DNA of 64,000 bases, taken from Neoechinorhynchus agilis (Eukaryota > Animalia > Acanthocephala). Location of the stretch: assembly GCA_051530055.1 (NCBI GenBank), contig JBMGUZ010000006.1, positions 1-64,000 of the forward strand, given 5' to 3'. The translations under genes were made by a program, and so were the position numbers. The notes below the pieces were generated by a model. It made no database searches and was not told where the DNA came from. It worked only from the letters and a program-made list of their open reading frames with translations. Positions 1 through 64,000 of this stretch are shown one piece after another (the first letter of the stretch is position 1; the number at the start of each line of letters is the position of its first letter).

Positions 1-660
1 AATGTCCCCATTTTTGACACTTGTTGCATTTTGGATAGGTACAGTCATCTTGTTGTGAAATTTTGTTCATAAAGAATTTTACTTCCATAGATTGAAAGGA
101 GCATGGAGATGTTGTTAGCTTGTCTTGAACAACAACAGGTGTTTTAACCACTGGCCGAGGAATCAGTTTCCCACGTAGTAAAGACTTTAAGAAGAATAAC
201 AGCTCACATCCGAACTTCTCCCCGAAAGCGACCCTGTCTTCATTATCTATTTCCGGTGAGAGGTCGGAAACGATGAACGTAAATGTATAGCTTTAATCCG
301 TGTATTGCAGACCAGCATCTTCCTTAAATCTAGTGAGGAAACTCCTGAATTGTTTCCTAAATAAATCGGAGATGAAGTGAATTTTCAAAACTCCACCATT
401 GAGCGAAATTGACTTAATATGACTGTAATCGTCTTTGAGTGATTTGAGCTACGGCGCTGCGTAAGCCTTGTTAAGGGATTGCCTGGGTTGAACGGGGTTC
501 GTCGTTATTGAGATCGAAAATGGCCATTTTTTAACTTGGTATCGAGGTACTGTGAATCGCTTGAATTCGCACGATGTTGAGGTTTTTGTTGTATGTTCCC
601 GAGGTGTTCATGACTCACTCTAGGAATGAAAGGTCCACCCATGTCTTCGTCCGTATCCAT
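1..660 (-). pseudogene. Degraded gag-like ORF1 of a non-LTR retrotransposon (pre-C2HC-like region plus start of a CCHC knuckle); further partial copies at ~21220-21800, ~36130-36500, ~41300-41730 (+), ~55970-56290 (+)
   Basis: Manual minus-strand translation across stops/frameshifts: MDTDEDMGGPFIP...SHIKSISLNGGVLKIHF...TFIVSDLSPEIDNED...RGKLIPRPVV...YPKCNKCQKWGH; the knuckle runs off the window start. Confidence 0.6.
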
Positions 661-1549
661 TAATTCCGTCACTTGGTCGTCTTAACGAGTTTAATTCATT
701 GTTTTAACATTATTTTCTGGTCGACATGAAAAAATACAAAATTAATGATTTATTTGGTTTCGATTTGTAGAAGGAACATAACGCGTTTTATTAATAATGC
801 GTTCAAATGGGCATAAATTTTTGTTCATTGGTACACTCGAAAGTGTTCGACCGGTTGAGATAATGTATTTTTTAACAGGTTGAAGAAACAAAGTTAAATG
901 AAGCGTTAATGTAATCTTTCTGGCGAAAAGCTAAAGTTATAAAACCTTTTGCATAAATGCTAGAATTGGTTTTTGGAAATATGAATTCATTTCCTTCAGG
1001 ATGTCGATGCTTCGCGGTCACATTGACATCTTCAATGTCCGTTTTCATCCCGAATTGTGGAATTGAAACAAACAGAAATCTTCATCGATGGATACAAAAA
1101 TTTTCTTTAATTTTTTTCGTTGCCCTCTGAAGTGTCCGAGCGGACACTGTACTCGTCATTGGGCTTTGGCCTGAGGCCGCAACTTACTGTAAATTGTTTC
1201 GAGATAGAAGTGAAAGTTAGAAAGCTGTTTTTCGCAGTGAGAGTTCGTTAGCGAAAATCGATACTCTTTTGATGTTCTTTGAAAAGTGAGCCTTACCTTA
1301 ACTCACGGAGAAAAACTTCTTGCGCTCTTCGCTATCTATGATCTCGTCAATAAACACCTTACCTTGAAAGTTGCGATGAATCCAACAGAGCTTAAAAGAC
1401 TAAAATTATAATTAATTTTTACCTTTCAATACAAGTATATTTGAATCTTTTCTAAAAACCAAAGTGAGATAAATATAAAAGTCGTTAAAATAAATCGTGT
1501 ATTCAAAAATTAACTTCATTGAAATCGAGTCAAGAGTTTCCACCGCAAA

Positions 1550-2460
1550 CTCTACTTAGTATACAACGCCTATGCTTTTTCGAGGCAATAAAAAGCATTA
1601 ACGAAATTCTTCAAGTCATTTCAAGCCAATGGTCTTCTTTCAGGAAAAATAACTACAAGACCGCTTTTTTAGACATATCATAATATTTCATAGCGAAACA
1701 CGAAAGCTTGAAAATCTTTTTAAACGGTCGTGGGACAGCATTTTATTAAAAATCGATAGAGACTTCTTGTTCGAAGAATGAAAGGATGGATGAGCAATAG
1801 AAAGCTCAGGAAAATATTATTGCTACCATCAAAATTCGCATTCGATGCCCTAAAGTGTTGAATGGAGGTTTCGAGCATCGTCGCATCCGAATTTAATGGC
1901 AATACTTAAAGTGATTTAATGATCAAGAATTACCAAACGATCCGGTCATCTTTAAAAAATAATTTATATTAAATAGTTTTTATTCGACGTTTTTTAGGTT
2001 GACCATGGTATAAAATATTTGAAATATTACAATATTGTTTGTGTAACTTTAAAAGACTGTAAAAATTATACGATCACAATTATAGTTGCAAATGATTAAA
2101 AGGTATCAAATGATAAATTAAGATGTAGAACAAAGTAATTCTAATTTCCAGCTTTGTCGTGCTTTGAGAACGGCGTTGCCTCTGCATAACAAAACGTGCG
2201 CGGAAGGTCAAGTAATTCAAAAATTAAATTTTTGTAGAACCGATGGAAAATCTTGTGTCCCCTTATCAAAGATATTGCAATTATTTTATTTTTTGAAGTC
2301 TGGTCAGCCGGTAACTTTTATCCAGTATCTACGTTGGGCCATTTTACGGTTTATATCGGTGGGCTGCGTGCCCAAGGAAAATTATCAGCCGTGAAAAAGG
2401 CTACACATAGATATTTTATTTTATATTTGGCACTGATTTTGATCACGGCTGTTTAAAAGG
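1550..2460 (+). repeat. Dispersed host-like module, about 7 full or partial copies (1550, 7812, 18135, 22740, 29013, 37365+39320, reversed ~54000-55090); possibly a decayed multi-exon gene
   Basis: Recurring actctacttagtatacaacg...gatagagacttcttgttcgaag...gcaatactt sequence; GT-AG-bounded AT-rich gaps near 2103-2150 and 2207-2237. Confidence 0.7.
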
Positions 2461-2729
2461 AAACTCAAATCAACAGATGAATTGATTTACTTTTTAAAAT
2501 ATTTTCAATTTTCCATGGTATTATTCATAAGCACTTACTTTGAATAACTACACTCGTAGAGATCAATAAATCGTTGTTTTACAATCTTGTTTTACTTTAT
2601 TCGATTAGAAAATAGTTTTACGCGGCCAAGTTTAATTCGAAAATCTGATGTTTGATTTAAAGAATGCTTGCCTTCACTGGATCTTATGTCAAGCAGAATT
2701 GCAGATGAATGTAAATTCATATGTACTAT

Positions 2730-4221
2730 ATCGATTTATTTTTTCTTTACATTACATTACGCCCATTACATGTCATCCGAACGCTGGCAGCGTTCCATCG
2801 CTGGACCGCCAGACTCAAGTTTTGTCGCAAGAAAGTGATTGACTGTGGCTCCTTCGTCGCATTCGCGATACGTCGCCCCAGTTCATTCACGAATTCCGCT
2901 GCGGCCTTTCCAAATGCCCCGTAAGTCTCTACTCCGAAAGGCAGGAATAAAAACTTAGAGGCTAACTCATGATACTTCGCGGTCCTACGTTCCTCCGCTC
3001 TCGTTGCCGCGGCTTCTGCGCCTAATTTAGCGGTCGTTATATTGCAGTTTGCCAGCGTATCGACGCATGTTGCGTCCCATATAAGGCATCTGCCACGTGA
3101 TCGGGGAAAGATCGTTACCTGGACGTTTCCCGTCTGGGCGGCAGAGATTTTTTGGCTCCAGGATGCAGAGCGCATGAATCGATCTCAGCGCTCGACTTAT
3201 GATGGCATTGATTTCAGCATGGCGGGAAAACGTCCTGGGGACCGCTTACATGGGAGTCCCTTGCTGTCCACTGTGACACCACATCGACATTTATGAGCGA
3301 CGCAAATGTCCATTCCGAATCTGAGACAGTAAGCAATACGGAAGGTCTCATCACCCAGCAAAGTGCCCAAATTTGAGGATGGTAGAGCATCAAGCCAGGC
3401 TCTAGATTCTTTGGTCGAACAAGCAGCGAGAGGGATCCCAGCCATTTCATCCATCTGGTCTTGTAATTGAGATTGAACCCGATGAACGAGTGGAGAATCT
3501 TACGCTTGCTGTTTGTTGCTTTCTCTAGGTATCTGTGTTTGCCAGCTTTATGTTGTCCAATTTCACAAAAGCTCGATCGAAATGCTCCGCGTTGACCTCC
3601 GGAAAAATATTGGTTGAGTACTTAAGACTAGCACAAATGGAGGCAAGGAAAGCCGGTAAAGTGACATCTTTAGTCTGTAGTAGTCCGGAACCCCCACTTA
3701 ATGTCGGTAATGTAGCTTGTCTCCATGATGTATCGTCAAAGGCGATGTTAAGCATTTTCTCCAGCTCACCGCGCAATAGGCAGTCCAATTTATCGAGGTC
3801 GTCCGTGTTGTCGAAGGCAGGAACAGTCCTTAGTTTGTGCAGGAGCTTAGGCACGAAGAGGCAGTTCTTTACCAAAAAGATTGCTTCATGGCTCTTCAAA
3901 TCCGATGTTCTCTTGCATATCAGCTTTAGCTCTGAAGCGGTCATTTCAATATCCTTTGGCAGATTCTCCTTCATCACGCAAGATCCCAATAGACGAAGCT
4001 TACTAAGATTAATGGTTTCTATTCCTAGTGCAACCGATGAAAACTCATCCAATATAATTGACTCGTTTTTTCCATTCATGTTTAGCAGCAGAATTTGGCA
4101 CTTTGTGAAATTGAGTTGCAACCCCAGTTCTTTGGTTTTTTCTACGAGTATTTTAAAATCGTCCAGAACTATTGCTGCCGCGTTTGTCGCTATCGGACTT
4201 TACATCGTTGTCGAAAACTAA
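2730..4221 (-). mobile_element. 5'-truncated CRE-like non-LTR retrotransposon (RT C-terminus plus restriction-like endonuclease), frameshifted
   Basis: ORFs 3525-4121 (LGLQLNFTKC...SWRQATLP..GG.GL...LPAFLAS), 3197-3454 (WLDALPSSNLG..C.C) and 2747-3175 (LIWDATCVDTLA...FLPFGVETYG); short taatg-repeat 3' tail. Confidence 0.85.
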
Positions 4222-4911
4222 CTGTTAGTGAACTTTTCAAACTTTCAGCGCTTGCTTTCTTCTCAAAAATATGAATTTTGGACGCATTATCCATTTTTTA
4301 TTTTTTAAAAACCTATTGTTAGTCGTCGTATGCGCTATTGAAGAACTTCGGAATCGTTTTTAGATTCTAATAACCAAGAAATAAGCGTTTACGTTTTGAT
4401 TTTTAATTTTTTTGTCAGTTCAAACCTTAAAATAATTATGTTCTTTACGTAACATTCAAACGCATTGCTTTTGGCTAATTTCAAAGCGATAATCGATGTT
4501 TTATTCTTTGAATGCCGAATAAGTTTAAAGGGTAAATACGGACCGCTATGCCAAATTCGACGTTTCGGGTTTTATGGACTTTTTCTTCCCATTTACACCA
4601 GCAAATAAAATAGAACAACAGTGCAATATTCTTCGTCCGTTTAACGATCCAAAATTAATGGTGAAATCTTTTGAACCAGACAAATAATTTATTGCTTCCG
4701 GTTTTTTTATCGTTATGTTTGTTTATGGTGGAAATTGTGAAGGAGTTTTATTAAATCCCATAAAAGGAGCTCCGTTCAAAGGCCTAGATTTTTGTATCTA
4801 CACGACGAAAGCTGAATCATTAAGCTCCATGGTGAAGAAACGAGATGAATATGAAAGCTAACAGAATTACCCTCACGAATGTTTGCCAACCAAACAAATT
4901 TGAAAGAAGAA

Positions 4912-5433
4912 CTAAAGAACGCAAATAAGCTCTAAGGAGAGGCACCAATGCCAGTTCCGCGATGCTGAACCATTTTGAGCAACAAGGCAAGGTTCCAAGG
5001 CTGTTGGCGTCTTAGAAGCTTCAGTCGTAATTTCCATTTTCTCGATTGATACATCGGTCGTTCTTAAAGATTCGGCAGTTGTTATTTCTGTAAGCTCTAG
5101 CGAGGTCGTTTTAATTGACTCGATATCCAAACTTGAATTCGTCGTTCGGTGGTCGTCAAATATAACCTTTGGTTTCACGTCGGCGCCTTTGAGTATCGAT
5201 TTATGCTCTATTCCTTCAGTCTTCGGCTGAGCAGGAATCCCAGTAATGCTCACTCCTTTGACTATATTCTTTGTGTTTTTCTGAGACGGTACCTCTGCTT
5301 TGCTCGCCTGAGATGGCAATGTTTGTGCTTCATATCCCTTGTAACTTTTATTCCACCTTGATTGATAATTTTGATTGCACCAGTTATTTCCGCATGGATT
5401 TGGGCCGAAATCGTACGACGGAGAATTTATCAA
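4912..5433 (-). CDS. Uncharacterised 173-aa, S/T/E-rich ORF with KSILK...KVIF (putative PP1 docking motifs); likely an exon or pseudogene; frameshifted in the copy at 26107-26627
   Basis: ORF track; frame continues upstream to ~5630 past one TAG. Confidence 0.35.
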   Translation of the reverse strand: MINSPSYDFGPNPCGNNWCNQNYQSRWNKSYKGYEAQTLPSQASKAEVPSQKNTKNIVKGVSITGIPAQPKTEGIEHKSILKGADVKPKVIFDDHRTTNSSLDIESIKTTSLELTEITTAESLRTTDVSIEKMEITTEASKTPTALEPCLVAQNGSASRNWHWCLSLELICVL

Positions 5434-6078
5434 TGCTGCACTTGGAGACGCCGAACTCTACTTTTTTGCCAAAGATTTAGAATCGCCAGTTGAGCTTCTC
5501 ATCTCGATTGCTTCGGTTCCTAGCGAAAATCCTACTTTAATTCGCGATTCCATTCCAGGTACTGATTCACCAGACGAAGCGATCGGAGGATCCTTCTCGA
5601 GGAGAAATGTAGCTAAAATCTTTTAAGATAACTCGATGGTCTTTTTGTGTGAGTGTTTCTTATGTCTTGAACGACATCAGCAAACAACATTTCTAAGTCG
5701 CTTTTGTTACGATTTGCGCATTTTAAAAATTTTATTGCTTTTTAATTTTACTTTAAACAAGCCTCATACATACATTACAACAAAATTAACACACACATCG
5801 TCCTTTTTCTGATACATTTTATAAGAATTTCCGTAAGCGTTGATCAAGGCAGAAGAGCAAGACTAAATGTTGGATTAATATCAAATCTCTCAGTGTTTCT
5901 CTGCTGTCTTTAGAAATATTTTAAGAGGGATCCAGTGCAATAAGGCTAAGAATCAAGCGCGAGACTTCTCAACTTCTCGCTTCTGATAGTCGATATGCCC
6001 GCTTCATCACTGATCAATAGTAAGTATTATCGGATTATTTATCTGTAAAAACAGCAGAGCCCACTTTTACATACCCTC

Positions 6079-6291
6079 GAGGAGGGGAAAGGAGAAGAAA
6101 GCGAGGGCGATATGTTCGACATGGAAAAGGTGAATCAACCAAATCGATCAAAGAAGAAGAAAATGGAAATTGAAGTGAGGATCAACGGATTACGATGCAC
6201 CACGCAATTCGCCACAAAGGCGGAGGTGAGCACTTGTGGCACGGAATCGGGCGTCCAAAACTCCAGAGAAGGCGTGTTAAGGCGGGGATAA
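6079..6291 (+). pseudogene. Relic of a second Gypsy-type aspartic protease (copy at ~27270-27482)
   Basis: Manual translation MEIEVRINGLRCTTQFATKAEVS resembles IDVQINGIQITMEYDTGASVS at 16412, with DTG decayed to ATK. Confidence 0.45.
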
Positions 6292-7224
6292 AAATAAACT
6301 AGTTAATGTGCCGTGTGACGGTTCAGCGCACAATCGTATAGAAACAACTAAGATCAGTTCGTCAGTCAAAAACATTCGCTTTTTCAACTTGATGTTAGTC
6401 ATTTTCTAAAAAAAATCCAGTTTAAAAATCGTAGCTGCTTCCGAACATTGTCAATATCTTTTTATAGCATTTTGATATTTGTGGAAAAATCCAATTTAAA
6501 CTTTTCTAATGGTTTCAGAACTCCAGCAAAAGAATAAACTTTCGCGCTTAAAGATATTTCAACCGCTCCTTGGATTTCACGTTAAGAAATATTTTGAGTT
6601 CTTCAATTAGATCCAATAGTTTTGTCAGTACTTTCTCTTTCCTCAGCTTGTGAACTTTGGCACGCAGAACAAAATCACTATAATTGCTATCGTATTCTTG
6701 TAGCAATGTCTTAAAACTGTTTGTGATTTAAAAGATTTGCATGAATAAAGTTTAAAATTTTAACAACAATAGACATAACATTTTGCAGCTTATCGTCTTT
6801 AAGTTTTTAACACAAAGTTTGCTGGTTAATAATACATTGATAAGCTCGGAAAATCGTTATCGGCTACCAGGAACACAATCTGGCCTTTTCTCCGTCCAAC
6901 CATTATTGACCGATAAGAACTTTCTCATAAAGTTATCATTGCTTAATAAAAATTCCTTCAGTGTCTTTTATGTATATCGTTGCCGTTTGTTAAATTTTGT
7001 GTTGGAATCAGTGCCAGCAATTCTTCTTTAAGTTTATGTTTCAAGTAAAATCTAACCCAAATTGTGAGTTGTTCTGTGTCGATGCATTCCTTAAATCAAA
7101 ATACAACTTTTGAATCGTATTGATTCATGGGCTAAGGAGTTCAACAAATGCGCGAGTTATCCAGATCAATAAATAAAGCTGGACAGCATAGTTAACGCGA
7201 GTTTTTAAATGATTGTCAATATAA

Positions 7225-7800
7225 ATGTATACCAACGTTCAGTCGTTGGCGGAGGGTGGTAAGCGGTCACACAATTCCCTTCGCATCCCATTATCCTCGG
7301 CTGTTCGAGAGCCACTGCTATCAGGCTCAGGATCATCATCAATCTCGACCGCGGAGGAATACTTGGTTCTTCCCATAAAAAGGTGGCCAGGTATATTAAC
7401 GATTACTTCAAATCCGATCATGCGAAAGGATGCGATAATTTCACAATCTCTAACTCCTTGCATTCGATCATTCCATAACGAAGGAATAAAGCACGTAGAT
7501 GGAGTAACCTATTTCGGTGGAACATTAAGAATTTATCTTAGAGATCAGAAATGGCTCCATAAACTGGAATTGTTCGCAGTCTCACTTGTCCAACGAAATC
7601 TTTCAAATATCTAAATCGTATCAGAAGGTCCAATTTTGGGCTAATGGCGTTAAGCCCAGGCTAGAAACGAATTTGAGCGTCGTTTTGACATTAAGGTCAA
7701 ACTTCTTCTAAAATCTCGAAAAAATGGTCTTCCGATTTCAATTGCCTTAGTGGAAGGATTGCGACAGGTTCGGGACGAGCTCTGCTATAAGCAATATGAT
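7225..7800 (+). pseudogene. Second, divergent gag-like ORF1 relic, frameshifted (copy at 28416-28990)
   Basis: HVDGVTYFGGTLRIYL and VQFWANGVKPTINDGARNEFELRFDIKVKLLKSRKNG align by eye with HIKSISLNGGVLKIHF and FTFIVSDLSPEIDNEDRVAFGEKFGCELLFFLKSLLRG of the 1-660 relic. Confidence 0.5.
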
Positions 7801-8512
7801 GCCTCATCGAGAACTCTACTTAGTATACAACGCCTATGCTTTTTCGAGGCAATAAAAAGAGTTAACGATATTCTTCAGGTCATTTCAAGCCAATGGTCGT
7901 CTTTCAAGGAAAATAACTACAAGACCGCTTTTTAGACATATTGGAATATTTCACAGCGAAACACGAAAGCTTGAAAATCTGTTTCTACGATCTTTGGACA
8001 GCATTTTATTAAAAAACGATAGAGACTTCTTGTTCGAAGAATCAAATCATTGATGAGCAATAAAAAGCTCAGGAAAATATTATTGCTACCATCAAAATTC
8101 GAATTCGATGCCCTAAAGTGTTGAATAGAGGTTTCGAGCATCGTCGTATCCGAATTTTATGGCAATACTTAAAGTGATTTTATGATCTTTTTGCAATGCA
8201 AATTCTCTCTTTTAAGAATCGCTTCTATGGAACCTCATCCTATTTCTCTTCTACTCTTATCATTTGCAACTTCGTGTACACGCTTACCAACGCTCTCATT
8301 AATTCAAATTTAGAACATTGGAGGATTGGCTACCACAAATAAAGAAATGGTGCGATATAAAAATCAAGTGCTCCCAAATATTTGTATGATTGTATAAGTG
8401 ATAATGAGCCAAGGCCTTGTTCGAATATGAAACATTTTTAATTTCACGAACAGTTACAAAACTATATAATAATAACACATTTTATTAATAATCGATACTT
8501 AACTTTGAACGG

Positions 8513-9358
8513 TCAGAAAAATATCCTTCTGAAGTAGTTGAATGCCGCAACGGCTACTTGGTAAACGGCATCAATAATATTCTTTATTGTTGTCAATCCA
8601 TTCCAAGGTTTCGATACGATATTCGGCTCCGTTTGCGTGCTACTGTCTTGCAAATCTATTATCTTGCACGTCGCTGGGCGTACATAACGACCTTGAGGTT
8701 CTTTTGGCCCTACTTCACTAAATAAAGTGAAAAACTCGCTGTATTTTTCGAATTCCAACGACGACTCATTAAATATATCGGTTGATTCCTGTAAATCGAG
8801 AAACGATTCGTAGTAATCTTCGTTTCCATTCCAAACGTGATTAAAGGCCGGATTCTCACAATAGAGAAGAGGTGAGCCATATTCGTCCATTCCTGATCGT
8901 GAATCGTAATAATCAAAAGTCACGTTCTCGAAACCTGGTGGAGTTGAGAAGTATCCTTCGTTTTCGGGCTCGTAATCGTAATAAGAAAATGAGCAATTTT
9001 CAAAACCTGGTGGAGGTAAGCAATATTCTTCATTTCCAATCGATGAATGATTATTACTGAAGTCATCTATGCTTGGTGGTGACTCATTGAAAATAAAAGT
9101 GAAATCATCAAAGCCGGGCGGAGGTGCACAATTATTTATAGTATTATCTGCGTTTTCCAAAATTTTTTCGACTTCTCGATCGAGGTAAATATCATCATCG
9201 AAGGGATTATATATTTGGTGACCTTGGTGAATAATGTTGAACGTTGGTGGATCTGGATGACTGAAACTATTGGGTTGACCAGAGATGTGGTTCCGCAGGA
9301 ATTGTGCGCTTTCCTCGATTGGTGGTGCCCTTATCCCGAATGGTTGTCTTGTCGTCAT
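8513..9358 (-). CDS. Orphan 281-aa acidic/aromatic protein with three PPGF repeats, copy 1
   Basis: Intact ATG-to-TGA ORF; same length in three complete copies; candidate ttttag splice acceptor just upstream. Confidence 0.75.
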   Translation of the reverse strand: MTTRQPFGIRAPPIEESAQFLRNHISGQPNSFSHPDPPTFNIIHQGHQIYNPFDDDIYLDREVEKILENADNTINNCAPPPGFDDFTFIFNESPPSIDDFSNNHSSIGNEEYCLPPPGFENCSFSYYDYEPENEGYFSTPPGFENVTFDYYDSRSGMDEYGSPLLYCENPAFNHVWNGNEDYYESFLDLQESTDIFNESSLEFEKYSEFFTLFSEVGPKEPQGRYVRPATCKIIDLQDSSTQTEPNIVSKPWNGLTTIKNIIDAVYQVAVAAFNYFRRIFF

Positions 9359-9390
9359 ACTTCAAATCTGTAGCTCTGAACTGTCTAAAA

Positions 9391-9564
9391 TTAGGAAACT
9401 ACGGTTAGTCGAGATTTTGGAGGCTTTACTTTCTTTATCAGGTCTTCTAATGATCTACCAAAAAGTTCAGTTACTTAACAGCTAAATGTTTCTATAAACC
9501 TGACGCAGCGCTTCGAATGGCATGTGATTTTCAAATCATTCCAAATTAAAACTAATGCAATTTC
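9391..9564 (-). pseudogene. Possible protein-kinase subdomain III-V relic
   Basis: EIAL...HSKRCVRFIETFSC*VTELFGRSLEDLIKK resembles the CK1/CMGC-type xELLGxSLxD motif; one in-frame TAA. Confidence 0.3.
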
Positions 9565-10415
9565 TGCAAATTTTATGACATTTCATATCCCTAAAACCCC
9601 GCTGAATTGCAACATTCTGATTGGGGAATTCTTTACTGTATCGCTTTCGACACTTATCAAGACGTTACAACGGATATCATTAACGTATTGATAGTCTACG
9701 GTTGAAACTCCGATACGTGTCAAAGAGGTCGATTTTTATCAGTCGATTGAACCGTAAAATTAATGACACACAACTAATGAGGCGTGAAAATTCGTTTCGG
9801 AACAAGCGACTTAGTTGTTGTTAATACCTTACAGCTACTTTAGCATTAAAATTCGATGTTTTTTTACAAAGACAGGTAATTAGAGCATGCTGATTGGCTA
9901 CTTTTCATTGAGGAAACCATACACGTGATGTTCCGAATATGTGGAGGGAAAAACGTTTGTGCTAATACCTCGCTATCTATTGATTGACTAACCCATTTCA
10001 TCAAATTTTACTTCCAAAAATACCCCAAAAATACAGATTCAATTTGAGATCTCATGATGTAAATTTGTCCGAAATTTCCACCCTCGATTTAATAGAAAAA
10101 TTTCTTGCTAGCATTTTATTAGATTTTTGAAAGAATGCAACGCGGACGAAAATTGTCTCGAAACCGTTATCCAATATCTCTTCTCTTTTGAAGCATTTAA
10201 TTTTATTAAAACCGCTTTGCCGTTATTGAACGAAGAAAAAGATTTGAATTCAACCCCCTGCAGGTGAAATGCAAATATGGACGCTAATTTTGAACTTGCG
10301 GAATCGAAAACAATTCCAGCAAGCCCAAAGGCTTCAATCTTATAATTCCAACCTAAATAATGAATGAAATAGTAGGAAAAGAAGCGCTAAAGACCACGAT
10401 GATAGTTTCACCAAT

Positions 10416-10727
10416 ATGCTAAAATGTTTATTGTGCCAAAAAATTAATAGTATCAATACTCTCAGTGTGCATTTCGGACCATTGCATCTTAATTAGAGAT
10501 ACAAAAGCAATCGAGAGAATTGCTATAAAATATTCAACGAAAAGCTATCTTGTGAACGTCATAGTATGAATCCAAAAGACGATATCCATGTAGATTCTCC
10601 CAAGCTCAGGGTAGAAATTAAGTATCGAAATATAATTACACCTATGAACAAATCAACATCTAAGGAGGAATTGGATAAGCTTATTGAGATTAAATTGCCA
10701 AAAGATGAATGTCAAATTCAAGAGTAA
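10416..10727 (+). pseudogene. Disrupted copy of the 103-aa CxxC ORF (TAG at codon 27); same lesion at 31617-31928
   Basis: cat ctt aat tag aga tac here vs H-L-N-G-R-Y in the intact copies at 51107 and 62130. Confidence 0.5.
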
Positions 10728-10899
10728 AGTAACTATCAAAAAGAAAGTGTCCCTTCCAATTAATAAAAGTATCCATAAAAATCAATAGGTTGTAGATTCT
10801 ATCTCTTGATAAAAAAAACAGCAATTGACATGTCTTAATGACAACATTTTTCCTTCCGCAATATTAAAAAGCACGTTATAAATATTGCTCACGCGCTGG

Positions 10900-11580
10900 A
10901 ATAATGACGTTCCTTGATCGATTTGGTATTGAGAAATATTACAGTTCTTAATAATCTTTGCATTTATTTGCATGGTATCGATGGTTATGAGGATCGGGAA
11001 ATCGAGAAGTTTCAACGACCAACAGAATCAGCTGGTGGAAGTTCGAGAAAGAGGGAAATGAATAGTGATGCCTTAGCGGTCCTCAGGATCCCATTCGTTA
11101 GAGAAAAACCCAAGAGCGACATCAGGAGGCTCAAAAAGAGACAGGTCTATAAATTCCATCAGTTCACAGGAGCCCTCCGAAAAAGCATCCGGCAAGCAAT
11201 GTCCAAGGACGATTGACGTCAAAAATGCCACTTTGCACGAGGAGTAATGCAAACTATTAAACTAAATGTGTTCAGTGCGCACAAGAACAGATTCGAGTCG
11301 TCTACATTGGGAAGATGGACGTATTTGTGAACAGTTTCGTAATGCATTACCTAAAGAATGCCACTTCCTTTTCAGTTGGTTTCGCTGCTCAGTACCTTCA
11401 AGATGCATTAACCCGCTTGGTCGATCGACAGTGAGAGTGAGGGCTCAAATTCTAGATCAGAAATCCATGGGACACGATCTTATTTTATTTGAATTTGGAA
11501 AGTTCGATCTAAAGACTAAAGTGGTTTTCAATGACAAGACTATCATTAATTTCAAACCATCAAATAAAATCTAATCTGTA
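10900..11580 (+). repeat. Unclassified dispersed module, about 6 copies (10900, 19375, 32100, 40395, reversed 50250 and 61440)
   Basis: Recurring ORFs DREIEKFQRPTESAGG...IRQAMSKDD and MCSVRTRTDSSRLHW... Confidence 0.7.
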
Positions 11581-11774
11581 TAAAATTAACTGAAATGAAT
11601 AATATTATGTCCAAGGCCCCCAATGATAACTTGGTCACCTTTTCATGTCTAAGGAAACAGAGACCCTCCAAATTAACAAATTCTCGTATGAGGTTATCAA
11701 TAATCAGTGAATCGCAAGGCAACATGACCTTAAGTAAATTTTAAAAAGCAGAATTTTACAAATGTCTTGCAAAT

Positions 11775-12640
11775 GAAAATCTAGAAAGAGATGTCGACTT
11801 GAAAATTGGTGGTTCAAATTGGCGGGAAGTTCATGATCTCATTGAAATTGCTATTGATCTCAGGCGTGAAGGAGCACTTCTCAAACTTTGCTTGGCAAAG
11901 TGACGTGGCGTGTTGGAACCACGTGGCAATTGGAAAAACATCGGACCTGGTCTTGAAACTTGGGTCTCAATTTCTCAGTGAGAAAGTTCCAGTTTTGGAG
12001 ACGAATTCCCGCCCATTTTCAGTGGCCGAAAATTTGGCTTCGTCCATCGGACGGCCACCGCCAAAAATTTGAAAATGAGGAAGCTGTGAGTTCTAGCGAA
12101 AAGTACTTGCAGATCAGCTGTCTGAAATTGTTGCGGGAATTTTCGTTGGATTTGTCTTCATTCCTTCTTCAACTGCCACTACAAATTCTTGGTCAAGACA
12201 AAACTTTTCCCTTAGAATTTTTTTCGCCAAGAAAGGCATGACACAGGCAATGAAGATTGTCGCCACGCCTCATCTGAGAGCTGTACATTTAAAATACGCT
12301 AGAGACAAGCCCTCACCTTGTCGTCGAGCTCGGCCAATCCTTCTTTATGTTTGAAGATTGTTGCCAATAACAATTTCGGGAGAAAGAGTGCGTTCTTTAT
12401 CAGAAATAATGCTTCGTGAGCGGAGACAGCGCTGACCCTATCACACAGCAACGATAGTTTCGGTATGATGCGGCCGATCTTAGCTTCCACATTTGAATCA
12501 AATGCGCAACTACCCAGGAGGCTGAGTTGCTCTGGAGTATGAGCTCTATGTCCATTCTCGAGGTCTCCCTAATCAGCGTCTCCAAATCGCACAGTACAAT
12601 GGAGAGATCACCTCCGAGCGTAGCCGAATACCATAATTTG
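11775..12640 (-). mobile_element. Fragment of a second CRE-like non-LTR family; other fragments at ~20215-20645, ~40690-41290, ~49135-50050 (+), ~60850-61430 (+)
   Basis: LLCDRVSAVSAHEALFLIKNALFLPKLL; WLEAVPLASLGTLL.DEVTRIAVSLRLGLPIC..HRCRCG..VD..GRHG.VCQKSGGRFSRHSEIN. Confidence 0.8.
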
Positions 12641-12774
12641 TTCAATGACTTTTGCCTCATGATTCCGAATGTCTCATCTTTACGAAAAATAAAAAACACG
12701 CGTAATCTCGAGGATTTATCGTAATATCTTCTTATACGCGGCAATGCATCTCCCTTATTTTGTGAGCTGTTGGA

Positions 12775-13790
12775 TACATCAACGTTTCGACTGTGCCTCT
12801 TTTTGCCCGATCCATGATAGAGATGTGACCATTTTCCTCTTGCTCAACTGACCATTGAATATCACTACTTCGCTAATGACTGGTCCATACTGGGGGTCTC
12901 CAATGTAAGTTAGGTTTATGGTACATCAACGTTTCGAATGTGCCTCTTTTTGCCCGATCCATGAAAAAGATGTGACCATTTTCCTCTTGCTCAACTGACC
13001 ATTGAATATCACTACTTCGCTAATGACTGGTCTATACTAGGGGTCGTCAAGGTGAGTTAGGTTTATTGTACATCAACGTTTCGAATGTGCCTCTTTTTGC
13101 CCGATCCATGAAAGAGATGTGACCATTTTCCTCTTGCGCAACTGACCATTGAATATCACCACTTACTTCGCTGGTGATTGGTCCATACCAGGGGTCTCCA
13201 ATGTAAGTAAGGTTTATGGTACATCAACGTTTCGAATGTTCCTCTTTTTGCCCGCTCCATGAAAGAGATGTGACCATTTTCCTCTTGCTCAACCTACCAT
13301 TGAATATCACTACTTCGCTAATGACTGGTCCATACTGGGAGTCCCGAAGGTAAGTTAGGTTTATGGTACATCAACGTTTCGACTGTGCTTCTTTTTGCCC
13401 GATCCATGAAAGAGATGTGACCATTTTCCTCTTTCTCGACTGACCATTGAATATCACTACTTCGCTAATGACTGGTCCATACTGGGAGTCCCGAAGGTAA
13501 GTTAGGTTTATGGTACATCAACGTTTCGACTGTGCCTCTTTTTGCCCGATCCATGAAAGAGATGTGACCATTTTTCTCTTTCTCGACTGACCATTGAATA
13601 TCACCACTTACTTCGCTGGTGACTGGTCTATACTGGGGGTCTTCAAGGTGAGTTAGGTTTATTGTACATCAACCTTTCGAATGTGCCTCTTTTGCCCGAT
13701 CTATGAAAAGGGTAGGCCATTTTCCTCTTGCTCAACTGACCATTGAATATCACTACTTACTTCGCTGGTGAATGGTCCATACCGGGGGAT
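12775..13790 (-). repeat. Tandem satellite with 147/151-bp units, ~7 copies; unit derived from PLE RT coding sequence
   Basis: Unit starts (tacatcaac) at 12775, 12922, 13069, 13220, 13367, 13514, 13665. Confidence 0.95.
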
Positions 13791-15304
13791 CGTCATTATG
13801 ATGAAGCTCAATCTCGTGAGCGTGAGTGTGTTAAACTTCCGGTTATTGAGCAGGTAAGCAATATCGATCCTTTCATAATTCCGGGAGTACCACCGGGAAT
13901 AACAGGCTGTTCACCGCCCTTCTCGTCCGTGCTTCTGTAATTACTCCTAATCACCCGCTTACGTTCGAATATGTCCTTCCAAACAACCACAATCTATTTG
14001 TAAATTCACTTTCTAACTTTCGAATAATAAAGGATTCCTTCTCTACAAGTAAGGAAGTCTCAAACATCCCTTCATCTCCTATGATTAAAGCAACATTCAT
14101 TCCCCCGAATATAGCCTGGGATAAGGCAGCACTTGACATTGTAAATAACAACTCACTAAGCTCTCTGCCGCATAAAAATGTGGACTCCCTTTTAACGAAA
14201 GCATAGTCCCAAAAGATGCAATTGATATTCTTAGCGTAACCACTCAAGAAGGCTCTGATCCAGCCTCGTCAAAATGGCATCTCTCCTCACACTCCTCTTT
14301 TGATAAAAAAAGGGCAAACCTTCATAAAAATGAATAATTTCCCAACCAATAGTAATCTAGATTTTTCATTTGTCACTTACAATGCATTTCGTCCCAATCG
14401 CTCCCCAGACTCCTTTTGCCCTTTTTCGCATTCTCAAATCCTGATCATTTATTTTTTCAAGAGACTGGGTCATGTTTACTAGTCAATAACAGTAAATATG
14501 ATTCCTTGCTCTTAAATTTTAGTTCATCACCCAATGGAAACCGCTTGGATTTCTCAAGAGGGTTACAATCCGTTCTAAGCAAAAATCGTGAGGCTAAATT
14601 ACTCTTTCAAACAAAAACTCCAAACTTTGCCAACTTCTCCTATTCGCTTACATTAACCCACGCAAGGTCTCTTTTTTATTAAAACCCAGATGAAAACCCC
14701 CTTTTTGGGACACGGATATAATTATTGCAGACTTTAATAGCAAATATCTTGGGACTTTTTAACAACCATTTACTACACCTACCAAAATTCCCATCCTTTC
14801 ATAATTATACTTACTATTTAGACGGATTTTTCCTAAAGAAAGTTTTACCCATGATCTGTTTCTCATATAATGGTATAAAGATCAAGGATAAAATCAATTT
14901 AAACGGAACATATATTAATCTCTTCATCTATCTCATATCAAAAACTCGGTCATCATCTTCGAAGGTCTCCTGAGAAGTTTTCAATAAAATATTAATTGAC
15001 GCCTCTTCTAGTCATCTCATCACAAAATCTTTTATACCAAGGAAGTTTGCGTCAAAGCAAGCCAATATGTTCTGTAGATCAGCGGCTGTGGCCGATCTGA
15101 ATAACGAACACAGGTTGCGCCGGAGCTTACCGATGAGGATTTTACTATCATTTCCGATGAATACAGTTTCCAGCCAATTAAATATTTTGCCCTTTATACT
15201 CTTTGAATATCGATTCGGACCACACACATATAGATAGCGTGTGCTAGTTGGAAGACGGACTTCGAATAATAAACAAGTTGTTGTTGTTGTATGGCTACCA
15301 CAAC

Positions 15305-15319
15305 TGGCGACGAGAGTGG
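15305..15319 (+). promoter_or_regulatory. Primer-binding site TGGCGACGAG, tRNA-Ser(GCU)-type (mirror at 45563-45572)
   Basis: Directly follows the LTR-like end ...ctaccacaac; matches the known 3' end CUCGUCGCCA of tRNA-Ser(GCU). Confidence 0.7.
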
Positions 15320-15594
15320 TTTATTAAGAACAATTCTCCAATAACAGCAACAATTATTAGAACAGTTGCTTCCGGACGTAAGCAAGTTTGAGCTACGCCT
15401 TAAGCTTGAGTATACGCTGTAAGAATATAGTCAATCTAAAGTAAGCAGTATCCTAACCAATTTAAGCAACTTGTCCACTCTACTTAATGATAATGTAATT
15501 TATATCATGTAAGTGAATAGAACTGAATATTGTAAAATATGGTGAAATAAATGAGTCTCTAGCCAATTCGAACACGACTGCCAGGAAGGATAAT

Positions 15595-16395
15595 GTGCGA
15601 GCAACGGGATTCCGGCGCTTTCTTGAGGAAAAAGAAAGTCGGCGAAGCTACAAACAACAAATCGGGTTCCACTTTGCTGCTCAAAATGTTACCGATCGAC
15701 TAATGATGAGAAACATGTTCCTATCATGGATTGGGCCCTCGGCATACCAACTACTGTCAAGTCTAAATACGGGAAAAGATGTCAACCATTATGATTACCA
15801 TGAATTAATAGAATTGCTGGATACCCATCACTCACGCCCAATCCATATCGTCGCTGCGCGTTTCGCATTTAGTCAATACGAAATGAAAAATGGTCAATCT
15901 TATGCATCATGGATTGTAGACCTACGAGAAGAAGCTGGATTGTGTCAATTTTTCAATAAATCCATCAATTCGGAAAAAGATGCGATCGAAGACCAGATCA
16001 GAGACCAGATAGCGATTGGAACGCCACACGATGAGGTGAGGAACAAAATTTTGCAAATGGCAGCACCTTCTTTGAGCGGCGTGATGAAGATTTGTGAAAC
16101 GTTTGAAATGATAAAGAATACGTCGTGGAGGAAGCAGTATGTAGGTCAAGAACTTCCGAATGATTCGTACACAGCAAAATATATGCAAGACGGAAAGTTT
16201 TTTGAAATTGACATGATTCGAAAACGGCATAATACACGTGATCAGAGGGAGAAAAGACCTAAACAACGCTGTAAAAGATGTGGAATAGAGCACGAAATAT
16301 CAGTGTCCAGCAAAGAACAAGAGTTGTTTCAAACGCTAAAGGACGGGTCATTTCAGATCGTGTTGCCGATCAAGGTACCCAGTAGATCAAATTGA
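15595..16395 (+). CDS. gag: Gypsy gag, frameshifted within the zinc-knuckle region
   Basis: FLSWIGPSAYQLLSSL, ARFAF..Y..K.GQS, IRDQI..G, CKRCG..H; the second knuckle (CFKR*RTGHFRSCC) lies in the protease frame. Confidence 0.85.
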   Translation: MRATGFRRFLEEKESRRSYKQQIGFHFAAQNVTDRLMMRNMFLSWIGPSAYQLLSSLNTGKDVNHYDYHELIELLDTHHSRPIHIVAARFAFSQYEMKNGQSYASWIVDLREEAGLCQFFNKSINSEKDAIEDQIRDQIAIGTPHDEVRNKILQMAAPSLSGVMKICETFEMIKNTSWRKQYVGQELPNDSYTAKYMQDGKFFEIDMIRKRHNTRDQREKRPKQRCKRCGIEHEISVSSKEQELFQTLKDGSFQIVLPIKVPSRSN

Positions 16396-16411
16396 AGAAC
16401 TAAATAAGATA

Positions 16412-16987
16412 ATGGATGCAAACCACACAACGATAGTGGAGAATCAGATTCCAAGAATAGATGTCCAAATAAATGGGATACAAATAACGATGGAGTATGA
16501 TACTGGTGCCAGTGTATCGGTGTTGACTATGACATATTGGCGTAGAATAGGCCAGCCAACTTTGAATGCTGCCAAACCCCTCAAGGCGTATGGTGGCAAA
16601 CGGTTAGTAACCCTGGGAAAATGCAATATCAATGCGAGTTTGGGAGAAAGACAAAAGCAGTTAGAAGTCATGGTGGTACGAAACGGGAAGTATAGTCTAT
16701 TTGGGCGTCCTTGGATAGACGTTTTCGAAGTTCCTTGGCCTGATGTCGTATGCCACAGGCTTGATAGCCAGCAAACAGAATCAGATATCGATTCGGTCGT
16801 TACCTCAATCGATCAGCTACTATTGAAGAATAAGTCGATTTTCGATGAATCGAATACTCCTGTCAATAATACCGAAATATCACTAGCAATAGCACCCAAT
16901 GCCACACCGAGAAGATGTGCAAGTCGAAGAATTCCACTGACATTGAAGAACAAAGTAGAAAACGAGTTGATAAGGCAGTTAGAATGA
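16412..16987 (+). CDS. pol: Gypsy aspartic protease region
   Basis: INGIQITMEYDTGASVS...LFGRPW. Confidence 0.85.
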   Translation: MDANHTTIVENQIPRIDVQINGIQITMEYDTGASVSVLTMTYWRRIGQPTLNAAKPLKAYGGKRLVTLGKCNINASLGERQKQLEVMVVRNGKYSLFGRPWIDVFEVPWPDVVCHRLDSQQTESDIDSVVTSIDQLLLKNKSIFDESNTPVNNTEISLAIAPNATPRRCASRRIPLTLKNKVENELIRQLE

Positions 16988-17028
16988 GATGTGCTGGAGA
17001 AAGTGGATCTACGTAAAGACTCTATCGA

Positions 17029-18141
17029 TTGGGCTGCGCCGATTGTGATTGCAAGGAAACCAGTGGTGATATCAGGATATGCGGAGACTTTAGAGTAACA
17101 ATTAATCCACATCTAACAATCGATAACTACGCCATTCCTACATGGGAAGAGATCGTCAACCAAATAGCGGGAGGTGAGCAGTATTCAAGGCTCGATTTGA
17201 AAGATGCTTATCTACAACAACCTGTCAACGCGGACTCTAGGAAATACTTGACAATCTCGACCCATCGAGGATTTTTCCGATACAAACGACTGCCATTTGG
17301 AATCAGCTCAGCTCCTGCAGTTTTTCAACTTAGTGAGTGGTTGGCCCCTCCGGAACTACATAAATATTCGTCTCGCAGACAAGAGCTTTCAGTAGAGGAC
17401 GGAGTCATCCTATGGTTGCAACGCCTTATAATCGCCCAGGCATTGAGGAATAAAGCACTTGATGTCTTACATACTGGACACCCCGGGATAACAACAATGA
17501 AAGACCTAGAAAGGTATTATTGTTGGTGGCCATCCATACGAGAGGACATCGAGCACAAGTTGGGAACGTGCGTGAACTGGCAGAGCAGGAGAGCAGATGC
17601 AGCAGAAACTCCGATGTACCAATGGGATGTGCCAGAGGAACCGTGGACCCAAATCCATTTGGATTTTGCGGGATCAATCAATGGACAATCGTTTCTAGTG
17701 CTTATAGACACGTATAGCCACTGGCCGGAGATTTTTCCAATACACTCAACATCTGCATTCGAAACCATCGACAAATTAAGATCCGTTTTTGCACGATTCG
17801 GTGTCCCAGCCGAAATCATATCTGACAATGGCCCACCCTTTCAGTCCGCGCAATTTAAACAGCTTTGTTCAACAAATCGGATAAGGCATATCCGTTCATC
17901 TCCCTACCATCCTCAAACCAACGGTTTGGTAGAGAGATTCATCAGAACCTTCAAGAGACGAGTACACATCAAAAACGACTGGTACAAAAATATGCTCTCA
18001 ATTCACCAATTTCTTTTAACTTACCGGAATACACCACACAAAACTAGCCAAAAAGCACCAGCTGAGACATTACTTGGACGGCGGTTGAAGACCGTATTTG
18101 ATCGTATACGTCCGAATTTACGATCGACTATAAGCTTTTAG
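17029..18141 (+). CDS. pol: Gypsy RT N-terminus fused in frame to integrase (RT catalytic motif and RNase H deleted)
   Basis: RICGDFR..IN, LDLKDAY.Q, RLPFGISSAPAVFQ joined to LSEWLAPPEL...ELSVEDG; integrase core follows. Confidence 0.85.
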   Translation: MGCADCDCKETSGDIRICGDFRVTINPHLTIDNYAIPTWEEIVNQIAGGEQYSRLDLKDAYLQQPVNADSRKYLTISTHRGFFRYKRLPFGISSAPAVFQLSEWLAPPELHKYSSRRQELSVEDGVILWLQRLIIAQALRNKALDVLHTGHPGITTMKDLERYYCWWPSIREDIEHKLGTCVNWQSRRADAAETPMYQWDVPEEPWTQIHLDFAGSINGQSFLVLIDTYSHWPEIFPIHSTSAFETIDKLRSVFARFGVPAEIISDNGPPFQSAQFKQLCSTNRIRHIRSSPYHPQTNGLVERFIRTFKRRVHIKNDWYKNMLSIHQFLLTYRNTPHKTSQKAPAETLLGRRLKTVFDRIRPNLRSTISF

Positions 18142-20639
18142 ACATATTAGAATATATTGAAAAGATAGTTCATCGTTGTTTTCTTCGAGTGGAGAAAGTA
18201 ATTAAATTTAATATCGAAATATTAAATTTAATTAAATTTAATTAATATTAGAATATTTCACAACGGAACACCAAAGCTTGAAAGGCTGTTTCTACGGTCG
18301 TTGGACAGCATTTTATTAAAAACGATAGAGACTTCTTATTCGAAGAAGGAAATGATGGATGAGCAATAGAAAGCTCAGGAAAATATTATTGCTACCATCA
18401 AAATTCGAATTCGATGCCCTAAAGTGTTGAATGGAGGTTTAGAGCATCGTCGTATCCGAATTTATTGGCAATACTTTAAGTGATTTAATGATCAAGAATT
18501 ACCAAACGATCCGGTCATCTTTAAAAAATAATTTAAATGAAACATTTTTCTTACAAAATGTAAATAGTTTTTATTCGACGTTTTTTAGGTTGACTATGGT
18601 ATAAAATACTTGAAATATTACAATATTGTTTGTGTAACTTTAAAAGACTGTAAAAATTATACGATCACAATTATAGTTGCAAATGATTAAAAGGTATAAA
18701 ATGATAAATTAAGATGTAGAACAAAGTAATTCTAATTTACAGCTTTGTCGTGCTTTGAGAATGGCGTTGCCTCTGCATAACAAAACGTGCGCGGAAGGTC
18801 AAGTAATTTAAAAATTAAATTTTTGAAGAACCGTTAGAAAATGTTGTGTCCCTTTATCAACGATATTGCAATTATTTTATTTCTTTGAAGTCTGGTCCGC
18901 CGGTAACTTTTATCCAGTTTTTACGTGGTTCCTTTTTACGGTTTATATCGGTGGGCTGCGCGCCCAAGGAAAATTATCAGTCGTCAAAAAAGGCTACACA
19001 TAGATATTTTATTTTATATTTGGCACTGATTTTGATCACGGCTGTTTAAAAAGAAACTCAAATCAGCAGATGAATTAATTTACTCTTTAAAATATTTTCA
19101 ATTTTCTATGGTATTTATCATAAGCACTTGCTTTGAATAACTACAGTCGTAGAGATCAATAAATCGTTGTTTTACAATCTTGTTTTACTTTATTCGATTA
19201 GAAAATAGTTTTACGCGGCCAAGTTTAATTCGACAAAATAGAATTTCCAAATCTGACGTTTGATTTGAAGAATGCTTCCCTTCATTGGATCTTATATGAA
19301 GCAGAATTGCAGATAAATATAAATCCATATTGCATCTTTGTTCAGTGAATAAACCGACTGATCGCTCAAAACGGTTATGGGATCGGGAAATCGAGAAGTT
19401 TCAACGACCAACAGAATCAGCTGGTGGAAGTTTGAGAAAGAGGGAAATGAATAGTGATGCCTTAACGGTCCTCAGGATCCCGTTCGTTAGAGAAAAATCC
19501 AAGAGCGACATCAGGAGGCTCAAAAAGAGACAGGTTTTGAGATTCGATCAGCTCACAGGAGCCCTCCGGTATTACTCCGTATTCTAACAAGGAATACGGA
19601 CAACGCAAAAAGCATCCGGCAAGCAATGTCCAAAGACGATTGACGCCGAAAAGTTCACTTTGCACGAGGAGTAATGCCAACTATTAAACTAAATGTGTTC
19701 AGTGCGCACAAGAACAGATTCGAGTCGTCTACATTGAGAAGATGGACGTATTTGTGAACAGTTTCGTAATGCTTTACCTAAAGAATGCCACTTCCTTTTC
19801 AGTTGGTTTCGCTGCTCAGTACCTTCAAGATGCATTAACCCGCTTGGTCGATGAACAGTGAGAGTGAGGGCTCAAATTCTAGATCAGAAATCAATGGGAC
19901 ACGATCTTATTTTATTTGAATTTGGACGGTTCGTTCTAAGGACTAAAGTGGTTTTCTATGACAAGACTATCATTAATTTCAAACAATCAAATAAAATCTA
20001 ATCTGTATAAAATTAACTGAAATGAATAATATTATCTCCAAGGCCGCCAATGATAACTTGGTCACCTTTTCACATCTAAGGACACAGATACCCTCCATAT
20101 TAACAAATTCTCGTATGAGATTATCAATAATCAGTGAATCGCAAGGCATCATGACCTTAAGTAAATTTTAAAAAGCAGAATTTTACAAATGTCTTGCAAA
20201 TGAAAATCTAGAAAGAGATGTCGACAAAGATTAGTGGGTTCCAAGATGTTGGGTAAGTTCGCCGTTCTTAACGCCGAAGAAATTACGCTATTGATCTCAG
20301 AATGGCGTGAGAACCTTCCTCCTGACTTTTGGCAAACGAAACCGTGTCGCCCAAAAGCATCAACCAAAGACCCACATCGAAAGCGATGGGGCGTGCATAT
20401 CGGGAGACCAAGTCTTAAGGAAACTGCGATCCTCGTTACCTCATCAGTGAGAAGAGTTCCCAGGGATGCCAGAGGAGCAGACTCCAACCACGACCCCGAT
20501 TTTCGTGTCGAAATTGCCGACAATCTATCTCGGACGACCCCATCGCGAAAACCTGAAAGTAGAGAGCTGTTCTCGCGGCGTTAGGTCCTTCCCAGATCGA
20601 CTGTCTGATGCCATTCCCGGGAACATAGCGCCTCCATGC

Positions 20640-21150
20640 TGGCAGCGAGAGCGGGGACCCTTGTGGAACTCCTTTAGTTTGATGATAAATCTTGTTAGAT
20701 GTGTTATCTTGATAAAAAATTGCTTAGGCTTCATAGTGTTGTTCACTCGTGCAACTAGGTTATAAGGGAAGTGAAAACAACGAAGGATCTTTATTATAAA
20801 AGCGATATCAATGTTATCAAAAGCCTTAGAGATTTCGAGGGAAATTAAAATGTTCATTGACTTCTGATTCGAATTAAAATTAGTGATAATTTCAGACAAA
20901 ACCGTCTGAACGGATTTATGGGGTGAAAAGCGTGGCATTCGTGGTCGATGCAATTAGTGCCCGTTCGTAGATTGAAACCAGTGAGTTCTGAATTGATATG
21001 GTACGAACATCTCTAACGGCTACAACCTTTTTCCTTTCTTTTTGATGAGAAAAATACGCTTCGAGAGGTTCATATGAGCCCATTCGTCAGGAGACGCACT
21101 GACCATAGCTTTAGCGATATCGGCGATGTTGGCCTTGTCGAGTACATTCA
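20640..21150 (-). mobile_element. Non-LTR RT relic (motifs ~1-4, clade uncertain), downstream of a gag-like relic; related pieces at ~35440-35950, ~42270-42690 (+), ~57390-57700 (+)
   Basis: PDEW...LIKEKGK...RTISIQNSLVSIYERAL, then FSPHKSVQ...LISLEISKAFDNID...FHFP...KG. Confidence 0.7.
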
Positions 21151-23935
21151 TCGAAGCAATTAATTTGCCTAACTATAGTTAGGAGTCTACACCCGGTAAA
21201 TGAGTATTTATTAAAGACATTTCGAAGCTCGTAACTCTACGAGCCTTGCTTCCAATGGCCAGAGGTGTTTGAGCCCAATGTCCCCATTTTTGACACTCCG
21301 AGGAATCAGTTTCCCACGTAGTAAAGACTTTAAGAAGAATAACAGCTTACATCCGAACTTCTCGAAAGCGACCCTGTCTTCATTATCTATTTCCGGTGAG
21401 AGGTCGGAAACGATGAACGTAGATGTATAGCTTGAATCCGTGTATTGTAGGCTAGCATCTTCCTTAAATCTAGTGAGGAAACTCCTGAATTGTTTCTTAA
21501 ATATATTGGAGATGAAGTGAATTTTCAAAACTCAACCATTAAGCGAAATTGACTTAATATGATTGTAATCGTCTTTGAGTGATTTGAGCTACGGCGCTTC
21601 GTAAGCCTTGTTAAGGGATTCCCTGGGTTGAACGGGTAGTCTTGTTATTGAGATCGAAAATGGCTTTTTTTAACTTGGTATCGAGGTACTGTGAATCGCT
21701 TGAATTCGCACGATGTTGAGGTTTTCGTTGTATGTTCCCGAGGTGTTCATGGCTCACTCCATGAATGAAAATCCACCCATGTCTTCGTCCATATCCATTG
21801 ATTCCGTCACTTAGTCGTCTTAACGAGTTTAATTCATTGTTTTAACATTATTTTCTGGTCGACATGAAAAAATACAAAATTAATGATTTGTTATTGATTT
21901 GGTTTCGATTTGTAGAGGGAACATAACGCGTTTTATTAATAATGCGTTCAAATGGGCATAAATTTTTGTTCATTGGTACACTCGAAAGTGTTCGACCGGT
22001 TGAGATAATGTATTTTTTAACAGCAATAAATAACCTTAGCACTAAATTGTTAAGACCTTTAGAGTTTGTTGAAGTAACAAAGATAAATGAAGCGTTAATG
22101 TAATCTTTCTGGCGAAAAGCTAAAGTTATAAAACCTTTTGCAAAAACGTCGAATTGGTTTTTGGAAATAATAATTCATTTCCTTCAGGATGTCGATGCTT
22201 CGCGGTCACATTGACACCTTCAATGTCCGTTTTCATCCCGAATTGTGGAATTGAAACAAACAGAAATCTTCATCGATGGATACAAAAAATTTTCTTTAAT
22301 TTTTTTCGGTGCCCTCTGAAGTGTCCGAGCGGACACTGTACTCGTCATTGGGCTTTGGCCTGAGGCCGCAACTTACTGTAAATTGTTTCGAGATAGAAGT
22401 GAAAGTTAGAAAGCTGTTTTTCGCAGTGAGAGTTCGTTAGCGAAAATCGATACTCTTTTGATGTTCTTTGAAAAGTGAGCCTTACCTTAACTCACGGAGA
22501 AAAACTTCTTGCGCTCTTCGCTATCTATGAACTCGTCAATAAACACCTTACCTTGAAAGTTGCGATGAATCCAACAGAGCTTAAAAGACTAAAATTATAA
22601 TTAATTTTTACCTTCCAATACAAGTATATTTGAATCTTTTCTAAAAACCAAAGTGAGATAAATATAAAAGTCGTTAAAATAAATCGTGTATTCAAAAATT
22701 AACTTCATTGAAATCGAGTCAAGAGTTTCCACCGCAAACTCTACTTAGTATACAACGCCTATGCTTTTTCGAGGCAATAAAAAGCATTAACGAAATTCTT
22801 CAAGTCATTTCAAGCCAATGGTCTTCTTTCAGGAAAAATAACTACAAGACCGCTTTTTTAGACATATCATAATATTTCATAGCGAAACACGAAAGCTTGA
22901 AAATCTTTTTAAACGGTCGTGGGACAGCATTTTATTAAAAATCGATAGAGACTTCTTGTTCGAAGAATGAAAGGATGGATGAGCAATAGAAAGCTCAGGA
23001 AAATATTATTGCTACCATCAAAATTCGCATTCGATGCCCTAAAGTGTTGAATGGAGGTTTCGAGCATCGTCGCATCCGAATTTAATGGCAATACTTAAAG
23101 TGATTTAATGATCAAGAATTACCAAACGATCCGGTCATCTTTAAAAAATAATTTATATTAAATAGTTTTTATTCGACGTTTTTTAGGTTGACCATGGTAT
23201 AAAATATTTGAAATATTACAATATTGTTTGTGTAACTTTAAAAGACTGTAAAAATTATACGATCACAATTATAGTTGCAAATGATTAAAAGGTATCAAAT
23301 GATAAATTAAGATGTAGAACAAAGTAATTCTAATTTCCAGCTTTGTCGTGCTTTGAGAACGGCGTTGCCTCTGCATAACAAAACGTGCGCGGAAGGTCAA
23401 ATAATTCCAAAATTAAATTTTTGTAGAACCGATGGAAAATCTTGTGTCCCCTTATCAAAGATATTGCAATTATTTTATTTTTTGAAGTCTGGTACGCCGG
23501 TAACTTTTATTCAGTATCTACGTTGGGCCATTTTACGGTTTATATCGGTGGGCTGCGTGCCCAAGGAAAATTATCAGCCGTGAAAAAGGCTACACATAGA
23601 TATTTTATTTTATATTTGGCACTGATTTTGATCACGGCTGTTTAAAATGAAACTCAAATCAACAGATGAATTGATTTACTTTTTAAAATATTTTCAATTT
23701 TCCATGGTATTATTCATAAGCACTTACTTTGAATAACTGCACTCGTAGAGATCAATAAATCGTTGTTTTACAATCTTGTTTTACTTTATTCGATTAGAAA
23801 ATAGTTTTACGCGGCCAAGTTTAATTCGACAATTTGATGTTTGATTTAAAGAATGCTTGCCTTCACTGGATCTTATGTCAAGCAGAATTGCAGATGAATG
23901 TAAATTCATATGTACTATATCGATTTATTTTTTCT

Positions 23936-25410
23936 TTACATTACATTACGCCCATTACATGTCATCCGAACGCTGGCAGCGTTCCATCGCTGGACCGCCA
24001 GACTCAAGTTTTGTCGCAAGAAAGTGATTGACTGCGGCTCCGTCGCATTCGCGATACGTCGCCCCAGTTCATTCACGAATTCCGCTGCGGCCTTTCCAAA
24101 TGCCCCGTAAGTCTCTACTCCGAAAGGCAGGAATAAAAACTTAGAGGCTAACTCATGATACTTCGCGGTCCTACGTTCCTCCGCTCTCGTTGCCGCGGCT
24201 TCTGCGCCTAATTTAGCGGTCGCTATATTGCAGTTTGCCAGCGTATCGACGCATGTTGCGTCCCATATAAGGCATCTGCCACGTGATCGGGGAAAGATCG
24301 TTACCTCGTCAGGACGTTTCCCGTCTGGGCGGCAGAGATTTTTTGGCTCCAGGATGCAGGGCACATGAATCGATCTCAGCGCTCGACTTATGATAGCATT
24401 GATTTCAGCATGGCGGGGAAAACGTCCTGGGGACAGTTTACATGGGAGTCCGTTGCTGTCCACTGTGACACCACATCGACATTTATGAGCGACGCAAATG
24501 TCCATTCCGAATCTGAGACAGTAAGCAATACGGAAGGTCTCATCATCCAGCAAAGTGCCCAAATTTGAGGATGGTAGAGCATCAAGCCAGGCTCCAGATT
24601 CTTTGGTCGAACAAGCAGCGAGAGGGATCCTAGCCACTTCATCCACCTGGTCTTGTAATTGAGATTGAACCCGATGAACGAGTGGAGAATCCAACGCTTG
24701 CTGTTTGTTGCTTTCTCTAGGTATCTGTGTTTGCCAGCTTAATGTTGTCCAATTTCACAAAGGCTCGATCGAAATGCTCCGCGTTGACCTCAGGAAAAAT
24801 ATTAGTTGAGTACTTAAGACTAGCACAAATGGAGGCAAGGAAAGCCGGTAAAGTGACATCTTTAGTCTGTAGTAGTCCGGAACCCCCACTTAATGTCGGT
24901 AATGTAGCTTGTCTCCATGATGTATCGTCAAAGGCGATGTTTAGCATTTTCTCCAGCTCATCGCGCAATAGGCAGTCCAATTTATCGAGGTCGTCCGTGT
25001 TGTCGAAGGCAGGAACAGTCCTTAGTTTGTGCAGGAGCTTAGGCATGAAGAGGCAGTTCTTTATCAAGAAGATTGCTTCATGGCTCTTCAAATCCGATGT
25101 TCTCTTGCATATCAGCTTTAGCTCTGAAGCGGTCATTTCAATATCCTTTGGCAGATTCTCCTTCATCACGCAAGATCCCAATAGACGAAGCTTACTAAGA
25201 TTAATGGTTTCTATTCCTAGTGCAACCGATGAAAACTCATCCAATATAATTGACTCGTTTTTTCCATTCATGTTTAGCAGCAGAATTTGGCACTTTGTGA
25301 AATTGAGTTGCAACCCCAGTTCTTTGGTTTTTTCTACGAGTATTTTAAAATCGTCCAGAACTATTGCTGCCGCGTTTGTCGCTATCGGACTTTACATCGT
25401 TGTCGAAAAC
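23936..25410 (-). mobile_element. CRE-like element copy 2; 252-aa RLE-domain ORF (23936-24694) is continuous
   Basis: RHAEIN...PDGKRPDEVTIFP..RGRCLIWDATCVDT...EERRTAKY. Confidence 0.85.
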
Positions 25411-28400
25411 TAACTGTTAGTGAACTTTTCAAACTTTCAGCGCTTGCTTTCTTCTCAAAAATATGAATTTTGGACGCATTATCCATTTTTTTTATTTTTT
25501 AAAAACCTATTGTTAGTCGTCGTATGCGCTTTTGGAGAACTTCGGAATCGTTTTTAGATTCTAATAACCAAGAAATAAGCGTTTACGTTTTGGTTTTTAA
25601 TTTTTTTGTCAGTTCAAACCTTAAAATAATTATGTTCTTTACGTAACATTCAGGCGCATTGCATTTGGCTAATTTCAAAGCGAGAATCGATGTTTTATTC
25701 TTTGAATGCCGAATAAGTTTAAAGCATAAATACGGACCGCTTTGCCAAATTCGACGTTTCGGATTTTATGGACTTTTTCTTCCCATTTACACCAGCAAAT
25801 AAAATAGAACAACAGTGCAATATTCTTCGTCCGTTTAACGATCCAAAATTAATGGTGAAATCTTTTGAACTGGATAAATAATTTATTGCTTCCGGTTTTT
25901 TTATCGTTATGTTTGTTTATGGTGGAAATTGTGAAGGAGTTTTATTAAATCCCATAAAAGGAGCTCCATTCAAAGGCCTAAATTTTTGTATCTACACGAA
26001 GAAAGCTGAATCATTAAGCTCCATGGTGAAGAAACGAGATGAATATGAAAGCTTACAGAATTACCCTCACCGAATGTTTGCCAACCAAACAAATTTGAAA
26101 GAAGAACTAAAGAACGCAAATAAGCTCTAAGGAGAGGCACCAATGCCAGTTCCGCGATACTGAACCATTTTGAGCAACAAGGCAAGGTTCCAAGGCTATT
26201 GGCGTCTTAGAAGCTTCAGTCGTAATTTCCATTTTCTCGATTGATACATCAGTCGTTCTTAAAGATTCGGTAGTTGTTATTTCTGTAAGCTCTAGCGCAG
26301 TCGTTTTAATTGACTCGATATCCAAACTTAAATTCGTCGTTCGGTGGTCGTCAAATATAACCTTTGTTTCACATCGGCGCCTTTGGGTATCGATTTATGC
26401 TCTATTCCTTCAGTCTTCAGCTGAGCAGGAATCCCAGTAATGTTCACCCCTTTGACTATATTCTTTGTGTTTTTCTGAGACGGTACCTCTTCTTTGCTGG
26501 CCTGAGATGGCAATGTTTGTGCTTCATATCCCTTGTAACTTTTATTCCACCTTGATTGATAATTTTGATTGCACCAGTTATTTCCACATGGATTTGGGCC
26601 GAAATCGTACGACGGAGAATTTATCAATGCTGCACTTGGAGACGCCGAACTCTACTTTTTTTGCCAAAGATTTAGAATCGCCAGTTGAGCTTTTCATCTC
26701 GATTGCTTCGGTTCTTAGCGAAAATCCTACTTTAATTCGCGATTCCATTCCAGGTACTGATTCACCAGACGAAGCGATCGGAGGATCCTTCTCGAGGAGA
26801 AATGTAGCTAAAATCTTTTAAGATAACTCGATGGTCTTTTTGTGTGAGTGTTTCTTATGTCTTGAACGACATCAGCAAACAACATTTCTAAGTCGCTTTT
26901 GTTACGATTGTCGCATTTTAAAAATTTTATTGCTTTTTAATTTTACTTTAAACAAGCCCCATACATTACAACAAAATTAACACACACATCGTCCTTTTTC
27001 TGATACATTTTATAAGAATTTCCGTAAGCGTTGATCAAGGCAGAAGAGCAAGACTAAATGTTGGATTAATATCAAATCTCTCAGTGTTTCTCTGCTGTCT
27101 TTAGAAATATTTTAAGAGGGATCCAGTGCAATAAGGCTAAGAATCAAGCGCGAGACTTCTCAACTTCTCGCTTCTGATAGTCGATATGCCCGCTTCATCA
27201 CTGATCAATAGTAAGTATTATCGGATTATTTATCTGTAAAAACAGCAGAGCCCACTTTTACATACCCTCGAGGAGGGGAAAGGAGAAGAAAGCGAGGGCG
27301 ATATGTTCGACATGGAAAAGGTGAATCAACCAAATCGATCAAAGAAGAAGAAAATGGAAATTGAAGTGAGGATCAACGGATTACGATGCACCACGCAATT
27401 CGCCACAAAGGCGGAGGTGAGCACTTGTGGCACGGAATCGGGCGTCCAAAACTCCAGAGAAGGCGTGTTAAGGCGGGGATAAAAATAAACTAGTTAATGT
27501 GCCGTGTGACGGTTCAGCGCACAATCGTATAGAAACAACTAAGATCAGTTCGTCAGTCAAAAACATTCGCTTTTTCAACTTGATGTTAGTCATTTTCTAA
27601 AAAAAATCCAGTTTAAAAATCGTAGCTGCTTCCGAACATTGTCAATATCTTTTTATAGCATTTTGATATTTGTGGAAAAATCCAATTTAAACTTTTCTAA
27701 TGGTTTCAGAACTCCAGCAAAAGAATAAACTTTCGCGCTTAAAGATATTTCAACCGCTCCTTGGATTTCACGTTAAGAAATATTTTGAGTTCTTCAATTA
27801 GATCCAATAGTTTTGTCAGTACTTTCTCTTTCCTCAGCTTGTGAACTTTGGCACGCAGAACAAAATCACTATAATTGCTATCGTATTCTTGTAGCAATGT
27901 CTTAAAACTGTTTGTGATTTAAAAGATTTGCATGAATAAAGTTTAAAATTTTAACAACAATAGACATAACATTTTGCAGCTTATCGTCTTTAAGTTTTTA
28001 ACACAAAGTTTGCTGGTTAATAATACATTGATAAGCTCGGAAAATCGTTATCGGCTACCAGGAACACAATCTGGCCTTTTCTCCGTCCAACCATTATTGA
28101 CCGATAAGAACTTTCTCATAAAGTTATCATTGCTTAATAAAAATTCCTTCAGTGTCTTTTATGTATATCGTTGCCGTTTGTTAAATTTTGTGTTGGAATC
28201 AGTGCCAGCAATTCTTCTTTAAGTTTATGTTTCAAGTAAAATCTATCCAAAATTATGAGTTGTTCTGTGTCGATGCATTCCTTAAATCAAAATACAACTT
28301 TTGAATCGTATTGATTCATGGGCTAAGGAGTTCAACAAATGCGCGAGTTATCCAGATCAATAAATAAAGCTGGACAGCATAGTTAACGCGAGTTTTTAAA

Positions 28401-29713
28401 TGATTGTCAATATAAATGTATACCAACGTTCAGTCGTTGGCGGAGGGTGGTAAGCGGTCACACAATTCCCTTCGCATCCCATTATCCTCGGCTGTTCGAG
28501 AGCCACTGCTATCAGGCTCAGGATCATCATCAATCTCGACCGCGGAGGAATACTTGGTTCTTCCCATAAAAAGGTGGCCAGGTATATTAACGATTACTTC
28601 AAATCCGATCATGCGAAAGGATGCGATAATTTCACAATCTCTAACTCCTTGCATTCGATCATTCCATAACGAAGGAATAAAGCACGTAGATGGAGTAACC
28701 TATTTCGGTGGAACATTAAGAATTTATCTTAGAGATCAGAAATGGCTCCATAAACTGGAATTGTTCGCAGTCTCACTTGTCCAACGAAATCTTTCAAATA
28801 TCTAAATCGTATCAGAAGGTCCAATTTTGGGCTAATGGCGTTAAGCCTACAATCAACGATGGGGCTAGAAACGAATTTGAGCTTCGTTTTGACATTAAGG
28901 TCAAACTTCTAAAATCTCGAAAAAATGGTCTTCCGATTTCAATTGCCTTAGTGGAAGGATTGCGACAGGTTCGGGACGAGCTCTGCTATAAGCAATATGA
29001 TGCCTCATCGAGAACTCTACTTAGTATACAACGCCTATGCTTTTTCGAGGCAATAAAAAGAGTTAACGATATTCTTCAGGTCATTTCAAGCCAATGGTCG
29101 TCTTTCAAGGAAAATAACTACAAGACCGCTTTTTAGACATATTGGAATATTTCACAGCGAAACACGAAAGCTTGAAAATCTGTTTCTACGATCTTTGGAC
29201 AGCATTTTATTAAAAAACGATAGAGACTTCTTGTTCGAAGAATGAAATCATGGATGAGCAATAAAAAGCTCAGGAAAATATTATTGCTACCATCAAAATT
29301 CGCATTCGATGCCCTAAAGTGTTGAATAGAGGTTTAGAGCATCGTCGTATCCGAATTTATTGGCAATACTTTAAGTGATTTAATGATCTTTTTGCAATGC
29401 AAATTCTCTCTTTTAAGAATCGCTTCTATGGAACCTCATCCTTTTTCTCTTCTACTCTTATTATTTGCAACTTCGTGTAAACGCTTACCAACGCTCTCAC
29501 TAATTCAAGTTTAGAACACTGGAGGATTGGCTACCACAAATAAAGAAATGGTGCGATATAAAAATCAAGTGCTCCCAAATATTTGTATGATTGTATAAGT
29601 GATAATGAGCCAAGGCCTTGTTCGAATATGAAACATTTTTAATTTCACGAACAGTTACAAAACTATATAATAATAACACATTTTATTAATAATTGATACT
29701 TAACTTTGAACGG

Positions 29714-30559
29714 TCAGAAAAATATCCTTCTGAAGTAGTTGAATGCCGCAACGGCCACTTGGTAGACGGCATCAATAATATTCTTTATTGTTGTCAATCC
29801 ATTCCAAGGTTTTGATACGATATTCGGCTCCGTTTGCGTGCTACTTTCTTGCAAATCTATTATCTTGCACGTCGCTGGGCGTACATAACGACCTTGAGGT
29901 TCTTTTGGCTCTACTTCACCAAATAAAGTTAAAAACTCGCTGTATTTTTCGAATTCCAACGACGACTCATTAAATATAACGGTTGATTCCTGTAAATCGA
30001 GAAACGATTCGTAGTAATCTTCGTTTCCATTCCAAACGTGATTAAAGGCCGGATTCTCACAATAGAGAAGAGGTGAGCCATATTCGTCCATTCCTGATCG
30101 TGAATCGTAATAATCAAAAGTCACGTTCTCGAAACCTGGTGGAGTTGAGAAGTATCCTTCGTTTTCGGGCTCGTAATCGTAATAAGTAAACGAGCAATTT
30201 TCAAAACCTGGTGGAGGTAAGCAATATTCTTCATTTCCAATCGATGAATGATTATTACTGAAGTCATCTATGCTTGGTGGTGACTCATTGAAAATAAAAG
30301 TGAAATCATCAAAGCCGGGCGGAGGTGCACAATTATTTATAGTATTATCTGCGTTTTCCAAAATTTTTTCGACTTCTCGATCGAGGTAAAAATCATCATC
30401 GAAGGGATTATATATTTGGTGACCTTGGTGAATAATGTTGAACGTTGGTGGATCTGGATGGCTGAAACTATTGGGCTGACCAGAGATGTGGTTCCGCAGG
30501 AATTGTGCGCTTTCCTCGATTGGTGGTGCCCTTATCCCGAATTGTTGTCTTGTTGTCAT
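29714..30559 (-). CDS. 281-aa PPGF-repeat protein, copy 2
   Basis: Intact ORF of the same length. Confidence 0.75.
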   Translation of the reverse strand: MTTRQQFGIRAPPIEESAQFLRNHISGQPNSFSHPDPPTFNIIHQGHQIYNPFDDDFYLDREVEKILENADNTINNCAPPPGFDDFTFIFNESPPSIDDFSNNHSSIGNEEYCLPPPGFENCSFTYYDYEPENEGYFSTPPGFENVTFDYYDSRSGMDEYGSPLLYCENPAFNHVWNGNEDYYESFLDLQESTVIFNESSLEFEKYSEFLTLFGEVEPKEPQGRYVRPATCKIIDLQESSTQTEPNIVSKPWNGLTTIKNIIDAVYQVAVAAFNYFRRIFF

Positions 30560-32618
30560 ACTTCAAATCTGTAGCTCTGAACTGTCTAAAATTAGGAAAC
30601 TACGGTTAGTCGAGATTTTGGAGGCTTTACTTTCTTTATCAGGTCTTCTAATGATCTACCAAAAAGTTCAGTTACTTAACAGCTAAATGTTTCTATAAAC
30701 CTGACGCAGCGCTTCGAATGACAGGTGATTTTCAAATCATTCCAAATTAAAACTAATGCAATTTCTGCAAATTTTATGACATTTCATATCCCTAAAACTC
30801 CGCTGAATTGCAACATTCTGATTGGGGAATTCTTTACTGTATCGCTTTCGACACTTATCAAGACGTTACAACGGATATCATTAACGTATTGATAGTCTAC
30901 GGTTGAAACTCCGATACGTGTCAAAGAGGTCGATTTTTATCAGTCGATTGAACCGTAAAATTAATGACACACAACTAATGAGGCGTGAAAATTCGTTTCG
31001 GAACAAGCGACTTAGTTGTTGTTAATACCTTACAGCTACTTTAGCATTAAAATTCGATGTTTTTTTACAAAGACAGGTAATTAGAGCATGCTGATTGGCT
31101 ACTTTTCATTGAGGAAACCATACACGTGATGTTCCGAATATGTGGAGGGAAAAACGTTTGTGCTAATACCTCGCTATCTATTGATTGACTAACCCATTTC
31201 ATCAAATTTTACTTCCAAAAATACCCCAAAAATACAGATTCAATTTGAGATCTCATGATGTAAATTTGTCCGAAATTTCCACCCTCGATTTAATAGAAAA
31301 ATTTCTTGCTAGCATTTTATTAGATTTTTGAAAGAATGCAACGCGGACGAAAATTGTCTCGAAACCGTTATCCAATATCTCTTCTCTTTTGAAGCATTTA
31401 ATTTTATTAAAACCGCTTTGCCGTTATTGAACGAAGAAAAAGATTTGAATTCAACCCCCTGCAGGTGAAATGCAAATATGGACGCTAATTTTGAACTTGC
31501 GGAATCGAAAACAATTCCAGCAAGCCCAAAGGCTTCAATCTTATAATTCCAACCTAAATAATGAATGAAATAGTAGGAAAAGAAGCGCTAAAGACCACGA
31601 TGATAGTTTCACCAATATGCTAAAATGTTTATTGTGCCAAAAAATTAATAGTATCAATACTCTCAGTGTGCATTTCGGACCATTGCATCTTAATTAGAGA
31701 TACAAAAGCAATCGAGAGAATTGCTATAAAATATTCAACGAAAAGCTATCTTGTGAACGTCATAGTATGAATCCAAAAGACGATATCCATGTAGATTCTC
31801 CCAAGCTCAGGGTAGAAATTAAGTATCGAAATATAATTACACCTATGAACAAATCAACATCTAAGGAGGAATTGGATAAGCTTATTGAGATTAAATTGCC
31901 AAAAGATGAATGTCAAATTCAAGAGTAAAGTAACTATCAAAAAGAAAGTGCCCTTCCAATTAATAAAAGTATCAATAAAAATTAATAGGTTGTAGATTCT
32001 ATCTCTTGATAAAAAAACAGCAATTGACATGTCTTAATGACAACATTTTTCCTTCCGCAATACTAAAAAGCACGTTATAAATATTGATCACGCACTGAAA
32101 TAATGACGTTCCTTGATCGATTTGGTATTGAGAAATATTATAGGCATTTATTTGCATGGTGTCGATGGTTATGAGGATCGGGAAATCGAGAAGTTTCAAC
32201 GACCAACAGAATCGGCTGGTGGAAGTTCGAGAAAAAGGGAAATGAATATTGATGCCTTAACGGTCCTCAGGATCCCATTCGTTAGAGAAAAATCCAAGAG
32301 CGACATCAGGAGGCTCAAAAGGAGACAGGTCTATAAATTCCATCAGTTCACAGGAGCCCTCCAAAAAAGCATCCGGCAAGCAATGTCCAAGGACGATTGA
32401 CGCCGAAAAGTTCACCTTGCACGAGGAGTAATGCAAACTATTAGACTAAATGTGTTCAATGCCCACAAGAACAGATTCGAGTCGTCTACATTGGGAAGAT
32501 GGACGTATTTGTGAACAGTTTCGTAATGCTTTACCTAAAGAATGCCACTTCCTTTTCAGTTGGTTTCGCGGCTCAGTACCTTCAAGATGCATTAACCCGC
32601 TTGGTCGATCGACAGTGA

Positions 32619-34365
32619 GACCTTATGCTTTGAAGAATGTTGCTTTCCTCTTTTTCTTTAAGTTGTATAAAGATGATTCGTCCTTCGGCTTCTGCTCATG
32701 AAGACGTGGAATGTCTTGAGGCTTTTTTCCGCTGCCGTTGAAGCCATGTTTAGTGCGGTGCCTGAGGATAGACCAATGATATTGAGCCGCCTTGTTATTC
32801 CATTTGAATATGTGCCTCTTGAGCCGACGGCGAGGCCCATTGTCGATACGCGGTGAGGAGCAAATCCCAGCTTTATGGCTACCTCTTCTTTAATGGCCTT
32901 ATATTTGTCCTCCTTCGCATTCATAATTTCCTCTGCCCGTTCATTTGTAGTTTCATAGTATACGGCAAAGTCAGTTATGATTGCTTTTTTCGCGTTTCTA
33001 TCGACCAATATAGCATCCGGTTTGTACAGCTGCCCTCCAGGATCGTGGATACGATTCTCGGTTAGTACTTCATACCGAGAACCCCATCTCTTGTTTAGAG
33101 CCCATATGAATCGATTTTGTACGGCATCATGGCGCTCTATCATCATGCCCGTACTGTAGGGGCAGCTGTTTAGCACATGCATTTGTGTTTCAGCTTCGGC
33201 TGAACAATGTCGACATTTCCTCGTCCTGTCGTGGTCTATTGTTGCCAAATTCGCGCCTACTTCGAGCAATTGGAATCGCATCTTTACCAATTCCTTGTAA
33301 TGTTTGTGGCTGTCTTGTCTGTATCGGAATGATAAAGATTTTCGTTCGAAGTTTCCATTTGTGAACGATTCAATTCCTTGCGATTGCGTCTTCGCTTTCG
33401 TCCACTTATTGATGTTACTCGAAATATGCAGTGCCTTAGCGCGCGCGGTATCAATAATTTCTTCAGTCGAACCAAGTCCTTCGAAATATTTTTGGACAGT
33501 TTTTTTATATTCCGATAAAATTTCGAGTTCGGAGCAACGTTTCTTTGCGTTTGTATACTTTTAGTCGCATATCCATGACTGATTGTTTAATAGATTTGTA
33601 TCCTAGACCACCTTTGTTCAGGGGCAGGAATATTGCACCATCGTTCAGAAAGTGAGGTAAAAATAAAAGTTTCCTCAGCTTGGTCCGCCAGAATTGTTCG
33701 ACTGTATCAATGTTTGATACGGAAATGTCATGAGCTGCCTGAAGTTTTGCTATAATTTGGGGCAGTCCGTAGTCGTTAATTAGATGCGCTGCTTGTGTTG
33801 GTCTTAGGCCTGCTTCCTTGGTTTTTAAGAATAAATGAGTAATATCATTCTTGATGGAGTCAATTGTTGTAGGCATCCAAGGAGTGCCTCCGAGATACTG
33901 CACTGGATCACCGTTTAATATTGTGTTCAGCTTCATTCCATCGATTTCGAATTGAGGGTCGTGTGCAATTATTTTGTTGCCGTTAATGTACGATTGGGAG
34001 TAAGTCCTACATTTGTGTGGCGAAAAATGTAAATCCTTTTCCTTTAAAAGAGATGATAGCCGATCAATCATGGATTGTAAGTCTTTTTTTTTCTTTTCGT
34101 AACGCTTTTGCTTCATAAGACTCCTTAATATAAGGATGTTTGATAAGCATGATGTACTGTCAAACGCTGTTTGATGTTCAGACACAGGGCATGCTGTTCG
34201 TAATCTTGCGAGTATTATACGGTGGAAAATTCGTAGTAAAATCGACGATATTGTGATCGGCCGCACAGATTTTGGATCCGTATATGATCGAGAGCTCGAA
34301 TTGTTCTTTGGTAGGAGAATTGTTTTGTTCTCCAGCCAAGCTTTTGGAGGATGTCCTATTTGCAA
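32619..34365 (-). mobile_element. R2-like RLE non-LTR element, with ~350 bp of RT core deleted
   Basis: CRHCSAEAETQMHVLNSC, RHDAV, KPDAILVD...ITDFAV, KEDKY; RT motif 2 joined to post-YADD sequence at ~34090. Confidence 0.85.
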
Positions 34366-34394
34366 TATGGAATTAAAAAGTACAGTTAATCCAA

Positions 34395-34810
34395 TAAGAT
34401 CGCGATCGAAGGCCTATTTCGGGATAAAGAGTGCGTTCTTTATCCGAAATAATGCCTCGTGAGCCGAGAGAGCGCTGACCCTATCACACAGCAACGAAAG
34501 TTTCGGTATGATCCGGCCGATCTCAGCTTCCACATTTGAATCAAATACGCAACTACCCAAGAGGCTGAGTTGCTCTGGAGTATGAGCTCTATGTCCATTC
34601 TCGAGGTGTCCCTAATCAGCGTCTCCAAATCGCACAGTACAACGGAGGGATCTCCTCCGAGTGTAGCCGCATCCAAATACCAAGCGCTGAAGCTGGAATA
34701 GAGAGAGTGCGCTATTGGATTTACTGTTAGGGAGAATGCGATTGGATCGAGAGGATCTCCTTGCTGCACTCCTCTTTCGTACCAAATGAGGTGGTCTTCA
34801 AAAAGCAAAG
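34395..34810 (-). mobile_element. CRE-like RT core fragment (mirror at ~58270-58690, +)
   Basis: GVQQGDPLDPIAFSL...WYLDAATLGG. Confidence 0.85.
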
Positions 34811-36009
34811 GAGTCGCGGTCCCGTGAGCATTGAGAAAATACTGGAAGGCTTATGGTACGTGATCCCAAATTGTAAAGAACATGCATTCTCTATTGATAG
34901 AGTTAAAGGCGTTCTGAAAATCCCTCAAAACGGCAACGAAACCCTTCCTTCGTGGGTCCTTTACGAACCTCGCGAAATTTCATTTCGAAATTGTTAAATA
35001 TCTTTTCGAAGGAGTCAAAGACACTTCAAAATCATCACTGGTTCAAAGAACTGAGCGCGGGAATGCGAAGAGCCGTGCCCATGATGGCGCACAGTTATTT
35101 ATTAGGCAATCGTTAAGGAATCCCGTAAATGTTATGGCGACCTGATGTCGTACGCAGTTTGAGATCCGTTTCAGGACGTTCCTGAGCAGAACCCGCACTA
35201 TATCAGATAACGAAATAGAGTCAGTGGTGATCTGAGAGGTCCCAGGGATTGTGGTGGGGAACCAGACCCGCCACAGCGGAGATCCCGGGGACCATGGGCA
35301 AACAAAACCCTAAAATATTTTAATTTAAAGACTTATCGCAAACCGAGCACACACCAGTAGAGACGCGTTTGAGCTCGGATGCGTTGGTCTTCACAGGTTG
35401 AGCGCGATCGATAAGTTGCGCGTTCAAGGTGTCTTCGTCAGTAGCTCGATGCAATTAGTGCCCGTTCGTAGATTGAAACCAGTGAGTTCTGAATAGAAAT
35501 GTGACGACCATCCCCACCAGCTACAACATTTTTCCCTTTCTCTTTGATGAGAAAAATACGCTTCGAGAGGTTCATATGAGCCCATTCGTCAGGAGACGCA
35601 CTGACCATAGCTTTAGCGATATCGGTGATGTTGGCCTTGCCGAGTACATTCGTGTCTCGGTTTGACAGGCAAGGAAACTGTTTATAATGCTGGTAAGCAT
35701 TCTTCAGAATGAAAGTCACAAAGAGTTTTGACCACGTTGTTGAGGCCCGAGGTTTTAATCCACGATGTAGCTGCTTGCTGCGAAGGAACGAATTTTTTCT
35801 TAGAGACAACGCGATACCATTGAGAAGAGTTGGGAAGGAGTGATTTGATCCTACCTCTATCCTTGTTCAGTTGGAAACGAGCCCTACAAGGCCAGTGTAA
35901 TGCTGACCAGAATTTAATTCCTCCCGTAAAGGGAAAAAGCACGCGGGGTTTCATCGAAGCAATTAATTTGCCTAACTATAGTTAGGAGTCTACACCCGGT
36001 AAATGAGTA

Positions 36010-36060
36010 TTTATTAAAGACGTTTCGAAGCTCGTCGGGTTCATCATCAGTTTGTTAGTA
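36010..36060 (-). ncRNA. Weak minimal hammerhead-like motif (mirror at 57281-57335, +)
   Basis: aaa CTGATGA T GAA..TTC GAAAC GTC ttt; stems I and II are only ~3 bp. Confidence 0.35.
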
Positions 36061-37644
36061 ATAGACGGTTAATCACATTCCCCGGTACCTCACATATCGA
36101 CATTTTTAAGCTTAGGATGTTCGCCGAGATTCTACGAGCCTTGCTTCCAATGGCCAGAGGTGTTTGAGCCCAATGTCCCCATTTTTGACACTCCGAGGAA
36201 TCAGTTTCCCACGTAGTAAAGACTTTAAGAAGAATAACAGCTTACATCCGAACTTCTCGAAAGCGACCCTGTCTTCATTATCTATCTCCGGTGAGAGGTC
36301 GGAAACGATGAACGTAGATGTATAGCTTGAATCCGTGTATTGCAGACCAGCATCTTCCTTAAATCTAGTGAGGAAACTCCTGAATTGTTTCCTAAATATA
36401 TTGGAGATGAAGTGAATTTTCAAAACTCCACCATTGAGCGAAATTGACTTAATATGATTGTAATCGTCTTTGAGTGATTTGAGCTACGGCACTTCGTAAG
36501 CCTTGTTAAGGGATTCCCTGGGTTGAACAGGTAATCGTCTTATCGAGTTTAATTAATCGTTTGAACATTATTTTCTGGTCGACATGAAAAAATGCAAAAA
36601 TATTTATTTGGTTTCGATTTGTAGAAGGAACATAACGCGTTTTATTAATAATGCGTTCAAATGGGCATAAATTTTTGTTCATTGGTACACTCGAAAGTGT
36701 TCGACCGGTTAAGATAATGTATTTTTTTAACAGTTGAAGAAACAAAGTCAAATGAAACGTTAATGTAATCTTTCTGGCGAAAAGCTAAAGTTATAAAACC
36801 TTTTGCGTAAATGCTAGAATTGGTATTTGGAAATATGAATTCATTTCCTTCAGGATGTCGATCCTTCGCGGTCACATTGGCACCTTCAATGTCCATTTTC
36901 ATACCGAATTGTGGAATTGAAACAAACAGAAATCTTCATCGATGGATACAAAAATTTTCTTTAATTTTTTTCGTTGCCCTCTGAAGCGTCCTAACGGACA
37001 CTGTACTCGTCATTGGGCTTTGGCCTGAGGCCGCAACTTACTGTAAATTGTTTCGAGATAGAAGTGAAAGTTAGAAAGCTGTTTTTCGCAGTGAGAGTTC
37101 GTTAGCGAAAATCGATACTCTTTTGATGTTCTTTGAAAAGTGAGCCTTACCTTAACTCACGGAGAAAAACTTCTTGCGCTCTTCGCTATCTATGATCTCG
37201 TCAATAAACACCTTACCTTGAAAGTTGCGATGAATCCAACAGAGCTTAAACGACTAAAATTATACTTAATTTTTACCTTTCAATACAAGTATATTTGAAT
37301 CTTTGCAAAAAACCAAAGGGAATGAAATATAAAAGTCGTTAAAATAGTCAAGAGTTTCCATCGCAAATTCTACTTAGTATACAACGCCTATGCTTTTTCG
37401 AGGCAATAAAAAGAGTTAACGATATTCTTCAGGTCATTTCAAGCCAATGGTCGTCTTTCAAGGAAAATAACTACAAGACCGCTTTTTAGACATATTGGAA
37501 TATTTCACAGCGAAACACGAAAGCTTGAAAATCTTTTTCTACGATCTTTGGACAGCATTTTATTAAAAAACGATAGAGACTTCTTGTTCGAAGAATGAAA
37601 GGATGTTTGAGATATGGGAATTTGAAGTAAAGAATTAATTTATT

Positions 37645-37688
37645 GAATTGAATATTTCGATCCAAACTAGGATCTTCTTCAGCAATTC
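37645..37688 (-). ncRNA. Minimal type I hammerhead ribozyme in the 3' pLTR of PLE A
   Basis: GAATTG-CTGAAGA-A-GATCC tagttt GGATC-GAAA-TATT-CAATTC: 6-bp stem I, 5-bp stem II, palindromic stem III. Confidence 0.85.
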
Positions 37689-37971
37689 TAAAAAAGAGAG
37701 GCAGGGAATGTCAAAAACTATCACACGTTGATCTTATCGGGTGGAATCCGAAGCTTCAATCTGTAATCCGGCTTGTTTCCATCAAAAATGGATGACGACT
37801 GGATATACACAGCTTCCATGACCACACGACTGAATCGATCGTGACTTCGTAATAACACTTGCGTGTTATCAAAATCGATATGATGTCCAGTATTCACAAC
37901 GTGTGAGACCACTGCAGAACTCAAGTCATTCTTTCTGTTTATCGATCGCCTGTGCTCCTGAATTCTCCTAT

Positions 37972-39129
37972 TTAGATCGTTCGTTTGTCCGATCGAAGTC
38001 TTGATATGAAATCCTTACCATTATCAATAGTATTATCGGAAGATCCCATTATACTACGCAGCATATCTGCTATTTTTCGGGACATATCAGTACAGAATGC
38101 CGAGTGGGCAGCCACTATAGGTCGAAACCTAATAGGGTTTTTGTGTACCTTGGCGAGAAGGTATAGTCTGGGCGTTTTTGCATCAGTAGAGCGAAGTGCT
38201 TTATAATCATCAGGAGGAAGCTTCCCTTGATTTTTCAATCTCAAAATAAATGAGTTGAATTCCCTTTCACGACTTTTTGTTTGGCATGTACTGAGCTGCT
38301 CAAACTCATTACCGTTGAGGATTTCAAGGCCTGCTTCTCGATATTGTTGTGAATTCGTAATACAATATCCATACCCCTTATCGATCTTGACCAAAACTAC
38401 ATCATTGATGTCCCTGAGAAGGTCCATTCCACGCTGCATTCTCCGGGAGATGTTAGAGTTAACATTCCTATTTTTAATAAATGAATCATAGTACTGTTCT
38501 ATCTTCCAAGTTGGTATATTCAGATTATCATATTCGAGTCGCGTTGCAAGTTTCTCTAGCTTGATTCTGTATTCAAACTTCTTAGGTGGCGTATAAGGAA
38601 TGAAATCGGGACCATAACTAAGTAGCTCCAGTACTTCGTCTGGCAGAATAATGTTCGACATATTATATACCTCATTCTTGTGATCAGAAGCAGTATAAAA
38701 TCTATTCTGGGTCAGTCGATTAAGCTTTCGAATATGGCGATTCAAAATACCTTTTTCTTCGATATCCATGTGATCTTTGACACAGAACTCTACAAGTTGG
38801 CAATATTCTGAACTTATCCATCTATTGACATTCTCTATGCAGTTATTATAGGAGATCGAATTGTTTTTGACATTGTTGACCATACATGAAATAGTATTAT
38901 CAAGCATGCGCTCCATCATGTACTTTTTCCGTAGCGAATTGTCAAAACCAAGAGCAGGTGATCTTAGATGAAGGAAACTTGGAAAAACACCATAGTTTTT
39001 GCAGTCCCTTAAGAAATCAAGAGCCATCAGTGATCTCATATTCCTCAGACCAAATTTGTCCAATTCCCTTACCGCTTGAAGAGCAGACTCCCCATATATC
39101 TGCTTTATACTGTTGAAGATAAAATCCAT
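37972..39129 (-). CDS. PLE A ORF: N-terminal domain and first RT motifs, truncated
   Basis: ORF track, 385 aa; ATG lies immediately after the 5' pLTR. Confidence 0.85.
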   Translation of the reverse strand: MDFIFNSIKQIYGESALQAVRELDKFGLRNMRSLMALDFLRDCKNYGVFPSFLHLRSPALGFDNSLRKKYMMERMLDNTISCMVNNVKNNSISYNNCIENVNRWISSEYCQLVEFCVKDHMDIEEKGILNRHIRKLNRLTQNRFYTASDHKNEVYNMSNIILPDEVLELLSYGPDFIPYTPPKKFEYRIKLEKLATRLEYDNLNIPTWKIEQYYDSFIKNRNVNSNISRRMQRGMDLLRDINDVVLVKIDKGYGYCITNSQQYREAGLEILNGNEFEQLSTCQTKSREREFNSFILRLKNQGKLPPDDYKALRSTDAKTPRLYLLAKVHKNPIRFRPIVAAHSAFCTDMSRKIADMLRSIMGSSDNTIDNGKDFISRLRSDKRTI

Positions 39130-39170
39130 ATGTTTGAGATATGGGAATTTGAAGAAAGAATTAATTTATT

Positions 39171-39214
39171 GAATTGAATATTTCGATCCAAACTAGGATC
39201 TTCTTCAGCAATTC
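39171..39214 (-). ncRNA. Minimal type I hammerhead ribozyme in the 5' pLTR of PLE A
   Basis: Same core and stems as 37645-37688. Confidence 0.85.
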
Positions 39215-39434
39215 TAAAAAAGGAGGGGCAGGGAATGCCAAAAACTATCACACGTTGATCTTATCGGGTGGAATCCGAAGCTTCAATCTGTAATCCGGCT
39301 TGTTTCCATCAAAAATGGAATGGATGAGCAATAAAAAGCTTTTTCCAAAAATAATATCTGGAAAATATTATTGCTAACATCAAAATTCGCATTCGATGCC
39401 CTAAGGTGTTGAATGGAGGTTTCGAGCATCGTTG

Positions 39435-40395
39435 TAGGACTTGGCAATGAAAGATTGTATTTTATCAACTTGAATTTTCGGCCTGCTCGCTGGCCTTCTT
39501 CAGAATCTAAAATACATTCACACGGTCACTGTTGAATCTTTTGCCCCCTCGTGAATATATCGGGCGGTACCCGTAGGTTGAGGGTGTAATCGGCCTTATT
39601 ATGCGTGGATGTGTTTAATTGTTGAATAAAAGTGGCCTCCATCGCAGTCCTGTCCCTACGGTTTCCGTTCCTCGCAAGGATTTCAGCCCTCTCAAAATTG
39701 ATCCTATGTCCATTATCTATGATGTGATGAACTATTGTCGAGTTCGTATTCGTAATTTTGCTGACTGCTTTTCGATGCTTCGTCAATCGTCTCTTGATAT
39801 TATATGTTTGTCCGATATAAGATTGATCGCAGTCTAGGTGTGGGAATTGATCATTTCCTCTTTTTCGGGTCCTAAGAGACTGTTTTGTGTACGCCCTTTT
39901 TTGTCCAATATAATTTGCATTCCTTTTTTGTGTCAAGTCGTTTGATTAGAGATTCCATCTTTGAATTCCAATCCCCATTTATGCATGGGACTACAATGTA
40001 TCTTTTTTCCTCATTTGCCATTGATTCCCTTGTTTTAATTAGCCTTGCATCCTTCCTCGCTCTTGCGATGTATTTCTTTGGGTACCCACCTCTTCTGAAG
40101 ATATTCCATAGTCGATCCGGTTCGTTCTTGAGGGGTACCATCGTCTGAGCAGTATCGATATGCCCTGATAAATAGCGATCGAGTCTTTGATATCTTGTAT
40201 TTTTGTGGTTGGGCAGAGATCCAAGGAACAACCTGATGTGGGCACCTTGTTTAATGGGGAGCACGGTCCCCAACTGAACAAAGAACTTATTGGGATGAAC
40301 AAGCACATACAATGGACACACGAACAAGAATAATGGGTTGCCTTACAATTCCTAGATGTCAACATTAAGATTAACTTGGATGGCACTTTCTGGAG
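39435..40395 (-). mobile_element. Penelope-like element B: 5'-truncated and 5'-inverted; thumb plus GIY-YIG endonuclease plus hammerhead
   Basis: SAQPQKYK..RSLFIRAYRYCS...GGYP, YIGQT..IKRRLTKH...EILAR...MEATFI on the minus strand; IQWTHEQE...FLDV...GTF on the plus strand at ~40225-40395. Confidence 0.85.
39456..39516 (-). ncRNA. Minimal type I hammerhead ribozyme 3' of the PLE B endonuclease ORF
   Basis: TGTATTTTA gatt CTGAAGA A GGCC agcgagca GGCC GAAA ATTC aagttga TAAAATACA: 9-bp distal stem I with internal loop, palindromic AAUU stem III. Confidence 0.85.
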
Positions 40396-41734
40396 TAATG
40401 CCAATTATTAGACTAAATGTGTTCAGTGCGCACAAGAACAGATTCGAGTCGTCTACATTGGGAAGATGGACGTATTTGTGAACAGTTTCGTAATGCTTTA
40501 CCTAAAGAATGCCACTTCCTTTTCAGTTGGCTTCGCGGCTCAGTACCTTCAAGATGCATTAACCCGCTTGGTCGATCGACAGTGAGAGCGAGGGCTCAAA
40601 TTCTAGATCAGAAATCCATGGGACACGATCTTATTTTATTTGAATTTGGACAGTTCGATCTAAAGACTAAAGTGGTTTTCAATGACAAGAATATCAGATG
40701 GGTGGGTTATAAGATGTTGGGTTAGTTCGTCGTTCTCAACCCCCAAGAAATTACGCTATTGATCTCGGAACGACGTGAGAACCTTCCTCCTGACTTTTGG
40801 CAAACGAGACCGTGTCGCCCGGAAACATCAACCAAAGAACCACATCGACAGCGATGGAGCGTGCAGATCGGGAGACCAAGTCTCAAGGAAACTGCGATCC
40901 TCGTTACCTCATCAGTGAGAAGAGTTCCCATGGATGCCAGAGGAACTGCCTCCAACCACGCCCCGATTTTCGTGTCGAAATTGCCGACAATCTGGCTCGG
41001 ACGACCCCATCGCGAAAACCTGAAAGTAGTGAGCTGTGAGCTCTCGCGGCGAGAGGTATTTCCCAGATCAACTGTCTGACGCCATTCACGGGAACATGGT
41101 TAGCGCCTGTCTGCTGGCACCATTCTTCAACTGCCACCACAAATTCTTGGTCGAGACAAAACTTTTCCCTCAGAATTTTCTTCGCTATTGGTTGACTCCC
41201 CTCAAACAATCCAAGAAAGGATGGCAAGGTCTACTAGCGCCCGAATGCCCATTCCCCCAGATGACACAGACAATGAAGATTGTCGCCACGAAAACAATGA
41301 ATTAAACTCGTTAAGACGACCAAGTGACGGAATTAATGGATATGGACGAAGACATGGGTTGACCTTTCATTCCTAGAGTGAGTCATGAACACCTCGGGAA
41401 CATACAACAAAAACCTCAACATCGTGCGAATTCAAGCGATTCACAGTACCTCGATACCAAGTTAAAAAAAGCCATTTTCGATCTCAATAACGACGAACCC
41501 CGTTCAACCCAGGGAATCCCTTAACAAGGCTTACGCAGCGCCGTAGCTCAAATCACTCAAAGACGATTACAGTCATATTAAGTCAATTTCGCTCAATGGT
41601 GGAGTTTTGAAAATTCACTTCATCTCCGATTTATTTAAGAAACAATTGAGGAGTTTTTCCTTACTAGATTTCAGGAAGATCCTAGCCTGCAATACACGGA
41701 TTCAAGCTATACATCTACGTTCATCGTTTCTCCA

Positions 41735-42175
41735 TACTCCTTTAAGATACCGCCAATCATCGTTCGATTTACCGAATCGAAAGCTCGACGGAAATCAACA
41801 AATACCAGCGTCACATCCGTTTGATGAATTCGTGCCTCCTCGAGGATCCTCCTCAAAGCAAATATGTGCTCTGTGGTGCCTCGACCTTTCCTGAAGCCGT
41901 TCTATTCAATTCTTAGAAACGGTTCTAGGATTGGCTGAATTCGGCGTCTCAAAATGCTGCTGAAAAGTTTTGCCGTGTTGGACATCAAGGATATACTTCT
42001 ATAGTCCTCCACATTTGTCGAGCAGCATTTCTTGGGGATCATTGTTAAATGCGCCGTTTGCCAGATTTGAGGTACTGAGCCACCATTCATTATGCCATTC
42101 ATTATCGGTATGATTTTTCTGACAATAGATTCAAACCTCAGTCCCTCTGCCATTATCCCATCTGGGCCTATCGAT
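41735..42175 (-). mobile_element. RTE-clade non-LTR RT fragment
   Basis: GPDG...VPQIWQTAHLTMIPKK...DYRSISL..AKLFS.IL, then NGFRKGRGTTEHIFALRRILEE...LVFVDFRRAFDSV. Confidence 0.8.
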
Positions 42176-43265
42176 ATGTGAGATACCGGGGAATGTGATT
42201 AGCCGTCTATTACTAACAAACTGATGATGAACCCGACGAGCTGAGGTAGAATCAAATAACTCCTCCCAACTCTTCTCAATGGTATCGCGTTGTCTCTAAG
42301 AAAAAATTCGTTCCTTCGCAGCAAGCAGCTACATTGTGGATTAAAACCTCGGGCCTCAACAACGTGGTCAAAACTCTTTGTGACTTTCATTCTGAAGAAT
42401 GCTTACCAGCATTATATGCAGTTTCCTTGCCTATCAAACCAAGACGCCATGATCTTTAAGCCTTTGATATTGTTCAATTGTGGAGATCAAGGGATAAGAT
42501 TTTCGATAACGGCTCATCAATATGTTTGAAAGCCACGAATGTACTCGACAAGGCCAACATCACCGATATCGCTAAAGCTATGGTCAGTGCGTCTCCGGAC
42601 GAATGGGCTCATATGAACCTCTCGAAGCGTATTTTTCTCATCAAAGAGAAAGGAAAAAGGTTGTAGCTGGTGGAGATGGTCGTCTGTTTTACCTAAAAGT
42701 TATCTGTGCTCGAAGTTCCACATAATCAAATCATCTACCGTGCGAAGATAAACCACTGATTGGGCTTATGCTAAAAGCTTGAGCCATCACGCTCTCGGCC
42801 TGAGGCACAGATCCAAATAAGTCGTCGAATTATTCGAGGAGAAAGTGGGGTATTGAGATGAAATAATCTCGATCGAGACAGTAGACCTGATTGCTCCTTT
42901 CAAGCACTTTGATGAAGGATCATTAAGGTCAACGAAGACGAAATCTACTCCTGAATTCAAAATATTTCTTTAGAGCTCTTTCGTTTGTGGTATATGAAAT
43001 TTACGAAGCCGGATTTAGATATTGTGGACCGAAACGTTCCTTCCACAGTACAAGAACCAAAATAAAAAGCATGGGAAGTCGAAGGAGTCTAATTGGGAGA
43101 TTAGTCGGGGATTGAAAATTAGTTTGAAAAGCGATAAAATTCCATGTGACTATCAGCGACTGAGGGTGTAATAGAAATCCCGAAATGATCTTATAATTAC
43201 ACTTTCGGTGAGAATAAACCCGGTCATTACATGTTTTATTTATTCGAAATATTTCGCGAGGTATT

Positions 43266-43314
43266 TTTAGATGACTGAAGAGGCGTGGATACCTCGCGAA
43301 ATATTTCGGATAAA
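43266..43314 (+). ncRNA. Candidate orphan minimal hammerhead ribozyme within a 29-bp-arm fold-back
   Basis: tttaga tga CTGAAGA G GCG t GG ata CC t CGC GAAA TATT tcg ga taaa; same GAAATATT stem III as the PLE A motif. Confidence 0.6.
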
Positions 43315-43318
43315 TAAC

Positions 43319-45660
43319 CTGTGCTCGATGTCCTCTCGTATGGATGGCCACCAACAATAATACCTTTCTAGGTCTTTCATTGTTGTTATCCCGGGGTGTC
43401 CAGTATGTAAGACATCAAGTGCTTTATTCCTCAATGCCTGGGCGATTATAAGGCGTTGCAACCATAGGATGACTCCGTCCTCTACTGAAAGCTCTTGTCT
43501 GCGAGACGAATATTTATGTAGTTCCGGAGGGGCCAACCACTCACTAAGTTGAAAAACTGCCGGAGCTGAGCTGATTCCAAATGGCAGTCGTTTGTATCGG
43601 AAAAATCCTCGATGGGTCGAGATTGTCAAGTATTTCCTAGAGTCCGCGTTGGCAGGTAGTTGTAGATAAGCATCTTTCAAATCGAGCCTTGAATACTACT
43701 CACCTCCCGCTATTTGGTTGACGATCTCTTCCCATGTAGGAATGGCGTAGTTATCGATTGTTAGATGTGGATTAATTGTTACTCTAAAGTCTCCGCATAT
43801 CCTGATATCACCACTGGTTTCCTTGCAATCACAATCGGCGCAGCCCAATCGATAGAGTCTTTACGTAGATCCACTTTCTCCAGCACATCTCATTCTAACT
43901 GCCTTATCAACTCGTTTTCTACTTTGTTCTTCAATGTCAGTGGAATTCTTCGACTTGCACATCTTCTCGGTGTGGCATTGGGTTCTATTGCTAGTGATAT
44001 TTCGGTATTATTGACAGGAGTATTCGATTCATCGAAAATCGACTTATTCTTCAATAGTAGCTGATCGATTGAGGTAACGACCGAATCGATATCTGATTCT
44101 GTTTGCTGGCTATCAAGCCTGTGGCATACGACATCAGGCCAAGGAACTTCGAAAACGTCTATCCAAGGACGCCCAAATAGACTATACTTCCCGTTTCGTA
44201 CCACCATGACTTCTAACTGCTTTTGTCTTTCTCCCAAACTCGCATTGATATTGCATTTTCCCAGGGTTACTAACCGTTTGCCACCATACGCCTTGAGGGG
44301 TTTGGCAGCATTCAAAGTTGGCTGGCCTATTCTACGCCAATATGTCATAGTCAACACCGATACACTGGCACCAGTATCATACTCCATCGTTATTTGTATC
44401 CCATTTATTTGGACATCTATTCTTGGAATCTGATTCTCCACTATCGTTGTGTGGTTTGCATCCATTATCTTATTTAGTTCTTCAATTTGATCTACTGGGT
44501 ACCTTGATCGGCAACACGATCTGAAATGACCCGTCCTTTAGCGTTTGAAACAACTCTTGTTCTTTGCTGGACACTGATATTTCGTGCTCTATTCCACATC
44601 TTTTACAGCGTTGTTTAGGTCTTTTCTCCCTCTGATCACGTGTATTATGCCGTTTTCGAATCATGTCAATTTCAAAAAACTTTCCGTCTTGCATATATTT
44701 TGCTGTGTACGAATCATTCGGAAGTTCTTGACCTACATACTGCTTCCTCCACGACGTATTCTTTATCATTTCAAACGTTTCACAAATCTTCATCACGCCG
44801 CTCAAAGAAGGTGCTGCCATTTGCAAAATTTTGTTCCTCGCCTCATCGTGTGGCGTTCCAATCGCTATCTGGTCTCTGATCTGGTCTTCGATCGCATCTT
44901 TTTCCGAATTGATGGATTTATTGAAAAATTGACACAATCCAGCTTCTTCTCGTAGGTCTACAATCCATGATGCATAAGATTGACCATTTTTCATTTCGTA
45001 TTGACTAAATGCGAAACGCGCAGCGACGATATGGATTGGGCGTGAGTGATGGGTATCCAGCAATTCTATTAATTCATGGTAATCATAATGGTTGACATCT
45101 TTTCCCGTATTTAGACTTGACAGTAGTTGGTATGCCGAGGGCCCAATCCATGATAGGAACATGTTTCTCATCATTAGTCGATCGGTGACATTTTGAGCAG
45201 CAAAGTGGAACCCGATTTGTTGTTTGTAGCTTCGCCGGCTTTCTTTTTCCTCAAGAAAGCGCCGGAATCCCGTTGCTCGCACATTATCCTTCCTGGCAGT
45301 CGTGTTCGAATTGGCTAGAGACTCATTTATTTGACCATATTTTACAATATTCAGTTCTATTCACTTACATGATATAAATTACATTATCATTAAGTAGAGT
45401 GGACAAGTTGCTTAAATTGGTTAGGATACTGCTTACTTTAGATTGACTATATTCTTACAGCGTATACTCAAGCTTAAGGCGTAGCTCAAACTTGCTTACG
45501 TCCGGAAGCAACTGTTCTAATAATTGTTGCTGTTATTGGAGAATTGTTCTTAATAAACCACTCTCGTCGCCAGTTGTGGTAGCCATACAACAACAACTTG
45601 TTTATTATTCGAAGTCCGTCTTCCAACTAGCACACGCTATCTATATGTGTGTGGTCCGAA
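43319..45660 (-). mobile_element. Inverted copy of the Mag-like Gypsy element, truncated in the integrase zinc-finger region
   Basis: gag 44482-45282, protease 43890-44465 and RT-INT fusion 43267-43680 are nearly identical to the left copy. Confidence 0.9.
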
Positions 45661-47084
45661 TCGATATTCAAAGAGTATAAAGGGCAAAATATTTAATTGG
45701 CTGGAAACTGTATTCATCGGAAATGATAGTAAAATCCTCATCGGTAAGCTCCGGCGCAACCTGTGTTCGTTATTCAGATCGGCCACAGCCGCTGATCTAC
45801 AGAACATATTGGCTTGCTTTGACGCAAACTTCCTTGGTATAAAAGATTTTGTGATGAGATGACTAGAAGAGGCGTCAATTAATATTTTATTGAAAACTTC
45901 TCAGGAGACCTTCGAAGATGATGACCGAGTTTTTGATATGAGATAGATGAAGAGATTAATATATGTTCCGTTTAAATTGATTTTATCCTTGATCTTTATA
46001 CCATTATATGAGAAACAGATCATGGGTAAAACTTTCTTTAGGAAAAATCCGTCTAAATAGTAAGTATAATTATGAAAGGATGGGAATTTTGGTAGGTGTA
46101 GTAAATGGTTGTTAAAAAGTCCCAAGATATTTGCTATTAAAGTCTGCAATAATTATATCCGTGTCCCAAAAAGGGGGTTTTCATCTGGGTTTTAATAAAA
46201 AAGAGACCTTGCGTGGGTTAATGTAAGCGAATAGGAGAAGTTGGCAAAGTTTGGAGTTTTTGTTTGAAAGAGTAATTTAGCCTCACGATTTTTGCTTAGA
46301 ACGGATTGTAACCCTCTTGAGAAATCCAAGCGGTTTCCATTGGGTGATGAACTAAAATTTAAGAGCAAGGAATCATATTTACTGTTATTGACTAGTAAAC
46401 ATGACCCAGTCTCTTGAAAAAATAAATGATCAGGATTTGAGAATGCGAAAAAGGGCAAAAGGAGTCTGGGGAGCGATTGGGACGAAATGCATTGTAAGTG
46501 ACAAATGAAAAATCTAGATTACTATTGGTTGGGAAATTATTCATTTTTATGAAGGTTTGCCCTTTTTTTATCAAAAGAGGAGTGTGAGGAGAGATGCCAT
46601 TTTGACGAGGCTGGATCAGAGCCTTCTTGAGTGGTTACGCTAAGAATATCAATTGCATCTTTTGGGACTATGCTTTCGTTAAAAGGGAGTCCACATTTTT
46701 ATGCGGCAGAGAGCTTAGTGAGTTGTTATTTACAATGTCAAGTGCTGCCTTATCCCAGGCTATATTCGGGGGAATGAATGTTGCTTTAATCATAGGAGAT
46801 GAAGGGATGTTTGAGACTTCCTTACTTGTAGAGAAGGAATCCTTTATTATTCGAAAGTTAGAAAGTGAATTTACAAATAGATTGTGGTTGTTTGGAAGGA
46901 CATATTCGAACGTAAGCGGGTGATTAGGAGTAATTACAGAAGCACGGACGAGAAGGGCGGTGAACAGCCTGTTATTCCCGGTGGTACTCCCGGAATTATG
47001 AAAGGATCGATATTGCTTACCTGCTCAATAACCGGAAGTTTAACACACTCACGCTCACGAGATTGAGCTTCATCATAATGACGA

Positions 47085-48996
47085 TCCCCCGGTATGGACC
47101 ATTCACCAGCGAAGTAAGTAGTGATATTCAATGGTCAGTTGAGCAAGAGGAAAATGGTCGCATCTCTTTCATGGATCGGGCAAAAAGAGGCACATTCGAA
47201 AGGTTGATGTACCATAAACCTAACTCACCTTGAAGACCCCCAGTATGGACCAGTCATAAGCGAAGTAGTGATATTCAATGGTCAGTTGAGCAAGAGGAAA
47301 ATGGTCACATCTCTTTCATGGATCGGGCAAAAAGAGGCACAGTCGAAACGTTGATGTACCATAAACCTAACTTACCTTGGAGACCCCCAGTATGGACCAG
47401 TCATTAGCGAAGTAGTGATATTCAATGGTAAGTTGAGCAAGAGGAAAATGGTCACATCTCTTTCATGGATCGGGCAAAAAGAGGCACAGTCGAAACGTTG
47501 ATGTACCATAAACCTAACTTACATTGGAGACCCCCGGTATGGACCAGTCACCAGCGAAGTAAGTGGTGATATTCAATGGTCAGTTGAGCAAGAGGAAAAT
47601 GGTCACATCTCTTTCATGGATCGGGCAAAAAGAGGCACATTCGAAAGGTTGATGTACCATAAACCTAACTCACCTTGGAGACCCCCAGTATAGACCAGTC
47701 ATTAGCGAAGTAGTGATATTCAATGGTCAGTTGAGCAAGAGCAAAATGGTCACATCTCTTTCATGGATCGGGCAAAAAGAGGCACATTCGAAAGGTTGAT
47801 GTACCATAAACCTAACTCACCTTGAAGACCCCTGGTATGGACCAATCACCAGCGAAGTAAGTGGTGATATTCAATGGTCAGTTGAGCAAGAGGAAAATGG
47901 TCGCATCTCTTTCATGGATCGGGCAAAAAGAGGCACATTCGAAACGTTGATGTACCATAAACCTAACTTACATTGGAGACCCCTGGTATGGACCAATCAC
48001 CAGCGAAGTAAGTGGTGATATTCAATGGTCAGTTGAGCAAGAGGAAAATGGTCGCATTTCTTTCATGGATCGGGCAAAAAGAGGAACATTCGAAACGTTG
48101 ATGTACCATAAACCTAACTTACATTGGAGACCCCCGGTATGAACCAGTCACCAGCGAAGTAAGTGGTGATATTCAATGGTCAGTTGAGCAAGAGGAAAAT
48201 GGTCACATCTCTTTCATGGATCTCGCAAAAAGAGGCACATTCGAAAGGTTGATGTACAATAAACCTAACTTACATTGGAGACCCCAGTATGGACCAGTCA
48301 TTAGCGAAGTAGTGATATTCAATGGTCAGTTGAGCAAGAGGAAAATGGTCACATCTCTTTCATGGATCGGGCAAAAAGAGGCACAGTCGAAACGTTGATG
48401 TACCATAAACCTAACTTACCTTGGAGACCCCCAGTATGGACCAGTCATTAGCGAAGTAGTGATATTCAATGGTAAGTTGAGCAAGAGGAAAATGGTCACA
48501 TCTCTTTCATGGATCGGGCAAAAAGAGGCACAGTCGAAACGTTGATGTACCATAAACCTAACTTACATTGGAGACCCCCGGTATGGACCAGTCACCAGCG
48601 AAGTAAGTGGTGATATTCAATGGTCAGTTGAGCAAGAGGAAAATGGTCACATCTCTTTCATGGATCGGGCAAAAAAGAGGTACAGTCGAAACGTTGATGT
48701 ACCATAAACCTAACTCACCTTCGAGACCCCCAGTATAGACCAGTCATTAGCGAAGTAGTGATATTCAATGGTCAGTTGAGCAAGAGGAAAATGGTCACAT
48801 CTCTTTCATGGATCGGGAAAAAAGAGGCACATTCGAAACGTTGATGTACCATAAACCTAACTTACATTGGAGACCCCCAGTATGGACCAGTCATTAGCGA
48901 AGTAGTGATATTCAATGGTCAGTTGAGCAAGAGGAAAATGGTCACATCTCTATCATGGATCGGGCAAAAAGAGGCACAGTCGAAACGTTGATGTAT
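47085..48996 (+). repeat. Tandem satellite with 147/151-bp units, ~13 copies
   Basis: 13 recurrences of ttgatgta at ~147-151-bp spacing. Confidence 0.95.
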
Positions 48997-51106
48997 CCAA
49001 CAGCTCACAAAATAAGGGAGATGCATTGCCGCGTATAAGAAGATATTACGATAAATCCTCGAGATTACGCGTGTTTTTTATTTTTCGTAAAGATGAGACA
49101 TTCGGAATCATGAGGCAAAAGTCATTGAACAAATTATGGTATTCGGCTACGCTCGGAGGTGATCTCTCCATTGTACTGTGCGATTTGGAGACGCTGATTA
49201 GGGAGACCTCGAGAATGGACATAGAGCTCATACTCCAGAGCAACTCAGCCTCCTGGGTAGTTGCGCATTTGATTCAAATGTGGAAGCTAAGATCGGCCGC
49301 ATCATACCGAAACTATCGTTGCTGTGTGATAGGGTCAGCGCTGTCTCCGCTCACGAAGCATTATTTCTGATAAAGAACGCACTCTTTCTCCCGAAATTGT
49401 TATTGGCAACAATCTTCAAACATAAAGAAGGATTGGCCGAGCTCGACGACAAGGTGAGGGCTTGTCTCTAGCGTATTTTAAATGTACAGCTCTCAGATGA
49501 GGCGTGGCGACAATCTTCATTGCCTGTGTCATGCCTTTCTTGGCGAAAAAAATTCTAAGGGAAAAGGTTTTGTCTTGACCAAGAATTTGTGGTGGCAGTT
49601 GAGGAATGGTGCCAGCATGCAGGAACTAACCATGTTCCCGTGAATGGCGTCAGACAGTTGATCTGGGAAAGGCCTTTCGCCGCGAGAACTCACAGCTCTC
49701 TACTTTCAGGTTTTCGTGATGGGGTCGTCCGAGCTCGATTGTCGGCAATTTCGACACGAAAATCGGGGCGTGGTTGGAGGCTGTACCTCTGGCATCCTTG
49801 GGAACTCTTCTCACTGATGAGGTAACGAGGATCGCAGTTTCCTTAAGACTTGGTCTCCCGATGAGCACGCACTATCGCTGTCGATGTGAGTCTTTGGTTG
49901 ATGCTTTTGGGCGACACGGTTTCGTTTGCCAAAAGTCAGGAGGAAGGTTCTCACGCCATTCTGAGATCAATAGCGTAATTTCTCCGGCGTCGAGAACGGC
50001 GAACTAACCCAACATTTTGGAACCCACCAATCTTTGTCGACATCTCTTTCTAGATTTTCATTTGCAAGACATTTGTAAAATTCTGCCTTTTAAAATTTAC
50101 TTAAGGTCATGTTGCCTTGCAATTCACTGATTATTGATAATCTCATACGAGAATTTGTTAAATTGGAGGGTCTCTGTTTCTTTAGATGTGAAAAAGTGAC
50201 CAAGTTATCATTGGGGGCCTTGGACATAATATTATTCATTTCAGTTAATTTTATACAGATTAGATTTTATTTGATGGTTTGAAATTAATGATAGTCTTGT
50301 CATTGAAAACCACTTTAGTCTTTAGATCGAACTTTCCAAATTCAAATAAAATAAGATCGTGTCCCATGGATTTCTGATCTAGAATTTGAGCCCTCACTCT
50401 CACTGTCGATCGACCAAGCGGGTTAATGCATCTTGAAGGTACTGAACCGCGAAACCAACTGAAAAGGAAGTGGCATTCTTTAGGTAAAGCATTACGAAAC
50501 TGTTCACAAATACGTCCATCTTCCCAATGTAGACGACTCGAATCTCTTCTTGTGCGCACTGAACACATTTAGTTTAATAGTTGGCATTACTCCTCGTGCA
50601 AAGTGGCATTTTTGACGTCAATCGTCCTTGGACATTGCTTGCCGGATGCTTTTTCGGAGGGCTCCTGTGAACTGATCGAATTTATAGACCTGTCTCTTTT
50701 TGAGCCTCCGGATGTCGCTCTTGGGTTTTTTCTCTAACGAATGGGATCCTGAGGACCGCTAAGACATCACTATTCATTTCCCTCTTTCTCGAACTTCCAC
50801 CAGCTGATTCTGTTGGTCGTTGAAACTTCTCGATTTCCCGATCCTCATAACCATCGATACCATGCAAATAAATGCAAAGATTATTAAGAACTATAATATT
50901 TCTCAATACCAAATCGATCAAGGAACGTCATTATTCCAGCGCGTGAACAATATTTATAACGTGCTTTTTAGTATTGCGGAAGGAAAAATGTTGTCATTAA
51001 GACATGTCAATTGCTGTTTTTTTATCAAGAGATAGAATCTACAACCTATTGATTTTTATTGATACTTTTATTAATAGGAAGGGACACTTTCTTTTTGATA
51101 GTTACT

Positions 51107-51418
51107 TTACTCTTGAATTTGACATTCATCTTTTGGCAATTTAATCTCAATAAGCTTATCCAATTCCTCCTTAGGTGTTGATTTGTTCATAGGTGTAATT
51201 ATATTTCGATACTTCATTTCTACCCTGAGCTTGGGAGAATCTACACGGATATCGTCTTTTGGATTCATACTATGACGTTCACAAGATAGCTTTTCATTTA
51301 ATATTTTATAGCAATTCTCTCGATTGCTTTTGTATCTCCCATTTAGATGCAGTGGTCCGAAATGCACACTCAGAGTATTAATACTATTAATTTTTTGGCA
51401 CAATAAACATTTTAGCAT
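51107..51418 (-). CDS. Hypothetical 103-aa protein with N-terminal CxxC, intact
   Basis: ATG-to-TAA ORF; second intact copy at 62130-62441. Confidence 0.4.
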   Translation of the reverse strand: MLKCLLCQKINSINTLSVHFGPLHLNGRYKSNRENCYKILNEKLSCERHSMNPKDDIRVDSPKLRVEMKYRNIITPMNKSTPKEELDKLIEIKLPKDECQIQE

Positions 51419-52476
51419 ATTGGTGAAACTATCATCGTCGTTTTTAGTGCTTCTTTTCCTACTATTTCATTCATTATTTAAGTTGGAATTATAAGATTGA
51501 GGCCTTTGAGCTTGTTGGAATTGTTTTCGATTCCGCAAGTTCAAAATTAGCGTCCATATTTGCATTTTACCTGCAGGGGGGCTGAATTCAAATCTTTTTC
51601 TTCGTTCAATGACCACAAAACGGTTTCAATTAAATTAAATGCTTCAAAAGAGAAGAGATATTGGATAACGGTTTCGAGACCATTTTCGTCCGCGTTCCAT
51701 CCTTTCAAAAATCTAATGAAATCCAAGCAAGAAATTTTTCTATTAAATCGAGGGTGGAAATTTCGGACAAATTTACATCATGAGATCTCGAATTGAATCT
51801 GTATTTTTGGGGTATTTTTGGAAGTAAAATTTGATGAAATGGGTTAATCGATCAATAGATAGCGAGGTATTAGCACAAACGTTTTTCCCTCCACATATTT
51901 CGGAACATCACGTGTATGGTTTCCTCAATGAAAAGTAGCCAATCAGCATGCTCTAATTACCTGTCTTTGTAAAAAGCATCGAATTTTAATGCTAAAGTAA
52001 CTGTAAGGTATTAACAACAACTAAGTCGCTTGTTCCGAAACGAATTTTCACGCCTCATTAGTTGTGTGTCATTAATTTTACGGTTCAATCGACAGATAAA
52101 AATCGACTTCTTTAACACGTATCGGTGTTTCAACCGTAGACAATCAATACGTTTGTGATATCCGTTGTAATGTCTTGATAAGTGTCGCAAGCGATACAGT
52201 AAAGAATTTTCGAATCAGAATGTTGCAATTCAGCGGAGTTTTAGTGATATGAAATGTCATAAAATTTGCAGAAATTGCATTAGTTTTGATTTGGAATGAT
52301 TTGAAAATCACCTGCCATTCGAAGCGCTGCGTCAGGTTTATAGAAACATTTTGCTGTTAAGTAACTGAACTTTTTCGTGGATCATTAGAAAACCTGATAA
52401 AGAAAGTAAAGCCTCCAAAATCTCGACTAACCGTAGTTTCCTAATTTTAGACAGTTCAGAGCTACAGATTTGAAGT

Positions 52477-53322
52477 ATGACGACAAGACAACCATTCAGG
52501 ATAAGGGCACCACCAATCGAGGAAAGCGCACAATTCCTGCGGAACCACATCTCTGGTCAGCCCAATAGTTTCAGTCATCCAGATCCACCAACGTTCAACA
52601 TTATTCACCAAGGTCACCAAATATATAATCCCTTCGATGATGATATTTACCTCGATCGAGAAGTCGAAAAAATTTTGGAAAACGCAGATAATACTATAAA
52701 TAATTGTGCACCTCCGCCCGGCTTTGATGATTTCACTTTTATTTTCAATGAGTCACCACCAAGCATAGATGACTTCAGTAATAATCATTCATCGATTGGA
52801 AATGAAGAATATTGCTTACCTCCACCAGGTTTTGAAAATTGCTCATTTTCTTATTACGATTACGAGCCCGAAAACGAAGGATACTTCTCAACTCCACCAG
52901 GTTTCGAGAACGTGACTTTTGATTATTACGATTCACGATCAGGAATGGACGAATATGGCTCACCTCTTCTCTATTGTGAGAATCCGGCCTTTAATCACGT
53001 TTGGAATGGAAACGAAGATTACTACGAATCGTTTCTCGATTTTCAGGAATCAACCGTTATATTTAATGAGTCGTCGTTGGAATTCGAAAAATACAGCGAG
53101 TTTTTCACTTTATTTAGTGAAGTAGAGCCAAAAGAACCTCAAGGTCGTTATGTACGCCCAGCGACGTGCAAGATAATAGATTTGCAGGAAAGTAGCACGC
53201 AAACGGAGCCGAATATCGTATCGAAACCTTGGAATGGATTGACAACAATAAAGAATATTATTGATGCCGTCTACCAAGTGGCCGTTGCGGCATTCAACTA
53301 CTTCAGAAGGATATTTTTCTGA
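52477..53322 (+). CDS. 281-aa PPGF-repeat protein, copy 3
   Basis: Intact ORF. Confidence 0.75.
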   Translation: MTTRQPFRIRAPPIEESAQFLRNHISGQPNSFSHPDPPTFNIIHQGHQIYNPFDDDIYLDREVEKILENADNTINNCAPPPGFDDFTFIFNESPPSIDDFSNNHSSIGNEEYCLPPPGFENCSFSYYDYEPENEGYFSTPPGFENVTFDYYDSRSGMDEYGSPLLYCENPAFNHVWNGNEDYYESFLDFQESTVIFNESSLEFEKYSEFFTLFSEVEPKEPQGRYVRPATCKIIDLQESSTQTEPNIVSKPWNGLTTIKNIIDAVYQVAVAAFNYFRRIFF

Positions 53323-56289
53323 CCGTTCAAAGTTAAGTATCGATTATTTATAAAATGTGTTATTATTATATAGTTTTGTAACTGTTCGTGAAATTAAAAA
53401 TGTTTCATATTCGAACAAGGCCTTGGTTCATTAGCACTTATACAATCATACAAATATTTGGGAGCACTTGATTTTTATATCGCACTATTTCTTTATTTGT
53501 GGTAGCCAATCCTCCAATGTTCTAAATTTGAATTAGTGAGAGCGTTGGTAAGCGTGTACACGAAGTTGCAAATGATAAGAGTAGAAGAGAAAAAGGATGA
53601 GGTTCCATAGAAGCGATTCTTAAAAGAGAGAATTTGCATTACAAAAAGATATTTTTTGTTAGAAAGAGAAGTTTAGAAGAGTGAGATTTAAGAATAAATT
53701 TTTGGAGTCCTCCAGAGAAACCAATATGCTGATTTGTTGAAGAGGAGCAAGAGGAAGAATATGAGAATCATAATTATCAAAAGGAAACAATGTATAAAAG
53801 CCGCTTTCTTGAAAACATAACATTTTAACATAATTATCAAATACACAAGGAGTAAGAAAAACGGGAAGACGCGAAGCCCTAGAGGCGGATTTAAATTTAT
53901 CTGCAATTCTGCTTGATATAAGATCCAATGAAGGCAAGCATTCTTCAAATCAAACATCAGATTTAGAAATTCTATTTTGGCGAATTAAATTGGTAGCGTA
54001 AAACTATTTTCTAATCGATTAAAGTAAAACAAGATTGTAAAACAAGGATTTATTGATCTCTACGAGTGTAGTTATTCAAAGTAAGTGCTTATGATAAATA
54101 CCATGGAAAATTGAAAATATTTTAAAAAGTAAATCAATTCATCTGTTGATTTGAGTTTCTTTTTAAACAGCCGTAATCAAAATCAGTGCCAAATATAAAA
54201 CCAAATATCTATGTGTAGCCCTTTTCACGACTGATAATTTTCCTTGGGCGCGCAGCCCACCGATATAAACCGTAAAAAGGCCCCACGTAGATACTGGATA
54301 AAAGTTACCGGTTGATCAAACTTCAAAAAAAATAAAATAATTGCAATATCTATGATAAGGGGACACAAGATTTTCTAACGGTTCTACAAAAATTTAATTT
54401 TTCAACTACTTGACCTTCCGCGCACGTTTTGTTATGCAGAGGCAACGCCGTTCTCAAAGCACGACAAAGCTGGAAATTAGAATTACTTTGTTCTACATCT
54501 TAATTTATCATTTGATACCTTTTAATCATTTGCAACTATAATTGTGATCGTATAATTTTTACAGTCTTTTAAAGTTACACAAACAATATTGTAATATTTC
54601 CAATATTTTATACCGTGGTCAACCTAAAAAGCGTCGAATAAAAACTATTTACATTTTGTAAGAAAAATGTTTAATGTGAATTATTTTTTAAAGATGACCG
54701 GATCGTTTGGTAATTCTTGATCATTAAATCACTTTAAGTATTGCCATTAAATTCGGATACGACGATGCTCGAAATCTCCATTCAACACTTTAGGGCATCG
54801 AATGCGAATTTTGATGGTAGCAATAATATTTTCCTGAGCTTTCTATTGCTCATCCATCATTTCATTCTTCGAACAAGAAGTCTGTATCGATTTTTAATAA
54901 AATGCTGGTCCAAAGATCGTAGAAATTTTCAAGCTTTCGTGTTTTGCTGTGAAATATTCTAATATGTCTAAAAAAGCGGTCTTGTAGTTATTTTCCTTGA
55001 AAGACGACCATTGGATTGAAATGACCTGAAGAATATTGTTAATGCTTTTTATTGCCTCGAAAAAGCATGGGCGTTGTATACTAAGTAGAGTTTGCGGTGG
55101 AAACTCTTGACTCGATTTCAATGAAGTTAATTTTTGAATACACGATTTATTTTAACGACTTTTATATTTATCTCACTTTGGTTTTTAGAAAAGATTCAAA
55201 TATACTTGTATTGGAAGGTAAAAATTAATTATAATTTTAGTCTTTTAAGCTCTGTTGGATTCATCGCAACTTTCAAGGTAAGGTGTTTATTGACGAGTTC
55301 ATAGATAGCGAAGAGCGCAAGAAGTTTTTCTCCGTGAGTTAAGGTAAGGCTCACTTTTCAAAGAACATCAAAAGAGTATCGATTTTCGCTAACGAACTCT
55401 CACTGCGAAAAACAGCTTTCTAACTTTCACTTCTATCTCGAAACAATTTACAGTAAGTTGCGGCCTCAGGCCAAAGCCCAATGACGAGTACAGTGTCCGT
55501 TCGGACGCTTCAGAGGGCAACGAAAAAAATTAAAGAAAATTTTTGTATCCATCGATGAAGATTTCTGTTTGTTTCAATTCCACAATTCGGGATGAAAATG
55601 GACATTGAAGATGTCAATGTGACCGCGAAGCATCGACATCCTGAAGGAAATGAATTCACATTTCCAAAAACCAATTCTAGCATTTACGCAAAAGGTTTTA
55701 TAACTTTAGCTTTTCGCCAGAAAGATTACATTAACGTTTCATTTGACTTTGTTTCTTCAACTGTTAAAAAAATACATTATCTTAACCGGTCGAACACTTT
55801 CGAGTGTACCAATGAACAAAAATTTATGCCAATATGATCGCATTATTAATAAAACGCGTTATGTTCCCTCTACAAATCGAAACCAAATCAATAACAAATC
55901 ATTAATTTTGTATTTTTTCATGTCGACCAGAAAATAATGTTAAAACAATGAATTAAACTCGTTAAGACGACTAAGTGACGGAATCAATGGATATGGACGA
56001 AGACATGGGTGGATTTTCATTCATGGAGTGAGCCATGAACACCTCGGGAACATACAACGAAAACCTCAACATCGTGCGAATTCAAGGGATTCACAGTACC
56101 TCGATACCAAGTTAAAAAATGACCATTTTGGATCTCAATAACGACGAACCCCGTTCAACACAGGGAATCCCTTAACAAGGCTTACGCAGCGCCGTAGCTC
56201 AAATCACTCAAAGACGATTACAATCATATTAAGTCAATTTCGCTTAATGGTTTAGTTTTGAAAATTCACTTCATCTCCGATTTATTTAA

Positions 56290-56900
56290 GAAAAACGTGA
56301 TACAATTTTATGCAGTTCCCCAGGAGCAGCAGTCGCAGCTGAATGCGCAGCCTAAGTGATTTGGAGGTATTGAGCTCACCATTCACATCGGTATGATTTT
56401 TCTGGCAATAGATCTGTCCCTCAGTAATTTCCCGCTATTATCCCTATCTGGGCCTGATTCTCACGTCTATAACGCATCATTAAATGGTAAAGTGATCGCT
56501 TCTTCATGGACAACTATGGCAAATTCTCGGTGCTTGGGACGATTGCGTTTTTTGGGAAGCGCCTCATCATCTGACATGAGTGTCGGCAGAGATTTTCGAC
56601 TGATGCTTATGCTGACATGAAGGATTCGGCTCGCCAGTATTGTTGCATAGAGGCGTTTTAGTGTCATACGGGGTGATAAACAGCCTACACCATTTCGACT
56701 GTCCATTGGTAGATAGGGTAAGACGACCAGCTCCTCCTAGTACGTTGGACACCCCTTCATGCGGCAATTCCAAAAGATCCATTCTGAAAACTTGCCAATT
56801 TGCCAGGTTCACGCCACGTGCATACTCCTACAATTCAAGGATCCGATTCGTAGTCCTCTTCTATTTGAAATAGCTGGGTCAAAGGGCTCACGGCTGTCAG
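56290..56900 (-). mobile_element. Degraded RTE-like element: APE endonuclease start joined by deletion to the RT start
   Basis: GLRIGSLNCRSM, NGVGCLSPR...SRILHVSI, then SGPD..IA..RKIIP, similar to the 41902 fragment. Confidence 0.6.
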
Positions 56901-57199
56901 CGCCACCTGAACAGTCCGTACCCACCACGGTGATGAGCTTCGACTGACGCTTTCGTTTCCTCCAGCGACAGTTTCGCTCATTTCGACGCTCAAGTCGTCG
57001 GCGAGAGCAACGATGCCCTCGCTTTTTCCCGTTGCACTGATGGATTTTGTAGCTCCTATTCGCTGCCGCATCACCAAGTGGAGCGGCACACCGACCCCCG
57101 CGTTGACAGGCTACTATCAGTAGCTGTCTGGCCGTCGGAGCTGCTTCTTTTACGTGACCGACAAGAATCAGTAACATCGAGTCCGATCATCGTGAAAGA

Positions 57200-60100
57200 G
57201 GCTCGAAGAGTTCTCGGCGAACATCCTAAGCTTAAAAATGTCGATATGAGAGATACCGGGGAACGTGATTAGCCGTCTATTACTAACAAACTGATGATGA
57301 ACCCGATGAGCTTCGAAACGTCTTTAATAAATACTCATTTACCGGGTGTAGACTCCTAACTATAGTTAGGCAAATTAATTGCTTCGATGAAACCCCGCGT
57401 GCTCTTTCCCTTTACGGGAGGAATTAAATTCTGGTCAGCATTACACTGGCCTTGTAGAGCTCGTTTCCAACTGAACAAGGATAGAGGTAGGATCAAATCA
57501 CTCCTTCCATACTCTTCTCAATGGTATTGCGTTGTCTCTAAGAAAAAATTCGTTCCTTCGCAGCAAGCAGCTACATCGTGGATTAAAACCTCGGGCCTCA
57601 ACAACGTGGTCAAAACTCTTTGTGACTTTCATTCTGGAGAATGCTTACCAGCATTATATGCAGTTTCCTTGCCTGTCAAACCAAGACGCCATGATCTTGC
57701 AATTTCCGATATTGTGCTCCACGAGGACGGACAGTTTCCGACGGCTCATCAATACTTGGAAGCTTCACGAATGCAATTGACAACGGGTAATTATGAAGAC
57801 AATGCTGCCGAGTTTCGTCCCATTGGTGCAAAAGTTCGGTTTGCGATAAGTCTTTAGTTCAAAATATTTTTAGGCTTGGCTTGGCTCACGGCTCCGGACT
57901 CCCCGTGGCGGCCCTCCACGACAGATCTCCGGGACCTCAGATCACAACTGACTCTATTTGGTCTGATATGGGGTGATAGGTCTCTACCTGAAACGGATCC
58001 CAGACATCAGGTCGCCACTGGGCGGATTCCCTTAACGATTGCCTAATAAATATCCTCATCACGGCTCTTCCCGCGTCAGTTCTTTGAACCAGTGATGATT
58101 TTGAAGTGTCTTGACTTCGAAAAGATAGTTTAACAATTTCGAAATGATTTCCGCGGCAAGCCTCGTAGCGGCGCGGGCTTGCCGTCGTCTTGAGATTTGC
58201 CTTTAACTCTATCAATAGGAGAATGCATGCTCTTCGAATACGTACCATAAATTCCAGTAGCTTTTCAATGTCGGACTTTGCTTTTTGAAGACCACCTCAT
58301 TTGGTACGAAAGAGGAGTGCAGCAAGGAGATCCTCTCGATCCAATCGCATTCTCCCTAACAGTAAATCCAATAGCGCACTCTCTCTATTCCAGCTTCAGC
58401 GCTTGGTATTTGGATGCGGCTACACTCGGAGGAGATCCCTCCGTTGTACTGTGCGATTTGGAGACGCTGATTAGGGACACCTCGAGAATGGACATAGAGC
58501 TCATACTCCAGAGCAACTCAGCCTCTTGGGTAGTTGCGTATTTGATTCAAATGTGGAAGCTGAGATCGGCCGGATCATACCGAAACTTTCGTTGCTGTGT
58601 GATAGGGTCAGCGCTCTCTCGGCTCACGAGGCATTATTTCGGATAAAGAACGCACTCTTTATCCCGAAATAGGCCTTCGATCGCGATCTTATTGGATTAA
58701 CTGTACTTTTTAATTCCATATTGCAAATAGGACATCCTCCAAAAGCTTGGCTGGAGAACAAAACAATTCTCCTACCAAAGAACAATTCGAGCTCTCGATC
58801 ATATACGGATCCAAAATCTGTGCGGCCGATCACAATATCGTCGATTTTACTACGAATTTTCCACCGTATAATACTCGCAAGATTACGAACAGCATGCCCT
58901 GTGTCTGAACATCAAACAGCGTTTGACAGTACATCATGCTTATCAAACATCCTTCGTTTGACAGTACATCATGCTTATCAAACATCCTTATATTAAGGAG
59001 TCTTATGAAGCAAAAGCGTTACGAAAAGAAACCGCTCCATATAGCGGTACTAGACATTACGTCCGCATTTGACACGGTAAGTCATGAAACTGTGTCCAGA
59101 ACATTACGAGAGCGCGACTGCCCTCCTTATTTACGGCGATATCTTATGGAGGTGTTAATGTCTTCGCACACCCGGCTACATCTACCTAACTCGAAACCGT
59201 CGGACCCTATTTATTTTCGCCGAGGCGTTAAGCAAGGTGATCCTCTGTCGCCATTTATTTTTGCATTATGCATTGATGATGCGCTTCAGCAGGTGGACAG
59301 GTTAGGTCTGGGTAGCTTAATAAGATCTCGTCGTCTAAGTCAGCTTGTATATGCAGACGATATTCTCTTGCTTTCAGATCAGAAAAAAGACTTACAATCC
59401 ATGATTGATCGGCTATCATCTCTTTTAAAGGAAAAGGATTTACATTTTTCGCCACACAAATGTAGGACTTACTCCCAATCGTACATTAACGGCAACAAAA
59501 TAATTGCACACGACCCTCAATTCGAAATCGATGGAATGAAGCTGAACACAATATTAAACGGTGATCCAGTGCAGTATCTCGGAGGCACTCCTTGGATGCC
59601 TACAACAATTGACTCCATCAAGAATGATATTACTCATTTATTCTTAAAAACCAAGGAAGCAGGCCTAAGACCAACACAAGCAGCGCATCTAATTAACGAC
59701 TACGGACTGCCCCAAATTATAGCAAAACTTCAGGCAGCTCATGACATTTCCGTATCAAACATTGATACAGTCGAACAATTCTGGCGGACCAAGCTGAGGA
59801 AACTTTTATTTTTACCTCACTTTCTGAACGATGGTGCAATATTCCTGCCCCTGAACAAAGGTGGTCTAGGATACAAATCTATTAAACAATCAGTCATGGA
59901 TATGCGACTAAAAGTATACAAACGCAAAGAAACGTTGCTCCGAACTCGAAATTTTATCGGAATATAAAAAAACTGTCCAAAAATATTTCGAAGGACTTGG
60001 TTCGACTGAAGAAATTATTGATACCGCGCGCGCTAAGGCACTGCATATTTCGAGTAACATCAATAAGTGGACGAAAGCGAAGACGCAATCGCAAGGAATT

Positions 60101-60850
60101 GAATCGTTCACAAATGGAAACTTCGAACGAAAATCTTTATCATTCCGATACAGACAAGACAGCCACAAACATTACAAGGAATTGGTAAAGATGCGATTCC
60201 AATTGCTCGAAGTAGGCGCGAATTTGGCAACAATAGACCACGACAGGACGAGGAAATGTCGACATTGTTCAGCCGAAGCTGAAACACAAATGCATGTGCT
60301 AAACAGCTGCCCCTACAGTACGGGCATGATGATAGAGCGCCATGATGCCGTACAAAATCGATTCATATGGGCTCTAAACAAGAGATGGGGTTCTCGGTAT
60401 GAAGTACTAACCGAGAATCGTATCCACGATCCTGGAGGGCAGCTGTACAAACCGGATGCTATATTGGTCGATAGAAACGCGAAAAAAGCAATCATAACTG
60501 ACTTTGCCGTATACTATGAAACTACAAATGAACGGGCAGAGGAAATTATGAATGCGAAGGAGGACAAATATAAGGCCATTAAAGAAGAGGTAGCCATAAA
60601 GCTGGGATTTGCTCCTCACCGCGTATCGACAATGGGCCTCGCCGTCGGCTCAAGAGGCACATATTCAAATGGAATAACAAGGCGGCTCAATATCATTGGT
60701 CTATCCTCAGGCACCGCACTAAACATGGCTTCAACGGCAGCGGAAAAAAGCCTCAAGACATTCCACGTCTTCATGAGCAGAAGCCGAAGGACGAATCATC
60801 TTTATACAACTTAAAGAAAAAGAGGAAAGCAACATTCTTCAAGCATAAGG
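57200..60850 (+). repeat. Inverted copy of ~32619-36130
   Basis: Mirrored ORFs 32658-33290/60182-60814, 34440-34808/58278-58646, 35682-35954/57387. Confidence 0.9.
58721..60850 (+). mobile_element. R2-like RLE non-LTR retrotransposon, 5'-truncated, with complete RT core, CCHC and endonuclease; two frameshifts
   Basis: RPITISS..RIFH, LDITSAFD, RGVKQGDPLSPFIF, YADD, YLG, PLNKGGLG, CCHC, KPD..D...K; 35-bp tandem duplication near 58920-58990 and a frameshift near 59940. Confidence 0.9.
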
Positions 60851-62129
60851 AAGGATTGGCTGAGCTCGACGACAAGGTGAGGGCTTGTCTCGAGCGTATT
60901 TTAAATGTACAGCTCTCAGATGAGGCGTGGCGACAATCTTCATTGTCTGTGTCATCTAAGGGAATGGGCATTCGGGCGCCAGTAGACCTTGCCTTGCCAT
61001 CCTTTCTTGGATCGTTTGAGGGGAGTCAACCAATAGCGAAGAAAATTCTGAGGGAAAAGTTTTGTCTTGGCCAAGAATTTGTGGTGGCAGTTGAGGAATG
61101 GTACCAGCATGTTCCCGCGCCGTGACAGTTGATCCGCTGCTGGTGAGATCTCACAGCTTCGGCGATGGGGTCGTCCGTCGGCAATTTCGACACGAAAATC
61201 GGGGCGTGGCCGGATACCTCCGGCATCCCAACTTTTCCTTCATCGATGAAAACGAGGATCGCAGTTTCCCAAGATTTGTCTCGATGTACGCACCATCGGC
61301 CAAATCGATGTGAGTTTTTTACTGATGATTTTGCATTTGCCTAATTTGTCAAGAGGAATTGTCGCCACGCCATTCTGAGATCAAATATGCAATTTCCTGG
61401 AACGGCGAACTTCAACATCTTGGAACCCACCAATTCGATATTCTGTCATTGAAAACCACTTATCTTTAGATCGAATTGTCCAAATTCAAATAAAATAAGA
61501 TCGTGTTCCTTCGATCTAGAATTTGAATTTCTCACTCCACAAGTCGACGACTGCTGGTTCATGTCTTGGAAGGTATTGAGCAGTAACCAACTGAAAGGAA
61601 GTGGCATTCCTTGTGTACGAATGTTTAGAAACTGTTCACAAATATGTCCATCTCACAACGACTCGAATTCGTTTGTGCGCATCGAACACATTTAGTTCAA
61701 TATTGGCATTACCTCTTGCGTAGCGGTATTTTGACGTCGTACTTGGCCGCTTGCCGGATGCTGATCCTGTGAATATGACCGCTAAGGCATCAATATTCAT
61801 TTCCCTCTTTCTCGAACTTCCACCAGCTGATTCTGTTGGTCGTTGAAACTTCTCGATTTCCCGATCCTCATAACCATCGACACCATGCAAATAAATGCAA
61901 AGATTATTAAGAACTATAATATTTCTCAATGCCAAATCGATCAAGGAACGTCATTATTCCAGCGCGTGATCAATATTTATAATGTGCTTTTTAGTATTGC
62001 GGAAGGAAAAATGTTGTCATTAAGACATGTCAATTGCTGTTTTTTTATCAAGAGAAAGAATCTACAACCTATTGATTTTTATTGATACTTTTATTAATTG
62101 GAAGGGACACTTTCTTTTTGATAGTTACT

Positions 62130-62441
62130 TTACTCTTGAATTTGACATTCATCTTTTGGCAATTTAATCTCAATAAGCTTATCCATTTCCTCCTTAGATG
62201 TTGATTTGTTCATAGGTGTAATTATATTTCGATACTTCATTTCTACCCTGAGCTTGGGAGAATCTACACGGATATCGTATTTTGGATTCATACTATGACG
62301 TTCACAAGATAGCTTTTCATTTAATATTTTATAGCAATTCTCTCGATTGCTTTTGTATCTCCCATTAAGATGCAGTGGTCCGAAATGCACACTGAGAGTA
62401 TTAATACTATTAATTTTTTGGCACAATAAACATTTTAGCAT
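62130..62441 (-). CDS. Hypothetical 103-aa CxxC protein, second intact copy
   Basis: ORF track. Confidence 0.4.
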   Translation of the reverse strand: MLKCLLCQKINSINTLSVHFGPLHLNGRYKSNRENCYKILNEKLSCERHSMNPKYDIRVDSPKLRVEMKYRNIITPMNKSTSKEEMDKLIEIKLPKDECQIQE

Positions 62442-63380
62442 ATTGGTGAAACTATCATCGTCGCTTTTAGTGCTTCTTTTCCTACTATTTCATTCATTAT
62501 TTAAGTTGGAATTATAAGATTGAAGCCTTTGGGCTTGTTGGAATTGTTTTCGATTCCGCAAGTTCAAAATAAGCGTCCATATTTGCATTTCACCTACAGG
62601 GGGGCTGAATTCAAATCTTTTTCTTCGTTCAATGACGACAAAACGGTTTCAATTAAATTAAATGCTTCAAAAGAGAAGAGATATTGGATAACGGTTTCGA
62701 GACAATTTTCGTCCGCGTTGCATCCTTTCAAAAATCTAATGAGATCCTAGCAAGAAATTTTTCTATTAAATCGAGGGTGGAAATTTCGGACAAATTTACA
62801 TCATGAGATCTCAAATTGAATCTGTATTTTTGGGGTATTATTGGAAGTAAAATCGGCTATCGATCAATAGATATGTATTAGCACACATTTTTTTTTTCCA
62901 TATTTCGGAACATCACGCGCATGGTTCTGAAAGTAGCCAGCAAACGAATTTTCACGCCTCATTAGTTGTGTGTCATTAATTTTACGGTTCAATCGACAGA
63001 TAAAAATCGACTTCTTTAACACGTATCGGTGTTTCAACCGTAGACAATCAATACGTTTGTGATATCCGTTGTAATGTCTTGATAAGTGTCGCAAGCGATA
63101 CAGTAAAGAATTTTCGAATCAGAATGTTGCAATTCAGCGGAGTTTTAGTGATATGAAATGTCATAAAATTTGCAGAAATTGCATTAGTTTTGATTTGGAA
63201 TGATTTGAAAATCACCTGCCATTCGAAGCGCTGCGTCAGGTTTATAGAAACATTTTGCTGTTAAGTAACTGAACTTTTTCGTGGATCATTAGAAAACCTG
63301 ATAAAGAAAGTAAAGCCTCCAAAATCTCGACTAACCGTAGTTTCCTAATTTTAGACAGTTCAGAGCTACAGATTTGAAGT

Positions 63381-64000
63381 ATGACGACAAGACAACCATT
63401 CAGGATAAGGGCACCACCAATCGAGGAAAGCGCACAATTCCTGCGGAACCACATCTCTGGTCAGCCCAATAGTTTCAGTCATCCAGATCCACCAACGTTC
63501 AACATTATTCACCAAGGTCACCAAATATATAATCCCTTCGATGATGATATTTACCTCGATCGAGAAGTCGAAAAAATTTTGGAAAACGCAGATAATACTA
63601 TAAATAATTGTGCACCTCCGCCCGGCTTTGATGATTTCACTTTTATTTTCAATGAGTCACCACCAAGCATAGATGACTTCAGTAATAATCATTCATCGAT
63701 TGGAAATGAAGAATATTGCTTACCTCCACCAGGTTTTGAAAATTGCTCATTTTCTTATTACGATTACGAGCCCGAAAACGAAGGATACTTCTCAACTCCA
63801 CCAGGTTTCGAGAACGTGACTTTTGATTATTACGATTCACGATCAGGAATGGACGAATATGGCTCACCTCTTCTCTATTGTGAGAATCCGGCCTTTAATC
63901 ACGTTTGGAATGGAAACGAAGATTACTACGAATCGTTTCTCGATTTTCAGGAATCAACCGTTATATTTAATGAGTCGTCGTTGGAATTCGAAAAATACAG
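63381..64000 (+). CDS. 281-aa PPGF-repeat protein, copy 4 (runs off the window)
   Basis: ATG at 63381; matches copy 3 and stays open to the window end. Confidence 0.7.
   Translation, partial: MTTRQPFRIRAPPIEESAQFLRNHISGQPNSFSHPDPPTFNIIHQGHQIYNPFDDDIYLDREVEKILENADNTINNCAPPPGFDDFTFIFNESPPSIDDFSNNHSSIGNEEYCLPPPGFENCSFSYYDYEPENEGYFSTPPGFENVTFDYYDSRSGMDEYGSPLLYCENPAFNHVWNGNEDYYESFLDFQESTVIFNESSLEFEKY

Follow-up and report, generated by a model that had tools for sequence, protein, structure and literature searches.

The window analysed here is a stretch of 64 kb, positions 1-64000 of scaffold JBMGUZ010000006.1 of the acanthocephalan Neoechinorhynchus agilis, to which one of its own ORFs maps at identical coordinates; self-alignment showed the window to be a mosaic of segmental duplications. 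Its main tandem array lies on the plus strand at 47079-48999 (limits set by self-alignment), and the plus strand is also the strand on which the units read in the sense of a reverse transcriptase (RT). TRF called a period of 147 at 47116-48995 with 12.7 copies and 93% matches, and gave a higher-order period of 298 bp an equal score. When the array was dissected by placing cuts at a conserved word, it resolved into a 44-bp leading partial unit, 12 full units and a 93-bp trailing partial unit (13 units overall), with the full units measuring, in order, 147, 147, 151, 147, 151, 151, 151, 146, 147, 151, 148, and 147 bp. Two unit variants were distinguished, one of 147 bp and one of 151 bp, the second carrying 4 extra bases (..HQRSKW) that shift the reading frame. 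The initial annotation had quoted a peptide for a unit of exactly 49 codons. The 147-bp units read exactly as quoted, DIQWSVEQEENGHISFMD..RAKRGTFETLMYHKPNL.WRPPVWTSH*RSS (the middle part also given as GTFETLMYHKPNL), and the 49-codon length holds for this variant but not for the frame-shifted 151-bp variant. Stops were present in almost all units, and none of the units combined freedom from stops with a length divisible by 3. The start of the array falls near unit position ~104-110 and its end near ~89-97; it amounts to 13 units minus ~6-22 bp, with the start phase almost equal to the end phase. Units A2 and A9, as well as A3 and A10, were 100% identical, which marks a recent block duplication within the array. 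With its head-to-tail monomers of ~150 bp, homogenisation and higher-order structure, the array is organised as satellite DNA, and every unit in it matched the profile of Penelope-like element (PLE) RTs described below, at profile positions 24-61.

A second array with the opposite orientation had been reported in the initial annotation, and it was recovered as 7 units at 12771-13795 on the minus strand by TRF, self-alignment and dissection, with its RT-sense strand also being the minus strand. Its end phases were those of the main array, and its units were 85-99% identical to those of the main array (best unit pairs 91-99%). The two arrays have opposite orientations because both belong to one inverted segmental duplication, with one arm at 8185-17561 (plus strand, holding the twin array) and the other at 43316-53650 (minus strand, holding the main array). 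By self-blast, 8185-11821 corresponded to 53650-50013 at 97.1% identity and 12771-17561 to 48108-43316 at 97.9%; the duplicated block spans ~9.4-10.3 kb with arms 97-98% identical, and the flanks adjacent to the arrays reached 99.5-99.8%. The copy number differed between the arms (13 versus 7 units) despite these near-identical flanks, and the arrays have diverged in copy number and sequence after the inverted duplication. The significance that had been attached to the opposite orientation of the arrays was not borne out, in that this layout is a by-product of the duplication.

The surroundings of the main array were then compared with the PLE profiles and with other elements of the window. 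The left flank (45283-47078, strand unassigned) consists of 1.8 kb present only here and in the twin arm, and carried no RT signal in any frame. The right flank (49000-49132, strand unassigned) is 133 bp of otherwise unique sequence, also without RT signal; neither upstream nor downstream PLE profiles detected RT sequence in the flanks. To the right of these 133 bp lies an RT-deleted copy of a LINE-like element (49133-50654, plus strand) that is unrelated to the array. Its segments 49133-49397, 49406-49532 and 49543 onward correspond to 58408-58670, 60829-60955 and 61036 onward, respectively, of an intact copy at about 58.4-61.9 kb, which encodes RVT_1 (E 3.7e-29) and a zf-RVT domain. On the other side, 43267-45282 (minus strand) holds fragments of an LTR-type retrotransposon (gag, protease, RT/integrase; Pfam gag-asp_proteas, RVT_1, and Integrase_H2C2), again unrelated to the array. 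A location of the array in the leader of an adjacent LTR element was ruled out: there is no LTR pair, and the sequence taken for an LTR ('family X') corresponds to the 3' region of the LINE-like element. No PLE YxDD box was found in the 64-kb window, the upstream PLE RT profile had no match there either, and following the scaffold to 75.6 kb revealed no PLE RT core and no further satellite. A search for a parent element adjoining the window arrays found none. The window arrays, set in debris of LTR- and LINE-type elements, are orphan copies that lack a surrounding parent gene, because the flanks are not RT, the window holds no PLE YxDD box or upstream RT, and the array ends lie off the parent junction at unit position 139|140 identified at the sister locus described next.

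The same repeat was found at a second locus of the same genome, designated L001, on N. agilis chromosome CM121341.1 (assembly GCA_051530055.1). The repeat therefore occupies at least two unlinked loci, JBMGUZ010000006.1 (as two arms of one duplication) and CM121341.1, and the arrays seen measure 1.0, 1.9, and 2.8 kb. The L001 array comprises 19.5 copies of a 146-bp unit that are 99% alike (99.3%) and ~90% identical to the window units. It sits between the fibrillarin and Rad1 genes, and the array alone matches the window. An automatic gene model (BRAKER with RNA-seq hints), the 141-aa hypothetical protein P0001 of Neoechinorhynchus agilis, reads the satellite there in several frames. On the array strand, the left flank of L001 contains, in order, DGVATGSPLAPVLADLYM, ~35 residues, RRYVDHAFII, ~20 residues, and the first DIQWSVE..FLD unit. 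PLE-type motif 4 (DGVAxGSPL..LAN..M) and motif 5 (of the RYVDD type) were thus present at positions 8990-9330 with order and orientation kept. The unique flank ended exactly at the onset of unit homology (GAAGTAG), which places the junction with the parent sequence at 139|140 in unit coordinates (CM121341.1:~2,460,160); the array starts at 140 and ends at ~56. The RT remnant, a short piece of ~280 bp, is interrupted by stops and frameshifts, and its frame is offset by 1 nt from that of the unit. The parent copy has no 3' half of the element, and no GIY-YIG is attached. The initial annotation had proposed finding the parent element: none adjoins the window arrays, but at L001 an RT remnant reads into the array.

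Natural PLE RTs were collected as comparators for the region past the YxDD box. The motif-4 box of L001 (D-G-V-A-x-G-S-P-L-x-P) was back-translated and used as a probe to scan metagenome contigs, which yielded 120 natural loci, many of which came from samples of coral, sponge, and termite gut. Nearly all of them read DGVAMGSPL.P..AN.FM, followed by.RYVDD.F. Comparators were chosen independently of the region to be tested, by requiring a YxDD box followed by no fewer than 110 open codons, and 28 ORFs were retained. All of the 10 longest contained Pfam RVT_1 above threshold, and in 4 of these 10 a C-terminal GIY-YIG was present in the same ORF (L124 above threshold at 28.2 bits; three others at ~20.5 bits). 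RVT_1 combined with a C-terminal GIY-YIG is the canonical Penelope-like architecture. Profiles were built from 27 non-redundant natural PLE RTs with a mean identity of 42%, and the test profile contained only the residues after YxDD.

Window units scored 12.8, 12.5, and 11.2 bits against the post-YxDD profile, and an L001 unit scored 15.7 bits. Shuffled units had means of -1.4 to -2.3 with an sd of ~1.2 and a maximum of 7.6, none of 2000 reaching the observed values (z 11-17); with the shuffles of PLE B, a PLE copy of the window, included, the means were -0.6 to -2.3 and the maximum 8.5, and again 0 of 2000 reached any observed score. The initial annotation had held that its reading would fall if the translated unit scored no better against PLE RTs than shuffled controls; the units stood at 11-16 bits against a shuffle maximum of 7.6, an outcome that goes against refutation. 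A six-frame scan took in 2,841 stop-free pieces of the window plus L001; satellite units of the two window arrays occupied every rank from 2 to 18, spanning profile positions 23-29 to 47-62. In all three arrays the units matched one and the same segment of the profile, just after the YxDD box.

Joined with X at the breaks, the flank and first unit of L001 formed one collinear domain over profile positions 1-103, scoring 66.8 bits. The flank alone scored 48.2 bits over positions 1-62, a value that is partly circular since the first 11 residues of the flank were the probe, and a window unit mapped to 68-103 of the same profile. When the test was repeated without the probe region, the flank scored 20.7 bits compared to a shuffle maximum of 11.9 (0/2000). 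Between the window and L001, the upstream PLE profile matched motif 4 in L001 only, and the five best PDB matches of the L001 motif-4 piece were all RTs aligned at motif 4. Pfam found nothing in the short L001 pieces, and the alignment of the L001 flank with the LINE-type RT of the window was in the right register but not significant (z 1.8). The origin of the unit from a PLE RT, as originally claimed, was borne out by the profile scores and by the collinear continuation of the RT into the sister array. Together, these results established, well beyond what the window alone could show, a derivation of the unit from the PLE RT segment after YxDD (motifs 6/7 to the start of the thumb), and the RT-to-array continuation at L001 appears to be the first duplication inside a PLE copy, still preserved.

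Two PLE remnants lie in the window itself. PLE A (37721-39129, minus strand) has lost its RT core by deletion. What is left is an intact 385-aa N-terminal ORF (KVHK..RPIV) fused to a GIY-YIG tail; the ORF was not among the called genes. PLE B is represented by three pieces. An inverted 5' RT piece (..IQWTHEQE*..FLDVNIKINLDGTF; 40271-40390, plus strand) covers profile positions ~21-55, which is the RT segment that the satellite unit also represents, and scored 16.9 bits against the post-YxDD profile (best shuffle 7.4), while the PLE B composite scored 20.7 bits. The continuation of the RT into the thumb (..PWISAQPQK..RAYRYCS..; 40038-40250, minus strand) covers profile positions 67-119 and took rank 1 in the six-frame scan (19.4 bits, E 1.3e-4); according to the profile, its first ~25 residues lie in a frame other than that of the 151-aa ORF. 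A decayed GIY-YIG endonuclease tail (39526-39936, minus strand) matched Pfam GIY-YIG below threshold (17.6 bits, E 0.0048) and was 40% identical to the tail of PLE A. An inverted 5'-truncated arrangement, as in PLE B, has been described as typical for PLEs (PMC8557442). The initial reading of PLE B was accurate on the plus strand at 40307-40390, including the 4-codon length difference from F[LM]D to GTF. The likeness of the unit to PLE B fared less evenly: the shared wording is present, but the resemblance is weak when taken alone, with z 3.6 in direct comparison and a non-significant E of 4.4 in window-wide tblastx. Since the rare IQW..EQE wording and a W.S near the thumb are common to both, the family that gave rise to the unit was probably related to PLE B. 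At the nucleotide level the similarity is almost gone, with only ~30 nt aligning loosely at ~75% identity.

Searches of databases with the unit returned little. Unit peptides had no meaningful match in Pfam or PDB; for Pfam this is because RVT_1 ends ~20-30 residues after YxDD. In a phmmer search of 1.84 billion representative proteins, a stop-free unit peptide retrieved only P0001 (the gene call on the satellite) and one junk repeat protein, and no protein reaching ~50% identity with the unit was found among these representatives. Word-index protein searches with the PLE N-terminal ORF, its KVHK..RPIV region and P0001 retrieved no PLE RTs. Viral and metagenome contigs contained no match to a GIY-YIG alignment used as bait, and viral contigs none to the motif-4 pattern. 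No parent family that is better preserved and similar to the unit at the nucleotide level was found.

We further investigated the coding and RNA potential of the arrays. Variable sites were spread 9/16/14 over codon positions 1/2/3, and because of this spread there has been no coding constraint since amplification. The units showed no codon-position bias, and each had a stop or a length that was not a multiple of 3; neither an ORF running through the units nor purifying selection, the marks of a protein-coding repeat, was detected. The unit RNA folded no better than shuffles on either strand (z +1.4 and +0.5). Rfam had no match in or near the arrays at the gathering threshold or at E<=1. Rfam models miss minimal PLE hammerheads and are hence a weak test for them. 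No hammerhead core motif was present in or beside the arrays, and no hammerhead ribozyme or pseudo-LTR associated with the arrays was found, the Rfam part of that result being weak for the reason just given.

The initial annotation had also suggested that the arrays could supply antisense or small RNA against PLEs. The longest exact word common to the array and the rest of the window was 12 nt. Since exact words do not exceed 12 nt and the alignment with PLE B covers only ~30 nt, loosely, the array very probably cannot guide small RNAs against the PLEs seen in the window, and this suggestion was not upheld. Read as a silencing of PLEs by double-stranded or small RNA from the two inverted arrays, the suggestion could appeal to two arrays of the same repeat lying 33 kb apart in opposite orientation, and to the RNA-seq-hinted BRAKER model P0001 on the L001 array. 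However, the inverted layout was inherited from a duplication that extends over 4-5 kb of unrelated sequence to either side, the only counterpart in the window is the ~30-nt PLE B alignment at ~75% identity next to 12-nt words, no close intact target RT is on record (at least ~50% identity, 1.84 billion representatives), and the RNA does not fold beyond shuffles. We therefore regard silencing as very unlikely, and infer that the arrays are without function.

In our judgement an internal piece of a PLE RT gene, ~147 bp long, was very probably amplified in tandem as non-coding DNA, starting within a PLE copy, with the window copy being a secondary orphan later doubled by an inverted duplication. 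The source piece extends from just after YxDD (motifs 6/7: IQ[FW][TS]xExE..F[LM]D..G..T..Y[RH]KP) up to where the thumb begins (W.S). The first step would have been a local tandem duplication within a dead or dying PLE copy, as kept at CM121341.1; RT slippage or rolling-circle copying, suggested in the initial annotation, are candidate birth mechanisms. Ordinary satellite dynamics, comprising unequal exchange, block duplication and homogenisation, would then account for the 147/151-bp variants, for the higher-order period of ~298 bp and for the shifts in copy number. Dispersal to the window scaffold would have followed a DNA-level route instead of retrotransposition, and the last step was the duplication of a ~9.4-10.3 kb block with the orphan array in inverted orientation. 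Target-primed reverse transcription always preserves the 3' end of the element. Because both known arrays are without that end, the window array most likely arrived at the DNA level.

Three other readings of the array's origin were weighed against this one. If the RT resemblance were due to chance, the unit would be an unrelated non-coding repeat, and the failure of Pfam, PDB and phmmer to name an RT would be expected, as would the tblastx result of the unit against PLE B. Yet no shuffle out of 2000 approached the units in the profile test, the units of three arrays fell on an identical profile segment, and at L001 the similarity continued collinearly from motifs 4 and 5, which together make coincidence extremely improbable. 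A birth of the array in place is better founded, in that a PLE copy at the scaffold locus could have been amplified there and its remainder erased by deletions and TE insertions. Truncated TEs are densely packed in the neighbourhood, two PLE remnants 7-9 kb away among them, and the element of the L001 array is damaged at both ends too. We nevertheless consider it unlikely, for no PLE RT signal was found in either flank with upstream or downstream profiles, the ends of the array at ~104-110 and ~89-97 are off the 139|140 junction of L001, and the 1.8-kb left flank is unique sequence.

The route of dispersal allows a more specific version, that the array came as extrachromosomal circular DNA, with a multimer circle opened once and re-inserted. 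Both flanks are unrelated to PLEs, and a linearised circle would have near-equal start and end phases such as those of the main array, 13 units minus ~6-22 bp. The near-integer phase of the orphan array hints at circle-mediated re-insertion, but an agreement of phases to within ~10-20 bp would arise by chance roughly 7-15% of the time, no target-site or junction signature is available for inspection, and the L001 array lacks the pattern (start 140, end ~56). Overall we hold this version of the DNA-level route to be fairly unlikely. A wider generalisation is that the PLEs of N. agilis act as a recurrent satellite factory, giving rise to dispersed satellites from their own coding sequence through a shared mechanism tied to the PLE life cycle. 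Template switching, rolling-circle reverse transcription of a short circularised RNA or cDNA, or circle-mediated re-insertion could serve as such a mechanism, and we judge the generalisation improbable. The preferred reading remains amplification within a PLE copy followed by DNA-level dispersal and inverted duplication.

Satellites derived from retrotransposon ORFs have been described repeatedly, including PROsat of Phodopus and Pvc20 of seals (both from L1 ORF2), HinfI of chicken (CR1 ORF2) and E3900 of rye (gag) (PMC9659126). The sources catalogued for ORF-derived satellites are L1 ORF2, CR1 ORF2, gag, and a transposase, with the non-coding parts of TEs being the commoner source of satellites (PMC9659126). 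The N. agilis repeat resembles these satellites in being a short internal coding segment of a retroelement, arranged head-to-tail in a non-coding array that evolves as a satellite does; it differs in its source, which here is the motif 6/7-to-thumb segment of a PLE RT. Unlike major satellites, the arrays seen here are short (1-2.8 kb) and few, and are better described as a low-copy dispersed tandem repeat. PLE-related satellite DNAs are known from the flea beetle Omophoita octoguttata (SF1 and other families; PMC11846391) and the catfish Harttia (HviSat02-2707; PMC11955569), and share with the N. agilis arrays that tandem repeats in an animal genome are similar to Penelope elements. Those reports were based on similarity of the RepeatMasker type with the part of the PLE unnamed, whereas in N. 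agilis the segment, the frame and the junction with the parent context were resolved.

Two further kinds of element-derived tandem repeats were compared. Non-LTR retrozymes are tandem hammerhead repeats that come from PLE pseudo-LTRs (bioRxiv 10.64898/2026.07.22.740005; PMC4209133). Like the present repeat they are PLE-derived and tandem; their units measure 100-400 bp, and invertebrate genomes rich in PLEs commonly contain them. The 147-bp unit, in contrast, has no hammerhead core, no Rfam match and no fold above chance, and comes from coding sequence instead of a pseudo-LTR. Tandem repeats inside the UTRs of LTR retrotransposons also seed satellites, as for Ogre and PisTR-A (PMC7004042). The likeness lies in a TE-internal tandem repeat that expands and can escape its element; the difference is that no LTR-element leader is involved here, where the supposed LTR proved to be a LINE-like 3' region. 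Both ORF-derived and PLE-related satellites have already been published, and the N. agilis repeat is an ordinary kind of transposon-derived repeat. With similar satellites described before and no function indicated, current ideas are left unchanged. New here are the formal profile test against natural PLE RTs, the demonstration that the window arrays are orphans within an inverted duplication, and the occurrence at two or more unlinked loci. The repeat can serve the annotation of acanthocephalan repeats, in which the gene model P0001 has already been placed on one array, and can inform how young tandem repeats leave their source element. It offers a clean and well-resolved case of a satellite-like repeat arising in the middle of a transposon gene, with the RT segment, the parent junction, a homogenised array in its context and an older orphan copy all present in one genome.

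As assembled, layered segmental duplication made up most of the scaffold (positions 1-64000 of an unplaced scaffold in a hybrid ONT assembly). The duplications were both direct, as between 879-11436 and 22068-32620 (98%), and inverted, as between 32621-34089 and 60850-59383 (99.9%). An ORF of 281 aa with PPGF-type repeats was open in all copies of its duplicated block (8513-9358 and 29714-30559, minus strand; 52477-53322, plus strand; 63381 onward). The NCBI annotation of the assembly includes it as a gene model, and no Pfam family was found for it. A LINE-like element occupied 58068-61875 on the plus strand, with an RVT_1 ORF (58936-59967) and a zf-RVT ORF (60182-60814). Copies were located at 32621-35063 (minus strand) and 49133-50654 (plus strand), and one copy had lost the RT internally. 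The ~1-kb 3' region of this element was also found alone at 11180-11821, 19373-20626, and 40392-41185.

A dispersed repeat family, present at 55016 (minus strand) and at scaffold position 64917, reads ..VISIQWSSFKENNYKTAFLDI.. and looks like the RT segment of the satellite. Against the profile of Penelope-like element (PLE) RTs, this family scored only 6.5 bits and at the wrong profile positions, and its likeness to the RT segment is therefore probably a matter of chance. The hammerhead-core-like word CTGATGA..GAAAC occurred twice in the window, at 36022-36050 (minus strand) and 57291-57319 (plus strand), both in duplicated sequence. This count was no excess over chance, with at least two occurrences in 7 of 100 shuffles.

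At the sister locus on chromosome CM121341.1, the NCBI gene model ACOME3_000481 (L001 10001-10496; 141 aa, one intron) reads the satellite array in several frames, and it is almost certainly a spurious annotation.

Of the two PLE remnants, PLE A (37721-39129, minus strand) retained an intact N-terminal ORF of 385 aa, ending in KVHK..RPIV. The entire RT core was deleted, and the GIY-YIG tail was fused to this ORF. The ORF was absent among called genes, and a word-index search found no relatives of it. In PLE B (40038-40390), the RT was split between a plus-strand piece at 40271-40390 (profile positions ~21-55) and a minus-strand piece from 40250 (profile positions 67-119), which almost adjoined in RT coordinates. 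PLE B is an insertion both 5'-inverted and 5'-truncated, an arrangement that agrees with what has been reported of PLEs, namely inverted 5' copies (PMC8557442).
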